Shown here: in pieces, positions 1-64,000 of the stretch
How positions within the stretch are numbered: position 1 is the first letter of the stretch
How the letters are laid out: every line of letters begins with the position of its first letter
Origin: a bacterium
GTDB lineage: Bacteria; Synergistota; GBS-1
Direction: 5' to 3'
Length of the DNA: 64,000 nt
NCBI GenBank assembly: GCA_030153785.1
Contig: JASKLF010000005.1
Span: 64,001 to 128,000, forward strand
The notes under the pieces: model-generated
Databases searched by the model: none
Told to the model about the DNA's origin: nothing
What the model saw: only the letters and a program-made list of their open reading frames with translations
Made by a program: the position numbers and the translations under genes

Positions 1-1
1 T

Positions 2-298
2 GAAGAGGATATCGAGGAGGCTAAAAGGGGGTTCAGATTTGCCTACGAGGTTTTAAAGGGTGGAGAATATGATTTAGTAATCCTTGATGAAATAAATGTG
101 GCTGTAGATTATGGGCTTATTTCTCTGGATGAGGTTTTAAGCCTTATAGAGATAAAACCTCCTCATGTGGAGCTCGTTTTGACAGGAAGATATGCTCATT
201 CTAAGATAATAGAGAAGGCCGATTTAGTTAGCGAGGTGATGGAAATCAAGCACCCCTATCGTAGGGGGATAGAAATGAGGAGGGGTATAGACTATTAA
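2..298 (+). CDS. cobO: cob(I)alamin/cob(I)yrinic acid a,c-diamide adenosyltransferase, CobO/BtuR family (5'-truncated by the window edge)
   Basis: Frame open from base 2: EEDIEEAKRG...YDLVILDEINVA...VELVLTGR...ADLVSEVMEIKHPY..G..RRGIDY, the typical CobO C-terminus. Confidence 0.92.
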   Translation, partial: EEDIEEAKRGFRFAYEVLKGGEYDLVILDEINVAVDYGLISLDEVLSLIEIKPPHVELVLTGRYAHSKIIEKADLVSEVMEIKHPYRRGIEMRRGIDY

Positions 299-1430
299 GG
301 TAGTCGAGCTTGACAGGGATAAGGATATCCACGGTTGGTGGAAGTGGAAGTATAGGGCTTGCCCGGCGGAGAGGCTTCTCCTTAATCCTTACGCGGGCTG
401 TAGTGTAGGTTGCTTTTTCTGTTACTCCCGAGCCTTACCGGGATATCATAAAGAGGCTTTCTTAAAGGGCCTCGTTTTTGTTTGGCTGAGGTTTCATGAG
501 GGGCTGGTGAAAAAGTTAGATAATTTAAGCATTTCTCCTCCAGGCTATCTTTCTCCAACGAGCGACCCTTTTCAGCCTGTAAATCTCAAGTATGGGCTTG
601 CTGAAAAGGTTATAAGGGTTTTCGTGGACAAGAACATTCCGATTTTGGTGGTTACGAAGAGGAGTGTAACGGAGGAGGCTTTATCTCTTCTGGAAAAGCA
701 GAAGGATAGCGTCCTTGAGGTAAGCCTCCTGACCTTAGATGAAAGGTTAAGGCGCTTTCTTTCTCCCGGTGGGTCAAGCGTGAAGGAGCTTTTAAGCTCT
801 TTGGAACGGGCATCGAGTAGAGGTATTCACACGGTTTTAAGGATGGATCCCTTGCTTCCCTTTTTAAACGATAGGGAAGAGGATATGTATCGTCTCCTTA
901 AGGAGGCGAAAGAAAGAGGCGTTAAGCATGTAGTAGCCTCTTGTCTCGATATCCCTCTGCGGATAAAAAGGCTCGTTTTCTTATCTCTTTCCCGCTGGGA
1001 TAGTTCCCTTCCGTTTAAGTATGAGCGCCTTTATAAGGAGAGGATTTCTAATTCCCTTCAAGCTGATATAAGATATCGACGCGAGCTCTTTTCAAAGGTT
1101 AAGGATATGGTAAACTCTTTAAAGCTCAGCCTATCCCTTTGTATGGAGTTTACGGAAGATGGAAGGAATCTGAACGAGCTTTACTCTACATCGAGAAATT
1201 GCGAGGGAAAAACGATGCCTATCTCCCTTAAAAAAGGCAAAACCTTTTTACCTCTTCCTTGTTCCAATGAAGGCTCTTGTTTGACGTGCTTTAACCCCGA
1301 TTGTGGTGTAAGTGATTTGGCTATGAGGGGACGGGCCAGATATCTTTCATACGGGGATTTCAGGAGGATAAGAGTTGAAAGGTGGACATGTTCACTTTTT
1401 GGGTCATGCAACCCTATTGATAGAGGTTAA
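294..1430 (+). CDS. Radical SAM protein (spore photoproduct lyase-like family), probable ATT start
   Basis: The ORF-track frame (507) stays open upstream to a TAG at 288-290 and contains NPYAGCSVGCFFCY (CxxxCxxC, from base 384). The only plausible start is ATT at 294, after GAGGAGGGG at 277-285. SDPFQP, VTK and RMDPLLP motifs fit SPL-like radical SAM enzymes; Cys-rich C-terminus. Confidence 0.85.
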   Translation: MKVVELDRDKDIHGWWKWKYRACPAERLLLNPYAGCSVGCFFCYSRALPGYHKEAFLKGLVFVWLRFHEGLVKKLDNLSISPPGYLSPTSDPFQPVNLKYGLAEKVIRVFVDKNIPILVVTKRSVTEEALSLLEKQKDSVLEVSLLTLDERLRRFLSPGGSSVKELLSSLERASSRGIHTVLRMDPLLPFLNDREEDMYRLLKEAKERGVKHVVASCLDIPLRIKRLVFLSLSRWDSSLPFKYERLYKERISNSLQADIRYRRELFSKVKDMVNSLKLSLSLCMEFTEDGRNLNELYSTSRNCEGKTMPISLKKGKTFLPLPCSNEGSCLTCFNPDCGVSDLAMRGRARYLSYGDFRRIRVERWTCSLFGSCNPIDRG

Positions 1431-2166
1431 TGGAGTTACTCTTTTGACTGATCCCATAAGTAGGGTTCTCCGGGGAAACGCCCAATTTAAAACTTTCCTT
1501 TCCGGGGCGAAAAAACGCCCTCCCTTGGATATAGTCCTTATATCTCACTCTCACAGAGACCACTTTGACCCAAAGGCCTTAAGGGATATAGAGGCAAGCT
1601 TTTTCATCCTTCCTGAGAGGTGTTTTCGTCTTTTCCCTAAGAAGAGGAATGCCCTCCTCGTTGAGATGAGGCCGTGGGAGGTTATAGAGATTAAGGGGCT
1701 TAAGATTCGTTCCCTTCCCGCTCTTCACCTAAGCTGGCTTCATCCCTACCCTCTCCTTACTCCTTCTTTAAGTTACTTGATCGAGTTTGATAATCTCGGT
1801 TTGTATTTTGCTGGTGATACGGGGTTTTGCAGAAGGTTGTTTAAAGGCATAGGACAAAGCTTTAAGATAGACATAGCCTTTCTACCCGTGGGGCCCGATG
1901 ATTTGCTTTTTAAGTGGTATCATCTTGGTGCGAAAGATGCGATAAGGGCATATAAGCTTCTTGGTGCAAAAGTCTTCATTCCCATTCACTGGGGGGTAGT
2001 TAAAGGAACAAGCGGAGACTCCCTTAAAACCGTTAGAAAGCTACTTGGCTTTTCCTTACCTTATTTAAGATTGCTTAATGTGGGTGATAAGGTCTCCTTA
2101 GGGGAGCTTTTAAATCGGGAGGGAGCGTTTGCTCCCCCCGATTTAAATTTCCTTAAGCAAGTTTAA
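1375..2166 (+). CDS. MBL-fold metallo-hydrolase (UlaG/NAPE-PLD-like)
   Basis: FLGHAT, LTDP, ISHSHRDH (HxHxDH), YFAGDTG, IPIHWG. Confidence 0.88.
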   Translation: MKGGHVHFLGHATLLIEVNGVTLLTDPISRVLRGNAQFKTFLSGAKKRPPLDIVLISHSHRDHFDPKALRDIEASFFILPERCFRLFPKKRNALLVEMRPWEVIEIKGLKIRSLPALHLSWLHPYPLLTPSLSYLIEFDNLGLYFAGDTGFCRRLFKGIGQSFKIDIAFLPVGPDDLLFKWYHLGAKDAIRAYKLLGAKVFIPIHWGVVKGTSGDSLKTVRKLLGFSLPYLRLLNVGDKVSLGELLNREGAFAPPDLNFLKQV

Positions 2167-2883
2167 AATTGCGGTTGAGTTTGTCCTTGCTTGGTTTAAT
2201 ACCACAAGGTTATTAAGTTCTTCCAGTATCTGATTTATGGTCAAGCTTGATACCTCTTCAGCCACATTGGCGTCTCTTATCAGGGATTCCGCTGCCGTTA
2301 AATTTACTGTTGCTACACCAAGCCTTCCTATTTCCGAGGCTAAGTTCTTTTCTTCCGCTCCAAAGGTTGCTCTTCGTGAGGAAATAATTTCCCTTGCGTT
2401 ATCCAAGGCTTTTAAAGCCGTTTCGTCTCCAAGTCTTACATCGGATAACCCCAGATTTTCTACGGTCATGTCGCTTATAACCGGCTGATCATTAAATGTG
2501 GTTTCTTGTGCGATTTTATTTAGCTCCTCTTTAAGCTGTGTGAATTCCTCTTCAATGGCTCTTCTATCTTCCTCCGTTAGAGTGGCGTTCGTGGCTTGAA
2601 CGGCAAGTTCTCGCATTCTATCTACTATCTCTCCCTGTGAACCAAGCGCCTGGTCTGCTACCTGAATTCTTGAGATTTTATCCTGAAGGTTTCTTATTCC
2701 TTGTATAGCTTCAACTATTTGAGATCTTAAGCTTTCCGAGATTGAAAGCCCTGCCGCATCATCCGCAGCGCGGTTTATTTTCTGCATCGTGCTTAATCGT
2801 TCTATGTTTTCAGCGAGCCTTTTCTGAATCTCCTCAAGGAGGGTTACCTTCCTTGGAAAAAGGGGTTCTGACCCTATCCTCAT
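2143..2883 (-). CDS. Short flagellin-family protein (D0/D1 domains only)
   Basis: ERLST..KINRAADDAAGLSISE, RMRELAVQATN, IAQETTFN, AESLIRDANVAEEV; SD GGAGGGGGTG upstream. Confidence 0.88.
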   Translation of the reverse strand: MRIGSEPLFPRKVTLLEEIQKRLAENIERLSTMQKINRAADDAAGLSISESLRSQIVEAIQGIRNLQDKISRIQVADQALGSQGEIVDRMRELAVQATNATLTEEDRRAIEEEFTQLKEELNKIAQETTFNDQPVISDMTVENLGLSDVRLGDETALKALDNAREIISSRRATFGAEEKNLASEIGRLGVATVNLTAAESLIRDANVAEEVSSLTINQILEELNNLVVLNQARTNSTAILNLLKEI

Positions 2884-2956
2884 AACCTTTCACCCCCTCC
2901 CTTCCTTGGGTGGCTATATACGCTCCTAAACAGATTATAATACTTTTTGTTGAAAA

Positions 2957-2986
2957 TTGTAACCCCTAATTACCTTGAGGTATAAT
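2957..2986 (+). promoter_or_regulatory. Putative sigma70 promoter for the TRAP-pxp operon
   Basis: TTGTAA(2957-2962)-N18-TATAAT(2981-2986) upstream of the dctP SD. Confidence 0.5.
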
Positions 2987-3023
2987 AATAGTAGAAAAAT
3001 ATTAGCAGAAGGAGGGAGATGTT

Positions 3024-4025
3024 ATGCGGCGGCTTTTCCTTGTTTTGGGTATAGCGATTCTTATTTTCAGCATGGCCTTTCCCGCTCTTGCGAAGACCCA
3101 GTGGATAGGTAATTCCGTTTGGCCTCCTAATAATCATCACAGCATAGGATTAAATGAGTTTGCCTCCAAGGTTAAGGAGAGGACCAAGGGGGAACTCGAG
3201 ATCAAGGTTCACGTGGGTGGTGCTCTTGGCTTTAAGGGGCCTGAGCTTTTAAGGGTTGTTCGTGACGGCTTGGTTCAGATTTCTGACATGCTCTGTAGCG
3301 GGGTTGCTGGCGATGAGCCGTTGTTTGCTATAACCACATTGCCATTCCTTGTGCGTGGTTTTAGTGAGGCACGCTTGCTTAACGAGATAGCAAGACCTTA
3401 TTATGACAAGGCTGTTGAGACCAAGTGGAACCAGAAAATAGTTTACATGGCGCCTTGGCCCCCTGCTGGTCTTTGGACGAAAAAGCCTGTGAAGAGCGTT
3501 GAGGATATGAAGGGCTTGAAGACGAGAACCTATGATAAAAACGGTGCCTTGGTAGTCAAGGCAGCTGGGGGAACTCCCTATCCGTTGCCCTTTAGCGAGG
3601 TTTACTCCGCATTGGCTACTGGCTTGATCGATTCTGTTATAACCTCTACCCCTACCGCCGTCGATGCCAAGTTCTGGGAGGTTTTGAAATACTTTGCGAG
3701 GATAAATATCACTCAGGCGGTTGATATGGTCAACGTTAACCTTAAGGCCTTTAATGCCTTGAGTCCCGATGTTCAGAAGGTAATTTTGGAGACCGGCAAG
3801 GAGATGGAGGACTACATGTGGGAGTGGGTTGAGAAGCTTGATAAGGAGATGGAGAAGAAGTGTAACGATAACGGTATAGAGTCTCTACCCGTTTCTGAAG
3901 AGTTTATGAACGAGCTTTCTCAGATAACGAGGGAGATAAGGAAGGAATGGCTTGAGAAAGAAGCTCCCCCAGAGGCCAAGGAGATTTATGCCAAGTTCTT
4001 GGAAAAGGTGGGGAGGAAGGATTAG
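3024..4025 (+). CDS. dctP: TRAP transporter substrate-binding protein DctP (probably 5-oxoproline, from context)
   Basis: Signal peptide; GGALGFKGPELLRVVRDG, KGLKTRTY, FSEVYSALATG; co-linear with dctQM and pxp genes. Confidence 0.9.
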   Translation: MRRLFLVLGIAILIFSMAFPALAKTQWIGNSVWPPNNHHSIGLNEFASKVKERTKGELEIKVHVGGALGFKGPELLRVVRDGLVQISDMLCSGVAGDEPLFAITTLPFLVRGFSEARLLNEIARPYYDKAVETKWNQKIVYMAPWPPAGLWTKKPVKSVEDMKGLKTRTYDKNGALVVKAAGGTPYPLPFSEVYSALATGLIDSVITSTPTAVDAKFWEVLKYFARINITQAVDMVNVNLKAFNALSPDVQKVILETGKEMEDYMWEWVEKLDKEMEKKCNDNGIESLPVSEEFMNELSQITREIRKEWLEKEAPPEAKEIYAKFLEKVGRKD

Positions 4026-4046
4026 TTAATCATTGGGCTTTGCTTC

Positions 4047-4082
4047 TTAAGGGGCTCACCTTTAAGGAGGTGAGCCCCTTAA
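4047..4082 (+). terminator. Intra-operon stem-loop after dctP (terminator or mRNA stabiliser)
   Basis: Perfect 15-bp inverted repeat TTAAGGGGCTCACCT / AGGTGAGCCCCTTAA with a 6-nt loop. Confidence 0.7.
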
Positions 4083-4110
4083 ACCCATTTTGGGAGGAGG
4101 GTCTTTTAAG

Positions 4111-4605
4111 ATGAAGGGCTTAACTTCTTTTCTTGACAGGCTTTCTAACATAGGGGCATATCTTTCGGGAGCTATGATGATAGCTGGGTTATCTCTCGTT
4201 CTTATAGAGATATTGATAAGAGGCCTTTTTGTTAAGACGCTTTATATAACGGAGGAGTATACAGGTTATCTTATGGCTGGCGTTACATACTTTGCGTTGG
4301 GATACACCCTCAAGGAAGATGGTCATATAAGGATGACCTTTTTACTTCACGTTTTATCTTCCCGTAAGCGCGTTTTTCTTGAGATAACATGTCTCGCTAT
4401 AGGCTTTCTTTTCTCCGTAGTTCTCACATATCTTACATTTGGACTTTTCTGGGATTCCCTTATCACGGGGACTAAGGCGATGAGCATATCGGAAACCCCT
4501 CTTGCGATCCCCCATTCCTTGCTTCCCATTGGTTCTCTGATAATGAGCTTGCAATTTGTGTCTGAGCTGATCAAAAAGTTTATAGCCCTTAAAGATTTGA
4601 GCTAA
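4111..4605 (+). CDS. dctQ: TRAP small permease DctQ
   Basis: Four hydrophobic segments, EEYTGYLM, GHIRM; ATG 4111 after GGAGGAGGG. Confidence 0.88.
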   Translation: MKGLTSFLDRLSNIGAYLSGAMMIAGLSLVLIEILIRGLFVKTLYITEEYTGYLMAGVTYFALGYTLKEDGHIRMTFLLHVLSSRKRVFLEITCLAIGFLFSVVLTYLTFGLFWDSLITGTKAMSISETPLAIPHSLLPIGSLIMSLQFVSELIKKFIALKDLS

Positions 4606-4617
4606 GGAGGGTCTTTC

Positions 4618-5922
4618 ATGGATAGTTTGCTTGCGAGCTTTCTTCTGGTAGTTGGGATTCTTGGCGTTCTTCTTGTAGGGAGCATCTGGGTAGGAACTGC
4701 CTTGTTTTTAGTGGGAATAGCTGGGTTCCACTTCTTCTTGGATGTTCCTTGGGGAAACATCTTAGCCAATATTGCGTGGAACAGCACAAGCAGTTCCACG
4801 ATGTTCGCCTTGCCTCTTTTCGTATGGATGGGAGAAATACTTTTTAGAAGCAAGATTTCGGAAAATCTGTTTACCGGTTTAGCTCCATGGCTTGATAGCA
4901 TTCCGGGAAGACTGATACGTGTTAACGTCTTTGCAAGCGCCATATTTGCCGCCGTAAGTGGCTCTTCAGCGGCTACCACTGCTACCGTTGGCAAGATAAC
5001 CCTTCCCGAACTTTTTAAGAGAGGATACGATAGGGTTCTTGCCATAGGTTCTTTGGCAGGTTCAGGAACATTGGGTTTTATGATACCTCCCAGCATGATG
5101 ATGCTCGTTTATGGGATATTGGCCGATGTGAGCATCGGTAAGCTCTTTATAGCTGGGGTTATCCCTGGGATAATGATAGCCATTTTCTTCAGCGGTTATA
5201 TAATGATAAAGTCCCTTCTGGATCCCGATGTAGCCCCTAAAGTTAAGGAGAGCTATACATGGGGGGACAGAATAAAGGCGATCCCGAAGATAGCGCCTGC
5301 CATCATACTTGTCGTTATGGTTCTTGGAAGCATTTATACAGGATGGGCCACGCCAACCGAGGCAGCTGCCGTTGGCGTTGCAGGGTCTATTCTCTTCGCA
5401 TGGCTTATGAGAAGCCTTGACCTTAAGATATTCAAGGAAGCCCTCATCGGGGCGGTTAAAACAAGCTGTATGATAATGTGGATAGTATGTGGAGCTACCT
5501 TCTTTTCTGTTGCGGTAGGTTATCTTGGGATAACTCAGGGAATAGCTCAATATGTTGCTAGCCTCGGCCTTTCTAAATATACCCTAATAGCCATACTTTC
5601 AATAATGTATCTGATTTTAGGATGCTTGGTAGATGGATTTTCCATGATAGTTATGACCTTGCCGATGGTTCTTCCCTTAATAAAGCTCTCAGGCTTTGAC
5701 CCCTTATGGTTTGGTATATATCTGGTTATAATGATTCAGTTGGCTCAAATAACTCCGCCTGTGGGTTTTAATCTTTTTGTAATAAAGGGTCTTATAGGAG
5801 AGGAGCTTACCACCATAGCTAAGGCGGCCTTTCCCTTTTTCCTCTTGCTTCTTTTGGCTACCGCAATAATAACCGTGTTTCCAGGGATTGTGCTTTATCT
5901 TCCGAGCTTTATGGTCAAGTGA
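4618..5922 (+). CDS. dctM: TRAP large permease DctM
   Basis: ALPLFVWMGE, SGSSAAT, GTLGFMIPPS, ATPTEAAA, ITPPVGFNLF. Confidence 0.93.
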   Translation: MDSLLASFLLVVGILGVLLVGSIWVGTALFLVGIAGFHFFLDVPWGNILANIAWNSTSSSTMFALPLFVWMGEILFRSKISENLFTGLAPWLDSIPGRLIRVNVFASAIFAAVSGSSAATTATVGKITLPELFKRGYDRVLAIGSLAGSGTLGFMIPPSMMMLVYGILADVSIGKLFIAGVIPGIMIAIFFSGYIMIKSLLDPDVAPKVKESYTWGDRIKAIPKIAPAIILVVMVLGSIYTGWATPTEAAAVGVAGSILFAWLMRSLDLKIFKEALIGAVKTSCMIMWIVCGATFFSVAVGYLGITQGIAQYVASLGLSKYTLIAILSIMYLILGCLVDGFSMIVMTLPMVLPLIKLSGFDPLWFGIYLVIMIQLAQITPPVGFNLFVIKGLIGEELTTIAKAAFPFFLLLLLATAIITVFPGIVLYLPSFMVK

Positions 5923-5932
5923 GGTGTCTATA

Positions 5933-6646
5933 GTGGTCTATCCTAAGTATATTCCCATGGGAGATAAGGCCTTTCTTGTAAGGTTTGGTGATGAGATTTC
6001 TGAAGAGCTTAACAAAAAGGTTAGAGCCTTGGCCTTGCTAATTGATAGAGAAAGATTAACGGGGGTTGAGGAGCTTGTCCCCACTTATAGGTCCTTAATG
6101 ATATGTTATAATCCTATTAAAATATCTCCGAAAGAGCTTGAAAAGGCTTTAAGGGAGCTTGTTGAGAGGATAGAGGACGTGGAACTTCCCGAACCGAGGG
6201 TTATAGAGGTTCCAACCGTTTATGGAGGAAAATATGGTCCAGACCTTGAGTTTGTGGCTCGCTATCACGGTTTAAAGCCTGAAGATGTCGTTGAGCTTCA
6301 TGCTAATAAGGAATATCTGGTTTATATGTTGGGCTTTACACCGGGCTTTACCTTTTTGGGGGGGCTTGACGAACGGCTTCACACGCCGAGGCTCTCTACA
6401 CCCCGTAAGAAAGTTCCTGCTGGCTCTGTCGGAATAGGAGGGAAGCAGACGGGCGTTTATGCCGTTAATTCTCCCGGTGGTTGGAGGTTGATAGGTAGAA
6501 CCTACCTTAAGATATATGACCCTAAGCGGAATCCTCCCATACTTGTCAAAGCGGGAGACTATATGAAGTTCATTCCTATCGGTGAGGATGAGTTTCTGGC
6601 TAATTGGAATGGCCCTCTCGACTTCGCGGAGCCCGTTGAGGAGTGA
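5933..6646 (+). CDS. pxpB: 5-oxoprolinase subunit B (KipI / allophanate hydrolase subunit 1 family)
   Basis: PMGDKA, ELVPTYRSL, YGGKYGPDL, LGFTPGF, PAGSVGIGG, SPGGWRLIGRT; GTG 5933 after GAGGTG. Confidence 0.9.
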   Translation: MVYPKYIPMGDKAFLVRFGDEISEELNKKVRALALLIDRERLTGVEELVPTYRSLMICYNPIKISPKELEKALRELVERIEDVELPEPRVIEVPTVYGGKYGPDLEFVARYHGLKPEDVVELHANKEYLVYMLGFTPGFTFLGGLDERLHTPRLSTPRKKVPAGSVGIGGKQTGVYAVNSPGGWRLIGRTYLKIYDPKRNPPILVKAGDYMKFIPIGEDEFLANWNGPLDFAEPVEE

Positions 6647-6652
6647 AAAGGA

Positions 6653-7663
6653 ATGCCCTTAGTTGAGGTTGTAAAGGCTGGCTTGCTTACCACGGTTCAG
6701 GATTTGGGAAGGTTTGGCTATCAGGCGCAGGGGATAAACACGGCTGGTGCCATGGATGAATTCGCCTTGAGGTCCGCCAACATATTGGTGGGAAATCCTC
6801 AAAATGAAGCTTGCCTTGAGGTTACGCTCATTGGACCTACCTTGGCTTTCAATGACGATGTAATTGTGGCTATAACGGGTGGTGACCTTGGCCCTACCCT
6901 CGATGGTTTTCCCATCCCCATGTGGGAAAGCATCTACATTAAAAAGGGTAGCGTTCTTTCCTTTAGGGGGAGAAGATGGGGAGCTCGCTCTTACATCGCC
7001 TTTCAGGGGGGTATTTTTGTTGAGAAGGTGATGGGAAGCAAGTCTACCGATATAAGGGCTCAGATAGGAGGTCTCGAGGGAAGAGCATTGCGGGATGGTG
7101 ATAGGCTTTTTGTCGGCCTTCCTTTAGACAGATCCGTTTTAGGAAGGAGATTCCCTTCTGAGCTTCTACCGCCTTATTCTGACTCTCCCGTGCTGAGGGT
7201 TATCATGGGGCCCGAGGATGACCATTTTAAGCCCGAGTCTATCGAGAGCTTTTTATCTCAGGAGTGGCTTATAACCGAGGCTTCTGATAGAATGGGATAC
7301 AGGCTTGAGGGAGAGCCCTTGAGGCATAACGAAAAGGGAGCGGAGATAATATCCGATGGGATAGCCTTGGGAAGCATTCAGGTTCCAAAGGATGGTAAGC
7401 CGATAGTTCTTCTTAAGGATAGACAGGCGGTTGGCGGATATGCAAAAATAGCGACCGTTATTTCCGTAGATATACCTTTAATCGCTCAGACCCTTCCTGG
7501 GAATAAAGTGAGGTTCGAGAGGATATCCCTTGAGGAGGCGATAAAGGAGCTCGTGAGCTTTGAAAGGAAGCTGTATTATGTAAGCTTTGATGAAAGAAGG
7601 AAGAGTTCGTATAGAATAAAGATTAACGGCAAAGACTTTCTTGTAGAGGTGGAGGAAATTTGA
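6653..7663 (+). CDS. pxpC: 5-oxoprolinase subunit C (KipA family)
   Basis: TTVQDLGR.G, GAMD, SDRMGYRL, GSIQVP..G.PI, GGYAKI. Confidence 0.9.
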   Translation: MPLVEVVKAGLLTTVQDLGRFGYQAQGINTAGAMDEFALRSANILVGNPQNEACLEVTLIGPTLAFNDDVIVAITGGDLGPTLDGFPIPMWESIYIKKGSVLSFRGRRWGARSYIAFQGGIFVEKVMGSKSTDIRAQIGGLEGRALRDGDRLFVGLPLDRSVLGRRFPSELLPPYSDSPVLRVIMGPEDDHFKPESIESFLSQEWLITEASDRMGYRLEGEPLRHNEKGAEIISDGIALGSIQVPKDGKPIVLLKDRQAVGGYAKIATVISVDIPLIAQTLPGNKVRFERISLEEAIKELVSFERKLYYVSFDERRKSSYRIKINGKDFLVEVEEI

Positions 7664-10600
7664 CTTTAAGAGGTAGGTTGTGTTTCATACTTACCCTTAT
7701 CTTTATAGCGTTAATCGCGGGGATAGGCTATTACTCTTACACCGTAGCCGTTAAGAGGATCGAGGATGGCGTTAAGGAGCACCTTTTAAGCCATATGGAT
7801 GCCATAGAAGATCTTGCCTCCTCATTTTCTCGAATTTTAAGCTTCGGTCTCAGAAGTAGGGGGGAGAAGGCATCGGATATCATTTTTGCCCTCTTCGGAT
7901 TTTTTGATGCCCTTCCGGATGAAGGCCTTTTAGAGAAGTCGTTGGAAAATTTAAACTTAAAGGGTGTAAGATTTTATCTCCTGGGGGAAAAAAACCTTCA
8001 AGGTTTACCTCTTCCAGAGGGTATTTCCACGAGGGAAGTCCTTTTCTCTCGGGAGGGAAGGGAGTTTTTTTCGGACCCTTCTGGGAATAAGCTCTTGCTG
8101 TTATGGAAGGAAAGGGGAGAGTCAGGTCTTCGCTACCTTGCCCTGGTATCTTTAAGCGAGTTCAGCGAGGAAGCGGAGATGCTCGTTTCGTTGGCAAGAG
8201 AGCTTCTCCTTGAGGCGTTCGGAAGACACCTTCTTGGGCCGAGGGGATACGTTCAGGTCTTTTCAAGTGATGGCACTCTCCTTCTTTTGAGAGGAAGCCA
8301 CATCTTGGACGAGGATGACCTTTTCGGTAGTTCATTTGTAAAGAGGGTTTTCGACTCAGGAAGGGAAGTTTTCACTTACGATTTTAAAGGGGAAAGAAAG
8401 GTGAGAGCCGGAGTAAGGCTGTTTTTCCCAGAGGTCTTCCCCGAGATGGTGGTAATTTCCACGGCTTATCTTTCGGACTTTACCGATGGGGCGGTGAGGG
8501 GCTTTATTCTGAGGGTCTCGGTGTTAGGAGCGATCTTGCTTTTTTCAACATTTTTCTTTATCAATCGCTTTTTAAGGAGGGGATTCTTTTCCTTCCTAAC
8601 TTCTCTGAGCGAAGGCTTTGATAACTTAATGAGGGGAAACTATGGTTACAGGATGAGAAAGCTTGGAGAGAAGTATTTAGATGAGTTAGTTGAAAAATTC
8701 AACAGAGTCGGTGAATCTCTTGACCTTCATAGAAAGGAGATCGAAAGAACCTACTCCGAGCTTTTGAAGATGCATTCCGATCTTAAGGGGAGCAAAGACG
8801 AGCTTGAAGCTACTTATGCCCAGCTTAAGGCCTATGCGAAAACTCTTGAAACGTTGACTGAGGAGCTTTCAAGGAGCAACGAGCTTTTAAGGATGATCGT
8901 TAGAGCTGGGGAAGAGCTTCTTGACTTGTCCAAGTTTTCCGACCCCTATTCTCGAATTTACGAAAGTCTCAGCACCTTTTATAAAGACTGTACCGTTGGA
9001 ATTTACGAGCCCTCTGGTGGTAGAAGAGTTTTGGTTAAAAAGGCTGGCGACGGCGAAGATGTGATAAGCGTGGAAGGCTCTATAGTGGAGGAGGCTCTGA
9101 AGGACATTAAGCCGTTGTTCCTTTCGGAAGGCGGAAAGGTGAGGCTTTTCGTTCCTATCAGTTTCGAGAACAAGCTTTACAGCATTATACTCATATCTTC
9201 AGAAGATAATCGCCTGGGCAAAGTTGACCTTGATGTCATATCGATGCTTGCGAGTATAGCGGGTACTGCTTTTGCAAATAAGGGGTATTTAGACTCTGCA
9301 ATAGAGAAGGCGAGAAAGCTTGGCGTTTTAGCTCAAATATCCGAGGTGTTAGCCTCAAGTAGAAGCCTCGTGGAGGACTTAAGGCTGATCATAGAAAATA
9401 TAGCGAACAAGCTTGAGTATGATTGTTTGGAGGTGTTCTTAAAGGAAGGAGAGCGCCTTCAGAGGGTGGCATCGGCTGGCAAAATATCGGAGATCGATTA
9501 TGGAGAGGAAGGCTGGGATATAAGCAAGGGGGTCTGTGGTTGGGTTGCAAGATATGGCAGAGGTGTCTTCATCCCCGATGTAACCAAGGATCACAGATAT
9601 GTGGAGGTTGTAAAGGGTATTAAGGGTGAGATAGTGGTTCCCATCTTAGGTGATGGTGAGATTTATGGAATCATAAACCTGGAGAGCTTTTCAGAGCTCT
9701 CTTATGATGATTACGAAATATTGAGCATACTTGGTAGGCAGATTGGTATGGCTTTAAGGAAAGAGAGGCTCTTTAAGAGTGTTGCAGAGGAAGCCAGGAG
9801 GTTTAAAACCCTGTATGAGCTATCTTTGGGATTGAGCTCTCCTGAAGCCTTAGAGGATGTTCTCGATAAAGTTTGCAAGAGAATAGAGAAGGAGCGGGGA
9901 TATGTTAACATAAGCGTAGCGATTTATGATAGAAAGCGTGTTTCGTGGAGGCTATTGGCTGGCAGGGTTAAGAGCAAGCTCTCGGAGGAAACCTTTAAGA
10001 AACTTGAAAGCGCTGGTGGGGTCGTATCCAAGGCTCTTCGTGAGGGTGCGGTGGTAAATGTTCCTGATGTTAGAAAGGTGGGGTATTACATCGAGGTTTT
10101 CGAGGAAACCCTGTCGGAGTTAGCTGTTCCCATATATGTGGGGGACAGAATAGAAGGCGTTTTGGATGTGGAGAGCCCTCGTTTGAATGATTTTTCTAAA
10201 GAGGATGAAGAGTTTTTTGAATCGATCGCTAATATGATTGGGCTTGTCTTAGCGAGGGAGAGGCTTCTTGAGGACTTAAGGACTCAAGGGAGGAAGCTTG
10301 AATCGCTTCTTCATATCTCAAGAAGACTGATGCTAATAAACGATGAGGACGAGTTGTATGGATATCTGTGTAAAGCTCTGGCTGAAAGCTTGGGCTATAA
10401 GAGGGTTGCCTATCGAAAGGTGGACTGGGAGAGAGGCATTGCCTTTTTAAAGGGCGAGGCTGGGGAATGGTTGGGTGTTGGTGAGAATATTCCCCTTGAC
10501 AGGGGGACGGTGGCTGGCTATGTGGCATTCACGGGGGATGTTTTCAAGAGCGACGATCTCGATAGCGACACGAGGATTAAAAGAAAATACATTAAGGGCG

Positions 10601-11835
10601 TTAAATCCATCATAGCCATTCCGTTGAAGGTCAACGGTAGCGTTGATGGCATCCTTTTCGTTTCTGATGGTGAAGAAAAGGCCTTCACCAAATATGATGA
10701 GGAGCTACTTTATATGGTGGTTAGCCTTCTTTCCTCTTCCTTAGATAGGATAAAGTTCTTAAATTCGATTAATAAGAAGAGTCAGGTTATGGATCTTCTT
10801 TATAAGCTTTCTTTAAGGCTTTCACGGTGCTTATCTGAAGAGGAAGTTTACGATGTGGTTATTGACTTCTTGAAAGAGGTAGAGTCTTATTCCAAGATAA
10901 CCATAATGACTCTTGAGGGAGAGGAGCTCGTTCTTAAAAGGTCTTATCCCTCAAGAGGTAAGGTAGTGAGGCTAAAGCTTGGTGAGGGTATAACGGGTTG
11001 GGTTGCGCTTCACGGTGAAAGCGTTTTGGTCGGAGATGTGTCTAAGGATTCCCGCTATGTCGAATGGTTTGAGGGCATTAAAAGTGAGCTTGCCGTTCCT
11101 GTAAGGGTTGAAGGCAACATCTACGGTGTTTTGAACTTGGAGAGCGAGATAATGGGAGTCTTCACCGAAGAGGACCGATGGCTCCTGGAGGCGGTTGCCA
11201 CATCAATGGGCATCGTGCTTGAAAATATTTCTCATCTGAAAGACCCGGAGGATAATCTTTTCGCTACCACCTTGGCCCTGGCAAAGACCATCGAATATAA
11301 AGACCCATACACAAGAGGACATTGTGAGAGAGTTATGGAGTATGCCGATGCCTTGGCCCTAAGAATAGGGCTTTCGGATGTTGAAAGGAAGCGATTAAGA
11401 TATGCCTGTATATTGCACGATATAGGGAAGATCGGCGTTCCCGGGCGTATTCTTGACAAGCCCGGAAGACTTACCGATGAGGAATATGAGATAGTTAAAA
11501 GACATCCCGTTTTGGGAGAGGAGCTTCTGAAAGAGGTTCCCTTCTTGAGGGAGATATCGCTTTTAGTTCGTTGGCATCATGAAAGATGGGATGGAAGGGG
11601 ATATCCTGATGGCTTGAAGGGTTATGAGATACCCTTGGAAAGCAGAATAATGGCCATAGCGGATGCCTTTGATGCCATGACTTCAGACAGACCCTACAGA
11701 AGGGCGCTTTCAAAGGAGGAAGCCATCGCCCAGATAAGAGGCGGTATGGGAACCCAATTTGACCCTGTGTTAGCTTCGGAGTTTCTGAGTTTAATAGAGG
11801 GGGGTGAGTTTGATGAGGATAGACTTAAACAGTGA
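7660..11835 (+). CDS. Membrane-anchored sensor: extracytoplasmic domain, HAMP, about five GAF domains and an HD-GYP phosphodiesterase domain
   Basis: Two TM segments, HAMP-like region, repeated GAF motifs (GVCGWVAR..PDVTKD.RY, ELAVPI..GVLDVES, GITGWVA..GDVSKDSRY), KDPYTRGHCERV, LHDIGK, HHERWDGRGYPDG, RPYR. Confidence 0.9.
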   Translation: MTLRGRLCFILTLIFIALIAGIGYYSYTVAVKRIEDGVKEHLLSHMDAIEDLASSFSRILSFGLRSRGEKASDIIFALFGFFDALPDEGLLEKSLENLNLKGVRFYLLGEKNLQGLPLPEGISTREVLFSREGREFFSDPSGNKLLLLWKERGESGLRYLALVSLSEFSEEAEMLVSLARELLLEAFGRHLLGPRGYVQVFSSDGTLLLLRGSHILDEDDLFGSSFVKRVFDSGREVFTYDFKGERKVRAGVRLFFPEVFPEMVVISTAYLSDFTDGAVRGFILRVSVLGAILLFSTFFFINRFLRRGFFSFLTSLSEGFDNLMRGNYGYRMRKLGEKYLDELVEKFNRVGESLDLHRKEIERTYSELLKMHSDLKGSKDELEATYAQLKAYAKTLETLTEELSRSNELLRMIVRAGEELLDLSKFSDPYSRIYESLSTFYKDCTVGIYEPSGGRRVLVKKAGDGEDVISVEGSIVEEALKDIKPLFLSEGGKVRLFVPISFENKLYSIILISSEDNRLGKVDLDVISMLASIAGTAFANKGYLDSAIEKARKLGVLAQISEVLASSRSLVEDLRLIIENIANKLEYDCLEVFLKEGERLQRVASAGKISEIDYGEEGWDISKGVCGWVARYGRGVFIPDVTKDHRYVEVVKGIKGEIVVPILGDGEIYGIINLESFSELSYDDYEILSILGRQIGMALRKERLFKSVAEEARRFKTLYELSLGLSSPEALEDVLDKVCKRIEKERGYVNISVAIYDRKRVSWRLLAGRVKSKLSEETFKKLESAGGVVSKALREGAVVNVPDVRKVGYYIEVFEETLSELAVPIYVGDRIEGVLDVESPRLNDFSKEDEEFFESIANMIGLVLARERLLEDLRTQGRKLESLLHISRRLMLINDEDELYGYLCKALAESLGYKRVAYRKVDWERGIAFLKGEAGEWLGVGENIPLDRGTVAGYVAFTGDVFKSDDLDSDTRIKRKYIKGVKSIIAIPLKVNGSVDGILFVSDGEEKAFTKYDEELLYMVVSLLSSSLDRIKFLNSINKKSQVMDLLYKLSLRLSRCLSEEEVYDVVIDFLKEVESYSKITIMTLEGEELVLKRSYPSRGKVVRLKLGEGITGWVALHGESVLVGDVSKDSRYVEWFEGIKSELAVPVRVEGNIYGVLNLESEIMGVFTEEDRWLLEAVATSMGIVLENISHLKDPEDNLFATTLALAKTIEYKDPYTRGHCERVMEYADALALRIGLSDVERKRLRYACILHDIGKIGVPGRILDKPGRLTDEEYEIVKRHPVLGEELLKEVPFLREISLLVRWHHERWDGRGYPDGLKGYEIPLESRIMAIADAFDAMTSDRPYRRALSKEEAIAQIRGGMGTQFDPVLASEFLSLIEGGEFDEDRLKQ

Positions 11836-12589
11836 TATGGGGGAAAGCTTTGGAAGATATAAGCTTGGATACGATGAAGAGCTCTTAAAATACGTCTCTT
11901 CTGCAAACATAGCCTGTGGGCTTCATGCGGGTGACCCGTTGGTCATGGAACGCACGGTAAAGGAGGCCTTATCTCGAGGAGTGGGAGTTGGGGCACATCC
12001 GGGTTATCCTGACCTTCAGGGCTTTGGCAGAAGGTCCATATCTATGTCTCCTGAGGAAGTGGAGGCCTTCGTCCTGTATCAGATAGGGGCGCTTTATGCC
12101 TTTGTCAAGGCCAATGGTGGCACCTTAAGGCATGTTAAGCCTCATGGACAGCTTTATAATGACGCAAATAACGCGGCGTCCCGTGGAGACGAAAGCATTG
12201 CGAGGGCCATCGGTAATGCGGTTAAAAGATTTGACCCATCTTTAATCTTGGTTGGCCTTGCGGGAAGCAAAATGGTGGAGGTCTGGAGAAGGATGGGGCT
12301 CAAGGTGGCTGAGGAGGTCTTCGCAGATAGAGCTTATAATCCTGATGGGACCCTCGTTTCCCGTTCGAAGCCTGGCGCCGTGATAAAGGACCCCGATGAG
12401 GTTGTTAACAGGGTGATTCGTATGGTCAAAGAGAGGGAGGTAGTTGCCATAGATGGAACGGTAATAAGAAACTTGAGCTTCGATACCATATGTGTTCACG
12501 GGGATACTCCTACAGCTGTTGAGCTGGTTAAGAGGATAAGAGAGGCGCTTGATAGGGAAGGAATAGAAGTGAAGCCCATGGAAGTTTGA
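11813..12589 (+). CDS. pxpA: 5-oxoprolinase subunit A (LamB/YcsF family)
   Basis: IDLNSDMGES, SANIACGLHAGDP, GAHPGYPD, HVKPHG.LYN, FADRAY, TICVHGD. Confidence 0.93.
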   Translation: MRIDLNSDMGESFGRYKLGYDEELLKYVSSANIACGLHAGDPLVMERTVKEALSRGVGVGAHPGYPDLQGFGRRSISMSPEEVEAFVLYQIGALYAFVKANGGTLRHVKPHGQLYNDANNAASRGDESIARAIGNAVKRFDPSLILVGLAGSKMVEVWRRMGLKVAEEVFADRAYNPDGTLVSRSKPGAVIKDPDEVVNRVIRMVKEREVVAIDGTVIRNLSFDTICVHGDTPTAVELVKRIREALDREGIEVKPMEV

Positions 12590-12602
12590 GGGCGAAAGTT
12601 TC

Positions 12603-12640
12603 AAATCCCCGGTTCCGGAAAGGGAACCGGGGATTTTTTA
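12603..12640 (+). terminator. Intrinsic terminator after pxpA
   Basis: AAATCCCCGGTTCC / GGAACCGGGGATTT stem followed by a T tract. Confidence 0.85.
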
Positions 12641-12714
12641 TTTGTTAAAAATTTTTACTATAGCAAATAACCCCCTCTTTTCTTCATCTATATAAGTGGA
12701 AAGGGGGTGATAAG

Positions 12715-12912
12715 ATGGCTACATTTGTAGATGCGTTATCGAGGATGAGCGTTAGGGTTATTGAGAATGGTAGTAGAAGGACCTATGCGTGGCGAAATGT
12801 TAAGCCCACCGTTACGGCGGACGACCTCGATGCCGTTTTAAGTGCGCTTATGTCTCTTTCCTTGTCCCAGGTTCTTGATAGGCTTTTGATTCGTCAGCAG
12901 AACATAATCTAA
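12715..12912 (+). CDS. DUF1659-like small protein
   Basis: 65 aa, RRTYAWRNVKPTVTADDL pattern; SD AAAGGGGGTG; paired with a DUF2922-like gene. Confidence 0.65.
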   Translation: MATFVDALSRMSVRVIENGSRRTYAWRNVKPTVTADDLDAVLSALMSLSLSQVLDRLLIRQQNII

Positions 12913-12930
12913 GGAAGGGGGTGATAATAG

Positions 12931-13128
12931 GTGAGGTTCTTGCACATGTATTTTTCAAACGATGCTGGAAGAAGGGTTAGGATTACCGTTAGAAATGCCC
13001 GTGAAGATGTTACCGCTGATGAAGTTTCGCAAGTTATGGACTTACTGATATCCAAGGATATTTTTTCTCCCTCCTTAACTTCTGTGATAGGTGCTGAAAT
13101 CGAGGAAAGAAGCGTAACCGAGCTTTAG
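12931..13128 (+). CDS. DUF2922-like small protein
   Basis: L.MYFSNDAGRRVRITV.NAREDVT..EV...MD.LI.KDIF...L....GAEI.ER.VTEL; SD GGGGGTG. Confidence 0.75.
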   Translation: MRFLHMYFSNDAGRRVRITVRNAREDVTADEVSQVMDLLISKDIFSPSLTSVIGAEIEERSVTEL

Positions 13129-13136
13129 TCAAGGCG

Positions 13137-13168
13137 GGGCTTGAAGGCTGCTTGCAGCCTTCAAGCCC
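13137..13168. terminator. Long near-perfect palindrome / stem-loop
   Basis: GGGCTTGAAGGCTGC-TT-GCAGCCTTCAAGCCC (15-bp arms). Confidence 0.6.
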
Positions 13169-13196
13169 TCTTAAAAATCTAAAGGAGGGTAGGTAA

Positions 13197-13349
13197 ATGA
13201 GGGTTAAGCTTTTTGGTGAGATTCCCAAGGAATTTGACGAATTAAGTGAAGTTCGAGGAGGGAAAGGGAATGAACAGGATAAAGATATCTTTAAACTTTT
13301 ATCTAAACGAGTTCGAGTGCCCTTGTTGTCAGAGGGTAAAGATAGATGA
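13197..13349 (+). CDS. Possible 50-aa small protein (not in the ORF track)
   Basis: Strong SD AAAGGAGG (13181-13188) then ATG; reads MRVKLFGEIPKEFDELSEV...; overlaps the M15 gene by 80 nt. Confidence 0.35.
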   Translation: MRVKLFGEIPKEFDELSEVRGGKGNEQDKDIFKLLSKRVRVPLLSEGKDR

Positions 13350-13683
13350 GATCTTGCTTTGGAAGCTTGAAGCTCTGAGGATAATCTGGGGTATGCCCTT
13401 AAGGGTGACGAGCGGTTACAGGTGTGAGAAGCACAACAAGGAGGTAGGCGGAGCTGAGAACTCTCTTCATCTTAGGGGAAGAGCGGTTGACATAGCTGTT
13501 AAGGAGGAGGACCAGGGAAAATTTCTAACCTTGGCGAAGCTCGTTGGCTTTAAGGTTATTCCCTATCCCAAGAGAAACTTTGTCCACTTAGATGTGGGAG
13601 GTGAAGGTCTTGGACGTATATCAGGTGATATCGAATCTAGGGTTTCCAATAGTCCTGAGCTTTTACCTTTTAACCCGTCTTGA
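13270..13683 (+). CDS. Peptidase M15A (Zn D-Ala-D-Ala carboxypeptidase / endolysin-like)
   Basis: NFYLNEFECPCC, TSGYRC..HN..VGGA.NSLHL.GRAVDI (SxHxxGxAxD), FVHLDV; no signal peptide. Confidence 0.88.
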   Translation: MNRIKISLNFYLNEFECPCCQRVKIDEILLWKLEALRIIWGMPLRVTSGYRCEKHNKEVGGAENSLHLRGRAVDIAVKEEDQGKFLTLAKLVGFKVIPYPKRNFVHLDVGGEGLGRISGDIESRVSNSPELLPFNPS

Positions 13684-13765
13684 GCGGGAGATGAAGGAGC
13701 TTAAAGAGGCGATTCATCAGTTAAGTAGTGCCATAGAAGGAAACGCTTTAAAAATCGGTCAGTAA
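13610..13765 (+). CDS. YvrJ-family small membrane protein (51 aa, not in the ORF track)
   Basis: SD GGGAGGTG then TTG; MDVYQVISNLGFPIVLSFYLLTRLEREMKELKEAI... fits the YvrJ pattern ISNxGFPI..S.YLL.R.E. Confidence 0.8.
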   Translation: MDVYQVISNLGFPIVLSFYLLTRLEREMKELKEAIHQLSSAIEGNALKIGQ

Positions 13766-13771
13766 AAGCGT

Positions 13772-13806
13772 GGGCAGGGCGTTTAAGCCCTGCCCCTTAT
13801 TTTTTA
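13772..13806. terminator. Terminator between the convergent yvrJ-like and ClC genes
   Basis: GGGCAGGGC / GCCCTGCCC stem followed by a T tract. Confidence 0.75.
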
Positions 13807-15041
13807 AGGTAGGATTTGGTTATTAAATCTGCCATTAAGGTCGGTATTATGGCTAAGTAGAAACTTTTTATGCTGAAAATTTCGTAGGAGAGAATTGCAC
13901 AGCTAAGCGGGGATCCAACCGCTCCTGCAAGGGTTGATGTGGCGGTAAAGGCTATAAAGAAGGCCTTGTCTTCCAAGCTTACGAACCCAAGAGAGTGAAG
14001 GATAAAAAATATTCCTCCTCCCATTAATCCTCCTGTTACCAGAGAGGGACCTATCATACCTCCACTTCCTCCAGCCCCCACATAGCTTCCGTTTGAAATA
14101 ATTTTGCCTAACCCCCCTAAGATGAGGATAAAGGATAGGGAGAGAAGCTCCCCCGCGTTTGATGGTTCGATGTCTTTTAATACTATTAAATTGTCAAATC
14201 CGTGCCCCAGGATGTTGGGAAACCTTAAGAGGGACGGAAAAATGAAGACCAGGAGAACTATTATTAGGGAGGTCAGGGATGGCAAAAATGGTTTTAGGTT
14301 CTTTCCTATTTTGTTACTCAGATTGCTAACCTTTTCATAGTATTTGACGAAAAGATAAGAGGAAACTCCTCCAGTAAGCCCTATAATGGGGAGAGATAGT
14401 AACGTTTCCATGTCTAAAGCGGTATTTTCTAACTTTAAAAGATTAAATTCATTAAAATTGATGAAAGATATGAACGCCCCAATTGTGGAGGCTATCTCCA
14501 TGTATATTAGCTTCCTGATATTTTTCCTCAATCTTGAGAGAAACCTACCATAGTATAGTTCGAAGATGAATAATCCTCCTCCTATCGGGGCTCTTAAGGC
14601 AGCTCCTATGCCTGCTGACAGGGCTATAAGGGAGAAAGTCTCAGCGTGCTCCTTAAAGAGGCCGTGAGCCAGAAGATAGCCTATCCTTCCAGATGGTCCC
14701 ACAAGCCCTCCGCTGTTTCCAAGTCCAATACCTATTATTTGAGCAAAGAGTTTTAGTAAAAGGGCTTGGAATGGTTTAGGAGGTTTTTCTCCTCTTTTTA
14801 TCTCTTCTAAAGTTAAATCCAAGCCTGGTCCCCAGCCTTTAAGCCCTTTAAATTTATCGTTCCATATTAGTAAACCTGCAATTAGCGCTCCTAAGGGGGG
14901 AAAGATGAGAAAAATAACGTTCTCTCTTGCTAAGCCGAGAATTAACCCCCACAGGTCGATTATCAGAAGGAGCTTGATGTTTACTATAATTCCTATGATG
15001 ATACTTGAAAGGATTAGACGGCCTATTTCTCCAAGCATCAT
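13797..15041 (-). CDS. ClC chloride channel/transporter family protein with atypical signatures
   Basis: Many TM segments; GNSGGLVGP (GREGP equivalent), AGIGAALRAPIGG.LF..E, GGSGGMIGPSL, AGAVGSPLS. Confidence 0.8.
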   Translation of the reverse strand: MMLGEIGRLILSSIIIGIIVNIKLLLIIDLWGLILGLARENVIFLIFPPLGALIAGLLIWNDKFKGLKGWGPGLDLTLEEIKRGEKPPKPFQALLLKLFAQIIGIGLGNSGGLVGPSGRIGYLLAHGLFKEHAETFSLIALSAGIGAALRAPIGGGLFIFELYYGRFLSRLRKNIRKLIYMEIASTIGAFISFINFNEFNLLKLENTALDMETLLSLPIIGLTGGVSSYLFVKYYEKVSNLSNKIGKNLKPFLPSLTSLIIVLLVFIFPSLLRFPNILGHGFDNLIVLKDIEPSNAGELLSLSFILILGGLGKIISNGSYVGAGGSGGMIGPSLVTGGLMGGGIFFILHSLGFVSLEDKAFFIAFTATSTLAGAVGSPLSCAILSYEIFSIKSFYLAIIPTLMADLITKSYLKK

Positions 15042-15070
15042 TCTAACTCAGTTAATTTTATCATAGTTTG

Positions 15071-15099
15071 TTGACATTGGAAGCTTTCTGTGATATTCT
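15071..15099 (+). promoter_or_regulatory. sigma70 promoter of the GntR/aminomutase operon
   Basis: TTGACA(15071-15076)-N17-TATTCT with an extended TG. Confidence 0.7.
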
Positions 15100-15116
15100 T
15101 TATTTATCGAACAATT

Positions 15117-15126
15117 TTGTATACAA
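15117..15126. promoter_or_regulatory. Candidate GntR/FadR-type operator
   Basis: Perfect palindrome TTGTATACAA between the promoter and the gntR start; fits the TnGT-ACnA type consensus. Confidence 0.6.
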
Positions 15127-15137
15127 GGTGGTGTGCC

Positions 15138-15785
15138 ATGAAAGATATAGCCGAGCTTATAAAGAGAGGTATCATAATGGGTAAGTTTTTACCGGGGCAA
15201 CGGCTTAACGAGGCTGACCTGGCTGTTGAGTTTGGGGTGAGTAGGACGCCTGTAAGAGAGGCTTTAAGGGAATTGGTAGCGTGTGGTCTTCTTGAATATG
15301 AGAAGCATAAGGGGATAAGGGTGAAGAGGTATACCCTATCTGAGATAAGATACATATACGAGGTATGGTCTGAGCTGGAGGCTATAGCGGCGAGGCTATC
15401 TGCCTCTCGGATAGACGAAGCTTCCCTCCGGAGGATGAAGGATGTTCTCGATAAACAGGAAAGGCTTGTAAGGCTTGGGGAGATAAACTGGGATTACATA
15501 GAGCTTAATGATGAGTTTCATCTCGTTATTGCCAGTTCCACGCAAAATCCCTATTTGCTCAAAATGCTTTCTAACATGAGGGAGCTTATGAGACTTTACA
15601 GGCTTGGAAGCCCTGGCTGCTTGGGCAGGCTTAAGGATTCTTTTGAGGAGCATAAGAGGATCTTCGAGGCAATTAAAAATCGAGACCCGGAAGGAGCTTA
15701 TGCCTCAGCCTTTACCCATGTAAGGAATGCTTTCGCATATCTTGAAAATCGGGGGGTAAGCGAGATTGGTGTCCGAGCCTTATGA
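15138..15785 (+). CDS. GntR-family transcriptional regulator (FCD domain)
   Basis: PGQRL.E..LA.EFGVSRTPVREAL; DEFHLVI...QNPYL; EH..I..AI..RD. Confidence 0.92.
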   Translation: MKDIAELIKRGIIMGKFLPGQRLNEADLAVEFGVSRTPVREALRELVACGLLEYEKHKGIRVKRYTLSEIRYIYEVWSELEAIAARLSASRIDEASLRRMKDVLDKQERLVRLGEINWDYIELNDEFHLVIASSTQNPYLLKMLSNMRELMRLYRLGSPGCLGRLKDSFEEHKRIFEAIKNRDPEGAYASAFTHVRNAFAYLENRGVSEIGVRAL

Positions 15786-16203
15786 GAGGTTAAATAGGAG
15801 TCCTTTTTATCTTAAAAGGAGTCCTAAGGGCAGGCTTGTTGCCGTTTTGGACCTGAAGGTCATGGATAGGGGTTTAAAGCTCATTTTGCCCCGCTCGAGG
15901 GCTGTTAAGGCCTCTGAAATCCATGAAATAATAGTCACGCAGGAGGATGCTTCACCAGGGCAAACCGTGAATAACGCCGTCTATGTGGGTTTTTGGGAGG
16001 TTTTACAGGGTGGGATTTTGGAGGTCGGGGATGAGCTATGGATTGATGGAAAAAGGGTTGGCGTTTTGCTTGGCTTTGATGAGACTCACTTCCCCAATCA
16101 TATAAATATGGTGTTTAGGGGAGAGCCTCTAACGGGCAGGGAGAGGGGGCTGCCCTTAGAGGCTGAGGTTGTCTTTAGGGGGGAGGAATGGAGCGATGAG
16201 TAA
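15766..16203 (+). CDS. Conserved hypothetical beta-rich protein (recalled as DUF6917-like)
   Basis: RAV...EIHEII.T, YVGFWEV..GGIL.VGD.L.I.G..VG.LLGFDETH.PNHINMV; translationally coupled on both sides. Confidence 0.6.
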   Translation: MVSEPYERLNRSPFYLKRSPKGRLVAVLDLKVMDRGLKLILPRSRAVKASEIHEIIVTQEDASPGQTVNNAVYVGFWEVLQGGILEVGDELWIDGKRVGVLLGFDETHFPNHINMVFRGEPLTGRERGLPLEAEVVFRGEEWSDE

Positions 16204-17653
16204 CAGGTTTAAGTTCAAACTTTACAAGCATCTTCAGCTGAGCCTCCCGAAGATATACGAGGAGGCAAGGAGGGTTGCGGATGAAATAGGGATACCTAAG
16301 GAGATAAGGGGGAAGTTTGGATTAACGGGTGCCATATCCAGCTGTCATGGGCTTTTAACTCGTAAGGTGGCCAAGGTTATGGATGATGCGGCAAGGGAGG
16401 TTGTTCCTAACAAGGTTTATGACGAGGAGTTGAGGGAGATAATAAAGAGCTATTATGGAGATGAATATGATGCCTTGGCCGTTAATACCTGTGAAGCTGC
16501 CTTATGGCTGTGTTTCGATGTTTTAGTGAGTCCTCCTTTTCAGGGTAGAGGATATAACTATAGGTCCCGTTATATAGCTCCTTATGAAAGACACCTTCAT
16601 CATCAGGGTGGATACGGTAGGCCATTTCCTCCTAAGTACAAGGATATTTTTGCCGATAGGGGATGCACGGCCGGGGAGCTTGGATTTTATGGCAAGAGAC
16701 TTGAGAATGTGGATGTGGTTTATGTGCCCCTCGTGGGGGCAAGGTATGAAGTTCATGGAATAAAGTATCATCCTGTTGTATTGTTAAGCGGAGTTGACCC
16801 TAAAAGCTCGATTGAGAGAATTAAAGTTATTGCGGAGAGACACTCTCCCTTCTTGAGCGGTTTTAGCTCTCTCGCTTACGATACTCCCGGTTATGGTTAT
16901 GGGGTCAAGGATAAAGATGGAACCCCCGTTCTACAAAAGGGTATCGCCTCTTTGGCTAAAGATTTCGATGTTCCTTACATACTTGATAATGCGTGGGGAG
17001 TTCCTTTTATCGGCGCTGATTTAAGAAAGATAGGTGGAGATGTCATACTCTATAGCATGGACAAGGCGAGTGGTTCTCCCACCGTTGGGTTAATCATAGG
17101 GCGAGAGGATATCATGGTTTCTTTAAGAAGGGCCTTAGGGGTTCATGGGGATAGATGGGGGACCACGGGTTCCTACGGTAAGGCTGCTTATGTTACCTTT
17201 GACCCCGGTAAAGAGGCCCTCGTGGGATTAACGGCAGCATTAAAAGAGTTGCTCGATAACTCTAATAGGTTCATAAAGATGGTTGACAGGTTGTATGAGA
17301 TAACCATAGAGGAGTTTGGAAATATTCATCCCAACCTTAGGAAGGAGTTTAAGTTCGCTAAAAGCTATAATTCCGGTGCAGTTGAAATAAATTATGATAG
17401 GACTTGGATTGATGGTATCGGCCTTCCCATATTCTCGATAGAGGATATGTATTCTGGAACCAATATACTTCAAAGCGGTCTATCTCAAATGGGCATCATT
17501 CCAACTATAGCATATGATGCTAATATTTTCATCTCTCCCGGGCTTGGAACCACCGATGAAAATGGAGATCTCATTGAGGATCGAATGAGAATTGCGATAA
17601 GGGGATTGGTAAAGCTCATGGAGATAGTTGCAAAATACGCTGAATTGATATAA
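16196..17653 (+). CDS. PLP-dependent fold-type I enzyme, distantly SelA/DgaE-like, function unknown
   Basis: VNTCEAAL, ILDNAWG (pyridine-N Asp), YSMDKASGSPTVGLIIG (Schiff-base Lys at 17063, compare SelA SGDKLLGGP); SD GGAGG. Confidence 0.75.
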   Translation: MSNRFKFKLYKHLQLSLPKIYEEARRVADEIGIPKEIRGKFGLTGAISSCHGLLTRKVAKVMDDAAREVVPNKVYDEELREIIKSYYGDEYDALAVNTCEAALWLCFDVLVSPPFQGRGYNYRSRYIAPYERHLHHQGGYGRPFPPKYKDIFADRGCTAGELGFYGKRLENVDVVYVPLVGARYEVHGIKYHPVVLLSGVDPKSSIERIKVIAERHSPFLSGFSSLAYDTPGYGYGVKDKDGTPVLQKGIASLAKDFDVPYILDNAWGVPFIGADLRKIGGDVILYSMDKASGSPTVGLIIGREDIMVSLRRALGVHGDRWGTTGSYGKAAYVTFDPGKEALVGLTAALKELLDNSNRFIKMVDRLYEITIEEFGNIHPNLRKEFKFAKSYNSGAVEINYDRTWIDGIGLPIFSIEDMYSGTNILQSGLSQMGIIPTIAYDANIFISPGLGTTDENGDLIEDRMRIAIRGLVKLMEIVAKYAELI

Positions 17654-17690
17654 GCTTAAAGGTAACATTTCGATGGGGAGGTGCAGATAC

Positions 17691-18704
17691 ATGTTAAGGG
17701 GAAGGTTTTTGTGTATCATGGTGTTGCTTCTTTCCCTGTGTGTTGGGAGTATGGCCTTAGCTTCTGAGCTTAAGCCAGTAACTTTAACATGGGTAGCTGG
17801 TGGAGTTGGAGGAGGTTGGTATACTCAAGCGGGTGCTCTGGCTTCCTTGATTAATCAGAAAGAGCCTAAGATAACCATCAAGGTTGTTCCCGGTGGAGGA
17901 GTAGTTAACCCGATGCGCGTTTCCTCAGGCGAGGCTGACCTTGGGTGGGGTATAACCTTTGTCGATAAGATGGCTTATAAGGGACTTCAGCCTCTTTACA
18001 AAAAAGCGTTCCCGAATGTTAGAGCCATAGGTGGCTATTTTGGATATTATCATATTCATTTTATCGCCGCTGCCGAAACGGGAATTAAAACCGTTAAAGA
18101 GCTTGCTGATATGGTTAAGGCGGGTAAGCCCATAAGAATAGCTATACCCATGAAGGGGACATCTGATTTGCCTCTTGCTGAGAGGATTCTTGCTTTCTAC
18201 GGGATTAGCCTGGAGGACATTAAGAAGGCCGGTGGAGAGTATTTCCATGCGGTCTATGCCGATATGGTAAGCAACTATAAGGACCGCCATGTAGATTTCG
18301 TTATAACGCATCTTTCTTTACCTGCTGCGGCTGTAACGGAGATGTTTGTTTCCCGTGACTCCGTTCTTTTGGCCGTTTCGGATGAGTGCATAGACACGAT
18401 AAGCAAGGAGCTTGGAACCGTTCCTCGTGAGACAGGATTGTGTGTAATTCCGGCTGGAACTTATAAGGGGCAGAATGAGGATGTTCCTGCGGTTGCCACC
18501 GCTGGCGAGCTTTTGGTTAACGCCAACGTGCCTGAAGATGTGGTTTATACCATCACCAAGATACTGTGCGAGAATATTGAGGAAGTCTATGCTGCTCATC
18601 CAGCGAATAAGACTTTCGACCCCAAAACGGGGTGGAAGAACATAGCGGTTCCTCTTCACCCGGGTGCCGAGAAGTATTACAAGGAAAAGGGATACATGAA
18701 GTAG
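17691..18704 (+). CDS. TAXI-family TRAP substrate-binding protein
   Basis: Signal peptide; AGGVGGGWY, GGGVVN, PAGTYKGQ..DVP, VPLHPGAEKYYKE. Confidence 0.92.
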   Translation: MLRGRFLCIMVLLLSLCVGSMALASELKPVTLTWVAGGVGGGWYTQAGALASLINQKEPKITIKVVPGGGVVNPMRVSSGEADLGWGITFVDKMAYKGLQPLYKKAFPNVRAIGGYFGYYHIHFIAAAETGIKTVKELADMVKAGKPIRIAIPMKGTSDLPLAERILAFYGISLEDIKKAGGEYFHAVYADMVSNYKDRHVDFVITHLSLPAAAVTEMFVSRDSVLLAVSDECIDTISKELGTVPRETGLCVIPAGTYKGQNEDVPAVATAGELLVNANVPEDVVYTITKILCENIEEVYAAHPANKTFDPKTGWKNIAVPLHPGAEKYYKEKGYMK

Positions 18705-18720
18705 GGAGCTGAAGATACTC

Positions 18721-20619
18721 GTGCGGGTTCTTTCAGGTTGGCAAAGATATTTAGTGGGCGTGTGGCTTACCGCCACCGCCCTTTTTCATCTTTATACCGC
18801 TACCACGGGAGTTTTACAGCCGAGATATCAACGGGGAATTCATCTCCTTTTACTTTTGCCATTGGCTTTTTTGCTTTATCCAGCGACAAAGAAGTCTCCA
18901 CGCGATAGGTTTACCCTTTTAGACTCCCTTTTTGCGTTTCTTTCCCTTTTCCCTCCTCTTTACTTAATAGTTTTTAACGACGCATTGAACTTGAGATACG
19001 AATTTGTTGACCCTGTAACGCCCTTAGAGCTTACATTGGGTTTAATGAATATAGTTTTGCTTTTGGAAGCCATAAGGCGCGCTGTGGTTCCCGCTATGGC
19101 CTTGCTTCTATCGGTTCTTATGGGATACCTTTTCATTGCTCCTTATCTTCCGGGTGTTTTTTACGCTAAGCCATTGCCTTTGGGAAGGTTTGTAGAAATG
19201 TTTTATCTTATAACCGATAGCGGAATATATGGAGCGATAACGGGGATATCAGCTACAGTAGTGGCTCTTTTCGTTATCTTGGGTGCCTTTCTGGAAACCA
19301 CCAAGGTTGGAGATTATCTCACGAATATAGCTGCCAGGATAGCGGGAAGAGGACCAGGAGGTCCGGCGAAGATTGCCGTTTTGGCGAGCGGGCTCTTTGG
19401 TTCCATAAGCGGGGTGGCGGCAAGTAATGTATATGCCACAGGAAGCTTTACCATACCTATGATGAAAAGGTTGGGGTATAAACCGGAGTTTGCGGGAGCT
19501 GTTGAGGCGGTGGCTTCCACAGGTGGGATATTTATGCCTCCTGTGATGGGAGCTGCTGCCTTTGTTATGTCGGAGCTTACCAATATACCCTATATAAAGA
19601 TATGCGCCGCCGCTTTACTGGGAGCGATATTCTACTATTTGGCTCTGGGCCTTACCGTTCACTATGTGGCTCTCAGAGATAACCTTAAAGGGATGTCCAA
19701 GGAGGAGCTTCCCAAGTGGCGAGAGCTCGCTCGCGATTCCTACCTTCTTGCACCGGCATTTGGGTTGGTTTATTTTCTGATCAAGGGGTATTCTCCCTTT
19801 ATGGCAGCCTACTACTCGATATGGATTTCCATATTAATAAGCTTCTTTAAAAGGGAAACTTTCATGACCCCTAAGAGACTTCTCTTTTCCTTGGAGCGTG
19901 GGGCTTCAAATATGATAATAGTTGCTTTGGCCTGTGCGGGCGCTGGCATGGTAGTAAGTATTCTGACCCATACCGGTTTGGGTTTGGGACTGGCTTCAAT
20001 CATAACTACCCTTTCGAAGGGGCACCTTCTTTTGGCTCTTATATTGGTTATGATAGTTTGCCTGATTCTCGGCATGGGACTTCCAACCACACCTGCGTAT
20101 GTTATAGCGGTAACCATAGCTGGGCCTGCTTTGCTTAAGATGGGTGTAGACCCTTTAAAGGCTCATATGTTTTCCCTTTACTTCGCTAAGCTTTCCGAAG
20201 TTACACCGCCTGTTTGCGTAGCTTCCTACTGTGCAGCTTCAATTGCAGGAACGGATCCTATGAAGGTTGGCTTTGTCAGCTGGAGGCTTGCGCTTACGGG
20301 ATATCTCGTCGGATACATATTCATCTATAACGATGCTCTGCTTCTGAGGGGTAGCTTGGCAGAGATAGGATCGATCATCGTTTTTATGACGGTAATTTCT
20401 CTATCTCTGGCTATAGGTGTAGCGGGATATTTTAGAGGAAGATTAAGTTTGCTTGAAAGGTCGTTGTTCTTCGGTATTGTGATTGCTTTTACTCTCTTTT
20501 CAACCCTAAAGGGGTTTCCTCGTGAAACTGTGGCTTTGTTTGTGACCGTGTTTGCTTTGGGATATTTAGGTGTGAGTAAGTTTCTACTTAAAAAAGAAGA
20601 GGCTTCTAAGATAATTTAG
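18721..20619 (+). CDS. TRAP fused 4TM/12TM permease (TAXI type)
   Basis: GGPAKIAV..S..FGSISG, TGSFTIPMMK, EAVASTGG..MPPVMGAAAF, LGMGLPTTPAY, VTPPV. Confidence 0.93.
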   Translation: MRVLSGWQRYLVGVWLTATALFHLYTATTGVLQPRYQRGIHLLLLLPLAFLLYPATKKSPRDRFTLLDSLFAFLSLFPPLYLIVFNDALNLRYEFVDPVTPLELTLGLMNIVLLLEAIRRAVVPAMALLLSVLMGYLFIAPYLPGVFYAKPLPLGRFVEMFYLITDSGIYGAITGISATVVALFVILGAFLETTKVGDYLTNIAARIAGRGPGGPAKIAVLASGLFGSISGVAASNVYATGSFTIPMMKRLGYKPEFAGAVEAVASTGGIFMPPVMGAAAFVMSELTNIPYIKICAAALLGAIFYYLALGLTVHYVALRDNLKGMSKEELPKWRELARDSYLLAPAFGLVYFLIKGYSPFMAAYYSIWISILISFFKRETFMTPKRLLFSLERGASNMIIVALACAGAGMVVSILTHTGLGLGLASIITTLSKGHLLLALILVMIVCLILGMGLPTTPAYVIAVTIAGPALLKMGVDPLKAHMFSLYFAKLSEVTPPVCVASYCAASIAGTDPMKVGFVSWRLALTGYLVGYIFIYNDALLLRGSLAEIGSIIVFMTVISLSLAIGVAGYFRGRLSLLERSLFFGIVIAFTLFSTLKGFPRETVALFVTVFALGYLGVSKFLLKKEEASKII

Positions 20620-20650
20620 CGGTTTGAGTGGTTTCCTATGGGGTGGGGGG

Positions 20651-20890
20651 ATGGAGAGGATGTTTGAGGGAAGGATTTTAGATGCCCTTGATATTGAAGC
20701 GGTGTTTGTTGCCGAGGATGAGGAGGAGGCAAAAAGATTAGGGATTGACTTGGTTAGATCCTTTGGTCTTAAGGATGGGGATGTGGTTTTTTTAGAGAAG
20801 ATTGGGAAATTTGTTCGCGTCAGGCTTCGTGCCTATGTCTATAGACCGGGGGATAGATATTATTGGCTTTGTGGAGATGAGGCTAAATGA
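20651..20890 (+). CDS. 79-aa protein resembling the aminomutase (KamE/OraE) dimerisation domain
   Basis: LDIEAVF....EEEAKRLGIDLVRSFGLKDGDVVFLEKIG.FVRV parallels the recalled VQLSFTLP..ERAKEAA..LAKKMGL..PEVV.ME.LG; ATGA overlap with the next gene. Confidence 0.55.
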   Translation: MERMFEGRILDALDIEAVFVAEDEEEAKRLGIDLVRSFGLKDGDVVFLEKIGKFVRVRLRAYVYRPGDRYYWLCGDEAK

Positions 20891-22665
20891 AGATATTGAT
20901 GGTGCCTTTGGACCCCGTTCATGATGTTGCTTTAAAGATGCTGAAAAGGGAATTAATTGGCCGAGGATACGAGATAGTCCTTCTTCCTCCAGATATGAAG
21001 CTTGAAGAGGTAGTAGAGATATGTAAGCATGAGAGGCCTTCCTTCATAATGGTAAGTAGAACGGTAGGGTATGGAGCAAGTGAAATATTAGGCAGGTTTA
21101 TAGATCTTCTTGATGCCTCTGGAGTAAGGAAGTTTGCCCGGGTTATTGTGGGAGGAAAGGCTGTAACTAAGGAACTCGCTGCCGAACTTGGGTATGATGC
21201 GGGGTTTGGCGAAGGGACGAAGTGGGAAGATGTGGTTGCCTATATAGAGGGTAGGCCTGTTAAAAGAGGGGATGCCTTTTTTAAAAGAGAGAAGAGAGAT
21301 ATTACCAAGGGGTATAGTTACAGGATAGTTGATGAGGCTTTTTTAGACCCTTTAGATGAGATAGTAAGTCAGGTTTTAGAATGGGTTTCCGATAAAAGCT
21401 CTCCTGCGATAGAAAGGGCGAAGATAAGGGAAAGGATTCTTGCCGGTGAAGACCTTCTCGGGGAGTATTTGAAGCTTTGCGATGATTTAGTGAAGGGCTT
21501 TTATCTTAGGGGTGAAGTCCCTAAGAGGGTTAAGGTTTTAGCTGATGAGGAAGTGGATAGATTTAAGCGTTTTATAGGTGATACCCTCTTTCCTGAAGAG
21601 CCTTCCCCATTTTCGGATGGAAATCCTCTTATCTTCATCCAATATGGGACAGGCTGTCCCTTCATGGATGGGCTTCACATAAAGATATGTGAAGCGTGGG
21701 GAGCTAACGGCTTTCTTCACTTCGATCCCTCTTGGGGGGCAAGGCTTGAAGGCCTTCTTAGCGGGATACTCTCTCACGAGGAAGACGGCACGATATTGAC
21801 TCTTGAAAATTTAAAGCTTATCAAATCCCTCTTAAGCGAGTCAAGCCTTTGGAGCGTTAGAGCCCATAGGGGGTTGAATACTCCTGAAACGGTTGTCCTT
21901 GCATATGCTGCTGGTGCGGATTTGACGAAGATAAACATGGTTTATGGTTCCTTAAATGGGGGGACCGATCCTGAAAGGCTTGTAGTTGATGGGGTCTATG
22001 CGATAAAGCTTGCGTCGAAATTTAGCTTACCCTTTGATATCCCTACCAATGAGGAGTTGGGTGGCATTCCCGCTTATAAGGCCTTCGCTGGAATGCTTAT
22101 AGTAGCTCATTTGGGAGTTAAGCTCGGTGCCAAGCCCATATTAAAGCCCTTGTTCTGTTTTTCTCCCGATGTGATGATTAATGGCTATATGGATGATAAC
22201 TATGTGGATTATAATGTGGCAAAGGTTCTCGCCTTAAGGGAGATAATGGATGCCCCCATTTGGGCTGGTGAACCGATAGGCTTTATGACCCATAGCGAGG
22301 AAAGGGTTCAATCAGCGCTCACAACGGCGCTTCATGCGGGTTTGGCCAAGTCTCTTAGTCTTGATGCTGTTACCATAGCGTCGACCGATGAGGCTTATGC
22401 AAGGGGGGCGATAACCTCTGCTTCGAGGGTTGATTCTCTAAGGGGAGTCAAGGAAGCCTTCAGATTTCTTGGAAGAGCTTTAATCGAGCCTACATCTAAG
22501 GCGAAGAGCTTCAAGGAACTTATCAAAGAGGGAGTGTTGAGAACCTTAGATAGGGTCGCAAAAAGGGGAGATTTTGTGGCTTCCCTTTATGAGGGCTTAT
22601 TAGGGACGAGGGAAGAGGGAGCTACCCCTGGAAGGGCTGGGAGGGGAACGATTTTAAGATGCTAA
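20887..22665 (+). CDS. Cobalamin-dependent aminomutase-family protein: N-terminal B12-binding domain plus C-terminal KamD/OraE-like TIM barrel
   Basis: DPVHDVA (His ligand), MVSRT, IVGGK, AELGYDAGFGEG (KamE-like); barrel motifs QYGTG..MD..WGANG, GTILTLENLK, RGLNTPE, VYGSL...DPERLVVD. Confidence 0.8.
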   Translation: MKILMVPLDPVHDVALKMLKRELIGRGYEIVLLPPDMKLEEVVEICKHERPSFIMVSRTVGYGASEILGRFIDLLDASGVRKFARVIVGGKAVTKELAAELGYDAGFGEGTKWEDVVAYIEGRPVKRGDAFFKREKRDITKGYSYRIVDEAFLDPLDEIVSQVLEWVSDKSSPAIERAKIRERILAGEDLLGEYLKLCDDLVKGFYLRGEVPKRVKVLADEEVDRFKRFIGDTLFPEEPSPFSDGNPLIFIQYGTGCPFMDGLHIKICEAWGANGFLHFDPSWGARLEGLLSGILSHEEDGTILTLENLKLIKSLLSESSLWSVRAHRGLNTPETVVLAYAAGADLTKINMVYGSLNGGTDPERLVVDGVYAIKLASKFSLPFDIPTNEELGGIPAYKAFAGMLIVAHLGVKLGAKPILKPLFCFSPDVMINGYMDDNYVDYNVAKVLALREIMDAPIWAGEPIGFMTHSEERVQSALTTALHAGLAKSLSLDAVTIASTDEAYARGAITSASRVDSLRGVKEAFRFLGRALIEPTSKAKSFKELIKEGVLRTLDRVAKRGDFVASLYEGLLGTREEGATPGRAGRGTILRC

Positions 22666-23567
22666 GCTTGGGGGTATTCGGAACTGCGAAGAATACGGGA
22701 AAGACCACGGTTTTCAATACGGCTTTGAGATGCCTTTGGGGGTTCGGGCGTGTGGCGATAACCAGTATAGGCTTCGATGGCGAAGATTTGGACCACATAA
22801 CGGGGCTTCCCAAGCCCAAGGTAGTGGTTGACGAAGGTATTTGGATAGTAACAAGTAAAGGGGTAACATGGAGAGCCACCGCGAGGCTTGAGTTAGTTAG
22901 GGGTCTCGACGTTGATACTCCCTTTGGCTCTTTGGAAATATATAAGGCTAAGTCGCCTGGTAGAGTTCCACTCGTGGGGCCTAACCGGGCTGATGACTTG
23001 CTTAAAGTGAAGGAAATTCTTGCAGGTTACGGGGTTGAGCTCTTTCTGGTTGACGGGGCTATCAATCGCATGATTCCCTTTCAATACGTGGATCTTGTTA
23101 TCCTCGCAACGGGAGCGTCTCGAAGCACCAACATTGAAGAGCTACTTTTGGAAACGGAAGCCATTGTTAAAGCTCTTTTCCTACCGAAGGGAGAAATCGG
23201 CAAGCTTGAGCTCCTTGAGGGACCTATAAGCTTTGAAGTTTTGAAAAGCTATGAGGGTAGGGGGATTTTGGTAGAATCACCTTTCCACGTGCTTTTACTC
23301 ATTGATTACAGGAATTTGCTTGACCTGCTAAGGAAGGTAGAGGTCTTCGTCTTAAGGAAACCTGAGCTTTTGTGTATTACTCTGAACCCCACTTACCCTG
23401 AAAGGAGGATAGAGGGCTTTAGGCTTTCCATGATAGATTTCTCTTCCCTTAAAAGCTTTCTCTCCAAGAAGCTCGGCGTTCCCTGTATAGATGTTTTGAG
23501 GGAAGAGGATGAGCTCTGTGAACTTTTAAATGCGAGGGTGAGAAGAGGATGGGCGTTTACGACTTGA
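22659..23567 (+). CDS. KamB-like aminomutase reactivase subunit (P-loop protein)
   Basis: LGVFGTAKNTGKTT, ITSIGFDGE..D..TGLPKP, LVDGAINR, VILATGAS, NPTYP. Confidence 0.7.
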   Translation: MLSLGVFGTAKNTGKTTVFNTALRCLWGFGRVAITSIGFDGEDLDHITGLPKPKVVVDEGIWIVTSKGVTWRATARLELVRGLDVDTPFGSLEIYKAKSPGRVPLVGPNRADDLLKVKEILAGYGVELFLVDGAINRMIPFQYVDLVILATGASRSTNIEELLLETEAIVKALFLPKGEIGKLELLEGPISFEVLKSYEGRGILVESPFHVLLLIDYRNLLDLLRKVEVFVLRKPELLCITLNPTYPERRIEGFRLSMIDFSSLKSFLSKKLGVPCIDVLREEDELCELLNARVRRGWAFTT

Positions 23568-24697
23568 TTATCATAGGAGGAGGAATTATAGGGTGTTCTA
23601 TAGCTTATCACGTCTCCCTTTTTAAAAAGTGGAGAATCTTGATTATCGAAAAGAATGGCATAGCTGGAGGGGCTTCTGGCTCTTGCGATGGAATTTTGTC
23701 TATTCTCTCGAAAAAGGGCGGTATACATCTTGAACTTGCCTTGGAGAGCCTTTCCATGATTAAAAGCTTGTCGAAAGAGCTTCCTATCGATATCGAGTTT
23801 CAGGAAACTCCGGGGATGGTAGTAATAGAAGATGAGGGTTATCTTCCCTTTATGGAGAGATTCGTGAATGAACAGAGGAAAAACACCGACCTTAAGATAG
23901 ATTTCTTAAATCCTAAGGAAGCTTTGCGTTTTGAGCCTCTATTGTCCACGAGAATTGCGGGGGTTTTAAGGTCTCCTCAGAATGGTCAGGTTAATCCGAT
24001 ATATCTTACTTATGCCTTCTTTGAGGGTGCCCGCTTAAGGGGGGTAGAATTGAGAAGGGGGGAAGAGGTTCTCGCTGTTGAAAGGAAGGGCTTCGGCGGT
24101 TTTAGGGTTTTAACTTCTCACGGTAGTTATGAGTCTGAAAGGGTAGTCCTTTCTGCTGGTTCTTGGTCTCCGCTTATATCCTCTTCTATAGGTATAGAGC
24201 TTCCTATAAAGCCGAGGAGAGGACAGCTCCTTGTTACCGAACCTATTGCAAGAGCCATAAATCACACCGTGCTTTCGAGCAGATATATAGTGGCCAAATA
24301 TGGGGTTGATACGGGTGGTAAGGAGGGGTTGGCCTTAGAGCAAACCCATCACGGTGCCTTTTTAATAGGGGCAACAAGAGAGTTTGTGGGCTACGATAAA
24401 AGCGTAACTTCCTCCGCTTTCGAAAGGCTTTCCAAAAATGCTGTAGAGGCCTTCCCCTTTTTGCGTGGCTTGAGGGTTATAAGGGCTTTTGCGGGATTAA
24501 GACCCTGGACGCCTGATGGCTTACCGATAATAGATAACATAGATGGTCTCTTTTTGGCTTGTGGGCACGAGGGAGATGGGATATGCCTTTCTGCCGTAAC
24601 GGGTAAGCTTTTAAGCGAGCTTATAGTTTATGGTAAGGCTTCATTTGATGTATCTCCCTTTTCCTTAAGCAGATTTAATACCTCTTCAGCTTTGTAG
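23549..24697 (+). CDS. FAD-dependent oxidoreductase, D-amino-acid/glycine oxidase (DAO) family
   Basis: IIGGGIIG.SIAY, GGASG, SAGSWS, PRRGQ, AGLRPWTPDGLPII, CGHEGDG. Confidence 0.9.
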   Translation: MGVYDLIIIGGGIIGCSIAYHVSLFKKWRILIIEKNGIAGGASGSCDGILSILSKKGGIHLELALESLSMIKSLSKELPIDIEFQETPGMVVIEDEGYLPFMERFVNEQRKNTDLKIDFLNPKEALRFEPLLSTRIAGVLRSPQNGQVNPIYLTYAFFEGARLRGVELRRGEEVLAVERKGFGGFRVLTSHGSYESERVVLSAGSWSPLISSSIGIELPIKPRRGQLLVTEPIARAINHTVLSSRYIVAKYGVDTGGKEGLALEQTHHGAFLIGATREFVGYDKSVTSSAFERLSKNAVEAFPFLRGLRVIRAFAGLRPWTPDGLPIIDNIDGLFLACGHEGDGICLSAVTGKLLSELIVYGKASFDVSPFSLSRFNTSSAL

Positions 24698-25512
24698 GAG
24701 CTTCTTACCAGAGGGGCGCAGAAGGCCAGTTTGAAGCCAAGGGAGTAGGCGATCTCTTCATATTCTTTAAATTCCTCGGGAGTTATGAAACGCTCGACAG
24801 GTAGATTTTCTTTAGTAGGCTGAAGATATTGACCAATGGTTATGATATCACAGTTCGCCTCTCTTAAATCTTCCATAACTTCTATAACTTCCTCCTTATT
24901 CTCGCCGAGACCTACCATTATCCCTGATTTAGTTATTATGCTTGGGTTTAAATCCTTAACCTTCCTCAAGAGGTTAAGGGATCTTTCGTAGTTGGCCATC
25001 GGCCTGACACGAGGGTATAGCCTTTTTATCGTTTCGAGGTTATGATTGATCACCGTGGGAAGCGCGTTGACCACCTTTGCGAGGGCTTCCTCGCTTCCCT
25101 TAAAGTCGGGTATCAGTACCTCTATTCCCTTTACGCTTTCTATCTTTTTTACCTCCCTTATCGTGCTTTCAAAGACGCTTGCTCCACCATCTTCAAGGTC
25201 GTCTCTCGTTACGGAGGTTATAACCACATATTTTAAGCGAAATTTTTTAACCGCCTCAGCCACTCTAAAGGGCTCTTCCTCATCGATGGGTAAGGGATTT
25301 CCCTTTGTTACCGCACAAAACCCGCAATTTCTCGTGCATATATCCCCCAGGATCATGAAGGTTGCCGTCCCTCTTGAGAAACACTCTCCCAAGTTTGGGC
25401 ATCTTGCTTCCTCACAAACCGTATGAAGTCCACATCCCCTTAGTATTTTCCTTGTGGATTCCGCTTTTCCTCCTTTAGGGAGGTTTGACCTTATCCAGGA
25501 TGGCTTTCTCAT
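24628..25512 (-). CDS. lipA: Lipoyl synthase
   Basis: LHTVCEEARCPNLGEC, CTRNCGFC, HNLET, KSGIMVGLGE, GQYLQP, PLVRSSY. Confidence 0.96.
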   Translation of the reverse strand: MRKPSWIRSNLPKGGKAESTRKILRGCGLHTVCEEARCPNLGECFSRGTATFMILGDICTRNCGFCAVTKGNPLPIDEEEPFRVAEAVKKFRLKYVVITSVTRDDLEDGGASVFESTIREVKKIESVKGIEVLIPDFKGSEEALAKVVNALPTVINHNLETIKRLYPRVRPMANYERSLNLLRKVKDLNPSIITKSGIMVGLGENKEEVIEVMEDLREANCDIITIGQYLQPTKENLPVERFITPEEFKEYEEIAYSLGFKLAFCAPLVRSSYKAEEVLNLLKEKGDTSNEALP

Positions 25513-25519
25513 ATCAACG

Positions 25520-25528
25520 ATTATAGCA
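25520..25528 (-). promoter_or_regulatory. Extended -10 (TGcTATAAT) 7 nt before the lipA ATG
   Basis: Minus strand reads TGCTATAAT-CGTTGAT-ATG with no SD. Confidence 0.6.
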
Positions 25529-25568
25529 AAAAAATTGGGGCTGGGAATTTTTCCCAGCCCCGTTTTTT
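25528..25568. terminator. Terminator after the minus-strand dctP (bidirectional shape)
   Basis: GGGGCTGGGAA-TTT-TTCCCAGCCCC flanked by A and T tracts. Confidence 0.85.
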
Positions 25569-25576
25569 CTTGTTTT

Positions 25577-26575
25577 TCACTTCGTTGCTAAGTCTATAAA
25601 TTGCTTTCCTATGTCTTCTCCCACCGTTTTCACCCATTTCTCCCACGTAGGTTTGCATATTTCTCTGAATTGCTTTACTACATCTTCTGGGGGTTCTATT
25701 ACCTCTATTCCTTTAGCTTTAATCTTGGGCCATACCTCTTGTTCGTGAACCATCTCGGCATATTTCAGGTGTAGATAATCGTACTTGTAGGCTGCGAGAG
25801 TGATGATGCGCTTGACGCTTTCGGGGAGCTTGTCCCACGTTTCTTTCTTCATATATATTCCTCTCCCATATGCGCTTAAGGGTATCTTTGTGCAATATTT
25901 AAGGACTTCATAAAGAGCCCTTCCTCCTATAGTTCCAGGATAAGCTACCAGTCCGTCGATGGTTCCCCTTTGTAAAGCTTCGTAAAGCTCACCTGAAGGC
26001 ATGAAGACGGGGGAAGCTCCTAATGCTTTAATGGCCTCAGCTTCCGCCTCTCCTCCCACCCTGATAATCATCCCTTTAAGATCTTCTGGGGTTCTGACGG
26101 GCTTCTTTGCGGTCCAGAGATATTGCGAAGGAATGGCTCCGAAAGCTAAGAATACGATACCGTGCTTTTCCATCATTACCTTTTGGATGAGATTAAATAG
26201 AGGCTGGCCTATCTTCAGCTTTTCGTTCATATCCCAATCGCTCTTGAATATGAATGGTAGAGAAGGACCACCCATTATAGGCCAACTTCCCGTGGTGTGA
26301 GATGTGGTATGAAAGATTATGTCCGCGGTTCCAGCTTCAAGTCCCGGCACAAGTTCTTTAACCTTAAGAAGTGTTCCAGAATGGTAGAAGTTCAGCTTTA
26401 TCTTGCCTTCTCCTGCCACGTTAACATCATCTATAAATGCTTCTTCGGGAGGAAGAAGGTCCTTGTATCCGGGGGTAACGTGAGAGGCAACGTTCATGGA
26501 TATAACTTTGGCTAAGGCGACGCTTGCAAATACTGATATCAGTAGAAATGCCATTAATATGTAACTTTTCTTCAC
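25577..26575 (-). CDS. dctP: TRAP substrate-binding protein DctP
   Basis: Signal peptide; KPVRTPEDLKGMIIRV, LGASPV.MP.GELYEALQRGTIDG. Confidence 0.9.
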   Translation of the reverse strand: MKKSYILMAFLLISVFASVALAKVISMNVASHVTPGYKDLLPPEEAFIDDVNVAGEGKIKLNFYHSGTLLKVKELVPGLEAGTADIIFHTTSHTTGSWPIMGGPSLPFIFKSDWDMNEKLKIGQPLFNLIQKVMMEKHGIVFLAFGAIPSQYLWTAKKPVRTPEDLKGMIIRVGGEAEAEAIKALGASPVFMPSGELYEALQRGTIDGLVAYPGTIGGRALYEVLKYCTKIPLSAYGRGIYMKKETWDKLPESVKRIITLAAYKYDYLHLKYAEMVHEQEVWPKIKAKGIEVIEPPEDVVKQFREICKPTWEKWVKTVGEDIGKQFIDLATK

Positions 26576-26591
26576 CCTCCTTCACCTCCTT

Positions 26592-27893
26592 TCATCTCAT
26601 TGTGCTTGGTAACCACAAGGCCAGAGATGGCCAGAATACAAACAAAAGAAGGCATAATATTTCTACTATTATGTATGGAGCCGTTCCCCTTATTATTTCA
26701 TTTATGCTCAGGTCTTCCGCGATGCTCTTTAAGGTGTAAAGGTTAAGTCCTACCGGAGGAGTTATCACCGCAATTTCTACGTTTAAGACCATAAGTATCC
26801 CAAACCATAGGGGGTCAAACCCTAAGGCCTTGACGGCGGGAAGCATAATAGGCGTGGTCACAATTATCAATGAAGCTCCATCTATTATACAGCCTAAGAG
26901 GATTAAGACCCCCATGAATATTAGAATCACTCCTATTCCCGGAAGTTCCACGCTCGTTGCCCATCTTGCTACTCTTTCGGGCACCCTGACCAAGTTCAAA
27001 AATTGACTGAAGGTAAAGGCGCAGGCTAAGATTATCAGCAAAGACGCGCTTATTCTTGCAGAGTTGGATAAAACGGTTAAGAGCTTTTTCCAGTTTAGCG
27101 TCCTGTAGATTAAGGTTATAAGCAAAGCTCCTGCAACTCCTATAGATGCTGCCTCCGTTGGCGTTGCTATCCCAGTGTATATGGAACCTAAAACGAATAT
27201 TATGAGTAAAAGGACCACCCATAGCCTCCTTAGCGAGGCAATTTTTTCGCTTAGACTTACGCTTTCAAATTCTCTGGGGGCAAGCTTGGGGTCTCTAATG
27301 ACCGTTAGAAGAACATATAAAGCCATTGCCGTGGCGAGGATTAAACCGGGGACTATTCCACCTATGAACAGCTTTGCTACCGATTCTCCCGATAGGGAAC
27401 CGTATAATATGAAGGATATGCTTGGGGGTATTAAGACCGCTAAGGCTCCCGGTGCGGCAACTGCTCCTGCGGCAAGCTTTTTATCGTATCCCCTTTTTAG
27501 CATTTCAGGTATGGCCATCGTTCCTATTGCAGCGACACCGGCTATGCTAACTCCGCACATGGCTCCAAAGAGTGCACAGGAGTATATCGTAGCTATGGCC
27601 AATCCTCCTGGAACCCTATTAAGCCACTTGCTAAAAGCGTTGTATATGTCCCTTCCTATTCCACTTACGAAGATAAGCTCGCCCATAAGTATATAAAGAG
27701 GTATTGCAACCAATATAAAGCTGAAAAGCTGGGATGTTATGGAAGCGGGTATTTGAAAGAGCCCCTTTGTTCCGCTTATAAGGTATATACCGAACGCGCC
27801 TGCAAGTCCTAAGGAAATGAAGATGGGAGTCCCCAGCGCCATGAATATCAGTAGCGTTCCTATGGCAAGGATTGTTACCGAGTCGAAACTCAT
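26592..27893 (-). CDS. dctM: TRAP large permease DctM
   Basis: AIPLYILMGE, LIPPSI, ATPTEAA, ITPPVGLNL. Confidence 0.92.
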   Translation of the reverse strand: MSFDSVTILAIGTLLIFMALGTPIFISLGLAGAFGIYLISGTKGLFQIPASITSQLFSFILVAIPLYILMGELIFVSGIGRDIYNAFSKWLNRVPGGLAIATIYSCALFGAMCGVSIAGVAAIGTMAIPEMLKRGYDKKLAAGAVAAPGALAVLIPPSISFILYGSLSGESVAKLFIGGIVPGLILATAMALYVLLTVIRDPKLAPREFESVSLSEKIASLRRLWVVLLLIIFVLGSIYTGIATPTEAASIGVAGALLITLIYRTLNWKKLLTVLSNSARISASLLIILACAFTFSQFLNLVRVPERVARWATSVELPGIGVILIFMGVLILLGCIIDGASLIIVTTPIMLPAVKALGFDPLWFGILMVLNVEIAVITPPVGLNLYTLKSIAEDLSINEIIRGTAPYIIVEILCLLLFVFWPSLALWLPSTMR

Positions 27894-28378
27894 GGATTTT
27901 CCCTCCTCGCTTCCCTAAGCTCATCAAGGAGTTTTACTATAAGCTGGATGCCCAGTGCTAACGCACCTAAGGGAAGGAAAATGTAAACCAAGAACAAAGG
28001 GGTTCTTAAAAGCGATGGCATTTTCATTCCTTTAGAATATACGAGCCAGGTTGCTTTTCCACCTTCCCATGCTAAGATTGCTGTAAATATTAAGGCTATA
28101 GTTCTATTTATGATGTTAACTATTCTTCTTTTTCCTTCGGATAGCCAGTCGATGATAAGACTGAACTTTATGTGTTTATCGAGACGTTCAACCTCTGCTA
28201 TGGCGAGAAAGGTTAACATAATTAGCATAAGCTCCGTGACCTCCGTTGCCCAGTAGGGAGGCCTTCTAAAGAGGTAGCGCATTATAACCGAATAAAAAAC
28301 CACCACTTGTATACCTGTGATTACGCCGATGGATAGCCAAAAGAGGAGTTTTGATATCATTTCGAGCTTTCTTCTCAT
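27890..28378 (-). CDS. dctQ: TRAP small permease DctQ
   Basis: VIMRYLF.RP..W..EV, HIKF, four TM segments. Confidence 0.88.
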   Translation of the reverse strand: MRRKLEMISKLLFWLSIGVITGIQVVVFYSVIMRYLFRRPPYWATEVTELMLIMLTFLAIAEVERLDKHIKFSLIIDWLSEGKRRIVNIINRTIALIFTAILAWEGGKATWLVYSKGMKMPSLLRTPLFLVYIFLPLGALALGIQLIVKLLDELREARRENP

Positions 28379-28427
28379 TCAGCTCACTCGCTTTCCTAAT
28401 GGGATTAAATGATAGACCCAATTACTA

Positions 28428-29102
28428 TTATATCATTTCATCTTCATTTAAAATTTCATAGGAGGGAAAAAGAAGCTTAAAAGACTCCAAATAGTGTTGC
28501 TTGACCTCACTTATCGGTGGGGCAAATCCCTTTAGGCTTTTTATCGAAACCATATTAATTCCTGTAAGACCGCAAGGGGTTATTAAAAGAAAGTGTCTTA
28601 AGATGGGGTCCACATTGAAGGCCGTTCCATGATAGCTTATCCACTTCTTGCCGCTTCTTTTGATTCCTATTCCAATGGATGCTATCTTTCTTCTTTCATC
28701 TATCCATACGCCGGGATAACCATCTCTATGAATGGCTTTTATATCATATTTTTTAAGAACCATGATTATCGCCTCTTCGAGCTTCCATACATATTCCTTT
28801 ACACTGCAATCTAAGGGGATTATAGGATATAATATGAGCTGGCCTGGGCCATGGTAGGTTACATCTCCGCCTCTGTCGGTAAAAACAACCTTTATTCCCT
28901 CTCTTTTTAAGACTTCCTCAGGTGCGAGGATGTGCTCTTTCTTCGCCCTTCTTCCAAGCGTGAAAACGGGCGTATGTTCTAAAAGGAGAAGGAAACCTAT
29001 ACCCTCTTTTTCCGATCTTTCTAAAAGCGTTTTCTGAAGCTTAAAGCATTCTTCGTAATCCTTTGGTTCCTTAAAATCTATCAGGTAAATCTTTGCTTTC
29101 AT
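28428..29102 (-). CDS. lipB: Octanoyltransferase LipB
   Basis: LLEHTPVFTLG, DRGGDVTYHGPGQL, KIASIG, HGTAFNV, ITPCGL. Confidence 0.94.
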   Translation of the reverse strand: MKAKIYLIDFKEPKDYEECFKLQKTLLERSEKEGIGFLLLLEHTPVFTLGRRAKKEHILAPEEVLKREGIKVVFTDRGGDVTYHGPGQLILYPIIPLDCSVKEYVWKLEEAIIMVLKKYDIKAIHRDGYPGVWIDERRKIASIGIGIKRSGKKWISYHGTAFNVDPILRHFLLITPCGLTGINMVSIKSLKGFAPPISEVKQHYLESFKLLFPSYEILNEDEMI

Positions 29103-29659
29103 GGTCTAACCAGAAGGGGATTTAACGAATCTATCTTGGCTAAAGATACCACTTTGTAGTTTTTGAGCGTCTCTCTTCCCCTTTGAAAGGTTTTTTCTAT
29201 ACATATACCTATGCCTACAACCTTTCCCCTTGCTTCTTCAATCATTTCGCATAACGCTTTTATCGTCTCCCCCGTTGCCAGAAAGTCGTCAATGATTAAC
29301 ACCTTTTCTCCTTCCCTTATATAGTCTCCAGAAAGAGAGATGGTAATCTCGTTAAGCTTTGTTCTCGATGTTATCTTTCTTTCAAAAACTTTTCCGCATA
29401 AAGTAATGGGCTTTCTCTTCCTCGCAAAGATAAGGGGGATTCCTAACGATAAGGCAGTAAATAAAGCTGGGGAGATCCCTGAAGACTCAACCGTTAATAC
29501 TAAGGAAGGGTTTTCCTCCTTAAATATTTCGGCAAACCTTTCCCCGATTTTTTTAAGAAGGGCTGGGTCTACCCTGTGATTTAGAAAGCTGTCTACCTTA
29601 AGGATATTCTCTCCTATAACCCTGCCCTCTCTTTTGATTCTTTCGATGAGCTCTTCCAT
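29099..29659 (-). CDS. xpt: Xanthine phosphoribosyltransferase
   Basis: LKVDSFLNH, TVESSGI, FARKRKP, LIIDDFLATG, IEKTFQ.GR. Confidence 0.93.
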   Translation of the reverse strand: MEELIERIKREGRVIGENILKVDSFLNHRVDPALLKKIGERFAEIFKEENPSLVLTVESSGISPALFTALSLGIPLIFARKRKPITLCGKVFERKITSRTKLNEITISLSGDYIREGEKVLIIDDFLATGETIKALCEMIEEARGKVVGIGICIEKTFQRGRETLKNYKVVSLAKIDSLNPLLVRP

Positions 29660-29667
29660 GATAAAAA

Positions 29668-29676
29668 ATTATAACA
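29668..29676 (-). promoter_or_regulatory. Extended -10 (TGtTATAAT) 8 nt before the xpt ATG
   Basis: Minus strand reads TGTTATAAT-TTTTTATC-ATG with no SD. Confidence 0.6.
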
Positions 29677-29742
29677 TGGCCATAGATATTGTTGAAGCCG
29701 GATATGGGCTGTAGTAAAATGATTTAAAAAGCTCTGTAAGTC

Positions 29743-30048
29743 TTGAGGGGGGGGCTTATAAGGTTGGCAATAGATGATTTTGGAAGCGGATTCTCCTCGT
29801 TCCTTTATATAAGGTATCTTGACGCTTACTTCGTTAAGATAGCGGGTAATCTTATTCGTGAGATAACGGTGAGCGCGAGGGCAAAGATGCTCGTTGAAAG
29901 CCTCACGAGTTTCTTCAAAGGTAGGTCTATAGAGGTTATAGCTGAGCATATCGAAAATGCTGAAATAGCCGATGTTCTTAGGAGAATGGGAGTTCAATAT
30001 GGTCAGGGATTTTACTTTGGGAAACCGTCTCCAAATCCGGGGACTTAG
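29743..30048 (+). pseudogene. C-terminal fragment of an EAL (c-di-GMP phosphodiesterase) domain
   Basis: LAIDDFGSGFSSF, VKIAG, VIAEHIE, GVQYGQGFYFGKP; the N-terminal part with the EAL motif is missing; in-frame TAA at 29737-29739. Confidence 0.75.
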
Positions 30049-30053
30049 GGTAG

Positions 30054-31340
30054 GTGGTTGACGTGGATTTGAGAAAGGACCTTTTTGAGGTGGTAAATTT
30101 TGCCATCAAAAGGGTTTTGCCTGAGGAGTCTGTTAAAAATGTGATAGAAAGGGAATGTATAGATGAGCTTGATAACTTGTATCTCGTGGCTATAGGTAAG
30201 GCTGCTTGGAGAATGGCAAAGGCTGCTAAGGAGAAGCTCGGGAGTAAGATTAAAGGGGGAGTGGTTATTACGAAATACAAGCATTCCCTCGGGGAGATAG
30301 AGGGTCTGGAGATTTTCGAAGCGGGACATCCCCTGCCAGATGAGAACACCTTGAAGGCGACCGGGAAAGCGGTAGAGCTTGTAAGCTCTTTGGGGAAGGA
30401 AGATAAAATTCTCTTTTTGGTCTCCGGTGGAGGCTCCGCCTTGTTTGAGCTCCCTATGGAAGGAATTTCTCTGGAGGATTTAAAGACGGTTAACGAGCTT
30501 CTTTTGAAATCGGGTGCGGATATTGTAGAGATGAACACCGTTAGAAAACATATATCGAAGGTTAAGGGAGGGAGATTTGCTCAACTTGCGTTTCCCGCTT
30601 ATGTGTATTCTTTGATTTTATCGGATGTTTTGGGTGACCGTCTTGACTCAATAGCCTCTGGGCCTGCTTACCCTGATGAGACGACCTATGAAGATGCCTT
30701 AAGGGTTATAGAGAAGTATGCTCTTTATGAAAAGATGCCCCCCTCTGTTATAGAAGTTCTTGAAAGGGGAAGAAGGGGAGAGATTCCCGAAACACCCAAG
30801 GAGCTCCTTAATGTTAAGAGCGTAATAATAGGGAGCGTTAGTCTTGCGTGCAGATACGCCGTGGAGAGAGCCAAAGAGCTTGGATACAATACCCTGTTTT
30901 TGACCTCCACGCTTAGTTGTGAGGCCTCTGAGGCAGGAAGGTTTATTGCTGAGATTTTAAAGGAGGTTAAAAGGTCGTCAAACCCTATAGCTCCACCCTG
31001 TATGATAGTTTTGGGTGGGGAAACGGTGGTTCATGTGAAGGGAAATGGTAAGGGGGGAAGAGCTCAAGAGCTTGCCTTGTCGGTAGCGATAGCCATTAGA
31101 GGGGAAAATCGCATTGCTCTGATTTCTGCAGGCACCGATGGGACCGATGGCCCCACCGATGCCGCAGGTGGCCTTGTAGATGGGGAAAGCTTTAACAGAA
31201 TGGTATCTCAAGGCGTTAATCCGGAAGAAGCTCTTTCCAACAATGATTCTTATAACGCCTTAAAGGCGAGTGGAGATTTGGTTATAACCGGTCCCACGGG
31301 GACAAACGTCAATGACATAATAGTGGGTGCTGTCATTTGA
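30054..31340 (+). CDS. Glycerate 2-kinase (MOFRL family)
   Basis: AIGKAA..MA, AGHPLPD, LVSGGGSAL, SDVLGD...IASGP, GGETVV, GKGGR.QE, GTDGTDGPT, TGPTGTNVND. Confidence 0.92.
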   Translation: MVDVDLRKDLFEVVNFAIKRVLPEESVKNVIERECIDELDNLYLVAIGKAAWRMAKAAKEKLGSKIKGGVVITKYKHSLGEIEGLEIFEAGHPLPDENTLKATGKAVELVSSLGKEDKILFLVSGGGSALFELPMEGISLEDLKTVNELLLKSGADIVEMNTVRKHISKVKGGRFAQLAFPAYVYSLILSDVLGDRLDSIASGPAYPDETTYEDALRVIEKYALYEKMPPSVIEVLERGRRGEIPETPKELLNVKSVIIGSVSLACRYAVERAKELGYNTLFLTSTLSCEASEAGRFIAEILKEVKRSSNPIAPPCMIVLGGETVVHVKGNGKGGRAQELALSVAIAIRGENRIALISAGTDGTDGPTDAAGGLVDGESFNRMVSQGVNPEEALSNNDSYNALKASGDLVITGPTGTNVNDIIVGAVI

Positions 31341-32367
31341 GAATAGGCTCTCCGTTGTAGGTTATCGATTTTATCAGCTTTTCGGCTTTTTCAACGGCTA
31401 TTTGAGGCAAAGGCGAATATGAAAGCTCGGAAGCGTATTTTTGCCCATCATGGATTATCCACCACAGGAGTTTTACAAGCTCCTCTGCCTTCTGGAGGGG
31501 TCTTCCTCCATAGTTTTGCTCCTTATAAACTATTATCCATGTAAAACTGCTTAAGGGGTATCCCTCGGGAGAGCTGGTCTCGGTTAAGTCTACTATCGTG
31601 CTTTCAGGTATTTCCATATTCGCAGCGGCTGTAACGGTTTCAACGGAAGGCTTAACGAAGTTTCCACTTTTGTTCTCTATCAAGGCAAAAGGTATTTCGC
31701 TTTGAGTTGCATATACGAACTCTATGTATCCTATGCTTCCGGGGATTTGCTTTATAAGTCCCGCTACGCCGGGATTGCCTTTTCCTCCTATTCCGGTTGG
31801 CCACTTAAGGGATTTTCCCACACCAACCTTTTCTTTCCACTCTTCGCTTACCTTGCTTAAGTATTGGCTGAATATGTATGTGCTTCCGCTACCGTCAGAC
31901 CTGTAAACGACGGTAATATTCATCTTGGGTAGTTTGATATCCGGATTTAGTTTTGCTATTTCGGGGTCGTTCCACTTTTTAATTTTTCCTAAATATATGT
32001 CAGCAATGACTTTACCTGTAAGCTTTAACTCGTTTACTCCCGGGAGATTGTAGGCCAAAACAAGTGCTCCTAAACAAGTGGGAATGTGAAGAACGGGCGC
32101 ACCCGCATCTTCAAGCTCCCTTTCCGTTAATGGAGAGTCGGTTGCTCCAAAATCCACGGTTTTATTGATGAGTTGCCTTATCCCTCCTCCAGAGCCAATG
32201 GCTTGATAGTTAACCTTTACGCCGGTTTCATTGTGGTAAACCGAAAATAGCTTTGAGTATAGAGGATAGGGGAAGGTAGCTCCAGCACCTATAAGCTCAA
32301 CGCCTTTTGCCTCGGAAACGGGTATTACTAATAGGAGAAATGCCAAAAAGACCCTCAAAATCTTCAT
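31333..32367 (-). CDS. pstS: Phosphate ABC transporter substrate-binding protein
   Basis: GAGATFPYPLY, YQAIGSGGG, DFGATD, RSDGSGST, GKGNPGV. Confidence 0.94.
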   Translation of the reverse strand: MKILRVFLAFLLLVIPVSEAKGVELIGAGATFPYPLYSKLFSVYHNETGVKVNYQAIGSGGGIRQLINKTVDFGATDSPLTERELEDAGAPVLHIPTCLGALVLAYNLPGVNELKLTGKVIADIYLGKIKKWNDPEIAKLNPDIKLPKMNITVVYRSDGSGSTYIFSQYLSKVSEEWKEKVGVGKSLKWPTGIGGKGNPGVAGLIKQIPGSIGYIEFVYATQSEIPFALIENKSGNFVKPSVETVTAAANMEIPESTIVDLTETSSPEGYPLSSFTWIIVYKEQNYGGRPLQKAEELVKLLWWIIHDGQKYASELSYSPLPQIAVEKAEKLIKSITYNGEPILK

Positions 32368-32456
32368 TCCTCTTCTCCTCCCTTGACATAATATTCTTAA
32401 GGCTTATATTATCATAGGGTACCCTTCTAAATCAATCTTTGTAAGGGGGTTTTGGC

Positions 32457-33008
32457 TTGGACAAAAGTCCTTCCGTGTTCAGAATATTCCTTACCACCCT
32501 AAGAATAGGGAGCTTTACCTTCGGCGGGGGTTGGGCTATGATTCCTCTTATCAGGGAGGAGCTCGTTAAAAAAAGAAGGTGGTTGAGCGAAGAGGAGTTT
32601 TTCGACATAGTCTCCATAGCTCAAAGCTTTCCCGGTCCCATCATGGTAAATGTTTCGGTTATGTGTGGGAGATGCCTTTTGGGAATTAGGGGAGCCATTG
32701 CAGGTCTGTTGGGGTCTATCCTTCCCTCGCTTGTGGTTGTTCTTATTATAGTTAGTATGCTTACGAAGTTTGGGGAAAGATCCTATATTAAGTCTTTTTT
32801 GAGGGGAATGAGGCCAGCCTTATTTGCTGTTTTGGTTTATGCTTTATATAGTATGAGGGGCTCAGTTAGGGGAAGCAAAGTTTCAATGGCCATAGCGATT
32901 TTAGCCTTTTTATCCCTTTCTTTTTTGGGGATAAACCCTTTTCTTGTGATCGCGGGTGGTGCTGTCTTCGGAATATTATTTTACATTTTAAGGGAGAGAT
33001 TTAGTTGA
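32457..33008 (+). CDS. Short-chain chromate transporter (CHR family), subunit 1
   Basis: IGSFTFGGG.AMIPLI..E.V, AQSFPGP. Confidence 0.9.
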   Translation: MDKSPSVFRIFLTTLRIGSFTFGGGWAMIPLIREELVKKRRWLSEEEFFDIVSIAQSFPGPIMVNVSVMCGRCLLGIRGAIAGLLGSILPSLVVVLIIVSMLTKFGERSYIKSFLRGMRPALFAVLVYALYSMRGSVRGSKVSMAIAILAFLSLSFLGINPFLVIAGGAVFGILFYILRERFS

Positions 33009-33526
33009 AGCTTTTGGAGCTATCCTTTTCTTTCGTTATTATAGGTATGGTGGGGTTTGGCGGTGGCTATAGTATTTTAAAGGTAATGATGCATGAACTT
33101 GTAGATGTGAGGGGATGGATATCCCTTGACGAGTTTCTCGATGTAGTTGCCATATCTCAATCTACGCCTGGGCCGATAGCGTTAAATGCCGCTACCTTCG
33201 TGGGATACAAAGTTGAAGGCGTTTTGGGAAGCGTTTTAGCAACGTTTGCTGTTGTTTTGGTTCCATTTCTTCTAAGCTACTTTTTGGGTAATTATATGTT
33301 TAGGAATAGGGATAAGGGGCTTTTTTCTGGGATGCTTTTGGGTCTTAGACCTGTAGCCCTGGCGTTAGTTGCATCGGCTGCCTATTCCTTTGCTCCATTG
33401 ATTTTGCTTAGCCCGTTTCAGGCCTTTATAGCCTTGGTATCTTTATTTCTCCTTTTTAAGTTTAAGCTTGACCCCATATTACTTTTGCTTTCCTGCGGTC
33501 TACTTGGGGTTGTGTTTAGGTTTTGA
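33005..33526 (+). CDS. Short-chain chromate transporter (CHR family), subunit 2
   Basis: GFGGGYS, SQSTPGPIALNAATFVG. Confidence 0.9.
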   Translation: MKLLELSFSFVIIGMVGFGGGYSILKVMMHELVDVRGWISLDEFLDVVAISQSTPGPIALNAATFVGYKVEGVLGSVLATFAVVLVPFLLSYFLGNYMFRNRDKGLFSGMLLGLRPVALALVASAAYSFAPLILLSPFQAFIALVSLFLLFKFKLDPILLLLSCGLLGVVFRF

Positions 33527-33528
33527 TT

Positions 33529-34266
33529 CTATGCCTTTTCTCTCTTTATCTCTCCGAGGTAGCTTTTTAAAAGTTCCTCCTTTTGGAGAAGCTCTTTTGA
33601 CGTCCCTTCAAGGACCACCCTTCCCGTTTGAAGAACGTATCCCCTGTGGGATATGTTTAACGCTTGTTTTGCGTTTTGCTCTACCAGTAAAATCGTGACA
33701 CCCTCCTCGTTAATTCTCTTTAGCTCCTTAAATATCTCTTTGACCAAAACCGGTGCAAGCCCCAAGGACGGTTCGTCGAGGAGGAGAATTTTGGGTCTTC
33801 TCATAAGCCCACGGCCTATGGCGAGCATCTGCTGTTCTCCACCGGAAAGGGTTCCTGCAAGTTGGCTTTCTCTCTCTTTAAGTCTTGGGAAAAGGGAGTA
33901 AACCCAATTGAGGTCCCTTTCTATCCCTTCCCTGTCCTTCCTCGGAAAGGCTCCCATAAGAAGGTTTTCATATACCGTAAGGTTTGCGAAAACTCTTCTT
34001 CCCTCGGGAACAAGTGTCAGCCCTCTTTCAACCACTTCATAGGTCTTTTGGGGGAGAGGTTTTCCCTCAAATAGAATCGCTCCGCTTTCTTTTTTTACCT
34101 CTCCCATTATAGCTTTAAGCAGTGTGCTTTTGCCCGCGCCGTTTGCTCCAACTACGCAGACTATTTCTCCTCTTTTAACCTCTAGATTGATTCCCAGAAG
34201 CGCCCTTATTGCCCCGTAACTCACCCTTAGGTCTTTTACCTCAAGTATATAATTCATGTCTTTCAC
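33529..34266 (-). CDS. livF: Branched-chain amino acid ABC transporter ATPase
   Basis: GANGAGKST, VPEGRRVF, LSGGEQQMLAIGR, LLDEPSLGLAP. Confidence 0.93.
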   Translation of the reverse strand: MKDMNYILEVKDLRVSYGAIRALLGINLEVKRGEIVCVVGANGAGKSTLLKAIMGEVKKESGAILFEGKPLPQKTYEVVERGLTLVPEGRRVFANLTVYENLLMGAFPRKDREGIERDLNWVYSLFPRLKERESQLAGTLSGGEQQMLAIGRGLMRRPKILLLDEPSLGLAPVLVKEIFKELKRINEEGVTILLVEQNAKQALNISHRGYVLQTGRVVLEGTSKELLQKEELLKSYLGEIKREKA

Positions 34267-34269
34267 CTT

Positions 34270-35037
34270 TTAAGCCTCCTCGCCAAGGTAAGCTTTTATT
34301 ACTTCCGGATGATTCATTACTTCCTCTGGAGTTCCTTCCGCTATCTTCTTTCCAAAGTTCATACATATTATATGTGGACAGACTTCTACTATCAGGTCCA
34401 TGTGATGTTCTATTACAAGCGTCGTTAGGTTAAATTCCTTGTGAATGGCTACGATGAGCTCGCTCAGTTCCGCTACCTCTTCGGGATTCATGCCGGCGGC
34501 AGGTTCATCGAGAAGCAATAAGGTTGGTTTTAATGCAAGGGCTCTTGCTATTTCAAGCCTTCTCTGGTATCCATAAGGGAGGGTTCCCGCTGGTTGATAA
34601 GCTCTGTCTTTGAGATTTAACTTTTCCAGGTAATACATGCTTTCTTCTACTATCCTTTTCTCATAGGAACGCCACCTGCCAAGGTGAAAACAGGCTTCGA
34701 TGAAGGAGTATGAAAAGTGGTTTTGGCAGGCCGTCATCACATTTTCAAGGGCTGTAGCCCTCGGGAAAAGGCGCAGGTTTTGAAAGGTCCTACCGATACC
34801 TTTCCTCACTATTTCGTAACTTTTTAGCGCGGTTATATCTTCCCCATTAAAGTAAATCTTTCCTTCATCTATGGGGTAGATACCTGTTACTAAGTTAAAT
34901 ATCGTCGTTTTCCCGGCACCGTTGGGTCCTATTAGACCGGCGAGTTCTCCTCGCTTTAGCTCCATAGAGAAATCTTTGACCGCCTCTAAGCCCCCAAATT
35001 TCTTGGTTACGCTTTTAAGCTCTAAGAGTTTTTCCAT
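34270..35037 (-). CDS. livG: Branched-chain amino acid ABC transporter ATPase
   Basis: GPNGAGKTT, RTFQN.RLF, LPYG.QRRLEIARAL, LDEPAAGMN, AYLG. Confidence 0.93.
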   Translation of the reverse strand: MEKLLELKSVTKKFGGLEAVKDFSMELKRGELAGLIGPNGAGKTTIFNLVTGIYPIDEGKIYFNGEDITALKSYEIVRKGIGRTFQNLRLFPRATALENVMTACQNHFSYSFIEACFHLGRWRSYEKRIVEESMYYLEKLNLKDRAYQPAGTLPYGYQRRLEIARALALKPTLLLLDEPAAGMNPEEVAELSELIVAIHKEFNLTTLVIEHHMDLIVEVCPHIICMNFGKKIAEGTPEEVMNHPEVIKAYLGEEA

Positions 35038-35879
35038 GCCTCACCACGCCTTTTAAAGATGGAAAGAAATTCCTTTTCTCCCATGAGTCCCTCGGGTCTG
35101 AAGACCATAACCAATACTAATACCGCCCCGTATATGAGCATTCTATATTGGGAGATTGGTCTGAAAAACTCGGTTACAACTGTTATTATGCCTGTTCCAA
35201 GAATCGTTCCACTTAAAGACCCTAATCCTCCGAAGACTACAACGGCTGTAAGCTCCGTAGATTTCAGTAGGTCAAACATGGTGGGTTGTAGGAAGGTCAT
35301 GAACCCGGCGAACAAGCCTCCTGCGATTCCGCAATAGAATGCCGATATGCATAGACTTATCACCCTGTATCTGGCGGTGTTGAAGCCCAACAAGGACGCT
35401 GCCAGGTAATCATCCCTGCATGCTTTAAAAGCCCTTCCATAGTTGCTTCTTAATATGTTCGATAGGATTAAGGTTAAAATCACAAAGAAGGTAAGTGCCA
35501 CCGGTAGCGTGGTAAAACTTTCTATTCCTGGAAAGCCTCTTGCTCCTCTCGTTACCGGTTCCCAATTTTCTATTATTAGCCTTACGGTTTCTCCGAGACC
35601 AATAGATGCTATTGCGAAATAGTCCCCCATCAGCTTTAAAGTTGGTATCCCTATAAGATAGGCTATGGCAGTTGCAAGAAGCCCCCCAGCTATTACTGCC
35701 GGTAGCCAGTGAAGACCGTGTCTCATGGTTAGTATTGCTGTGGTGTAGCCTCCTATTGCCATGTAGGCGGCATGTCCTAAGGTGAATATCCCTGTAAATC
35801 CTGTAAGCAAGCTTACTCCCATTGCCGCTATGGAGTTTATACACATCAGTATTATGATACCTTCAAGGTAGGCGAACAT
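35022..35879 (-). CDS. livM: Branched-chain amino acid ABC permease
   Basis: GFTG..TLGHAA, GDYFAIAS.G.GE, GGLGSLSG, FRPEGL.G. Confidence 0.9.
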   Translation of the reverse strand: MFAYLEGIIILMCINSIAAMGVSLLTGFTGIFTLGHAAYMAIGGYTTAILTMRHGLHWLPAVIAGGLLATAIAYLIGIPTLKLMGDYFAIASIGLGETVRLIIENWEPVTRGARGFPGIESFTTLPVALTFFVILTLILSNILRSNYGRAFKACRDDYLAASLLGFNTARYRVISLCISAFYCGIAGGLFAGFMTFLQPTMFDLLKSTELTAVVVFGGLGSLSGTILGTGIITVVTEFFRPISQYRMLIYGAVLVLVMVFRPEGLMGEKEFLSIFKRRGEAWKNS

Positions 35880-35890
35880 CTCGTTCCCTC

Positions 35891-36769
35891 CTAAACCTTT
35901 TCTGAAGTTGCCTTTCCTAACAGCCCTGTGGGTTTAAATAGAAGCGTTAAGACGAGCAAGCCGAAGACTACCACATCTCTCATCTGGCTCGATATAAAGC
36001 CTGCGGTAAGCATCTCAGCGGTTCCCAGAATGAGAGAGCCTAAAACGGCTCCTCTTAAGGAGCCCAATCCGCCGACAACGGCGGCAACGAACGCCTTTAT
36101 TGTGATAAAGCCAAGCTGTGGGTATAGGGTATACCTTACCGATAGAAATATACCGCTTATGGCTGCAAGCAACCCGGCCAAGAAGAAGACTATCGATATA
36201 AGCTTATTAACATTCACGCCCATTAGCCCTGCAACTCGGAGGTCGTATGCCGCTGCCCTTATAGCTAATCCCCACTTCGTTTTCTGCAGGAAAAATTCAA
36301 GGCCAGCCAGAAATAGAATTGTGATCACGAAGACGAGGATATCGAAGGAGGAGATGGTCAGGTTTCCTATCCTTATAGGTTCTGTGGGTAAAACAGGTGG
36401 AAGCGCTCTAAACCTTCCTCCTGCAAAAATTACCCAAAAGTTTTCTATGACGATGCTCATTCCCATTGAGGCTATAAGAAGGTATAAAGTTATATTTGTT
36501 CTCTCCCTTATAGGTTTGTAAGCAAGCCTCTCTGTGGCTATGGCGGAAAGTCCGGCTCCGAGAAGCGCTATCAAGCTTGAAATCCAAATGTTGTTTCCCG
36601 TAGAGATTAAGGTATAGTAACATATATATCCTCCGGTTACGAGGAATCCACCATGGGCAAAGTTAGAAAAAAGAAGAATTGAATATACCAAGGAATAGCC
36701 AACCGCTATCAGGGCATAGACCGATCCAAGGGAAAGACCGTTAATTAACTGCTGAATGAAGGCTTCCAA
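35891..36769 (-). CDS. livH: Branched-chain amino acid ABC permease
   Basis: QQLINGL.LGSVYALIAVGYSLVY, NFAHG, KAFVAAVVGGLGS, PTGLLG. Confidence 0.92.
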   Translation of the reverse strand: MEAFIQQLINGLSLGSVYALIAVGYSLVYSILLFSNFAHGGFLVTGGYICYYTLISTGNNIWISSLIALLGAGLSAIATERLAYKPIRERTNITLYLLIASMGMSIVIENFWVIFAGGRFRALPPVLPTEPIRIGNLTISSFDILVFVITILFLAGLEFFLQKTKWGLAIRAAAYDLRVAGLMGVNVNKLISIVFFLAGLLAAISGIFLSVRYTLYPQLGFITIKAFVAAVVGGLGSLRGAVLGSLILGTAEMLTAGFISSQMRDVVVFGLLVLTLLFKPTGLLGKATSEKV

Positions 36770-36795
36770 CCTCGCTTTTCACCTCCAGCTTGCGC

Positions 36796-36835
36796 TTAAA
36801 AGGCAGGGCCATTTTAAAATAACCCTGCCTTTTAA
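36796..36835. terminator. Stem-loop between the binding-protein gene and livH
   Basis: TTAAAAGGCAGGG / CCCTGCCTTTTAA inverted repeat. Confidence 0.65.
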
Positions 36836-36868
36836 AGTCACATTATATTATATCTTAAACTCATGTAT

Positions 36869-38023
36869 CTATTCCTCTTCCGGTCTTACTCTGTCGTAGA
36901 AAACCGCTTTTCCACCTTTGCAAAGAAGAATCACCGCATCCTTATTTAATGGGTCATGTGTGTTGGGGTCTATGGTTATGACGGCGTGAAGAAGTTTTAG
37001 GTTTTTGGTGTTTTCAAGGGCATCCCTTATGGCCTTGGGGTCAGCGGAGCCTGCCCTTCTTATGGCGTCAGCTAAAAGATACATGGCATCGTAAGCGAGG
37101 ATTCCATTTACAAATTCTTTACACTCATCGTTATATTTCTTTCTATACTTTTCGAAGAACGGCTGTAAGGCTGGGTCTTCTGGAGAAACATGGTTTACCC
37201 AATAACTTCCCTCGAGAGCATCTCCCGCTATGTCCCACATGAAATCGGCATATCCGTCTCCTCCCATGAACACTACATCTTTAATTCCAAGCTCCTTTGC
37301 TTGCTTTATGGTGAGGGCCATCTCCTTTCCCATATTGGGAAGGATTATAACATCGGGTTTTGCTTTTGCTATTTCTGTTAACTGGGCTCTAAAGTCCACA
37401 TCTACGCCTCCGCGGAAGGCCAGGTCTGCCACAATTTCTCCTCCGTATCTCTTGTAGTTCTTGATAAAGAATTCACGAAGCCCTTGAGAGTAGTCACTGC
37501 TGACATCGTAGAGTATCGCGGCTTTCTTCAAGTTTAGCTTCTTGGCAGCATAGTAAGCCAACACCTTTCCTTGATAGGGGTCTGTGAAGCATATTCTGAA
37601 GGAATAGGGTCTTACCTTTCCGCTTTCATCTACCGTTACCCTGGGATTGGTAGAAACTGTTCCTATCTGTGGAATTCCAGCACGGTTAACAAGCGGAGCC
37701 ACCGCTATGTTTACTCCTGAGGAGTTTGCTCCGACTATTGCTACCACCTTGTCCTGCTCAATCATTCTCCTCACAGCGTTAACTGCGTCTTCTTGGCGAC
37801 TTCTGAAGTCATAGGGAACGAGCTCGATTTTCATTCCTCCCGGTAATATGCCTGAAGCGTTAATCTCCTCAACTGCAAGCTGTGCCGCTTTAACCTCCGT
37901 TTGTCCGTAAGCTGCCCAGTCGCCCGTTAAAGCTGCTAAGTATCCCACTTTGACTACCGTCTCTGCGTTTGAAACTCCTACAAGCATTAGGGTTAAGCAT
38001 ATCGCTATCAAGAGCTTTTTCAC
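36869..38023 (-). CDS. livK: Branched-chain amino acid ABC substrate-binding protein (LivJ/LivK family)
   Basis: Signal peptide; LTGDWAAYG, STNPRVT, FRICFTDPYQG, DFRAQLT, GGDG. Confidence 0.9.
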   Translation of the reverse strand: MKKLLIAICLTLMLVGVSNAETVVKVGYLAALTGDWAAYGQTEVKAAQLAVEEINASGILPGGMKIELVPYDFRSRQEDAVNAVRRMIEQDKVVAIVGANSSGVNIAVAPLVNRAGIPQIGTVSTNPRVTVDESGKVRPYSFRICFTDPYQGKVLAYYAAKKLNLKKAAILYDVSSDYSQGLREFFIKNYKRYGGEIVADLAFRGGVDVDFRAQLTEIAKAKPDVIILPNMGKEMALTIKQAKELGIKDVVFMGGDGYADFMWDIAGDALEGSYWVNHVSPEDPALQPFFEKYRKKYNDECKEFVNGILAYDAMYLLADAIRRAGSADPKAIRDALENTKNLKLLHAVITIDPNTHDPLNKDAVILLCKGGKAVFYDRVRPEEE

Positions 38024-38055
38024 TAAAAGCCACCTCCTTTAAAAAGATTAAATTG

Positions 38056-38099
38056 TTTACACCTCTTTTATTTTACGATAAAATATAGACTCGTGTAAA
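38056..38099. promoter_or_regulatory. Symmetric divergent sigma70 promoter pair (liv operon / dehydratase)
   Basis: Plus strand TTTACA(38056-61)-N17-TAAAAT(38079-84); minus strand TTTACA(38099-94)-N18-TAAAAT(38075-70). Confidence 0.65.
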
Positions 38100-38131
38100 G
38101 GTGTGTAGCTACATCGGGAGGTGTTTAGTTT

Positions 38132-39100
38132 ATGAACTGCGATATTAATGTAACTCCCTTTGACATTTTAAAGGCTTATAGATTTCTTAAGGATAAGGTG
38201 CTTGAAACTCCCTTAGAGAGAAGTGAGCCTTTGAGCAGGCTTGCAGGGGGAAATGTTTTCTTAAAGCTCGAAAACCTTCAGGTTTGTAGAAGCTTCAAAA
38301 TAAGGGGTGCCTTGAATATAATGTTCAACCTTCCCCATGAATTGAGGAGGAAGGGTGTGGTGACCTGTTCGAGTGGGAATCACGCTCAAGGTGTGGCTAT
38401 AGCTGCTCGTGAGCTTGGGATAAAAAGTGTTATAGTTGTTCCTCAGGATTGTCCCGAGACCAAAAAGGAAGCTATAAAGATGTTCGGCGGAGAGTGGGTA
38501 GATCTTGTGGAGCACGGCCACGGTTACGATGAGGCCTATGTAGAGGCGGAGAGGATATCTAAGGAAGAGGGATTACCTTTTATTCCTCCAGGGGAACATA
38601 AGCTTGTTATGGCTGGTGCTGGGACTATAGGATACGAGGTAATGAAGGAAAATCCCGAGGTTGATGCAATGCTTATCCCTGCTGGTTCCGGCGGATTGAT
38701 GCTTGGCATAGCTACTATAGTTAAGGCTATGTCCCCGAGGGTTAAGATATATGGGGTTCAAAGTGAGGCGTCTCCACCTTGGTATTATTCTTGGCAGGCT
38801 GGAAGATTGGTTGATGTAGAATATAAGCCAAGCCTTTCTGAGGGTACGTGGGGGAGCATTAAAAGATGCATGCTTGAGTTTGCAAGAGACAAGGTGGATG
38901 GCTTCATCCTGGTTTCTGAGGAAGATATAAGAGATGCTATAGCCTTTTCTGTCAAGAAGCTCCATATTTTGGTTGAGGGAGCTGGTGCCCTGGGGATAGC
39001 AGCCGTTCTTTCAGGCAAGTTCGATGTTAAAGGAGGAAACGTGGTTCTCATTGTAAGCGGGGGGAATATCGAAGGAGAGGTTTTAAAGAGGATATTATGA
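38132..39100 (+). CDS. Threonine/serine dehydratase (PLP fold II, no regulatory domain)
   Basis: LKLENLQ...SFKIRGA, SSGNHAQG, GAGTIG.E, GSGGL, VEGAGA, SGGN. Confidence 0.9.
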   Translation: MNCDINVTPFDILKAYRFLKDKVLETPLERSEPLSRLAGGNVFLKLENLQVCRSFKIRGALNIMFNLPHELRRKGVVTCSSGNHAQGVAIAARELGIKSVIVVPQDCPETKKEAIKMFGGEWVDLVEHGHGYDEAYVEAERISKEEGLPFIPPGEHKLVMAGAGTIGYEVMKENPEVDAMLIPAGSGGLMLGIATIVKAMSPRVKIYGVQSEASPPWYYSWQAGRLVDVEYKPSLSEGTWGSIKRCMLEFARDKVDGFILVSEEDIRDAIAFSVKKLHILVEGAGALGIAAVLSGKFDVKGGNVVLIVSGGNIEGEVLKRIL

Positions 39101-39113
39101 GGGTATAAGGTAA

Positions 39114-39142
39114 TTGACAGGGGTTACCCTCCGTTGTAAAAT
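39114..39142 (+). promoter_or_regulatory. sigma70 promoter for cysE-cysK
   Basis: TTGACA-N17-TAAAAT. Confidence 0.75.
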
Positions 39143-39196
39143 GAATACCAATATCAGCTTAATTAAATCAAAGCGGGAGGTGTTCTTTCTTATGGG

Positions 39197-39847
39197 GTGC
39201 GTCGTTTTGTCGAAACCATAAAGGCGGATTTTAAGGCTATCAGGGAAAGGGACCCTGCTCTTCCTCGAGGTTTCCTCGGGATTCTGGAAGCCCTCTTGTG
39301 CTACCCCGGATTTCATGCCATATTCTGCCACAGATTTATACATTTACTTCACGCAAAGCTTAAAGTTCCCTTTCTTCCTCGTTTACTCTCTCAGATCGTT
39401 CGTTTCCTTACAGGCATAGAGATTCATCCTGGTGCTAAGATAGGCAAGGGGTTTTTCATTGACCATGGCATGGGAGTCGTTATAGGTGAGACGGCCGAGA
39501 TTGGCGATAACGTTACCCTTTACCATGGTGTTACTCTTGGAGGAACGGGTAAGGAGAAGGGTAAGAGGCATCCGACCATTGAAGATGGAGTTGTTGTGGG
39601 GGCTGGTGCGAAGGTCTTAGGAAACATAAGAATCGGAAGAAACTCTCGCATTGGAGCTGGAAGTGTGGTTTTAAAGGATGTCCCGCCCAATAGCACTGTA
39701 GTAGGTGTTCCCGGTGTTGTAGTTAAGATAGAGGATGAAAAGGTAGCTTTCCCTTCTTTGAATTCCAGGGTGGAGGAGCTTGAAAAAAGGGTTGCTTATC
39801 TTGAGAGCCTTCTTTTAAGCCGGGTTCGAGGAGGTGAATCCCTGTGA
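39197..39847 (+). CDS. cysE: Serine O-acetyltransferase
   Basis: [48 protein letters not shown]. Confidence 0.95.
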
Positions 39848-40740
39848 ATGCTCTTTTAAGCGCCGTCGGAAACACGCCGTTAATCAGGCTTAACTATTTT
39901 TCCGGCGAGGTAGAGATATATGCCAAGCTGGAAGGACATAATCCTGGTGGAAGTGTGAAAGATAGACCGGCACTTTTCATGTTTCTCGATGCGCTGAGGA
40001 GGGGGGCTATAGACGGTAAGCGCGGTATAGTTGAGCCTACTTCCGGAAATACGGGGATCGCGCTTTCCATGTTGTGTGCCTATTACCATATACCTTGCGT
40101 ATTGGTAATGCCCGAGAGCATGAGTGTAGAAAGAAGAGCGCTTCTTTCCCTTTATGGTGCGGAAATAGTTTTGACTCCAGCGAAGGATGGCATGAGAGGG
40201 GCTATAGAGGAGGCCAAAAGGATATCCTTGGAGAGAGGTTTTTTTATGCCGGACCAGTTTTCTAACCCTGAGAATGTCAAAGCTCATTTTTTGACCACCG
40301 GTCCTGAAATATTGGCTCAGATGAGCTATTCCAAGATAGATGCCTTTGTAGCGGGTATAGGCACTGGGGGAACGATAACGGGGGTTGGAAGGGTTTTGAA
40401 ATCCTTCTATCCAGATGTTAGGGTAGTAGGGGTTGAGCCATCATCTTCAAGTGTTCTTTCTGGTGGCTCTCCTGGCCCTCACAAGATTCAGGGGATAGGG
40501 GCGGGATTCATCCCTCCCATTTTAGATAGATCCCTTTTAGATGAGATAATAAGAGTGGACGATGAGGAGGCTTTGGAGCTGGCAAAGCTCCTTCCCAAGA
40601 AGGAAGGGATTTCGGTGGGAATATCCTCTGGCGCTAACCTTAGCGCTTCTCTTAAGATTGCGAAAAGTTTTTCGCCCGGCTCTAAAATAGTTACCGTCTT
40701 CCCCGATAGGGCTGACAAATATATTTCTGTTTTGCTTTGA
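39844..40740 (+). CDS. cysK: Cysteine synthase
   Basis: [45 protein letters not shown]. Confidence 0.94.
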
Positions 40741-40743
40741 CCC

Positions 40744-40778
40744 TTAAAGGGGGCTTTTTAAAGCCCCCTTTAATTTTT
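40744..40778 (+). terminator. Intrinsic terminator after cysK
   Basis: TTAAAGGGGGCTTT / AAAGCCCCCTTTAA followed by TTTTT. Confidence 0.8.
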
Positions 40779-40783
40779 GGTTA

Positions 40784-40812
40784 TTGACAGTTTTCCTCTT
40801 TAGGTTTATAAT
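40784..40812 (+). promoter_or_regulatory. Consensus sigma70 promoter of the ylxM-ffh operon
   Basis: TTGACA-N17-TATAAT, perfect consensus. Confidence 0.85.
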
Positions 40813-40850
40813 CTACTTCGCTTTGTAAACTATTTTAGGTTAACAGGTAA

Positions 40851-41222
40851 GTGATGAAGGTGGATCGCTTTTTCGTTTGCTTGCTGATAGACTTTTATGG
40901 GGGGTTGTTGACCCCAAATCAAAGGGAGATAATGAAGCTTTATTATGAAGATGACCTTTCTTTAGGGGAAATAGCGGAGGAGTTTGGTATAAGCAGACAG
41001 GCTGTTTACTACACCCTTAAAAGGGGGTTAAACAGGCTTAAAAGGATAGAGGAGAAGCTTGGCTTGGTTAAGAGATTTATCGAACATTTTACTCTCTTCG
41101 AAGAGATTAAGAGGGAAATAGATGCGGTTTTAAACGGCCTTCCCTACGAGAGCAGGGTTAAGCTTGAGGCGATTCTCGGAAAGATAGATGGTTTAATAGA
41201 ACGGGGGGATTTGCTTGTTTGA
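40851..41222 (+). CDS. ylxM: YlxM-family (SRP-associated) HTH protein
   Basis: DFYG.LLT.NQ....LYYEDDLSLGEIAEE.GISRQAVY; directly upstream of ffh. Confidence 0.9.
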   Translation: MMKVDRFFVCLLIDFYGGLLTPNQREIMKLYYEDDLSLGEIAEEFGISRQAVYYTLKRGLNRLKRIEEKLGLVKRFIEHFTLFEEIKREIDAVLNGLPYESRVKLEAILGKIDGLIERGDLLV

Positions 41223-42531
41223 GAAGCTGAGAGAGAGATTCGAGGGAGTAATCTCTCTTTTGCGAAAGAAGGGTAAGCTTTCCGAGGAAGATGTGGATGC
41301 CGTCTTACGGCAGGTAAGGCTTGCACTTCTTGAGGCGGATGTTCATTATAAGGTGGTCAAGGATCTTCTAAGCAAGGTTAAGGAGAGGGCATTGACTCAG
41401 GATGTCTTATCAAGTATTAGCCCCGCTGACCAGATTTTAAAGATACTTTATGAGGAGCTTGTAAATATTATGAAGGGAGGCCATTCGAGATTAAGCTTTT
41501 CTTCCGAAATTCCCTCCCTTTTTATGCTTGTTGGCCTTCAGGGTTCTGGTAAGACCACTACAGCTGTTAAAATCGCCAATCTCCTTAAGAAAGAGGGGAA
41601 AAAGGTCATTTTGGTGGCGGCAGATGTAAAGAGGCCTGCAGCGAAAGAACAGCTTGAGGTTTTGGCTAAGAATGTTGGTGTTCAGGTAGTCAGCGGTAGG
41701 ACACCTTTTGAAGCGGTTGAAGAAGGGGTAAGGGTTGCCAAAGAGAGATTTTGCGAAGCTTTAATAGTGGATTCTGCCGGAAGGCTACATGTGGATGAAG
41801 AGATGCTTGCGGAGCTAAAGGAGCTTTCAGAGCGTTTTAACTTTCAAGAAGTCTTACTTGTAGTTGATTCTATGATGGGGCAGGAGGCTTTAAGGGTTGG
41901 TAGCTCTTTTGCCGATGTTGTTAATTTAACGGGTGTTGTCTTAACCAAGCTTGATGGGGATTCAAGAGGCGGAGCTGCCTTATCTATAGCTCATGTTCTT
42001 GGCAAGCCTATAAAGTTCGTGGGCGTTGGTGAGAGAATAGAGGATATTGAGCCTTTCTACCCCGATAGAATTGTGTCAAGGATTCTTGGAATGGGTGATG
42101 TGGCTACTTTGGTTGAGAAGGTTTCCTTAGCGATCGAGAAGGAGAAAGCTAAGGAGATTGCGAAGAAGCTTAAGAAGGCAGAGTTTACCATGGAGGACCT
42201 CCTTGAGCAATTGAGGCAGATGAGAAACATAGGGCCCTTAGACCAGCTTCTTGACATGATTCCCGGGTTTTCCAGGGTCAAGAAAAAACTTGGTGATGTA
42301 ACCATTGACGAGAGAGAGCTTAAACACATAGAGGCTATTATACTTTCTATGACGCCAGAGGAGAGGAGAAGGCCAGAGATAATAAAGGGAAGTAGGAAGA
42401 GGAGAATTGCTATGGGAAGCGGAACATCGGTTCAGCTTGTTAATCAGGTCTTAAAGCAATATTGGGAGATGAAGGAGATGATGAAAAAGATATCTAAAGG
42501 TGGAGGAAAGATAAAGTTCCCATTTTTCTAA
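41215..42531 (+). CDS. ffh: Signal recognition particle protein
   Basis: ALLEADV, GLQGSGKTT, DSAGR, TKLDGDSRGG, SMTPEER. Confidence 0.97.
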   Translation: MFEKLRERFEGVISLLRKKGKLSEEDVDAVLRQVRLALLEADVHYKVVKDLLSKVKERALTQDVLSSISPADQILKILYEELVNIMKGGHSRLSFSSEIPSLFMLVGLQGSGKTTTAVKIANLLKKEGKKVILVAADVKRPAAKEQLEVLAKNVGVQVVSGRTPFEAVEEGVRVAKERFCEALIVDSAGRLHVDEEMLAELKELSERFNFQEVLLVVDSMMGQEALRVGSSFADVVNLTGVVLTKLDGDSRGGAALSIAHVLGKPIKFVGVGERIEDIEPFYPDRIVSRILGMGDVATLVEKVSLAIEKEKAKEIAKKLKKAEFTMEDLLEQLRQMRNIGPLDQLLDMIPGFSRVKKKLGDVTIDERELKHIEAIILSMTPEERRRPEIIKGSRKRRIAMGSGTSVQLVNQVLKQYWEMKEMMKKISKGGGKIKFPFF

Positions 42532-42567
42532 GTCTAAGTGTAGAAGTCTTTAAGGAGGTGTCTTTTA

Positions 42568-42906
42568 GTGGTTAGGATTCGCCTTACGAGAATGGGCAAA
42601 AAGAAAAAGCCTTTTTATCGCTTGGTGGTTGCGGATTCAAGGGCGCCGAGGGATGGTAAGTTTATAGAGGTTATTGGGTATTACAATCCATTGCCTGAAC
42701 CTCCCGTTATAAAGGTGAACGAGGAAAGAGCGTTGTTATGGTTGGAACGGGGAGCACAACCATCGGATACGGCTAAAAGCTTGCTATCTAAGGTGGGTGT
42801 TTGGGACAAGTTCTGTCAGATGAAAGAAGCTCGTAGGAAGGCGAAGGCCTCTGGGGGTGTAGTGGGTGAAGGATCTAATAGCCTTTCTGGTGAAGTCTCT
42901 GGTTGA
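42568..42906 (+). CDS. rpsP: 30S ribosomal protein S16
   Basis: [33 protein letters not shown]. Confidence 0.97.
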
Positions 42907-43105
42907 TCATCCTGACAAGGTTGAGGTGAAAGCCTTAGAGGGAAAGAAAGCCATCCTTGTGGAAGTTTCGGTTAAGAAGGACGACATGGGCAAGGTCATC
43001 GGAAGAAGGGGACGGCTTATAAAAGCCATAAGGGAGTTATCTCGAGCTGCCGGGATAAAGGTTAAGAAGAAGGTCATGGTGGAGCTTTTAAGTTTGGAAG
43101 AATGA
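42866..43105 (+). CDS. khpA: KH-domain RNA-binding protein
   Basis: [23 protein letters not shown]; lies between rpsP and rimM. Confidence 0.9.
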
Positions 43106-43617
43106 GAAGGCGTAAGCTCATAACCGTGGGGAAGGTTGTTGGAGCTCATGGAGTAAAGGGTGTGCTGAAGGTTTTCTCTATGACCGATTTCCCCGAACGG
43201 TTGGAAGAAAGAAAAAGGGTTGTCTTTTACGATGAAGAGGATAATGTGGTTTTCGAAGGGGATTTAGAAAGCTTTTCTATGGAAGGTTCCATTTTTATGA
43301 TGAAGGTTAAAGGCTGTGAGACAAGGGAGATGGCAGAGAGGTTGGTAGGCTCCTTCATAAAGGTGAAAGAGGAGGAGCTTCCCCCCTTGGGTGAGGGAGA
43401 GTATTATTTCCATCAGATAATAGGCCTTAAGGTTTATACTCGGGAAGGAAGGTTCTTGGGAAGGGTCGTGGATATATTGAAAACGGGAGCCAACGACGTT
43501 TTTCACGTTAAGGGAGAAAGGGAGTATATGATACCCGCTCTTAAAAGCGTTGTTAAGGAGATTGATCTTAAAAGGGGTGTAATGATAATAGTTCCGATGG
43601 AGGGCTTGTTGGATTGA
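43102..43617 (+). CDS. rimM: Ribosome maturation factor RimM
   Basis: GKVVGAHGVKG, EYYFHQIIGL, TGANDV, IPALK.VV. Confidence 0.95.
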   Translation: MRRRKLITVGKVVGAHGVKGVLKVFSMTDFPERLEERKRVVFYDEEDNVVFEGDLESFSMEGSIFMMKVKGCETREMAERLVGSFIKVKEEELPPLGEGEYYFHQIIGLKVYTREGRFLGRVVDILKTGANDVFHVKGEREYMIPALKSVVKEIDLKRGVMIIVPMEGLLD

Positions 43618-44858
43618 GAGTAGATGTAGTTACGCTTTTCCCTGAGATGTTTGATAGCTTTATAAGCTGTAGCATAATAAAGCGGGCTATAAATAAGGGG
43701 CTATTGGAAGTCCATTTTCACAATCCGAGAGATTTCGCTACAGACAAGCATAAAACCGTAGATGATTATCCCTATGGTGGCGGTGGTGGCATGCTTCTTA
43801 AGGTCGAGCCCTTCTGGCGGGCTATAAAAAATGTGCCGGGGAGTCCCTATCGTATTCTTCTCTCCCCACAGGGACGCGTTTTTAACCAGGATTTGGCGAA
43901 GGAGCTCTCTTCAAGAGACCATCTCCTTCTGGTTTGTGGGCACTATGAAGGAATAGATGAGAGGATTATGGAGCTTATAGATGAGGAGATATCCGTGGGG
44001 GATTATGTTTTGACGGGTGGAGAGCTACCAGCGATGATTATAATCGATGCGGTTACAAGGCTTATTCCTGGGGTTTTAGGGTGCGAAGATTCTCCCAAGC
44101 GGGATTCTTTTTACGATGGAATTCTGGATTTTCCTCACTATACGAAACCTCGAGAGTTTGAGGGGCTAAGCGTTCCAGAAGTCCTCCTTTCTGGAGACCA
44201 TGGTGAAGTTGAGAGGTGGAGGAAGCGGGAAGCTTTAAATAGGACTTACAAGAGGAGGCCAGAGCTAATAGAAAAGGTGTCCTTGCGTAAGTATATGGAT
44301 AAGGGGGCCTATGTAGGACTCGTTCACTATCCCGTTTATAATCATCATCGGGAGATTATAACTACCACTGTGGCGAACTTGGATATCCATGATATTTCAA
44401 GGTGCTGTAGAACTTACGGAGTTAAGGCCTTCTATATAATAACACCTATCCAGGCGCAAAGAGAGAATGTAAAGAGAATAGTTGAACATTGGACTAAGGG
44501 AGTGGGGTCGATGCTTAACCCTGATAGAAAGGAAGCTTTGGAAAGGGTGAAAGTTTCTCCCTCTATAGAGGAAACCGTAAGAAGAATCGAGGAAAGGGAA
44601 AAGGTTGAACCCATTGTGGTTGCAACGAGCGCACGCCCATCTTCGAGGATGATATCATTTAGAGAGCTTAAATGGAAAGTTTTGCTTGAAGATAGGCCAC
44701 TTTTTATCCTATTTGGAACGGGATGGGGGTTAGCAGAGGAGGTAAAAAGCTGGGCTGATTATCAGCTCGAGCCTATAGAGTGGAAGGGAGATTACAATCA
44801 TCTTTCTGTGAGGGGAGCTGTAGCCATAATCTTAGATAGACTTTTTAGGAGTGTGTAG
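43614..44858 (+). CDS. trmD: tRNA (m1G37) methyltransferase TrmD fused to a second SPOUT domain (Tm1570/DUF2168-like)
   Basis: [35 protein letters not shown]; then [33 protein letters not shown]. Confidence 0.93.
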
Positions 44859-44871
44859 GGAGGTGTTAGTT

Positions 44872-45219
44872 ATGGATCCTATTATAAGAGAGATAGAGAG
44901 GGAGTATATGAGGAAAGATATCCCCGATTTTAGACCTGGTGACACCGTTAGGGTTCATCTTAAGGTTGAAGAGGGAGGAAAGGAAAGGGTTCAGGTTTTC
45001 GAAGGGGTAGTTATAGCTCGCTGTGGTGGTGGCTTGAGAGAGACGTTTACCGTTAGAAAGGTTTCTGGAGGAGTGGGCGTAGAGCGAATCTTTCCATTGC
45101 ATTCTCCTTCGATAGAGAAAATAGAGGTAGTGAGGAGAGGGGTAGCGAGAAGGGCCAAGCTTTATTACTTGAGGGAGAGGGTAGGAAAATCGGCACGCCT
45201 TAGGGAAAGAAGAGTCTAA
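44872..45219 (+). CDS. rplS: 50S ribosomal protein L19
   Basis: [46 protein letters not shown]. Confidence 0.97.
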
Positions 45220-45234
45220 ATAAAGGGGTCTTAA

Positions 45235-45756
45235 ATGAAGGAGCTGAAGAAAAAATCGGCCTGGCGTGAGATTATAGAGACGATTCTGGTAGCGGTCGTT
45301 CTGGCATTGTTGATAAGGACCTTTGTGGTAGAGGCATTCTATATACCATCTTCCTCTATGGTTCCTACTTTAGAACCGGGCGACAGAATTCTTGTCTTGA
45401 AGTTTTACTATTACTTTACCGATCCTAAAAGGGGAGATATAGTGGTTTTCAGGTTTCCATTGGACCCATCTAAAGACCTTATAAAAAGAATAGTTGCCGT
45501 TGGTGGGGATGTGGTGAAGATAAGTAATGGACACCTATACGTGAATGGCAAAGAGGTCAATGAGCCCTATGTGGTTAACAGAGACTTTTACAATATGCCT
45601 TCCGTGACGGTTCCAAAGGGGTTTTTCTTTGTTTTGGGAGATAATAGGCCCAACAGTGAAGATAGCAGGTATTGGGGGTTTCTTCCAAGGGAGAATATAA
45701 AGGGTAAAGCCGTGGTTAGATACTGGCCTCCCTCAAGGATAGGATTGATAAGATGA
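45235..45756 (+). CDS. lepB: Signal peptidase I
   Basis: IPSSSMVPTL, IKRIV, LGDNRPNSEDSRYWG. Confidence 0.95.
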   Translation: MKELKKKSAWREIIETILVAVVLALLIRTFVVEAFYIPSSSMVPTLEPGDRILVLKFYYYFTDPKRGDIVVFRFPLDPSKDLIKRIVAVGGDVVKISNGHLYVNGKEVNEPYVVNRDFYNMPSVTVPKGFFFVLGDNRPNSEDSRYWGFLPRENIKGKAVVRYWPPSRIGLIR

Positions 45757-46493
45757 GGAGGAGCTGGTATCCAGGCCATATAGCCAAGGGTAGAGAGCTT
45801 ATAAAGGAGGCTTCTAAGTATGCCAACCTTGTGTTGATGGTCTTGGATGCGCGGGCTCCTCTCTCTACAATTCCACCTTGGGAGCCTCCAGAAGGCAAGG
45901 AGGTATGGAAGGTTTTAACCAAGATAGACCTTGCTGATGAGGAAGCCACGAGGGAGTGGTTAAGTTATTTTGGCGAAAACGCTATAGGGGTGAATTCGAA
46001 AACGGGTGAGGGTTTTAATAAGCTTTTCAGAAAATTGGCTTCTTTTCCAAGGGCAAAGGTTTTGGTGGTAGGTATACCAAATGTGGGTAAGTCTTCCTTG
46101 ATAAATAGGCTATTGGGAAGGAAGAAGTCTAAGGTAGGTCCTCTTCCAGGGGTTACACGCGGAGGAGTATGGTTTAGGGCAGATTGGGGGTTGCTCTTTG
46201 ATACTCCCGGCATACTTGAGCCAAAGTTAACGGAGGAAGGAAAGCTTATCCTTTCGTGGCTTGGCTGTTTGAAAGAAGATGTCTTGTGGAGTAGTTTAAT
46301 TTCCCTTGCGGAAAAGCTTATAGAAAGGCTCTCCCTTCCGTTTTCCCTTGAGGATGTGGCTAAAAGGAGAGGGTTCTTAAAGAAGGGAGGGGAGCTTGAT
46401 CTTGAGAAAGCCGCTTCAAGCTTACTTAGAGATTTTAGAGAAGGAAGGCTTGGAAGATGGACGCTTGAGTTCCCTCCTTGTAGCGGGAGTTGA
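45753..46493 (+). CDS. rbgA: Ribosome biogenesis GTPase RbgA/YlqF
   Basis: WYPGH, DARAP, TKIDL, G.PNVGKSSLIN, PGVTRG, DTPGIL. Confidence 0.9.
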   Translation: MRRSWYPGHIAKGRELIKEASKYANLVLMVLDARAPLSTIPPWEPPEGKEVWKVLTKIDLADEEATREWLSYFGENAIGVNSKTGEGFNKLFRKLASFPRAKVLVVGIPNVGKSSLINRLLGRKKSKVGPLPGVTRGGVWFRADWGLLFDTPGILEPKLTEEGKLILSWLGCLKEDVLWSSLISLAEKLIERLSLPFSLEDVAKRRGFLKKGGELDLEKAASSLLRDFREGRLGRWTLEFPPCSGS

Positions 46494-47025
46494 TGAAGCG
46501 GGAAGGGGACCTTTGGCAGGTCCAGTAGTTGCGGCTGCTGTTATACTCCCTCCTGAGTATTTTGATGAGAATATTAGAGATTGTAAGAAGCTTTCCCCCT
46601 GTAGGAGGGAGGAGCTTTTCCTTCTGCTGAGGGAGAAGGCATTGTGCTGGTCCGTAGGTATCGTTTCTTCCCAAGAAATTGATAAGATGAATATTCTTTC
46701 AGCCTCTCTTGAGGCGATGAGAAGAGCGATTCTAAAGCTCAGACTGAAGCCCGATGTGATTCTCGTTGACGGTATCCACAAGATTCCCTTCATAGACATT
46801 CCTCAGAAGGTGATACCTAAGGGGGATGAGGTCTGTTTTGCTATATCTGCGGCCTCTATTATTGCCAAGGTGATCAGGGATAGAATAATGTGCGCTATGG
46901 ACAAGCTTTATCCGGAGTATGGCTTTTCCAAGCATAAAGGTTATCCTACGAGGGAGCACAAGCTTGCCCTTTTACGTTACGGTCCTTCGCCCATCCACAG
47001 GAGGAGCTTTAAGGGAGTGTCTTAA
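46396..47025 (+). CDS. rnhB: Ribonuclease HII (true start probably somewhat downstream)
   Basis: GVDEAGRGPLAGPVVAAAV, ISAASIIAKV.RD, HKGYPT..H, HRRSF. Confidence 0.94.
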   Translation: MILRKPLQAYLEILEKEGLEDGRLSSLLVAGVDEAGRGPLAGPVVAAAVILPPEYFDENIRDCKKLSPCRREELFLLLREKALCWSVGIVSSQEIDKMNILSASLEAMRRAILKLRLKPDVILVDGIHKIPFIDIPQKVIPKGDEVCFAISAASIIAKVIRDRIMCAMDKLYPEYGFSKHKGYPTREHKLALLRYGPSPIHRRSFKGVS

Positions 47026-47027
47026 GG

Positions 47028-48107
47028 TTGAGTTATATAAGACTCAGTGGTTCAAGTGATGTTTTAAACAGGCTTGCTCCTCTTAAGGGTAGAGTTATAG
47101 AGGGTAGGGTTGTGGGAAGGGCAGGAGATCTCTCCTTGCTTGAGATAGGAGATCTTATCTTTACCGCTGAGAGCAAAGTTCCGCTAAAGGTGGGAGCTAA
47201 GGTTTCGTTGTGGATCAAGGGGATTCTTGGTGATAAGCTTCATCTTCAGCTTCTTTCCGAGGAAGAAGTGGATGAAGGTTTTCTCAGGCTAAATCTGAAG
47301 GATACGCCCGAAAACCGTCTTGCTTACAGGTTTTTAAAGGGATTGGGATTGAACTTTGGCAGGGAAGAGGTAGAGCTTTTAGGAGAGCTTATTTTAAGGA
47401 GTAAAGACCTTTCCTTCTTGCTCGAAAGCTTGAGAGCTCTTCACTTAAGGCTTGGATTATCAAATGCTTTCCTTAAGCTCCTGCTTCAGCTTGGAGACAC
47501 CTTCTTTTTGAAGGAGCTCATTTTAAAGCTTCTTCTTTATGGAGATGAGGAAGTAAGAGGAGCTCTTAAAAGGATAATTCCAAAAGGTGATAGCATATCG
47601 GCGGAGTCTATAAGAACCTTTCTTTTAGAAAGCGGAATTGTGAGATTTGGAAAGCTGGCTAACCTTTTGCTTGAGGGGAAAGATGTTAACGGGGCAAAGC
47701 TTTTAGCTTGGCTTCTTCTTCCAAGGCTTTTAAGTCTTTCTCCTAAAGAAGAGGAGTGGCTGGTATATCTGTGGTTTCCTGTTTTATGGGAAGAAAACGA
47801 TATCCTTATTTCCACCTTGAAGAAGCACAAGGGTAGTAGGGGGAAGGAGGAAGATGAGGAAAGATATGAACTTCTTCTTGAGCTTAAAAGCCTTGGAAAG
47901 ATAAGGGTTTTATTTTATATCTTTAAAGAGAGGCTTTGGATAACTTTCGAGGCTGAGGACGAAAAGACGCTCGCAATGATAAAAAGATACCTCCATGAGC
48001 TTTCTTCTTCTTTGGAGGGCCAGGGATATAGGATAGGAGGGATTTTTTCACGGTCAATGGTTATCGATAGACCCTTCGAGGGGGAGGCCGTAGATATAAA
48101 GATATGA
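47028..48107 (+). CDS. FliK-like protein (hook-length control C-terminal domain)
   Basis: C-terminal LELKSLGKIRV...L.ITFEA....L...L.EL...L...GY, ending VDIKI; next to a FlhB-C-like gene. Confidence 0.6.
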   Translation: MSYIRLSGSSDVLNRLAPLKGRVIEGRVVGRAGDLSLLEIGDLIFTAESKVPLKVGAKVSLWIKGILGDKLHLQLLSEEEVDEGFLRLNLKDTPENRLAYRFLKGLGLNFGREEVELLGELILRSKDLSFLLESLRALHLRLGLSNAFLKLLLQLGDTFFLKELILKLLLYGDEEVRGALKRIIPKGDSISAESIRTFLLESGIVRFGKLANLLLEGKDVNGAKLLAWLLLPRLLSLSPKEEEWLVYLWFPVLWEENDILISTLKKHKGSRGKEEDEERYELLLELKSLGKIRVLFYIFKERLWITFEAEDEKTLAMIKRYLHELSSSLEGQGYRIGGIFSRSMVIDRPFEGEAVDIKI

Positions 48108-48379
48108 GGGAAGAGGAAAAGAGGAGAAAGGCTGCTGCCTTAAAGTATAATGAAGAGGAGGATAGAGCTCCAAAGGTTGTCGCCTCGGGCAGAGGCAGGA
48201 TAGCCGAAAAGATAGTGGAAATAGCTAAGGAATATAATATACCTATATACGAAGACCCAGACCTTGTTGAGCTTTTGTTAAAAGTGGATATAGGAGAGGA
48301 AATCCCTCCCGAGCTTTATAAGGCAGTGGCTGAGGTTTTAGCCTTTATATATAAGTTGAGGGAGGTAGCTAAGGGTTGA
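48104..48379 (+). CDS. Stand-alone FlhB cytoplasmic-domain protein (YlqH/EscU family)
   Basis: AAALKY....RAPKVVASG.G.IAEKI..IA....IPI.ED, EIPPELY.AVAEVLAF. Confidence 0.9.
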   Translation: MREEEKRRKAAALKYNEEEDRAPKVVASGRGRIAEKIVEIAKEYNIPIYEDPDLVELLLKVDIGEEIPPELYKAVAEVLAFIYKLREVAKG

Positions 48380-49473
48380 GATGTTTGCCTGTTACAAAGC
48401 TTGAGGAAGGAATGGTTGTAGGGAAAACGATTTACACATCTGACGGTAGGCCTCTTTTACGAAGAGGAATAGTTCTTGAAAAGAGGCATATAGATAGGCT
48501 TAAGAGATTAGGGGTTCCAGTAATTTATATCGAAGAGGAGCCGTTAAGGGGAATAGATGCTGAAGACATCATAATGGACAAGGTCAGGATGAATGCCGTT
48601 CAGGAAGCCCGTAGGTTGATGCTGAAAATTAGAAGGGAACTGAGGTTTTATAATAAAAAGATTTTCGATATAGATTTGAGCGAGGATATAGAAAGAGTCA
48701 GAAAAGTCGTAGACTCTCTTATGAAGGAAGTTTTCAGGACGAGAGAGGCTCTTTATAGCTTCATTGATGTGAGAGGCATAGAGGACTTTATATACGGACA
48801 CATGGTTAATGTAACGGTTTTGGGCATGATGACCGGTTTGTCTTTAGGATATAAAGCGGATAAACTTTTCCTATTGGGGGTGGGTCTTTTCCTTCATGAT
48901 ATAGGTAAGGCTCTCTTAGATGATACTGTTTTGGCTTATCAGAAGGTATTTGAAGAGGAGAAAAACCCCCTTATAATAGAGCACACAATTACGGGTTATC
49001 AGATAGTTAAAAGTATCCCTGATGTTTCGCTACTTTCAGCTCATGTGGCTTATCAGCATCACGAAAGGGTTGATGGCAGTGGCTATCCCCGAGGCCTTTC
49101 TGGTTCGGATATTCATGACTTTGCTAAGATAGCGAGTGTGGTTAATGTTTACGATATCTTGGTCTCTGGGGCTCCCTTTCATCCAAGGGTGAAGCCCAAC
49201 GAGGCTGTTGAGATAGTGAAGAGGAATGTGGGAAGCATGTTTGATAAAGAGGTGGTCGAAGCGTTTTTGAAGAACGTTGCCCTATATCCCGTTGGGAGCA
49301 TGGTTAGGCTTTCTACAGGGGAGATAGCCGTCGTTTCTCAAACCAGAAAAGGGTTCCCCGATGCCCCTGTGGTTAGGATAATCAGGGATAAGGATGGTAG
49401 GTCTCTTGAACTTCCCGTTGAGATAGACCTTTCGGTTAATAGGGATATAAGGGTGGAGGAAATTATAGAGTGA
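48376..49473 (+). CDS. HD-GYP domain protein
   Basis: L.EGMVVGK.IY..DG..LL, LHDIGK, QHHERVDGSGYP.GL, YPVGS.VRLS.GE. Confidence 0.88.
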   Translation: MRCLPVTKLEEGMVVGKTIYTSDGRPLLRRGIVLEKRHIDRLKRLGVPVIYIEEEPLRGIDAEDIIMDKVRMNAVQEARRLMLKIRRELRFYNKKIFDIDLSEDIERVRKVVDSLMKEVFRTREALYSFIDVRGIEDFIYGHMVNVTVLGMMTGLSLGYKADKLFLLGVGLFLHDIGKALLDDTVLAYQKVFEEEKNPLIIEHTITGYQIVKSIPDVSLLSAHVAYQHHERVDGSGYPRGLSGSDIHDFAKIASVVNVYDILVSGAPFHPRVKPNEAVEIVKRNVGSMFDKEVVEAFLKNVALYPVGSMVRLSTGEIAVVSQTRKGFPDAPVVRIIRDKDGRSLELPVEIDLSVNRDIRVEEIIE

Positions 49474-49814
49474 GAGCCTTGGGAAGGGATGGAGAGGAAA
49501 GGGCGGTTCAATATCTTAAGAAAAGGGGATATCAGATTTTAGAGAGAAATTATTTTACCCGATACGGTGAAATCGATATAGTTGCGAAGAAAAAAGGAGT
49601 TATCGTTTTCGTCGAGGTGAAAAGTAATCGATCTTGGAATGCAGAGTATAGCTTTACCCCTTATAAGGCCAAGAGAGTTTATAAGGCTGCAATGATTTAC
49701 CTCTCTTCCAAGAATCTGTGTGAATCCCCATATAGATTTGACCTGATTGCAATAAATGGTGAAGATATCGTTCATTATGAGAACATTTTGGAGGAAGGTG
49801 GGGTTATTGGTTAG
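49470..49814 (+). CDS. yraN: YraN-family putative endonuclease
   Basis: LG..GE..A..YL...GY.ILERN....GEIDIVA....VFVEVK, RFDLIAI. Confidence 0.9.
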   Translation: MRALGRDGEERAVQYLKKRGYQILERNYFTRYGEIDIVAKKKGVIVFVEVKSNRSWNAEYSFTPYKAKRVYKAAMIYLSSKNLCESPYRFDLIAINGEDIVHYENILEEGGVIG

Positions 49815-51339
49815 CTTTTGTTGGACGGTGGCCTTTGAAGGTCTCGAACCTGTTCCTGTGAGGGTTGAAGTGGATATATCTAAGGGGTTGCCTTCTTTTA
49901 ACCTTGTGGGATTACCCGACACGGTAGTTAAGGAATCTAAGGAGAGGGTAAGATCGGCACTAAAAAACAACGGTTTTACCTTCCCCTCAAATAGGGTGGT
50001 AGTTAACCTTGTACCGGCAGACCTTAAGAAGGAAGGAAGTCATTTCGACTTTCCGATAGCCTTGGCCTTGCTTTCCGCTTTGGGGGAGCTTCCGAATCTT
50101 TCCGATTGGCTAATATTTGGAGAGCTCTCTCTTAATGGGGAGCTCGAGCGAACCAAAGGAGCGATTTTAGCGGCCTCTTTGGCAAAGGATAGGGGCTTAA
50201 GGTTCCTTTTCCCTTCGAAAAACCTTCTTGAAGTTTCCCCCGTTGCGAGCGGTTTATCCGCCTACGCTGTTGGTAATCTCTCTCAGGCCTTTGCTTTTCT
50301 TAAGGGGATGTTAAATCTTGAAACCGTGAAGCCTTCATTCCTTGAGCCGTTACCCTTTGAATCGGAGTTTGATATGTCCGATGTGAAGGGGCAGGCCTTT
50401 GCTAAAAGAGCTTTGGAGATAGGAGCATCGGGCTGGCATAATATTATAATGATAGGGCCTCCCGGCAGCGGGAAGACGATGCTTTCTAAAATTTTGGCCT
50501 CCCTTCTTCCTCCCATGTCTGAGGAGGAAGTGGTTGAGGTCTCAAAGATATACAGCCTATCTGGCCATCTCGGTGATGGCTTGATACTTCAAAGGCCCTT
50601 TAGGTCTCCACATCATACCATAAGCGAGGTTGGTCTGTGTGGTGGGGGTGGAAGTCCACGCCCTGGAGAAATAACCTTGGCTCACAGAGGGGTTTTGTTT
50701 TTGGATGAGCTCCCCGAGTTTTCAAGAAGGTCCTTGGAGATATTGAGACAGCCCTTGGAAGAGGGAAGGGTAAGCTTGTCAAGGGCAGGATACTCAGTTA
50801 ATTTACCCGCTCGCTTTCTTTTAATCTGTGCAATGAACCCATGTCCTTGTGGCTTTCTGGGAGACCCTGAAAGGGAGTGCAAATGCACTCCGATGGCAAT
50901 TAGAAGGTATTTTTCTAAGCTTTCTGGTCCCTTGATAGATAGGATAGATTTACATGTTGAGGTGCCGAGGCTGAAGCCTAACGAGCTTGTATCCGATGCT
51001 TCTTCTTCCAAGTTAGAGACAAATGAGGATGTAAGAAGGAGGGTTTCTAAGGCGTGGGAGATACAGAAACAAAGATTTTCCTCTCCCTTTAAATTTAACT
51101 CAATGATGACCCCTCAGGAGATAAAGAAGTTTTGCTTTTTGGGTAAGGAAGAAAGAGGTTTTTTGAGAAAGGCTATAAGTGACCTGGGTTTAACGGCAAG
51201 GGCCTATTCAAAGGTTTTGAAAGTTGCGCGAACGATAGCTGATTTACAAGACAGCTCTGAAATTAAAGTTGAGCATCTTGCCGAGGCTTTGTCCTTTAGA
51301 CTCTTGGATAGAGAGGAGACGCCATGGACGACCGTTTAG
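49807..51339 (+). CDS. comM: YifB/ComM Mg-chelatase-like AAA+ ATPase
   Basis: VGLPD..VKES.ERV, GELSL.G, GPPGSGKTM, PFRSPHH, LAHRGVLFLDE.PEF, MNPCPCG. Confidence 0.92.
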   Translation: MVSFCWTVAFEGLEPVPVRVEVDISKGLPSFNLVGLPDTVVKESKERVRSALKNNGFTFPSNRVVVNLVPADLKKEGSHFDFPIALALLSALGELPNLSDWLIFGELSLNGELERTKGAILAASLAKDRGLRFLFPSKNLLEVSPVASGLSAYAVGNLSQAFAFLKGMLNLETVKPSFLEPLPFESEFDMSDVKGQAFAKRALEIGASGWHNIIMIGPPGSGKTMLSKILASLLPPMSEEEVVEVSKIYSLSGHLGDGLILQRPFRSPHHTISEVGLCGGGGSPRPGEITLAHRGVLFLDELPEFSRRSLEILRQPLEEGRVSLSRAGYSVNLPARFLLICAMNPCPCGFLGDPERECKCTPMAIRRYFSKLSGPLIDRIDLHVEVPRLKPNELVSDASSSKLETNEDVRRRVSKAWEIQKQRFSSPFKFNSMMTPQEIKKFCFLGKEERGFLRKAISDLGLTARAYSKVLKVARTIADLQDSSEIKVEHLAEALSFRLLDREETPWTTV

Positions 51340-52400
51340 CCCTGTTGGGTCTTAATATGGTAGATGGCTTGGGTCCCGCTAAGCTCTCTTCGTTAATTTC
51401 CTTTTTTGGTTCACCCTTACTTGCTTGGGAAGCCTCCATGAAAGAACTACTTCAGGTTCCTGGCATAGGGGAGAAGACGGCAGGGGCTCTGAGGGAGATT
51501 AAAAGGAAAGGCCTTCTTGATAGAGAAGTGGAGCTTATGGATAGGGAAGGGATAACTTTTTTAACCCTCCTTGATGAAGGCTATCCTTCCCTTCTTAGGG
51601 AGATAAGGTGGCCACCTTTTGTGCTTTATTTAAAGGGATTTTTGAAGGAAGGTATAAAAAACATCGCCATAGTTGGAACGAGAAGGCCTTCCCTTTACGG
51701 TAGGAAGGTTGCAAGGGAGCTTGGTAGAGATTTTGCCCTTTCGGGCCTTTGTGTAGTAAGCGGCCTTGCTCGGGGAATAGATTCGGAGGCTCATAGAGGA
51801 GCTTTAGAAGGAAACGGCATAACTTATGCTGTTTTGGGTTCGGGACTTCTTAGGTTGTATCCACCCGAGTTTAAGGGATTGGCTGAAGAGATAGCCTCTA
51901 ACGGAGCCTTATTAAGCGAGTATTCCCTTCTTACCCCTCCTATGGCACAGAATTTTCCTCGTAGAAATAGAATTATAAGTGGCCTGTCAGATGGTGTTAT
52001 CGTTGTTGAGGCTCCTTTAAAGAGTGGTGCTATGATAACGGCTTCTTATGCTTTAGATCAGGGTAGAGATGTTTTCGCTGTTCCTGGAAATATATATTCA
52101 CCGAAAAGTGTGGGCCCGAATATACTTATTCAACAGGGAGCAAAGCCCGTTTTAAAATCGAGCGATGTTCTTGAGGAATACGGGATTGAAGTGAGCTTTA
52201 TTGAAGGAGATTCTAAAAATTCGGATATTTCTGAGGAAGAGAAAAGAATTCTCGATAAATTGCCTATTGGAGAGGCTTTTTTCATCGATAATTTATTTTT
52301 TGATGATGTCAATTGCGAGAAATTTGCTATAATAACTATGCTTGAGATAAAAGGATACTTAAAGAGAATCGAGGGGAACAAGATTGTTCGGCAAAGGTAA
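51324..52400 (+). CDS. dprA: DNA-processing protein DprA
   Basis: AIVGTR.PS.YG, VSGLARGID..AH, FPRRNRIISGLS, KSGAMITA, FAVPG. Confidence 0.95.
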   Translation: MDDRLALLGLNMVDGLGPAKLSSLISFFGSPLLAWEASMKELLQVPGIGEKTAGALREIKRKGLLDREVELMDREGITFLTLLDEGYPSLLREIRWPPFVLYLKGFLKEGIKNIAIVGTRRPSLYGRKVARELGRDFALSGLCVVSGLARGIDSEAHRGALEGNGITYAVLGSGLLRLYPPEFKGLAEEIASNGALLSEYSLLTPPMAQNFPRRNRIISGLSDGVIVVEAPLKSGAMITASYALDQGRDVFAVPGNIYSPKSVGPNILIQQGAKPVLKSSDVLEEYGIEVSFIEGDSKNSDISEEEKRILDKLPIGEAFFIDNLFFDDVNCEKFAIITMLEIKGYLKRIEGNKIVRQR

Positions 52401-52437
52401 GGATGCTAAAGGTTTTTCCTTTGAGGAGGGAAGGGAG

Positions 52438-52707
52438 ATGGAAGAGAAGCTTGTTAGGGTTCTTCATGCAAGAGAGAAGCTGAGGCTTACCCCCGCTGCT
52501 GAGGGGATTATTTATAAAGCTGTCCAGATGGGATTACTTAGCGAGAAGGATAGGGAAACGCTTTTAGAGCAGATAATGTTTCTTTCCCCCAGCAAGTTTG
52601 AGGAGATAGATGTGGAGGAGCTTAGATTTATAATGGAGGACTTCATAGAGGATGAAGATATGCTAACCGTCCTTTTCGAGGAGGGGCAGGGAAGGATATT
52701 AAATTGA
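52438..52707 (+). CDS. Small hypothetical protein, possibly DUF494/Smg-like
   Basis: RVL...EK.RLT..A.G.I......G.L....RE..LEQ; position after dprA. Confidence 0.55.
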   Translation: MEEKLVRVLHAREKLRLTPAAEGIIYKAVQMGLLSEKDRETLLEQIMFLSPSKFEEIDVEELRFIMEDFIEDEDMLTVLFEEGQGRILN

Positions 52708-53999
52708 AAGAGGTTTATATCATAGGTGGGGGTCTTGCTGGTAGTGAAGCGGCATGGCAGCTTGCTAAAAGAGGAATAAAGGTTATCCTTTTTGAGATGA
52801 GGCCTAATGTGATGACGCCTGCTCATAAAACGGGCTATCTTGCTGAGCTCGTCTGTAGTAACTCTCTTGGAGCAGAAGGGCTTGATACCGCTTCCGGGCT
52901 TCTTAAGGAGGAGATGAAGCTATTAGGATCTATGATATTGGAGTGCGCTTATGCTTCAAGGGTTCCTGCAGGTAAGGCTTTGGCTGTTGATAGGGAAAAA
53001 TTTGCAAAGCTTGTGAGTCAGAGGATAACATCTCATCCACTGATAGAGGTCGTGAGAGAAGAGGTAAAGGAAATTCCGGGTGATGGAGAAGTTATTGTCG
53101 CTACAGGACCATTGACTTCTCAGTCCCTTGCTCAGAAGTTGAGGGAACTTTTAGGGTCTGATTATCTATACTTTTACGATGCCGTATCCCCCATAGTTAC
53201 TTACGACTCCCTTAATATGGATAAGATCTTTAAAGGATCAAGGTATGGCATAGGTGAGGATTATTTAAACTGTCCCATGACCAAAGATGAGTATGAGGCC
53301 TTTTGGGAAGAGTTAATTAAGGCAGAGCGGTATCCTCTTCACCCCTTCGAAGACCCAAAATACTTCGAGGGGTGTTTGCCTATAGAAGTCATAGCCTCAA
53401 GAGGAAAGGAAACCCTTCTTTACGGTCCTCTTAAACCCGTTGGTTTAATTGACCCCAAAACCGGTAAGATGCCTTATGCTGTGGTTCAGCTAAGAAAGGA
53501 AAACGTGGAGGGAACGCTTTATAATCTGGTAGGTTTTCAAACGAACCTTAAGTGGAGCGAGCAAAAAAGGGTCTTTCGAATGATTCCCGGCCTTGAAAAT
53601 GCGGAGTTCGTCAGATACGGAGTCATGCACAGAAACATATTTATAAACTCTCCTACCCTTTTAGATAGATCTCTCCGATTTAAGAAGGATAGAAGGATAC
53701 TTTTTGCCGGTCAGATTGTGGGCGTTGAAGGTTACATGGAATCCACCGCCATGGGTTTAGTGGCAGCTTTAAGTATCTTGTGTGACGGAGAAATTGATAT
53801 ACCTGAATATACCATGATAGGTTCCCTTTTAAAGTATATTACAACGGCTTCTCCTTCACACTTTCAACCCATGAATGCCAACTTTGGTATACTTCCCCCC
53901 CTTGACGTTAAGGAGCGAGATAAGAAGCGGAGAAAAATAAAGCTTTCTAACAGGGCTATAAATGCCTTGACAAATTGGCTTAAATGTGTAAAATATTAG
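52704..53999 (+). CDS. trmFO: tRNA (m5U54) methyltransferase TrmFO
   Basis: IGGGLAGSEAAWQ, AELVCSNS, FYDAVSP, FEGCLPIE, NLVGFQT.L, RYGVMHRN, FQPMNANFG. Confidence 0.96.
   Translation: MKEVYIIGGGLAGSEAAWQLAKRGIKVILFEMRPNVMTPAHKTGYLAELVCSNSLGAEGLDTASGLLKEEMKLLGSMILECAYASRVPAGKALAVDREKFAKLVSQRITSHPLIEVVREEVKEIPGDGEVIVATGPLTSQSLAQKLRELLGSDYLYFYDAVSPIVTYDSLNMDKIFKGSRYGIGEDYLNCPMTKDEYEAFWEELIKAERYPLHPFEDPKYFEGCLPIEVIASRGKETLLYGPLKPVGLIDPKTGKMPYAVVQLRKENVEGTLYNLVGFQTNLKWSEQKRVFRMIPGLENAEFVRYGVMHRNIFINSPTLLDRSLRFKKDRRILFAGQIVGVEGYMESTAMGLVAALSILCDGEIDIPEYTMIGSLLKYITTASPSHFQPMNANFGILPPLDVKERDKKRRKIKLSNRAINALTNWLKCVKY
53967..53994 (+). promoter_or_regulatory. Putative internal promoter for xerC-hslVU-codY, within the trmFO 3' end
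   Basis: TTGACA-N16-TAAAAT, 11 nt before the xerC ATG. Confidence 0.55.
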
Positions 54000-54005
54000 C
54001 TTAAA

Positions 54006-54851
54006 ATGGGCTTTGAAGTAGTTTTAGATGAATTTTTACGAGAGCTTAGTTTCTTTAGAGGCTTTTCAGAACATACGATCAAGGCATATTCTTCTGATAT
54101 ATGTGCTTTTTTATCTTTTTTAGAAGAAAGAAATTTAAATCTTGATAGGCATGCGTTATGGGAATACAGAGTTTTCCTTTCTTCTCAGGAGTACGAGAGA
54201 AGCAGTATAGCGCGAAAGCTTTCTTCATTGAGGGCTTTTTTAAAGTATCTTCAGAGGAATGGACTTTTAAAGGAAAGCCTTGACAGACTTGTTAAGAATC
54301 CGAGGATGAACAGGCCCTTGCCAAGGGCCTTATCTAAGGAGGAAGTAGAAAGGCTTATATCCTGTGCGTCGAGCTTAAGAGATAGGGCTATAATTGAGTT
54401 CATTTATGCCACAGGTGTCAGGGTTGGGGAACTCGTTTCCTTGAATTGGAGCGACATAGATTGGAACAATGAAATAGTAAGGATCTTAGGAAAGGGTAAT
54501 AAGGAGAGAATCGTTCCTATAGGTTCTAAAGCCCTCGAGGCTTTAAAGGCTTACGGAAAAGAGGGAGGCATGAACGGTCCCTTGTTTAAGAACAAGAAAG
54601 GTGGCAGACTTACAGCAAGGAGCGTTGAGAGGATAATAAAAAATGTGGCCCTTCGGGCGGGTTTAGGGGGGGATATTACTCCTCACGTCTTGAGGCATTC
54701 TTTTGCCACTCATCTTCTTGAGGGAGGAGCGGACTTAAGGATTGTTCAGGAGCTTTTGGGGCACTCCAGCCTTGCTACGACGCAGATATATACGAAAATA
54801 ACCTTAGAGAGAATGAAGGAGGTGTATAACTTTGCTCATCCGCGAAGTTAG
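54006..54851 (+). CDS. xerC: Tyrosine recombinase XerC
   Basis: [55 protein letters not shown]; conserved trmFO-xerC-hslVU context. Confidence 0.92.
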
Positions 54852-55371
54852 GTCGACTACCGTTATAGCTTTGAAACATAAGGGTGAATCGGTCATGGGC
54901 GGAGATGGCCAGGTTACGATGGGAGATATAGTTTTAAAGGAAAGCGCCAGAAAGGTTAGAAGACTCTATAATGGGAGGGTTCTCGCGGGATTTGCTGGGG
55001 CTACCGCTGATGCCATGACTCTTCTTGAACGGTTTGAGGGAAAGCTTGAAGAATACCAGGGTAATTTGCTTAGAGCAGCGGTTGAGATGGCTAAAGATTG
55101 GAGAACCGACAAAGTTTTAAGGAGGCTTGAAGCCCTTCTGGTAGTTATGGATAGAGAGAAATTGTTGCTCATATCCGGCACGGGGGATATAGTCGAGCCA
55201 GATGATAATGTCATAGCGGTGGGCTCGGGTGGGGCCTACGCCCTTGCGGCTGCGAAGGCATTGATGGCTCACTCTAACCTTTCTGCGGAGGAGATAGTTA
55301 GAGAAGCCTTAAGGATTGCATCCGCTTTATGCATATATACAAATAATAATTTTATTATAGAGAAGCTTTAA
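54832..55371 (+). CDS. hslV: ATP-dependent protease subunit HslV
   Basis: [38 protein letters not shown]. Confidence 0.96.
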
Positions 55372-55387
55372 AGAGAGGTGATTTTTA

Positions 55388-56740
55388 TTGTCCTTAGAAG
55401 GGTTAACACCTCGACAGATAGTTGAAGCTCTGGATAAATACATTATTGGCCAGGATGAAGCAAAAAGGGCTGTAGCTATAGCCTTAAGAAATAGAATAAG
55501 GAGAAAGGCTCTTCCTCCGGAGCTCAGGGAAGAGGTAGCTCCTAAGAACATCTTGATGATAGGTCCTACGGGAGTTGGTAAGACTGAAATAGCCCGCAGA
55601 CTTGCAAACCTTGTGGGAGCTCCCTTTGTTAAGGTTGAGGCGACGAAGTTTACCGAGGTTGGTTATGTGGGAAGAGATGTAGATTCTATGATAAGGGAGC
55701 TTGTCGAAGTTTCTGTCCAGATGGTTAAGGCGGAAAAAATAAGTGAGGTTATGGAGGAAGCTCGTGCTCATGCTGAGCTTAGGATTATTGAGGCGCTTAT
55801 GCCAGGCGTGAGATTCTCCTATGCTGCCCAGGAGCCGGGAGCTTATGAGCCTTCGGTGAGAGAAAGTACCCGTCAGAGGCTTCTGGAGATGCTCAGAAGC
55901 GGTCAGCTTGAGGATAGAGTTATTGAGGTAGATGTGGTTGATAGGTCTATGCCGAGGGTTGAAGTCTTCACAGCCATGGGGGTCGAGGATCTTGGCATCA
56001 ATTTCCAGGATTTGCTCGGTAATCTCTTTCCCCCAAGGATGAAAAGGAGGAAACTAAAGGTTAAGGAGGCAAGAAAGATCTTGGAGCAGGAGGAGGCTCA
56101 AAAGCTCATAGATATGGACGAGGTAGCTCAAGAGGCGATAAGGCGGGCAGAGGAGACCGGGATAGTTTTTATAGACGAGATAGACAAGATAGTAAGCAAG
56201 GGAAGCACGCATGGTCCTGATGTCTCGAGGGAAGGTGTTCAAAGGGATATTTTGCCCATAGTTGAAGGTTCCACGGTAATAACGAAATACGGCCCTGTTA
56301 GGACTGACCATATCTTGTTTATCGCAGCTGGGGCTTTTCATATAGCTAAGCCTTCAGACCTCATTCCTGAGCTTCAGGGAAGATTTCCTATCAGAGTTGA
56401 GCTTAAACCCCTTCATAAGGAGGACCTTGAGAGGATTCTGGTGGAGCCTAAAAATGCTCTTGTGAAGCAATATAAAGCCTTGTTAGCTACCGAGGGGGTA
56501 GAGCTTGAGTTTACTCCCGAGGCAATAGGCAAGATAGCCGAAATAGCATACAGGATAAACGAGGAGATGGAGAATATAGGGGCAAGAAGACTTCACACGG
56601 TTATGGAGAAGCTTCTTGAGGATATCTCCTTCGAAGCTCCGGAAAGAAGGGGCACGAAGGTGATCATAGACGAGAAGTATGTAGTTGAAAAGCTCTCCTC
56701 TATAGTGGGGAGAAAAGACCTGAGTCAATACATCCTTTAG
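55388..56740 (+). CDS. hslU: ATP-dependent protease ATPase HslU
   Basis: [53 protein letters not shown]. Confidence 0.97.
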
Positions 56741-56754
56741 GGAGGGATGAGAAT

Positions 56755-57555
56755 ATGGCTAAAACAAATGAGACGGGGATTTTAGAAGAACTTCTCCGGA
56801 AGGAACGTAAGATAAGCAGGCTAATTGAGCGTCAAGCAGGGCGTGAAGTGGATTTCATGGCTATAGCTGATGTCTTAAGCGAGGTTATCGAGGCTAACGT
56901 CTATATCTCTGACAGGGACGGCAAGATACTTGGTCATGCCCTGTTAAACGATTATGACTGTCCTGAAGTGACAAAGGTGTTAAAGGAAGGAAGGTATCCT
57001 GAGGAGTATAATGAAAAGCTCTTAAGAATAATTGAGCCAGTGGTTAATCAAGCTCCTAAAAGCGGAAGGTGTTCCTATTTTCTTGATGTGGAATGTAAAT
57101 ACCCCAACAAGTATGTCAGCTTCTTCCCTATAGTTGGCGGTAGCGAGAGGCTTGGCACCCTTGTGGTTGCTCGTTTTGATAACGGACTTTCATTGGCGGA
57201 TCAAATCTTGGCGGAGTATGGGGCTACCATAGTGGGTATAGAAATATTGAGAGCAAGAAACGAAGAGATGGAGAAAATGGCCAGAGAGCAGATAACGGTT
57301 CAGCTGGCTTTAAGAACCCTTTCCTATTCGGAGCTTTCTGCTATGAGAAAGATCTTTGAAAAATTTAACGATAGCGAGGGTGTTGTCATAGCAAGTAAGA
57401 TAGCCGGGGATATAGGTGTAACTCGCTCCGTGATAGTTAACGCTTTAAGGAAGCTTGAGAGCGCGGGCATAATAGAGACGAGATCTCTTGGTATGAAGGG
57501 GACCTACATCAGGGTTATTACTCCTCTCTTCTTGAAGGAACTTAAGGTTAAATAA
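56755..57555 (+). CDS. codY: GTP/BCAA-sensing pleiotropic repressor CodY
   Basis: LAEYGAT.VG.EI, LSYSEL.A, ASKIA..IGVTRSVIVNALRKLESAG.IE.RSLGMKGTYI. Confidence 0.96.
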   Translation: MAKTNETGILEELLRKERKISRLIERQAGREVDFMAIADVLSEVIEANVYISDRDGKILGHALLNDYDCPEVTKVLKEGRYPEEYNEKLLRIIEPVVNQAPKSGRCSYFLDVECKYPNKYVSFFPIVGGSERLGTLVVARFDNGLSLADQILAEYGATIVGIEILRARNEEMEKMAREQITVQLALRTLSYSELSAMRKIFEKFNDSEGVVIASKIAGDIGVTRSVIVNALRKLESAGIIETRSLGMKGTYIRVITPLFLKELKVK

Positions 57556-57605
57556 CTAAAGGTGCACCATCTCCAGGGCGAAAAATAAGGTGGAGGTGGT
57601 GCCCT

Positions 57606-58016
57606 TTGCTTTTTGACAGAACTACGAGGGTTCTTGAAAAGACCCTTGATGCCCTCTCTCTTAGACAGGAGGTTATAGCTAACAATATTGCCAACGTAAA
57701 CACACCCGATTATAGGAGGAAAGAGGTAACCTTTGAAGAGGAGTTAAAAGAGGCCCTTTCTGAAAGCCCGAGGAGAATAAAAGGCTATATCACTCACCCT
57801 AATCATATTCCCATACCCCAACCTCAATTGACGTTGGAAAGGGTAGAGCCTCAGGTATGGGAAAGGAACGACCTGTTTTTTAGAAATGATAAAAACGGCG
57901 TGGATATAGACACGGAGCTTGCTGAACTTGCGAAAAATTCTATGAAGTATTCGGCTGTAAGTCGAACTTTAGCCAGAAAGTTTGCTATACTTGACATAGT
58001 GATAGGAAGGAGGTAG
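57606..58016 (+). CDS. flgB: Flagellar basal-body rod protein FlgB
   Basis: RQEVIANNIANVNTP.Y, RND.NGVD.D.E. Confidence 0.95.
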   Translation: MLFDRTTRVLEKTLDALSLRQEVIANNIANVNTPDYRRKEVTFEEELKEALSESPRRIKGYITHPNHIPIPQPQLTLERVEPQVWERNDLFFRNDKNGVDIDTELAELAKNSMKYSAVSRTLARKFAILDIVIGRR

Positions 58017-58024
58017 GCTAAAAT

Positions 58025-58483
58025 ATGAGAATATTTAAGACTATAGACATAAGCGCTTCCGCTTTAACTGCTCACCGACTTTGGCTTGATGTTATAGCTG
58101 ATAATTTGGCTAACGTTAATACTACGAGAACCCCTGAAGGTGGGCCTTACAGAAGAAAGATGGTGATTTTCGAGTCTCGGGAAAAGCTCTTCCCCGAAGA
58201 GGTGGGCTTTTCCTTTCCTCCTTTTCCGAGGAGTGTCCCGGAGTTTGAGGGAGAAGGTGTAAGGGTTAAGGAAATAGTGGAAGATCCGACTCCACCGCGC
58301 CTAGTGTATGATCCCAATCATCCTGATGCGGATAAGCAGGGGTATGTGGCATATCCGAATGTAAACGTCGTTAGAGAGATGGTTGATATGATATCCGCAA
58401 GTAGAGCCTATGAAGCCAACCTTATGACCATAAATACCACAAGAAGCATGTTCATGAATGCCCTTGAGATAATCAGGGGGTGA
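58025..58483 (+). CDS. flgC: Flagellar basal-body rod protein FlgC
   Basis: ISASAL.A.R, NLAN.NTTRT..GGPYRRK, YDPNHPDA, PNVN...EMVDMISASRAYEAN. Confidence 0.96.
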   Translation: MRIFKTIDISASALTAHRLWLDVIADNLANVNTTRTPEGGPYRRKMVIFESREKLFPEEVGFSFPPFPRSVPEFEGEGVRVKEIVEDPTPPRLVYDPNHPDADKQGYVAYPNVNVVREMVDMISASRAYEANLMTINTTRSMFMNALEIIRG

Positions 58484-58489
58484 AGATGA

Positions 58490-58807
58490 TTGGTTGAGAG
58501 GATAGTTTTTTCCCTTGATAGGCTTAATCTTCCAGCTGTAAAGGATGAAGGTGAGGAGAGAAAAGTTAAGGAGGAGCAAAAGGTAGAAGGTGGTAGCTTT
58601 TTAGACCTTCTTAAAGAAGGGATTAAAAAGGTGAACGAGCTTGAAAAGGATGCTGATAAAATGGCTCAAAAGCTTGCAACAGGAGAGTTAGAGGATATTC
58701 ATGAGCTTACCATAGCAGTTAGGAAGGCGGAGCTCGCCGTTAGGCTTCTTACGGAGATAAGGAATAGAATAGTGGATGCATATGATAGATTAACGAGGCT
58801 GACGTAG
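58490..58807 (+). CDS. fliE: Flagellar hook-basal body protein FliE
   Basis: SF.D.LK....VN, G...DIH...IA..KAE......EIRN..V.AY. Confidence 0.92.
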   Translation: MVERIVFSLDRLNLPAVKDEGEERKVKEEQKVEGGSFLDLLKEGIKKVNELEKDADKMAQKLATGELEDIHELTIAVRKAELAVRLLTEIRNRIVDAYDRLTRLT

Positions 58808-58811
58808 TATC

Positions 58812-60377
58812 ATGTTTGAGAGGATAAGAAGTGTTTTTTCTTCTCTTTTAGGAAAGTGGGAATCTCTCTCTAAGCCCCAGAGAATAGTTGTCCTTGGAGC
58901 TGGTGCGGCTTTATTGATATCTTTTGTGTTGCTTCTTTTGTGGGCTCGTGAGCCTCAATATGTTCCCCTTTTTACCAATTTGGATCCTAAGGATGCCTCT
59001 GCAGTTATAGAACAGCTTGATAAGATGAAAGTTCCTTATGAGATAGCTGATGAGGGTAAGACCGTTCTTGTTCCAATGGATAAGGTATATAACTTGAGAA
59101 TTCAGCTTGCAGGAATGGGTTTACCTACTCAGGGGGTTGTAGGATTTGAAATATTTGAAAAACCCAAGTTTGGATTGACGACCTTTCAGGAACAGATAAA
59201 TTACCTTAGGGCTCTTGAAGGAGAGCTTACGAGGACCATAATGAACCTTGAACCTGTGGAGCTTGCGAAGGTTAATATAGTTCTTCCTCAGCCTCGGCTT
59301 TATGTTGAAGAGCAAAAGGCCACAACCGCTTCTGTCCTGGTGAAACTTAGGCCTGGTGCCAAGCTTTCGGTGGAACAGGTTAAAGCGATTGTCCACCTTG
59401 TTGCCCATAGTGTCGAGGGTCTTTCTCCCGATGATGTGGTTGTTGTTGATACGCAGGGCAATATATTGACGGAAATGCTCCATGAGGAATATATACTAAG
59501 GGGAGTGGAAAAGGTCTCGACCTTGCAGAAGGAGATAGAAAGCCTTTATGAGAAGGATTTAGAGACGAAGCTTAAAACTATGTTGGAAAAGGTGTTTGGC
59601 CCAGGTAGGGCTGTGGCCAAGGTAAAGGTGGAGATAGATCTTAACAAGAGGGAGGTAAAAAGGGAGACCTTTAAACCAGTGGTTGGAAGCTCTGGTATAG
59701 TTAGAAGTGAGCAGAATATAGAGGAGCAGTATAAGGGGACAGTTGCTCCTCCCTCTGGGGTTCCTGGAACCCAGACTAACATCCCTGGTTATCAGGTTCC
59801 GGAAAAAAAGGGAGAAGAGGTTGAATATGCTAAATCGGAGACTATAAGGAATTATGAGGTTAGCAAGGAAGAGGAAAAAGAGATATTTGCACCTGGTAAG
59901 ATAAAAAGGATGACGGTTTCTGTGGTAGTTGATGCGAAGCTCGATCCGGAACAGCTTCAGAACCTTAAGAACACGGTAGCTGCAGCGGTTGGGTATGACC
60001 CCAATAGAGGTGATGAGATCGTAGTTCAAACTATGGAGTTCAACGTGGCATATCTTAGGGAGCTTGAGGAAGAGCTCAAGGCTCAGGAGAGACTCAGGTT
60101 GGTGCTAACCTTGGGGATACTGGGAGCATTGGCTGGAGCACTTGTAGGATACCTGCTTTGGAGAAGATGGAGAAGGAAGAAGCTTGAAGAGGAGGCAAAA
60201 CGCGCTGCTGAGGCTGTTTCCGAGGAGAAGAGACCCCGTCTTGAAGAGATGTTGGCTCATCCTGAGCTATTTTTAGAGGAAGAGAGGGTTATAGAGATAG
60301 AAGATTTAAGAGCCTTTGCTTCAAGATATCCTGAGGAAGTGGCCAAGGTGATAAAATCTTGGCTTTATGAAGAGTGA
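58812..60377 (+). CDS. fliF: Flagellar M-ring protein FliF
   Basis: Two TM segments, GFEIFE, RALEGEL.RTI, TASV.V, G.PGT.TN, NYEV, AAVGYD..RGD. Confidence 0.95.
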   Translation: MFERIRSVFSSLLGKWESLSKPQRIVVLGAGAALLISFVLLLLWAREPQYVPLFTNLDPKDASAVIEQLDKMKVPYEIADEGKTVLVPMDKVYNLRIQLAGMGLPTQGVVGFEIFEKPKFGLTTFQEQINYLRALEGELTRTIMNLEPVELAKVNIVLPQPRLYVEEQKATTASVLVKLRPGAKLSVEQVKAIVHLVAHSVEGLSPDDVVVVDTQGNILTEMLHEEYILRGVEKVSTLQKEIESLYEKDLETKLKTMLEKVFGPGRAVAKVKVEIDLNKREVKRETFKPVVGSSGIVRSEQNIEEQYKGTVAPPSGVPGTQTNIPGYQVPEKKGEEVEYAKSETIRNYEVSKEEEKEIFAPGKIKRMTVSVVVDAKLDPEQLQNLKNTVAAAVGYDPNRGDEIVVQTMEFNVAYLRELEEELKAQERLRLVLTLGILGALAGALVGYLLWRRWRRKKLEEEAKRAAEAVSEEKRPRLEEMLAHPELFLEEERVIEIEDLRAFASRYPEEVAKVIKSWLYEE

Positions 60378-60392
60378 AAAGGGTGACCCCTT

Positions 60393-61409
60393 GTGGCTAA
60401 AAGAAGGAAAGAGGGTTTCAGTGGAAGAGAGAAAGCAGCCATATTGCTGGTTATTTTAGGGCCCGAGATATCGGCTCAGGTCTTTAAGCATCTTGAGGAT
60501 ACGGAGGTGGAACAGCTCACCCTTGAGATTGCTAATCTCCCCACGATTCCTCCAGAGGTTAAGAATGAGATAATCCATGAATTCCAACATCTTTTGGTTG
60601 CTCAGGAATTTATGGCGAAAGGTGGGGTTAACTATGCTAAGGAGCTCTTGGAGAAGGCTTTTGGCCCAGAGAAGGCAAAGGAAATCTTAAGCAAATTAAC
60701 TGCCCAACTTCAGGTTAGACCCTTCGAGTTTGTGAGGAAAACGGACCCGCTTCAGCTTCTTTCTGTGATTCAGGGGGAGCATCCGCAGACGATTGCTCTT
60801 ATTTTGGCTTATCTTTCCCCGGAACAGGCGGCTTCCGTGCTTTCTGGCCTTCCGCCGGAGCTTCAAGTTGATGTGGCTCGCCGTCTGGCCACCATGGATA
60901 GAACCTCTCCCGATGTTATAAGGGAGGTTGAAAGGGTTTTGGAGAGGAAGCTTTCAACCTTTGTAAGTCAAGACTTCACGATGGTCGGCGGTATCGATGC
61001 CCTCGTTGAAATCTTGAATAGATCCGATAGAGGTACGGAGAAGAATATCCTTGAGGCCCTTGAGGAACAGGACCCTGAGCTTGCTGAAGAGGTAAAGAGG
61101 AAGCTCTTTGTATTTGAGGATGTCGTTCTTCTCGATGATAGGGCGTTACAAAGGGTGTTAAGAGAGGTAGATATGAAGGACCTTGCCTTGGCATTGAAAG
61201 GTGCGAGTGAGGAGGTTAGAGAAAAGTTCTTTAAGAACATGTCTAAAAGGGCTGCTCAGATGCTTAAGGAGGACATGGAATATATGGGACCCGTTAGGGT
61301 CAGGGATGTGGAGGATGCCCAACAGCGCATAGTTAACATTATAAGACAGCTTGAAGAGGCAGGAGAAATAGTTATAGCGAGAGGCGGGGAGGAAGAGCTA
61401 ATTGTTTAA
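60393..61409 (+). CDS. fliG: Flagellar motor switch protein FliG
   Basis: KAAILL, GG..YAK.LL, EHPQTIALIL, FVFED, NMSKRAA, GPVR..DVE.AQ. Confidence 0.97.
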   Translation: MAKRRKEGFSGREKAAILLVILGPEISAQVFKHLEDTEVEQLTLEIANLPTIPPEVKNEIIHEFQHLLVAQEFMAKGGVNYAKELLEKAFGPEKAKEILSKLTAQLQVRPFEFVRKTDPLQLLSVIQGEHPQTIALILAYLSPEQAASVLSGLPPELQVDVARRLATMDRTSPDVIREVERVLERKLSTFVSQDFTMVGGIDALVEILNRSDRGTEKNILEALEEQDPELAEEVKRKLFVFEDVVLLDDRALQRVLREVDMKDLALALKGASEEVREKFFKNMSKRAAQMLKEDMEYMGPVRVRDVEDAQQRIVNIIRQLEEAGEIVIARGGEEELIV

Positions 61410-62295
61410 AGGTAGTCTTTTAAAGTATGTGAAACTTTTGGATACACCCTTTTTAGTTGGCATGCAAGATGGAAATGGCAAGGGCCCCGTTGAGGAGGAA
61501 GAGGAGCTCCCCCCTGAAAAGGAAGAGGTTGTGTCCCTTGCGGAAGAAGACCTTCTCTCTAAAAGGGAGGATCTTAAGAGAGAGATAGAATTGCTTGAAA
61601 ATAGATTGAAAGAGCTTTCGGTTGAGGCACGGAGCTTGGTGGAGAAATCAAAGGGTGAAGCGGATAATATAAAAAGGACGGCAGAGGAAGAGGCAAAACG
61701 CCTATCCCAGAGGATTTTGGAAGAGGCACGTAGGGAGGCTGAAAGGTTAAAGGAGGAAGCTTCTAAATCAGGTTATAAAGAAGGGTATGAGAAGGGGTTT
61801 TCTGAGGGATATTCGGCGGGACTTAAAGAGGGGAAGGCTCAGTATGAGGAGCAGATAAACCTATTGAAGGGCGTTTTAGAGGAAATTAAGAAGGCGAAAG
61901 AGAAGCTTATTGAAGAGATAGAGCCTGAGATTGTGGAAATAATAAAGATAGTATTGAGAAAAATAATTTTAAAAGAGGCGGAGATTGATAGAGACCTTGT
62001 CTTAAGGGTGATTAAGGCAGCTATCAAGAGGTTGGAGGAAAGAGGCAGAATAGTTGTTAGAGTTAACCCTGACGATTTGCCTAAGGTTGTGGAGCGCAGG
62101 GAAGAATTTTTCAAAGATATAGAGGGATTAAAGGAGCTTGAGATTGTGGAAGATCCGCGAGTAGACAGGGGTGGATGTATAGTAGAAGGTGACCTTGGAG
62201 TGGTAGATGCCCGTATAAGAGCGCAGATAGAGGAGTTTGAGCGCTTTTTAGATAGGCTACTTAAGGAGGGTAGGGAGGAGGAAGGACTTGCTTAG
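61402..62295 (+). CDS. fliH: Flagellar assembly protein FliH
   Basis: GxxxG repeats (GYKEGYEKGFSEGYSAGLKEG), VNPDD, GGCIVE...G.VDA. Confidence 0.92.
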   Translation: MFKGSLLKYVKLLDTPFLVGMQDGNGKGPVEEEEELPPEKEEVVSLAEEDLLSKREDLKREIELLENRLKELSVEARSLVEKSKGEADNIKRTAEEEAKRLSQRILEEARREAERLKEEASKSGYKEGYEKGFSEGYSAGLKEGKAQYEEQINLLKGVLEEIKKAKEKLIEEIEPEIVEIIKIVLRKIILKEAEIDRDLVLRVIKAAIKRLEERGRIVVRVNPDDLPKVVERREEFFKDIEGLKELEIVEDPRVDRGGCIVEGDLGVVDARIRAQIEEFERFLDRLLKEGREEEGLA

Positions 62296-63589
62296 CCGTT
62301 ATATACATAGGCTTAGGGAGTTTGAACCGATAAAGGTTAACGGCAAGGTTACGAGGGTTGTGGGATTAGTGGTGGAATCGAAGGGCCCAGAGGCTTCGAT
62401 AGGTGAGCTTTGCGAAATAAGACTCAAAAACGGTAAAGTTGTTAAGGCTGAGGTAGTCGGTTTCAGAGATGAGAGGGTTCTTCTTATGCCCCTCGAGGGG
62501 ATGGATTATATTTACCCTGGTTGTGAGGTTATAGCGAGAGGAGAAACCCTGAAGGTTAGGGTTGGGGATTCCTTACTGGGAAGAGTGCTTAATGCTTTCG
62601 GTGAGCCCATAGATGGTAAAGGCCCTATAGACTGGGAGTGTGAGTACCCTTTAAAAAGGAAGCCCCCATCTCCCTTGGCAAGGAATAGGATAAAAGAGCC
62701 TATTTCCGTTGGAATTAGGGCTATAGATGGCCTTTTGACTTGTGGTAAAGGGCAAAGGATGGGAATATTTGCGGGAAGCGGTATAGGCAAGAGCGTCCTT
62801 TTAGGCATGATTGCGAGAAATACATCTGCTTCGGTAAGCGTCATAGGTCTAATAGGAGAGCGTGGCAGGGAGGTTAGGGAGTTCATAGAGAGGGATTTGG
62901 GAGAGGAAGGCTTAAAGAGGTCCGTAGTCGTTGTTGCTACCTCTGATGAGCCTGCGTTGATAAGGCTTAAGGCTGCCTTTACGGCAACTGCCATAGCTGA
63001 GTATTTTAGAGATAAAGGTCTCGATGTCATGTTAATGATGGATTCCGTAACTCGATTCGCTATGGCTCAGAGGGAAGTGGGATTAACCATTGGAGAGCCA
63101 CCCGCCACGCGTGGATATACTCCCTCTGTTTTTTCCGTTCTCCCAACGCTTCTTGAGAGAGCCGGTAATTCTGAAAGGGGATCGATAACCGCCTTTTATA
63201 CGGTGCTTGTTGAAGGTGACGACATGAATGAGCCCATAGCAGATACGGTTAGGAGCATCCTCGACGGGCACATAGTCTTATCTCGCAGGCTTGCTTCCCA
63301 AAATCATTATCCCGCCATAGATATTTTAAGAAGCATAAGTAGACTTATGATAGAAATAGTTCCTGATGAACACTATAAGGCAGCTACGAAGTTCAGAGAG
63401 CTTATGGCTGCCTACGAGGAGGCTCAGGACTTGATTAACATAGGGGCTTATGTTAGGGGCAGTAATAGAATGGTTGATGAGGCTCTGGATAAGCTTGACG
63501 AGATTAAGAGGTTCTTGATACAGGGCATAAATGAAAAATCTACGCTTCAAGAGGCGCAAGAGTGGTTAATTAAGGGATTTGGAGGGTAA
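62288..63589 (+). CDS. fliI: Flagellar export ATPase FliI
   Basis: GQRMGIFAGSG.GKS, GERGREV, DSVTRFAMAQRE, GEPP..RGY.PS, DGHIVLSR. Confidence 0.96.
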   Translation: MLSRYIHRLREFEPIKVNGKVTRVVGLVVESKGPEASIGELCEIRLKNGKVVKAEVVGFRDERVLLMPLEGMDYIYPGCEVIARGETLKVRVGDSLLGRVLNAFGEPIDGKGPIDWECEYPLKRKPPSPLARNRIKEPISVGIRAIDGLLTCGKGQRMGIFAGSGIGKSVLLGMIARNTSASVSVIGLIGERGREVREFIERDLGEEGLKRSVVVVATSDEPALIRLKAAFTATAIAEYFRDKGLDVMLMMDSVTRFAMAQREVGLTIGEPPATRGYTPSVFSVLPTLLERAGNSERGSITAFYTVLVEGDDMNEPIADTVRSILDGHIVLSRRLASQNHYPAIDILRSISRLMIEIVPDEHYKAATKFRELMAAYEEAQDLINIGAYVRGSNRMVDEALDKLDEIKRFLIQGINEKSTLQEAQEWLIKGFGG

Positions 63590-63591
63590 AG

Positions 63592-64000
63592 ATGGCTTTT
63601 AATTTTAGATTTGAAAGGATACTTGAGCTAAAGAGAAAGGCGGAAGATGCCCTGAAGAATGAGCTTGCGCTTCTTAACTTGCGGAAGCTTGAGCTTGTTG
63701 AGGAAAGGGAAACGCTCTTGTGGGAATTAGAGTCGATGAGGATGGACTTTCTTGAAAGACAGGGTAAGGGATTGAAAGGGGAGGAGATGAGAGTTTACCT
63801 ACAATTTATGAACTCCTTAACCTTCCTAATTAATGAGAAGGATAGAGAAATAGCACGGCTTGAAAGAGAAATGGAAGGGAAAAGGGAGGAGCTTTTAGAG
63901 GCTATAAAAGAGCGTAAGAAGTTTGAGAGGCTTAGGGAAAAGGCTTACGAGAGTTATCTTCAGGAGGAGCTTCATAGGGAGAGGGTTTTTCTTGACGAGA
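63592..64000 (+). CDS. fliJ: Flagellar export protein FliJ (3'-truncated by the window edge)
   Basis: ATG 63592 after GGAGGG; MAFNFRFERILELK..., coiled coil, follows fliI. Confidence 0.85.
   Translation, partial: MAFNFRFERILELKRKAEDALKNELALLNLRKLELVEERETLLWELESMRMDFLERQGKGLKGEEMRVYLQFMNSLTFLINEKDREIARLEREMEGKREELLEAIKERKKFERLREKAYESYLQEELHRERVFLDE

Follow-up and report, generated by a model that had tools for sequence, protein, structure and literature searches.

To our knowledge only about a dozen reactions of AdoCbl-dependent isomerases are known, and two of these use PLP. The closest described relatives of the enzyme reported here are the lysine and ornithine aminomutases KamDE and OraSE. 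In these aminomutases PLP is contacted by R184, G187-Q188-S189, S238 and R268, as described in PMC3958899. We have analyzed a window of 64,000 nucleotides, meaning the whole stretch GCA_030153785.1 JASKLF010000005.1:64001-128000, in which a nine-gene operon likely encodes an undescribed route of anaerobic bacteria by which an amino acid is rearranged and then deaminated. A mutase related to KamDE and OraSE stands at its center, and the usual PLP site of this enzyme appears to have been rebuilt.

Nine co-directional ORFs, all verified, occupy positions 15138-24697 on the plus strand (Table 1), with spacings, in order, of -20, -8, 37, 16, 31, -4, -7 and -19 nt. The tight packing, the promoter and the palindrome reported in the first-pass annotation are all real, as ORF coordinates, spacings and conservation in genomes G002 and G008 bear out, and its labels GntR/FCD, TAXI substrate-binding protein (SBP), fused TAXI permease, B12-binding and DAO each pass Pfam or NCBIfam cut-offs. 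The promoter scores 10/12, the joint best within 14800-25000. However, the scan returned 15 promoter-like sites where 13.8 were expected, so that the match on its own is at chance level, and the putative promoter is supported by its position and conservation, not by its motif score. TTGACA precedes the orthologous regulator in both G002 and G008, and so does TTGTATACAA, identical in G002 and with one mismatch in G008. The palindrome occurs 2 times in the whole 1.52-Mb genome and is likely the operator to which the GntR/FCD regulator would bind. An FCD regulator of a differing type is found at 16 of 20 Bacillota-type loci.

Table 1. Features of the mutase operon, in positions of the window.
Feature	Position	Strand	Basis
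Putative sigma-70-type promoter, TTGACA-17-TATTCT, extended TG	15071..15099	+	motif scan; -35 hexamer also before the orthologue in G002 and G008
Perfect 10-bp palindrome TTGTATACAA	15117..15126	.	sequence; 2 genome copies; conserved upstream of the orthologous regulator
GntR/FCD regulator, 215 aa	15138..15785	+	Pfam FCD and GntR over cut-off
DUF6917 protein, 145 aa, core member, invariant E54, D105, H108, H112	15766..16203	+	Pfam E 7e-42; alignment
Fold-type-I PLP enzyme, 485 aa, distantly SelA/DgaE-like, predicted beta-eliminating lyase	16196..17653	+	profiles; D264 and K290 invariant; model pLDDT 84
TAXI-TRAP substrate-binding protein, 337 aa, alternative ATG 17673, accessory	17691..18704	+	TIGR02122 over cut-off
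TAXI-TRAP fused permease, 632 aa, accessory	18721..20619	+	TIGR02123 over cut-off; 73% identical in L001
79-aa protein, likely detached KamE-type N-terminal dimerisation domain (small subunit)	20651..20890	+	KamE N-terminus profile match, probability 62%, E 7e-5
592-aa mutase: N-terminal B12-binding domain (H12), helical linker, KamD-like TIM barrel	20887..22665	+	profiles, predicted structure, 212-homologue alignment
K348 codon, invariant barrel lysine at the OraE His182 position, possible Schiff-base residue	21928..21930	+	212/212; ends model strand 346-348
E502 codon, after barrel strand 8, positioned like OraE Glu338 (Co-C homolysis helper)	22390..22392	+	212/212; weak OraE-motif alignment
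KamB-like P-loop protein, 302 aa, likely cofactor reactivase	22659..23567	+	NF052386 E 7e-51, under cut-off
DAO-family flavoprotein, 382 aa, amino-acid dehydrogenase beta-subunit type, accessory	23549..24697	+	Pfam DAO E 2e-67

The nine genes had been proposed as one cassette. A neighborhood survey retains a core of five, namely DUF6917, the PLP enzyme, the 79-aa protein, the mutase and KamB, whereas TAXI is present in 5/50 and DAO in 4/50 mutase sequence groups. Elsewhere their places are usually taken by a GidA-like flavoprotein, a Rid protein and another transporter. The mutase itself belongs to a family of >1,000 sequence clusters, for which no description was found in a search of mostly open papers; DUF6917 gave 0 matches there.

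The barrel of the mutase model is most similar to KamD (8t0v_A; VIA-align Z 33.6, rmsd 3.6, 387 aligned residues, 16% identity), followed by glutamate mutase (1cb7_B; Z 27.6, rmsd 3.4, 344 aligned) and OraE (3kow_A; Z 27.4, rmsd 2.9, 349 aligned), while the methyltransferase barrels MeTr and MetH reach Z about 14-15. Foldseek ranks the matches in the same order (E 3e-18). The family HMMs NF052385 (49 bits, cut-off 280) and NF040743 (23 bits, cut-off 800) both stay under their cut-offs, and a profile search for PF09043 gave no match anywhere in the genome. The nearest family of the B12 domain is KamE (profile probability 99%), and the predicted cobalt ligand H12 is kept in 212/212 full-length homologues, within a motif DPVHD that is shifted by one residue, with Asp at -3 and not at -2. 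E502 follows directly on model strand 494-497. In AdoCbl radical mutases (glutamate mutase, MCM, aminomutases) a ribose-binding glutamate follows barrel strand 8 (E338 / E330 / E370), and E502 is the candidate counterpart, although the alignment to the OraE glutamate motif is weak; it was placed by this alignment and by the order of the model strands because the KamD alignment slips at strand 8. OraE Glu338 assists Co-C homolysis according to PMC4413051. Since both the cobalt histidine and a glutamate placed like this homolysis-assisting one are kept, AdoCbl radical chemistry is suggested. It is highly improbable that the B12 domain serves as a corrinoid carrier of methyltransferase type, with the barrel as the methyltransferase. 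The shifted His motif and weak B12-domain matches to MtgC/MtbC-type corrinoid proteins would fit, but the KamE match is stronger, the barrel reaches Z 27-34 with radical mutases against about 14 with MeTr and MetH, and a KamB-like partner nearly always adjoins. Identity with a methyltransferase-type corrinoid protein had been raised in the first-pass annotation; the family HMM TIGR02370 for methyltransferase corrinoid proteins stays far under its cut-off on the mutase (27 vs 215 bits).

Residues were mapped by low-diversity profile alignments (KamD probability 57-86%, OraE 8%), not by superposition, and conservation was counted over 212 aligned full-length homologues. In these alignments R184 is replaced by D280, the N1 serine S238 by R328 and R268 by G/A358, each in 212/212, and G187-Q188-S189 by W283-G-A. 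The loop bearing the PLP-lysine of KamE and OraE (K144 / K629), 11 residues past the cobalt His, is deleted in the family; the span from the cobalt His to Gly27 is 16 residues in 212/212, and position 23 (His+11) is L/F/I in 212/212. The operon had been read as built around a B12/PLP aminomutase. Judged from the alignments, the mutase is not a canonical AdoCbl/PLP aminomutase, with PLP anchor and pocket replaced in all or nearly all of the 212 homologues.

PLP may still bind in a new way, because the stacking Tyr is retained as Y353 (Y263 / Y187 equivalent) in 212/212 and because K348, K17, K398 and K446 are nearly invariant, K348 itself in 212/212. Q252 and K348 stand in place of the OraE substrate residues E81 and H182, and in OraE the residue matching K348 contacts the carboxylate of the substrate (PMC3958899). 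K348 could thus be a relocated PLP anchor. We consider it unlikely that the protein is a true AdoCbl/PLP aminomutase in which the Schiff-base lysine of the B12 domain has been given up and a barrel residue (K348), or else K17, has taken its place, with R325/H327/R328 as new phosphate or ring site. The substrate of such an enzyme would be a different diamino acid or a shorter one; as a 2,4-diaminobutyrate 3,4-aminomutase, for instance, it would complete the series of lysine 5,6- and ornithine 4,5-shifts, and the PLP lyase would then remove the beta-amino group. The invariant K348 at the end of barrel strand 4, the retained Y353 (KamD Y263) and an aminomutase as nearest fold would agree with this, as would N388, which may match the PLP-binding Asn in an ambiguous register, and W459, which replaces KamD K370 in the alignment and may shorten the substrate pocket. 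Alanine racemase offers a precedent for Arg at pyridine N1. However, the phosphate cup is occupied by D280 and W283, R268 is lost, and a lysine at the OraE carboxylate-binding position can serve without PLP.

The sequence and model data support a mutase that is related to the AdoCbl aminomutases KamDE and OraE and lies outside the lysine and ornithine pathways. In agreement with the earlier claim that the partner genes of these pathways are missing, kamA, kamD and oraE were not found by a search of the 95.7%-complete genome. A Kce-family gene was rejected as partner; it lies on a separate contig and is also found in a relative without the mutase. The window start falls within a gene which we take, from its motifs, to be of the CobO/BtuR family. 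It had been put forward as AdoCbl supplier. However, about 15 kb separate it from the operon, none of the related loci examined has it alongside, and it shares the genome with other B12 clients; we therefore dropped it as an operon component.

The 79-aa gene adjoins the mutase in 48/50 sequence groups. An OraS analogue was considered and dropped, since the KamE N-terminal domain fits better and the loci hold no OraS-like gene. The KamB-like gene is present in 42/50 sequence groups and in 19/20 loci. Its label is tentative, as the match to NF052386 covers model positions 2-178 of 326 and remains below the cut-off (173 vs 210 bits). KamC was found in 0/95 loci counted, in 0/20 further loci and, over cut-off, in 0/5 genomes (MutS-sized matches only).

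The small protein listed as unknown is real and can be assigned to a family, DUF6917 (E 7e-42), which has no meaningful match among PDB sequences. The SelA-like label of the PLP enzyme holds as a weak SelA/DgaE likeness, far under the TIGR01437 cut-off (E 1.5e-7, 30.7 bits vs 385; NF047797, 14 vs 600). Its D264 and K290 are invariant across 28 sequences. The family profile matches DgaE 7lc0 (E 8e-5), but the top PDB match is O-acetylhomoserine sulfhydrylase (E 1e-5), and every PDB match spans the PLP-lysine stretch only. Within a 301-genome sample the PLP enzyme (36 carriers) and DUF6917 (34 carriers) both occur in 30/30 mutase genomes, which are not independent because they are related to one another. 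Six of the 36 PLP-enzyme carriers lack a mutase match: two resemble operons with the mutase block lost, one lies at a contig edge and the others are solitary, and they give no substrate clue. A Rid gene adjoins the locus in 13/20 loci, one of 7,999 candidates screened for longer DUF6917 forms proved to be a DUF6917-Rid fusion, and in the window's genome a Rid protein is encoded outside the operon. According to PMC3565831, the enamines that PLP dehydratases produce are turned into keto acids by Rid proteins.

TAXI and DAO are accessory and swappable, yet they are linked to the mutase in Pseudothermotoga too. The SBP is 76-78% identical to those of two Pseudothermotoga-like mutase operons; its similarity to solved structures is distant (best E 6e-26) and indicates no ligand. 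The DAO shares 38-44% identity with mutase-adjacent DAOs of other phyla vs 29-31% with the two closest paralogues of its own genome. A DAO/TAXI cluster by DUF6917 in G491 was set aside as support; it is analogous at most, because its SBP reaches 28-29% identity and its DAO resembles an unrelated paralogue as much as it does the window DAO (32% each). Oxidative deamination had been named as the main exit, but the mutase has as its obligate companion a PLP enzyme from the SelA/DgaE group, whose members beta-eliminate.

Frequent neighbors of the mutase are transporters, an FCD regulator, racemase/epimerase-like genes and D-amino-acid enzymes. Its distribution is patchy, with 3/201 genomes in its own phylum and 30/301 in another. 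A biosynthetic or tailoring module, making an unusual amino acid, an osmolyte or a modified nucleoside, is rather improbable. The usual flavoprotein partner is GidA/TrmFO-like, and SelA-type PLP enzymes are capable of beta-replacement, both in line with such a module. However, importers, FCD regulator, Rid and dehydrogenase subunits are hallmarks of catabolic operons, the spread is patchy, and the GidA-like gene is missing in all three mutase carriers of the window organism's family. Diaminopimelate or lanthionine from cell walls as the specific substrate has a slim chance. In Pseudothermotoga and in some Atribacterota-like loci the operon includes DapF and DAP dehydrogenase, both over NCBIfam cut-off, but each occurs in 4/50 groups and in 1/20 and 0/20 further loci, respectively, and neither was found in the window's genome. 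Diaminopimelate was therefore rejected as general substrate, and the case for it in the window's genome is weak.

From the genes, the folds, the residues lost and gained and the co-inheritance of the core, all of them observed, we infer a chemistry, an order of steps and a direction. The favored reading, with about an even chance of being right, is that an imported amino acid is rearranged by an AdoCbl radical mutase, predicted to do without the canonical PLP site, and that the PLP enzyme then likely beta-eliminates the product to a 2-oxo acid and ammonia. The substrate would be imported by TAXI and sensed by the FCD regulator via the palindrome. The mutase and its 79-aa subunit would bind AdoCbl base-off/His-on through H12, with E502 aiding Co-C homolysis, as conservation and fold suggest. 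A radical 1,2-shift, of which a glutamate-mutase-type migration of skeleton or heteroatom is the simplest form, would turn a gamma-substituted alpha-amino acid, held in the new invariant R325/H327/R328/K348/D280 pocket, into its beta-substituted isomer. The PLP enzyme, probably with DUF6917, would then beta-eliminate to an enamine that Rid would hydrolyze to the 2-oxo acid. DAO may oxidize an upstream or side-stream amino compound, a role seemingly taken by the GidA-like flavoprotein in most other carriers, and damaged cobalamin would be exchanged by the KamB-like ATPase. Conversion of 2,4-diaminobutyrate to 2,3-diaminobutyrate, of homoserine to threonine, or a reaction of 4-hydroxyglutamate are candidates, each a long shot, and no neighboring gene supplies any of these substrates. 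Of the separate route for another amino compound seen in the first-pass annotation, the transporter, the regulator and a conserved, most likely catabolic radical-mutase module stand, and the PLP aminomutase label would hold only with a relocated lysine.

We think it somewhat more probable than not that the mutase represents a new class of coenzyme-B12 radical enzymes, in which an aminomutase scaffold has given up its PLP tether, relies instead on a lysine within the barrel or on electrostatics alone in its pocket, carries out an undescribed rearrangement and works in fixed partnership with DUF6917 and an orphan PLP lyase, in an amino-acid fermentation pathway common to Thermotogota, Atribacterota, Bacillota and the window lineage. 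A family of this size that keeps the radical machinery and rebuilds the active site probably catalyzes a reaction not yet described. It would show how aminomutases and PLP-free mutases interconvert in evolution, would give functions to three orphan families (the PLP enzyme, DUF6917 and the GidA-like flavoprotein) and would add a nitrogen-recycling route in anaerobic, often thermophilic communities. The compact operon is a practical test case, with the TAXI protein and GntR as two ligand-screening handles on the substrate.

Among known systems, the D-glucosaminate-6-phosphate ammonia-lyase DgaE (SelA-related; TIGR01437, PDB 7lc0) shares with the PLP enzyme the fold-type-I motif with Asp and Lys kept; in contrast, the window enzyme scores 30.7 bits vs the 385 cut-off, is about 110 residues longer and has no PTS or KDGP aldolase neighbors seen beside it. 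Glutamate mutase MutE/MutS (PDB 1cb7, 6h9e), which acts together with methylaspartate ammonia-lyase, has a PLP-free AdoCbl barrel, as predicted for the mutase (Z 27.6). It also shares the logic of a mutase followed by ammonia elimination and carries Arg/His where strand 3 ends, as the mutase does. However, identity is 11-13%, the B12 domain is nearer to KamE than to MutS, the partner is a PLP enzyme and the helper is of KamB type, not MutL type. The D-ornithine 4,5-aminomutase OraSE (PDB 3kow) has barrel and B12 domain in one chain (Z 27.4) and, in Glu338, a candidate counterpart of the Glu after strand 8, whereas the mutase has the reverse domain order, no Lys629 equivalent, Q252 and K348 for E81 and H182, and loci without an OraS-like gene. 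Closest is the D-lysine / L-beta-lysine 5,6-aminomutase KamDE (PDB 1xrs, 8t0v, 9q1a; reactivase KamB/KamC), with which the locus shares a KamD-like barrel (Z 33.6), a KamE-like B12 domain, a probable KamE-like dimerisation domain, the His-on ligand, the stacking Tyr and a KamB-like neighbor. Unlike KamDE, the mutase has the B12 domain fused N-terminally to a barrel of 14-16% identity and the dimerisation domain free, its PLP-lysine loop is deleted and its phosphate and N1 contacts are replaced, no KamC, KamA or KamD was found in the window genome, and the PLP enzyme and DUF6917 are obligate partners.

The nine co-directional genes reported by the first-pass annotation are present as it described them, and their G+C content is that of the remaining window. 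The operon as observed is confirmed, and its earlier interpretation is partly supported. Family scans recognised the GntR/FCD regulator, the DUF6917 protein, the TAXI substrate-binding protein (SBP) and permease, and the DAO flavoenzyme; the PLP enzyme gave a weak class-V/SelA-like PLP signal and the KamB-like protein a sub-threshold KamB match. In the library scans the 592-aa protein (the mutase) matched through a B12-binding domain at residues 10-112 only, and the 79-aa protein had no family match. The promoter is the joint best of 15 regional matches, but 13.8 are expected by chance; we credit it because its -35 hexamer and the palindrome both recur upstream of the orthologous regulator in two relatives. 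A second palindrome copy inside an ORF of an unrelated region is probably a chance occurrence. The DAO 3' end is overlapped by a convergent gene that we take to be lipoyl-synthase-like, and a comparable convergent overlap is present in genomes G002 and G008. Elsewhere in the window, a TRAP transporter precedes what is presumably a 5-oxoprolinase set, made up of two genes with carboxyltransferase domains and one LamB/PxpA-like gene, and a row of small genes resembles a mobile-element remnant.

Coordinates of the operon and of other features (window positions unless a contig or locus is named)
Feature	Position	Strand	Remark
Carboxyltransferase-domain genes (two), LamB/PxpA-like gene	5888-12589		1,391-aa ORF between
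DUF1659-like, DUF2922, peptidase-M15 genes	12715-13683		consecutive
Promoter	15071-15099		
Palindrome	15117-15126		
Nine-gene operon	15138-24697	+	overlaps or gaps <40 nt
Mutase	20887-22665	+	592 aa
Lipoyl-synthase-like gene	24628-25512	-	overlaps DAO gene 3' end by 70 nt
Second palindrome copy	G000:C11:5495		window's own genome
Asp/Glu-racemase-like gene	G000:C11:56109-56774		~7 kb before window
GidA/TrmFO-like gene	L087:7055-8341		related operon
~460-aa membrane protein gene	L021:7491-8867; L192:16372-17772		related operons

The mutase belongs to a sizeable family: of 8,000 candidates scored, 1,049 are relatives. Of the 120 best, which are 53-80% identical, those with a name mostly carry a generic cobalamin-binding annotation and come from Pseudothermotoga, Atribacterota and thermophilic Bacillota; Pseudothermotoga thermarum and Tepidanaerobacter syntrophicus are cultured carriers. 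Its profile gave 33 matches at E <= 1e-30 among 1.84 billion representatives, one with full-length coverage, and outside the family matched B12 domains only. In the AlphaFold model (pLDDT 88.9) a helical linker joins a Rossmann domain at the N-terminus to an eight-strand barrel that begins at residue 248. Foldseek ranked KamD, OraE and glutamate mutase at the top, and VIA-align placed KamD first (8t0v_A, Z 33.6, rmsd 3.6, 387 aligned, 16% identity), followed by glutamate mutase (1cb7_B, Z 27.6) and OraE (3kow_A, Z 27.4). Acyl-CoA mutases scored 17-19.5 and methyltransferase barrels near 14-15; that the protein serves in methyl transfer is barely credible. From its fold and conserved residues we infer, with good support, AdoCbl radical chemistry.

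The first-pass annotation had proposed an atypical B12/PLP aminomutase. The kinship with the AdoCbl radical enzymes KamDE and OraE stands by fold, but the canonical PLP site is lost. An alignment of 212 unique full-length homologues, which share 49-100% identity with the query, was set against KamD, KamE and OraE sequences taken from genomes, their identities confirmed by NCBIfam. PLP contacts followed PMC3958899, with which the KamD reference agrees in residue type at that paper's numbers, and the role of OraE Glu338 followed PMC4413051; for OraE and KamE, residue numbers were assigned from motifs and carry offsets. H12 and Y353 (KamD Y263) are each kept in 212/212, and the GG motif is kept too. 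E502, which follows strand 8, is likewise present in 212/212 and is a candidate counterpart of Glu338; the KamD alignment slips at that strand and the OraE alignment has a probability of 8%. The loop bearing K144/K629 is lost, the His-to-Gly27 span being 16 residues in 212/212. By profile alignment rather than superposition, R184 is replaced by D280, S238 by R328, R268 by G/A and the G-Q-S phosphate loop by W-G-A; the KamD alignment is weak (probability 57% local, 86% global) and the register of N388 ambiguous. Neither the PLP lysine nor the PLP pocket of canonical aminomutases was found in the mutase. New invariants are Q252, C257, H264, H278, R325, H327, K348 and D384. K348 leaves room for PLP at a new site, and an aminomutase with relocated PLP is possible, if doubtful, set against the lost contacts.

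Neighbourhoods were surveyed at 96 loci including the window, without its own duplicates L015 and L018 and with the metagenome part limited to the best 80 of 217. Grouping at 85% identity gave 50 sets, in which same-strand neighbours within 9 kb were counted; many contigs are short, which makes the counts lower bounds, and a single split gene appears as two of the groups. The 79-aa gene accompanies the mutase in at least 48 sets, KamB in at least 42, the PLP enzyme in at least 31, DUF6917 in at least 24, a GidA-like flavoprotein in at least 21, the TAXI permease in at least 5, and DAO, DapF and DAP dehydrogenase in at least 4 each. Of 20 longer regions from 19 of the 30 carrier genomes, 19 contain DUF6917, and the PLP enzyme, the small subunit and KamB are each found in 19 as well; 18 have the GidA-like gene, 16 an FCD regulator and 13 a Rid gene. 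A single sample of 301 related genomes includes 30 carriers of the mutase, 36 of the PLP enzyme and 34 of DUF6917; both partners are present in every one of the 30 mutase genomes, which are kin and not independent. The PLP gene is missing from the mutase loci of two additional genomes but sits on another contig there. Operons L202 and L203 (genomes G445 and G448) lack the small subunit-mutase-KamB block and retain DUF6917 or Rid, the PLP enzyme and the GidA-like gene. Protein P0279 is a single DUF6917-Rid fusion of 305 aa, seen on one contig only and possibly an artefact. Within its own phylum the mutase occurs in 3 of 201 genomes, all of the window's family; in one, G008, it is split across two contig ends (L142, L143).

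Thus the proposed nine-gene cassette holds for DUF6917, the PLP enzyme, the 79-aa protein, the mutase and KamB, while TAXI and DAO are pathway members in some lineages yet replaceable. The SBPs of two Pseudothermotoga-type operons share 76-78% identity with the window's TAXI SBP. The window's DAO shares 38-44% identity with mutase-linked DAOs, as against 29-31% with paralogues in its own genome. G008 carries a different TAXI pair (SBP 41% identical) between kamB and the orthologous DAO. The usual transporter-like gene, replacing TAXI in 12 of 20 loci, encodes a ~460-aa membrane protein for which Pfam and NCBIfam gave no match. The GidA/TrmFO-like FAD protein has four clustered invariant cysteines (alignment A7), often adjoins a PRK05802-type electron-transfer subunit, and occurs in most mutase operons (27 of 30 mutase genomes); 62 of 271 genomes without the mutase have it as well, and it is absent from the window genome's family. 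One long operon of Pseudothermotoga sp. U03pept (L144 + L001) holds eight window gene types, all but GntR, together with RidA, a racemase-like gene, 2Fe-2S/SoxA/BFD subunits, the GidA-like gene, DAP dehydrogenase, DapF and a D-serine dehydratase/aldolase-like gene. In the window's genome RidA and the 2Fe-2S/SoxA/BFD cluster lie on other contigs, and a racemase-like gene 42% identical to the Pseudothermotoga copy is possibly a displaced pathway member. Neither the GidA-like gene nor DapF nor DAP dehydrogenase was found there. Diaminopimelate catabolism, which the neighbouring DAP genes would suggest, fits this genome poorly and is quite improbable. KamA, KamD and OraE were likewise not found in the window's genome.

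The fixed pairing of mutase and PLP enzyme, the frequency of Rid, the importers and the FCD regulators point to a route that would begin with uptake, continue with a radical rearrangement and a beta-elimination, and end with hydrolysis of the enamine. The enamines that PLP dehydratases release are turned into keto acids by RidA (PMC3565831). The PLP enzyme is fold-I and distantly DgaE-like. We give about an even chance to a catabolic scheme of a PLP-free radical mutase and a PLP lyase, all of whose chemistry we infer. The simplest chemistry needing both enzymes would take the leaving group of an alpha-amino acid off the gamma carbon and place it on the beta carbon; 2,4-diaminobutyrate, homoserine and 4-hydroxyglutamate fit such a shift as candidate substrates, and nothing in the gene neighbourhoods selects among them. 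Against the PLP-free scheme, the PLP enzyme's best PDB profile match is O-acetylhomoserine sulfhydrylase, six PLP-enzyme carriers lack the mutase, and the window's operon has no Rid gene. A biosynthetic role for the module, which the importers and FCD regulators do not suggest, is improbable.

In the literature searched, mostly non-subscription articles without their supplements, we found no account of this mutase family, which probably catalyses a new reaction. The window contributes a conserved operator, a TAXI/DAO variant in which the GidA-like gene is missing and, through K348, the alternative of a relocated PLP. The proposed scheme echoes that of glutamate mutase followed by methylaspartase. 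KamB and KamC we take, from their NCBIfam names, to be a reactivase; KamC was not found in the mutase loci or genomes examined. Since the mutase lacks the PLP lysine and the PLP pocket and its family scores fall short, it belongs, judged by sequence, to neither KamDE nor OraSE. KamE is the closest match of its B12 domain, the 79-aa protein looks like the N-terminal domain of KamE (probability 62%) and the barrel resembles KamD; the parts are thus those of KamDE, re-cut into a 592-aa and a 79-aa protein, and the enzyme is predicted to work like class III and class I AdoCbl mutases.

Follow-up and report, generated by a model that had tools for sequence, protein, structure and literature searches.

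The window, by which we mean the whole 64,000-nucleotide stretch of DNA analysed, contains a forward-strand gene cluster built around a 592-residue B12 mutase-like protein (Table 1). A regulatory gene heads the cluster, and a scan for promoters and terminators performed at chance level (16 observed against 15.2 expected).

The large protein consists of a B12-binding Rossmann domain (residues ~1–125, with a PF02310 match over 10–112) and a KamD-like clamp and TIM barrel (~148–592). The top fold match of its predicted structure (pLDDT 88.4) is 8t0v_A, the α subunit of lysine 5,6-aminomutase (5,6-LAM), with Z 34.5, rmsd 2.7 and 381 residues aligned; Z-scores are 34.5 and 33.9 for KamD, 28.4 for glutamate mutase and 27.5 for D-ornithine 4,5-aminomutase (OAM). 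These fold scores, and an HMM match of the family to the KamD-KamE fusion P0340 (E 1.3e-10 in 1.84 billion proteins), place a KamD/OraE-type TIM barrel in the protein. The Pfam aminomutase barrel model (PF09043) found no match, nor did the glutamate mutase model (PF06368). The B12 domain matches KamE best and gives weak scores on corrinoid-protein models. The protein is a conserved and unnamed relative of the B12-dependent lysine and ornithine aminomutases; residue equivalences given below rest on profile alignments rather than on coordinates.

Table 1. Genes and residue-level features of the cluster, in window coordinates
Feature	Position	Strand	Basis or remark
GntR/FCD regulator, head of cluster	15090..15785	+	Pfam FCD and GntR
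DUF6917 protein, constant partner	15766..16203	+	PF21891, E 7e-42
SelA/DgaE-like fold-type-I PLP enzyme	16196..17653	+	TIGR01437, E 1.6e-7; own PLP lysine (SMDK, Lys290)
TAXI solute-binding protein (17673..18704) and fused TRAP permease	17673..20619	+	TIGR02122 and TIGR02123, above cut-off
Small ORF (~79 aa), predicted second subunit	20651..20890	+	Stop overlaps large-gene start (ATGA); resembles KamE/OraE dimerisation domain
B12 mutase-like large subunit (592 aa)	20887..22665	+	ORF; Rossmann domain fused ahead of KamD-like clamp and TIM barrel
Cobalt-ligand motif DPVHDVA, residues 9–15	20911..20931	+	His12 at 20920–20922
Lys17 (His+5) to Leu23 (His+11)	20935..20955	+	PLP loop insert absent, by spacing and alignment
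β2 loop D280-P-S-W283-G-A285	21724..21741	+	In place of PLP-phosphate loop R184-x-x-G187-Q188-S189; ungapped register
β3 end R325-A-H327-R328	21859..21870	+	R328 at or beside Ser238/Ser162 position; R325 aligns with glutamate mutase Arg149
β4: K348, Y353, G358	21928..21960	+	K348 aligns with OAM His182/glutamate mutase Glu171; Y353 with Tyr263/Tyr187/Tyr177; G358 replaces phosphate-binding Arg268
β5 loop N388-E389-E390	22048..22056	+	N388 or E389 at Asn299 (PLP O3') place
Glu502 on β8	22390..22392	+	Aligns with OAM Glu338/glutamate mutase Glu330 (adenosyl ribose, Co-C homolysis)
KamB-like P-loop protein, predicted reactivase subunit	22659..23567	+	NF052386, E 7e-51, 173 bits (below 210 cut-off)
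DAO-family FAD amino-acid dehydrogenase	23549..24697	+	PF01266, E 1.7e-67

Relatives and constant partners

The mutase family has 1049 database matches and is tight, with a single full-length representative at 50% identity; it is spread over Bacillota, Thermotogota, Atribacterota, Spirochaetota and others, and its cultured carriers include Heliobacterium, Thermovorax, Fervidicola and Tepidanaerobacter. No intermediate families between it and KamD were present among the best 150 of 932 matches. Conservation was scored on 245 distinct sequences of more than 540 residues, with identity down to 46%, and loci were placed on a tree built with FastTree only (154 of 173 rows kept, those dropped being exact duplicates or having no mutase ORF of at least 540 residues).

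The architecture sets the protein apart from its characterised relatives. It shares with 5,6-LAM (KamD/KamE, with the reactivase KamB/KamC; PDB 1xrs, 8t0v, 9q1a) the clamp and barrel (Z 33.8–34.5, 14–15% identity), the closest B12 domain, a dimerisation-domain homologue, a KamB-like neighbour, Tyr263 and the β8 Glu; here, however, the Rossmann domain precedes the barrel and the dimerisation domain is a separate gene. From OAM (OraS/OraE; PDB 3kp1, 3kp0, 3kow) it likewise differs in having the opposite domain order, while resembling it in the barrel (Z 27.2–27.5), the His-on motif, the basic residue at His+5 and the Glu338 equivalent. Glutamate mutase σ/ε (PDB 1cb7, 6h9e) is similar in its barrel (Z 27.6–28.4) and in a B12-domain loop of PLP-free length, but is unlike the protein here in that the latter is fused. 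The small ORF aligns to the KamE N-terminus (hhalign probability 93%, E 2.6e-7) and was found in 174 of 180 loci, five of the six exceptions starting at a contig edge; in none of the 180 is it naturally fused to the large ORF.

In a survey of 301 sampled genomes, 31 with the mutase and 270 without, a core of three genes was constant: the mutase, the SelA-like PLP enzyme (31/31 mutase genomes, 36/301 overall) and DUF6917 (31/31 and 34/301). DUF6917 has no solved relative; an Atlas search returned just DUF6917 itself and a search of open-licence literature found no papers on it. The SelA-like enzyme, whose gene often lies 5–12 kb from the mutase gene within the operon, has D264 and K290 invariant in 50 sequences. 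Its fold leaves its reaction unfixed: the best Foldseek matches are SelA and Cap15, and the VIA rows are tied (Z 21.6–23.1). The KamB-like gene was labelled in 132 of the 180 loci, and neither a KamC-like gene nor GlmL nor methylaspartase occurred among the conserved neighbours. Other neighbours over the 180 loci were Rid (68), DapF (27), diaminopimelate (DAP) dehydrogenase (15) and an LdcA-like protein (6), the last three not confined to a single branch of the tree; some loci have, immediately downstream, genes that we take to be 2-oxoacid:ferredoxin oxidoreductase-like.

Residues of the B12 domain and the barrel

Residues D9, P10, V11, H12 and D13 are invariant in 200 of 200 homologues, and with Gly or Ala at His+3 (128 and 115 of 245 sequences) the domain is of the His-on DxHxxG type; by this alignment, Ala in place of the motif's Gly is not a mark of the family. 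In the aminomutases, PLP is held by a lysine eleven residues after the histidine (His133/Lys144 in KamE, His618/Lys629 in OraE; PMC3958899, which also gives Ser238/Tyr263 and Ser162, in agreement with an earlier sequence-only reading of this DNA). That lysine was present in every control (32/32 KamE, 42/42 OraE), whereas position 23 in the family is Leu (222), Phe (20), Met (1) or Ile (1) in the 245 sequences and Lys in none. The distance from the histidine to β2 is 20 residues in 192 of 200 members (six gave no match and two are longer), the PLP-free length shared by all eight of the further B12 domains examined, as against 24 in 42/42 OraE and 29 in 32/32 KamE; the lysine loop is thus missing, being 4 residues shorter than that of OraE and 9 shorter than that of KamE, as the sequence-only reading had noticed together with the DPVHDVA motif and the Leu at His+11. 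Two nearby lysines that might have replaced it were rejected: Lys17 aligns with the ordinary His+5 position (Lys in 26 and Arg in 16 of 42 OraE) and not with His+11, and position 20 is Lys in just 80 of 245. The canonical PLP site is almost certainly absent from the family.

The barrel tells a similar story for most of the nine PLP contacts published for 5,6-LAM (K144, S238, Y263, N299, R184, R268, S189, G187 and Q188; PMC3958899), of which the tyrosine alone is clearly kept and the asparagine is ambiguous; in the controls the contacts are retained in 33/33 KamD (G187 in 27/33) and 42/42 OraE. The ungapped register of the β2 loop is clear (+14.5 against KamD, next best -12.3; +19.3 against OraE, next best -8.8), and it puts Asp280 at Arg184, Trp283 at Gly187, G284 at Gln188 and Ala285 at Ser189, with Gly or Ala at position 358 (165 and 80 of 245) for Arg268. 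D280 and W283 are invariant (245/245) and A285 nearly so (243/245). An apparent deletion of the phosphate loop was an alignment artefact, the loop being unchanged in length and substituted in its residues. Arg109, Ser114, Arg192, Ser162, Arg297 and Glu81 of OraE are also replaced, His182 becomes Lys348, and the position of Lys370 of 5,6-LAM is Trp. The substrate differs from that of OAM too, because the substrate-binding Arg297 is replaced by Trp459 and Glu81 by Gln252.

Against these losses, R325, H327, R328, K348, Y353 and E502 are each present in 245 of 245 sequences. The spacing reported earlier, with Arg328 (AHRG) and Tyr353 (MVYG, nt 21943–21945) 25 residues apart and Lys348 just before the tyrosine, holds, and the variation at R328 or K348 that would have refuted the sequence-only reading did not occur. 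Tyr353 is firmly in register with Tyr263 (shift 0 scores +11.5, every other shift -20 or lower); glutamate mutase has Tyr there as well, hence the ring-stacking residue is not diagnostic. Lys348 aligns with a substrate-contact position, His182 in OAM and Glu171 in glutamate mutase. The equivalent of Asn299 depends on the reference, KamD favouring E389 and OraE favouring N388 (N388 and E390 are each conserved in 244/245). The β8 glutamate typical of adenosylcobalamin (AdoCbl) TIM-barrel mutases is present as E502, aligned to OAM E338 and glutamate mutase E330, a residue to which PMC4413051 assigns adenosyl ribose binding and Co-C homolysis.

The claim that Ser is replaced by Arg at the pyridine-nitrogen position stood in part. 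Positions 324–330 (V-R-A-H-R-G-L) hold no Ser in 200 sequences, and profile and HMM alignments equate Arg328 with Ser238; when β3 is scored by itself, shift 0 ties with +2 and -3 if KamD is the reference, and OraE prefers +2, so that there is an ambiguity of two residues, the KamD and glutamate mutase registers differing in the residues that may face the pocket. His327 at the Ser238 place, a shift by one, scores worse than shift 0 against KamD.

Probable catalysis without PLP and its alternatives

The protein is, as far as its sequence tells, an aminomutase-derived B12 enzyme that has neither the PLP lysine loop nor the phosphate contacts, and since both are gone it is likely to rearrange its substrate by B6-free radical chemistry, as one step of amino-acid breakdown; we consider that catalysis probably proceeds without PLP. 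The sequence-only reading had offered three options, PLP anchored elsewhere (possibly on Lys348), PLP tuned by an arginine, and a PLP-independent enzyme. The last is now favoured, and the other two are weakened because an invariant Asp and an invariant Trp stand among the phosphate-site replacements and because Arg325, Tyr353 and Lys348 align with Arg149, Tyr177 and Glu171 of glutamate mutase. An aminomutase whose PLP is attached to Lys348, with Arg328 touching the ring nitrogen, would recall alanine racemase, a fold-type-III enzyme in which the PLP lysine is on the barrel, an Arg meets the ring nitrogen and β7-β8 provide the phosphate site; the 50 fold matches listed include no enzyme of that type, and the β8 loop here carries E502. 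Such an aminomutase would suit the invariance of K348, R328 and Y353, the Tyr263 and possible Asn299 equivalents, the PLP aminomutase as nearest fold, and the dispensability of Ser238, whose change to Ala in 5,6-LAM lowers activity 3.2-fold only (PMC9105233). Yet the phosphate site has been replaced, Asp standing for Arg184 and Trp for Gly187, and K348 sits where OAM binds the substrate carboxylate. PMC9105233 also reports that ring-nitrogen protonation stabilises the cyclic radical, which an Arg would oppose. We regard this option as improbable. PLP, or its substrate aldimine, bound without a protein lysine and perhaps passed on by the SelA-like partner would account for that partner's presence in 31/31 mutase genomes and for Tyr353, but PLP that is not covalently tethered should depend more on the phosphate site, which is gone, and the partner has a complete PLP motif of its own and is often encoded several kilobases away, which makes the idea still harder to credit.

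Among PLP-free readings, a radical eliminase, in which NH3+ or OH would undergo a 1,2-shift and ammonia or water would then be released, could use the acidic cluster D280/D384/E389/E390 to bind a migrating amine and is in keeping with the reactivase-like gene next downstream. Known eliminases, however, bind B12 base-on, and the fold matches are mutases. Mutases and aminomutases use His-on DxHxxG binding, ribonucleotide reductase the base-on mode (PMC3958899), and an eliminase seems no better a prospect than PLP on Lys348. A non-radical corrinoid methyltransferase fusion, suggested by the weak corrinoid-protein scores, is scarcely credible given the KamD-like barrel, the invariant Glu502, the KamE-like B12 domain and the KamB-like neighbour. 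More plausible, if still unlikely, is a glutamate-mutase-type reaction, in which an intact amino acid such as diaminopimelate would break into a glycyl radical and an alkene that recombine as a β-methyl amino acid; the oxidation and the step of the PLP partner would come later, and Lys348 would serve only to bind a carboxylate. Arg325, Tyr353, Asp280 and Glu502 align with Arg149, Tyr177, Asp96 and Glu330, and the several invariant basic and acidic pocket residues suit a diamino-dicarboxylate; on the other side, Glu171, which contacts the glycyl amine, is Lys348, Arg66 is Gly254, and Arg100 is uncertain, leaving R149 as the one clear match among R66, R100, R149 and E171.

The reading we prefer, tentatively and at somewhat less than an even chance, is an AdoCbl radical enzyme that rearranges a carbon skeleton while Lys348 binds the 2-oxo-acid substrate through an imine. 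Homolysis of AdoCbl would be aided by Glu502; Arg325 would take the part of glutamate mutase Arg149 in binding the C1 carboxylate; and Lys348, located where Glu171 touches the substrate α-nitrogen, would make a ketimine at C2. Hydrogen would then be abstracted from C4, and the imino-carboxylate group would move from C3 to C4 via a three-membered ring. Given such a ketimine, the PLP imine would be unneeded, the substrate's own C=N taking over its job. The roles of R149, E171 and Y177 are those given in PMC10947579. Also on the side of this reading are the fold scores, the loop spacing, the lost PLP contacts, the changes at Arg297 and Glu81, and the constant partners together with the Rid, DapF, DAP dehydrogenase, LdcA-like and oxidoreductase-like neighbours. 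The β3 strand is glutamate-mutase-like (W-Q/T/C-V-R325 against L-Q-V-R149, best register score +2.5), as is β8, within a profile alignment that is weak overall (probability 74%, E 3.4e-6). Against a PLP-free imine count the retained Tyr353, the possibly retained Asn388 and a fold that lies closer to KamD than to glutamate mutase. In the open-licence literature searched, no B12 mutase turned up that forms an imine with a lysine of the protein.

A diaminopimelate lead and its meaning

That the substrate derives from diaminopimelate is no more than a lead, and a doubtful one. Speculatively, meso-diaminopimelate would be oxidised at its D-centre, by the DAO-type enzyme or DAP dehydrogenase, to 2-amino-6-oxopimelate, which the mutase could rearrange to 2-amino-4-methyl-5-oxoadipate; the SelA-like partner might then split this by β-elimination of the 2-oxobutyrate enolate, yielding 2-oxobutyrate and aminoacrylate, and the latter would give pyruvate and ammonia. 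The combined proposal, in which a B6-free B12 radical enzyme uses a Lys348 imine with a 2-oxo-acid for a skeleton shift that enables the C-C cut by the partner PLP lyase, opening an anaerobe route from diaminopimelate to pyruvate and 2-oxobutyrate, is a long shot, and the whole pathway as drawn is slightly more so. The host genome (completeness 95.7%) has no DapF, DAP dehydrogenase or GidA-like flavoprotein, and no Rid match lies inside the host cluster. DAP dehydrogenase as an obligatory partner was ruled out, as it occurs in 7 of 31 mutase genomes and 77 of 270 others. Most loci with DapF or DAP dehydrogenase belong to one 46-row clade that includes the host protein. The DapF of the cluster may be biosynthetic in three genomes of Thermotogota, where it is the sole DapF. 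Direct C-C scission to glycine and an alkene was dismissed on thermodynamic grounds. Lanthionine would fit neighbours of the DapF, Rid and D-cysteine desulfhydrase-like kinds, but as a substrate it requires no mutase and was not favoured.

Only a handful of AdoCbl isomerase families are known to have been characterised. Searches of open-licence papers found nothing on the mutase family or its pathway, which subscription papers or tables may still mention. 5,6-LAM and OAM are treated in review as rare users of B12 and PLP together; relative to these PLP/AdoCbl aminomutases, the family has kept the barrel, the His-on B12 domain and the stacking Tyr but not the PLP lysine loop, the phosphate site or the pyridine-nitrogen Ser. 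If the preferred reading is true, it would mean an aminomutase scaffold working without B6 and an undescribed amino-acid fermentation in anaerobes.

Architecture and the missing lysine loop

The mutase gene encodes a protein whose residues 10-112 form a B12-binding domain, its sole Pfam match; the best named match of that domain is KamE, with a score far under the cut-off. As the sequence-only reading had it, residues 9-15 are DPVHDVA, Leu23 lies at His+11, and Arg328, Lys348 and Tyr353 are all in place. A structure model built from 118 homologues (pLDDT 88.4) has its best fold match in 5,6-LAM α (8t0v_A, Z 34.5, rmsd 2.7, 381 residues), followed by glutamate mutase ε (Z 28.4) and OAM (Z 27.5). 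The family comprises 1049 matches out of 8000 candidates scored; a search of 1.84 billion representatives returned one full-length member and fragments, and the best 150 of its 932 matches held no family linking the protein to KamD. In that search the barrel of P0340, a natural KamD-KamE fusion of 815 aa with intact PLP motifs, matched the family (E 1.3e-10). Directly upstream of the mutase gene, with an ATGA overlap, is a 79-aa ORF similar to the dimerisation domain of KamE (probability 93%); it recurs at 174 of 180 loci, a redundant set often cut short; a KamB-like gene follows. The fused B12-barrel, the separate dimerisation-like ORF and the KamB-like neighbour together amount to KamDE parts that were cut and joined differently.

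In control sequences taken from genomes, His+11 is Lys in all 32 KamE and all 42 OraE proteins. The reference numbers of the sequence-only reading agree with PMC3958899, which gives His133/Lys144 for KamE, His618/Lys629 for OraE, and 5,6-LAM PLP contacts including Ser238, Tyr263, Asn299, Arg184, Arg268, Ser189, Gly187 and Gln188. Counting from the cobalt His, strand β2 ends after 29 residues in the KamE and 24 in the OraE controls, but after 20 in 192 of 200 family members and in all 8 further B12 domains examined. Neither Lys17 nor Lys20, the two candidates for a canonical PLP lysine, proved to be one: Lys17 is invariant but lies at His+5, where OraE likewise carries Lys or Arg, and position 20 is Lys in 80 of 245 members. 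The alignments indicate that the PLP-lysine loop is absent from the family rather than shifted.

Pocket residues and class placement

When the family profile was slid against KamD and OraE, two segments were firmly placed, the β2 loop and β4. In this register Arg184 is replaced by Asp280, Gly187 by Trp283, Gln188 by Gly284 and Ser189 by Ala285, while in β4 Tyr353 equals Tyr263, Gly or Ala358 replaces Arg268, and Lys348 corresponds to OAM His182; the originals are kept in the controls and the replacements across the family. In β3, full alignments put Arg328 at Ser238 (the strand alone permits a two-residue shift), and none of 200 sequences has Ser at positions 324-330. Since Ser238 alone is dispensable in 5,6-LAM according to PMC9105233, an exchange of Ser for Arg is weak evidence when taken singly. 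The Asn299 equivalent in β5 is Asn388 or Glu389, depending on register, and Trp459 takes the position of OAM Arg297 in β7 (best register against KamD, unsettled against OraE). These assignments depend on alignments throughout; by them, one of nine PLP contacts, the Tyr, is clearly kept and one is uncertain, and Tyr353 is common to glutamate mutase, a PLP-free mutase.

5,6-LAM is nearest in fold; the family lacks its lysine loop, has the phosphate-site residues replaced and is without the Ser, and so falls outside the PLP aminomutases. Nor is it a glutamate mutase member: in a weak profile match (probability 74%), Arg325, Tyr353 and Asp280 correspond to Arg149, Tyr177 and Asp96, but Lys348 stands at Glu171 and Gly254 at Arg66. 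PMC10947579 describes Arg66, Arg149 and Glu171 as the residues that secure the glycyl group of glutamate mutase during its migration. The invariant Glu502 corresponds to OAM Glu338 and glutamate-mutase Glu330, which assist Co-C homolysis (PMC4413051). By its fold, His-on motif and this β8 Glu, the family is predicted to act as an AdoCbl barrel mutase.

A second family of 550-590 aa also has a B12 Rossmann domain (motif CVHVAG) fused ahead of a barrel; that barrel aligns with glutamate mutase (hhalign 98%, E 4.9e-14) but neither with the mutase family described above nor with KamD. Proteins at loci L237-L243 are divergent, glutamate-mutase-ε-like and without the QPRAG, QVRHG and TPHE motifs, and are possibly inactive or repurposed subunits.

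Coordinates of the mutase, its neighbours and other features (L, sampled loci; G000, genome of the window)
Feature	Location	Strand	Remark
Mutase ORF	window 20887-22665	+	592 aa
PLP enzyme	window 16196-17653	+	SelA-like
DUF6917	window 15766-16203	+	
LamB/YcsF gene	window 11804-12589		5-oxoprolinase A family; upstream of cluster
Multi-GAF/HD-GYP-like protein	window 7660-11835		1391 aa; precedes LamB/YcsF gene
Convergent genes	window 24628-29659	-	run convergent to mutase cluster
CVHVAG family	L236:1411-3057	-	
CVHVAG family	L232:5662-7356; L233:5174-6865; L234:5842-7545; L235:5356-7137		
Divergent ε-like proteins	L242:3201-4610; L238:2765-4072		examples
DAO set	G000:C2:43203-46475 (L225:5168-8485)		separate from cluster
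GidA/TrmFO-like flavoprotein	L047:4894-6180		and relatives
Membrane protein	L057:5509-6888		459 aa; and relatives

Partner genes and operons

Among 301 genomes of one phylum, the enzyme (called at E 1e-39 or better; weaker matches span the B12 domain only) is present in 31, counting one fragment and one gene that is split. All 31 also carry the SelA/DgaE-like PLP enzyme (36 of 301 overall) and DUF6917 (34 of 301). Related genomes do not count as independent cases, but two genomes with two mutase copies have two of each partner. Labels in the redundant 180 loci are KamB-like (132), PLP enzyme (111), GidA-like flavoprotein (93), DUF6917 (89), Rid (68), DapF (27), type II DAP dehydrogenase (15) and LdcA-like (6); at five loci without the PLP gene inside 8 kb, it sits a few kb on, on the same contig. 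The PLP partner carries its own PLP Asp and Lys, and its closest folds are SelA-type β-eliminating enzymes (VIA rows tied).

The window cluster runs regulator, DUF6917, PLP enzyme, TAXI-TRAP, small subunit, mutase, KamB-like and DAO, most of which recurs in two relatives. These two also share the upstream LamB/YcsF and 1391-aa arrangement. The convergent genes we take to be lipoyl synthase-like, TRAP (three genes), lipoate ligase B-like and xanthine phosphoribosyltransferase-like. In longer operons there are also subunits of a D-amino-acid dehydrogenase and a racemase-family protein, together with what are presumably peptide or TRAP transporters and DapA/DapB-like genes. The flavoprotein has invariant Cys (C156, C163, C166, C170) and is not in the window's own genome; its paralogues pair with a PRK05802 protein. 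The membrane protein, with no Pfam/NCBIfam match, occurs at 48 of 180 loci and is a probable transporter for the pathway. Extra or stand-alone SelA-like genes with no adjoining mutase occur at L198 (G329:C2), L231 (G128:C65), L226, L227 and L230, and genome G329 has a DUF6917-PLP-FAD-transporter tandem repeat.

Several results count against diaminopimelate as the source of the substrate. DAP dehydrogenase is not enriched with the enzyme (7 of 31 carriers versus 77 of 270 others), and was rejected as an obligatory partner. Loci with DapF or DAP dehydrogenase lie mostly inside one clade, which holds the window's protein; elsewhere in the tree there are a separate DAP-dehydrogenase lineage and LdcA-like genes. 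The cluster DapF is the only DapF in three of five genomes tested, while DapF, DAP dehydrogenase, KamD, OraE and glutamate mutase are all missing from the window's genome. That genome also holds a set of DAO, sarcosine-oxidase-α-like and BFD genes; a Thermotogota operon SoxA-like protein is ~59% identical to its counterpart there.

Proposed reaction and its rivals

The best-supported reading, already among those offered from sequence alone, is that the family would be a PLP-free adenosylcobalamin isomerase of a catabolic operon. PLP re-anchored on Lys348, a possibility that the same early reading raised, is kept as a rival. A further rival is PLP supplied by the partner enzyme. An eliminase and a glycyl-radical mutase are the other rivals; for the latter, the glutamate-mutase contacts Arg149 and Glu330 have equivalents, but Glu171 and Arg66 differ.

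For a PLP-free isomerase, we infer a carbon-skeleton shift in which Lys348 would hold a 2-oxo acid as an imine. Two features point this way: the invariant Lys lies at the α-nitrogen contact position of glutamate mutase, and amino-acid dehydrogenases and Rid, making 2-oxo acids, recur in the operons. Searches of open-access papers turned up no precedent for this step and nothing on the family, and a search of PMC12429584 for the residue names gave no result. New here are the position-by-position register test against KamD/OraE, the putative equivalence of Lys348 with glutamate-mutase Glu171 and of Arg325 with Arg149, and the three-gene core, found in 31 of 31 carriers. With diaminopimelate, speculatively, the shift would move the carbonyl, and PLP β-elimination could then release 2-oxobutyrate and pyruvate, a route that would explain the constant PLP partner.
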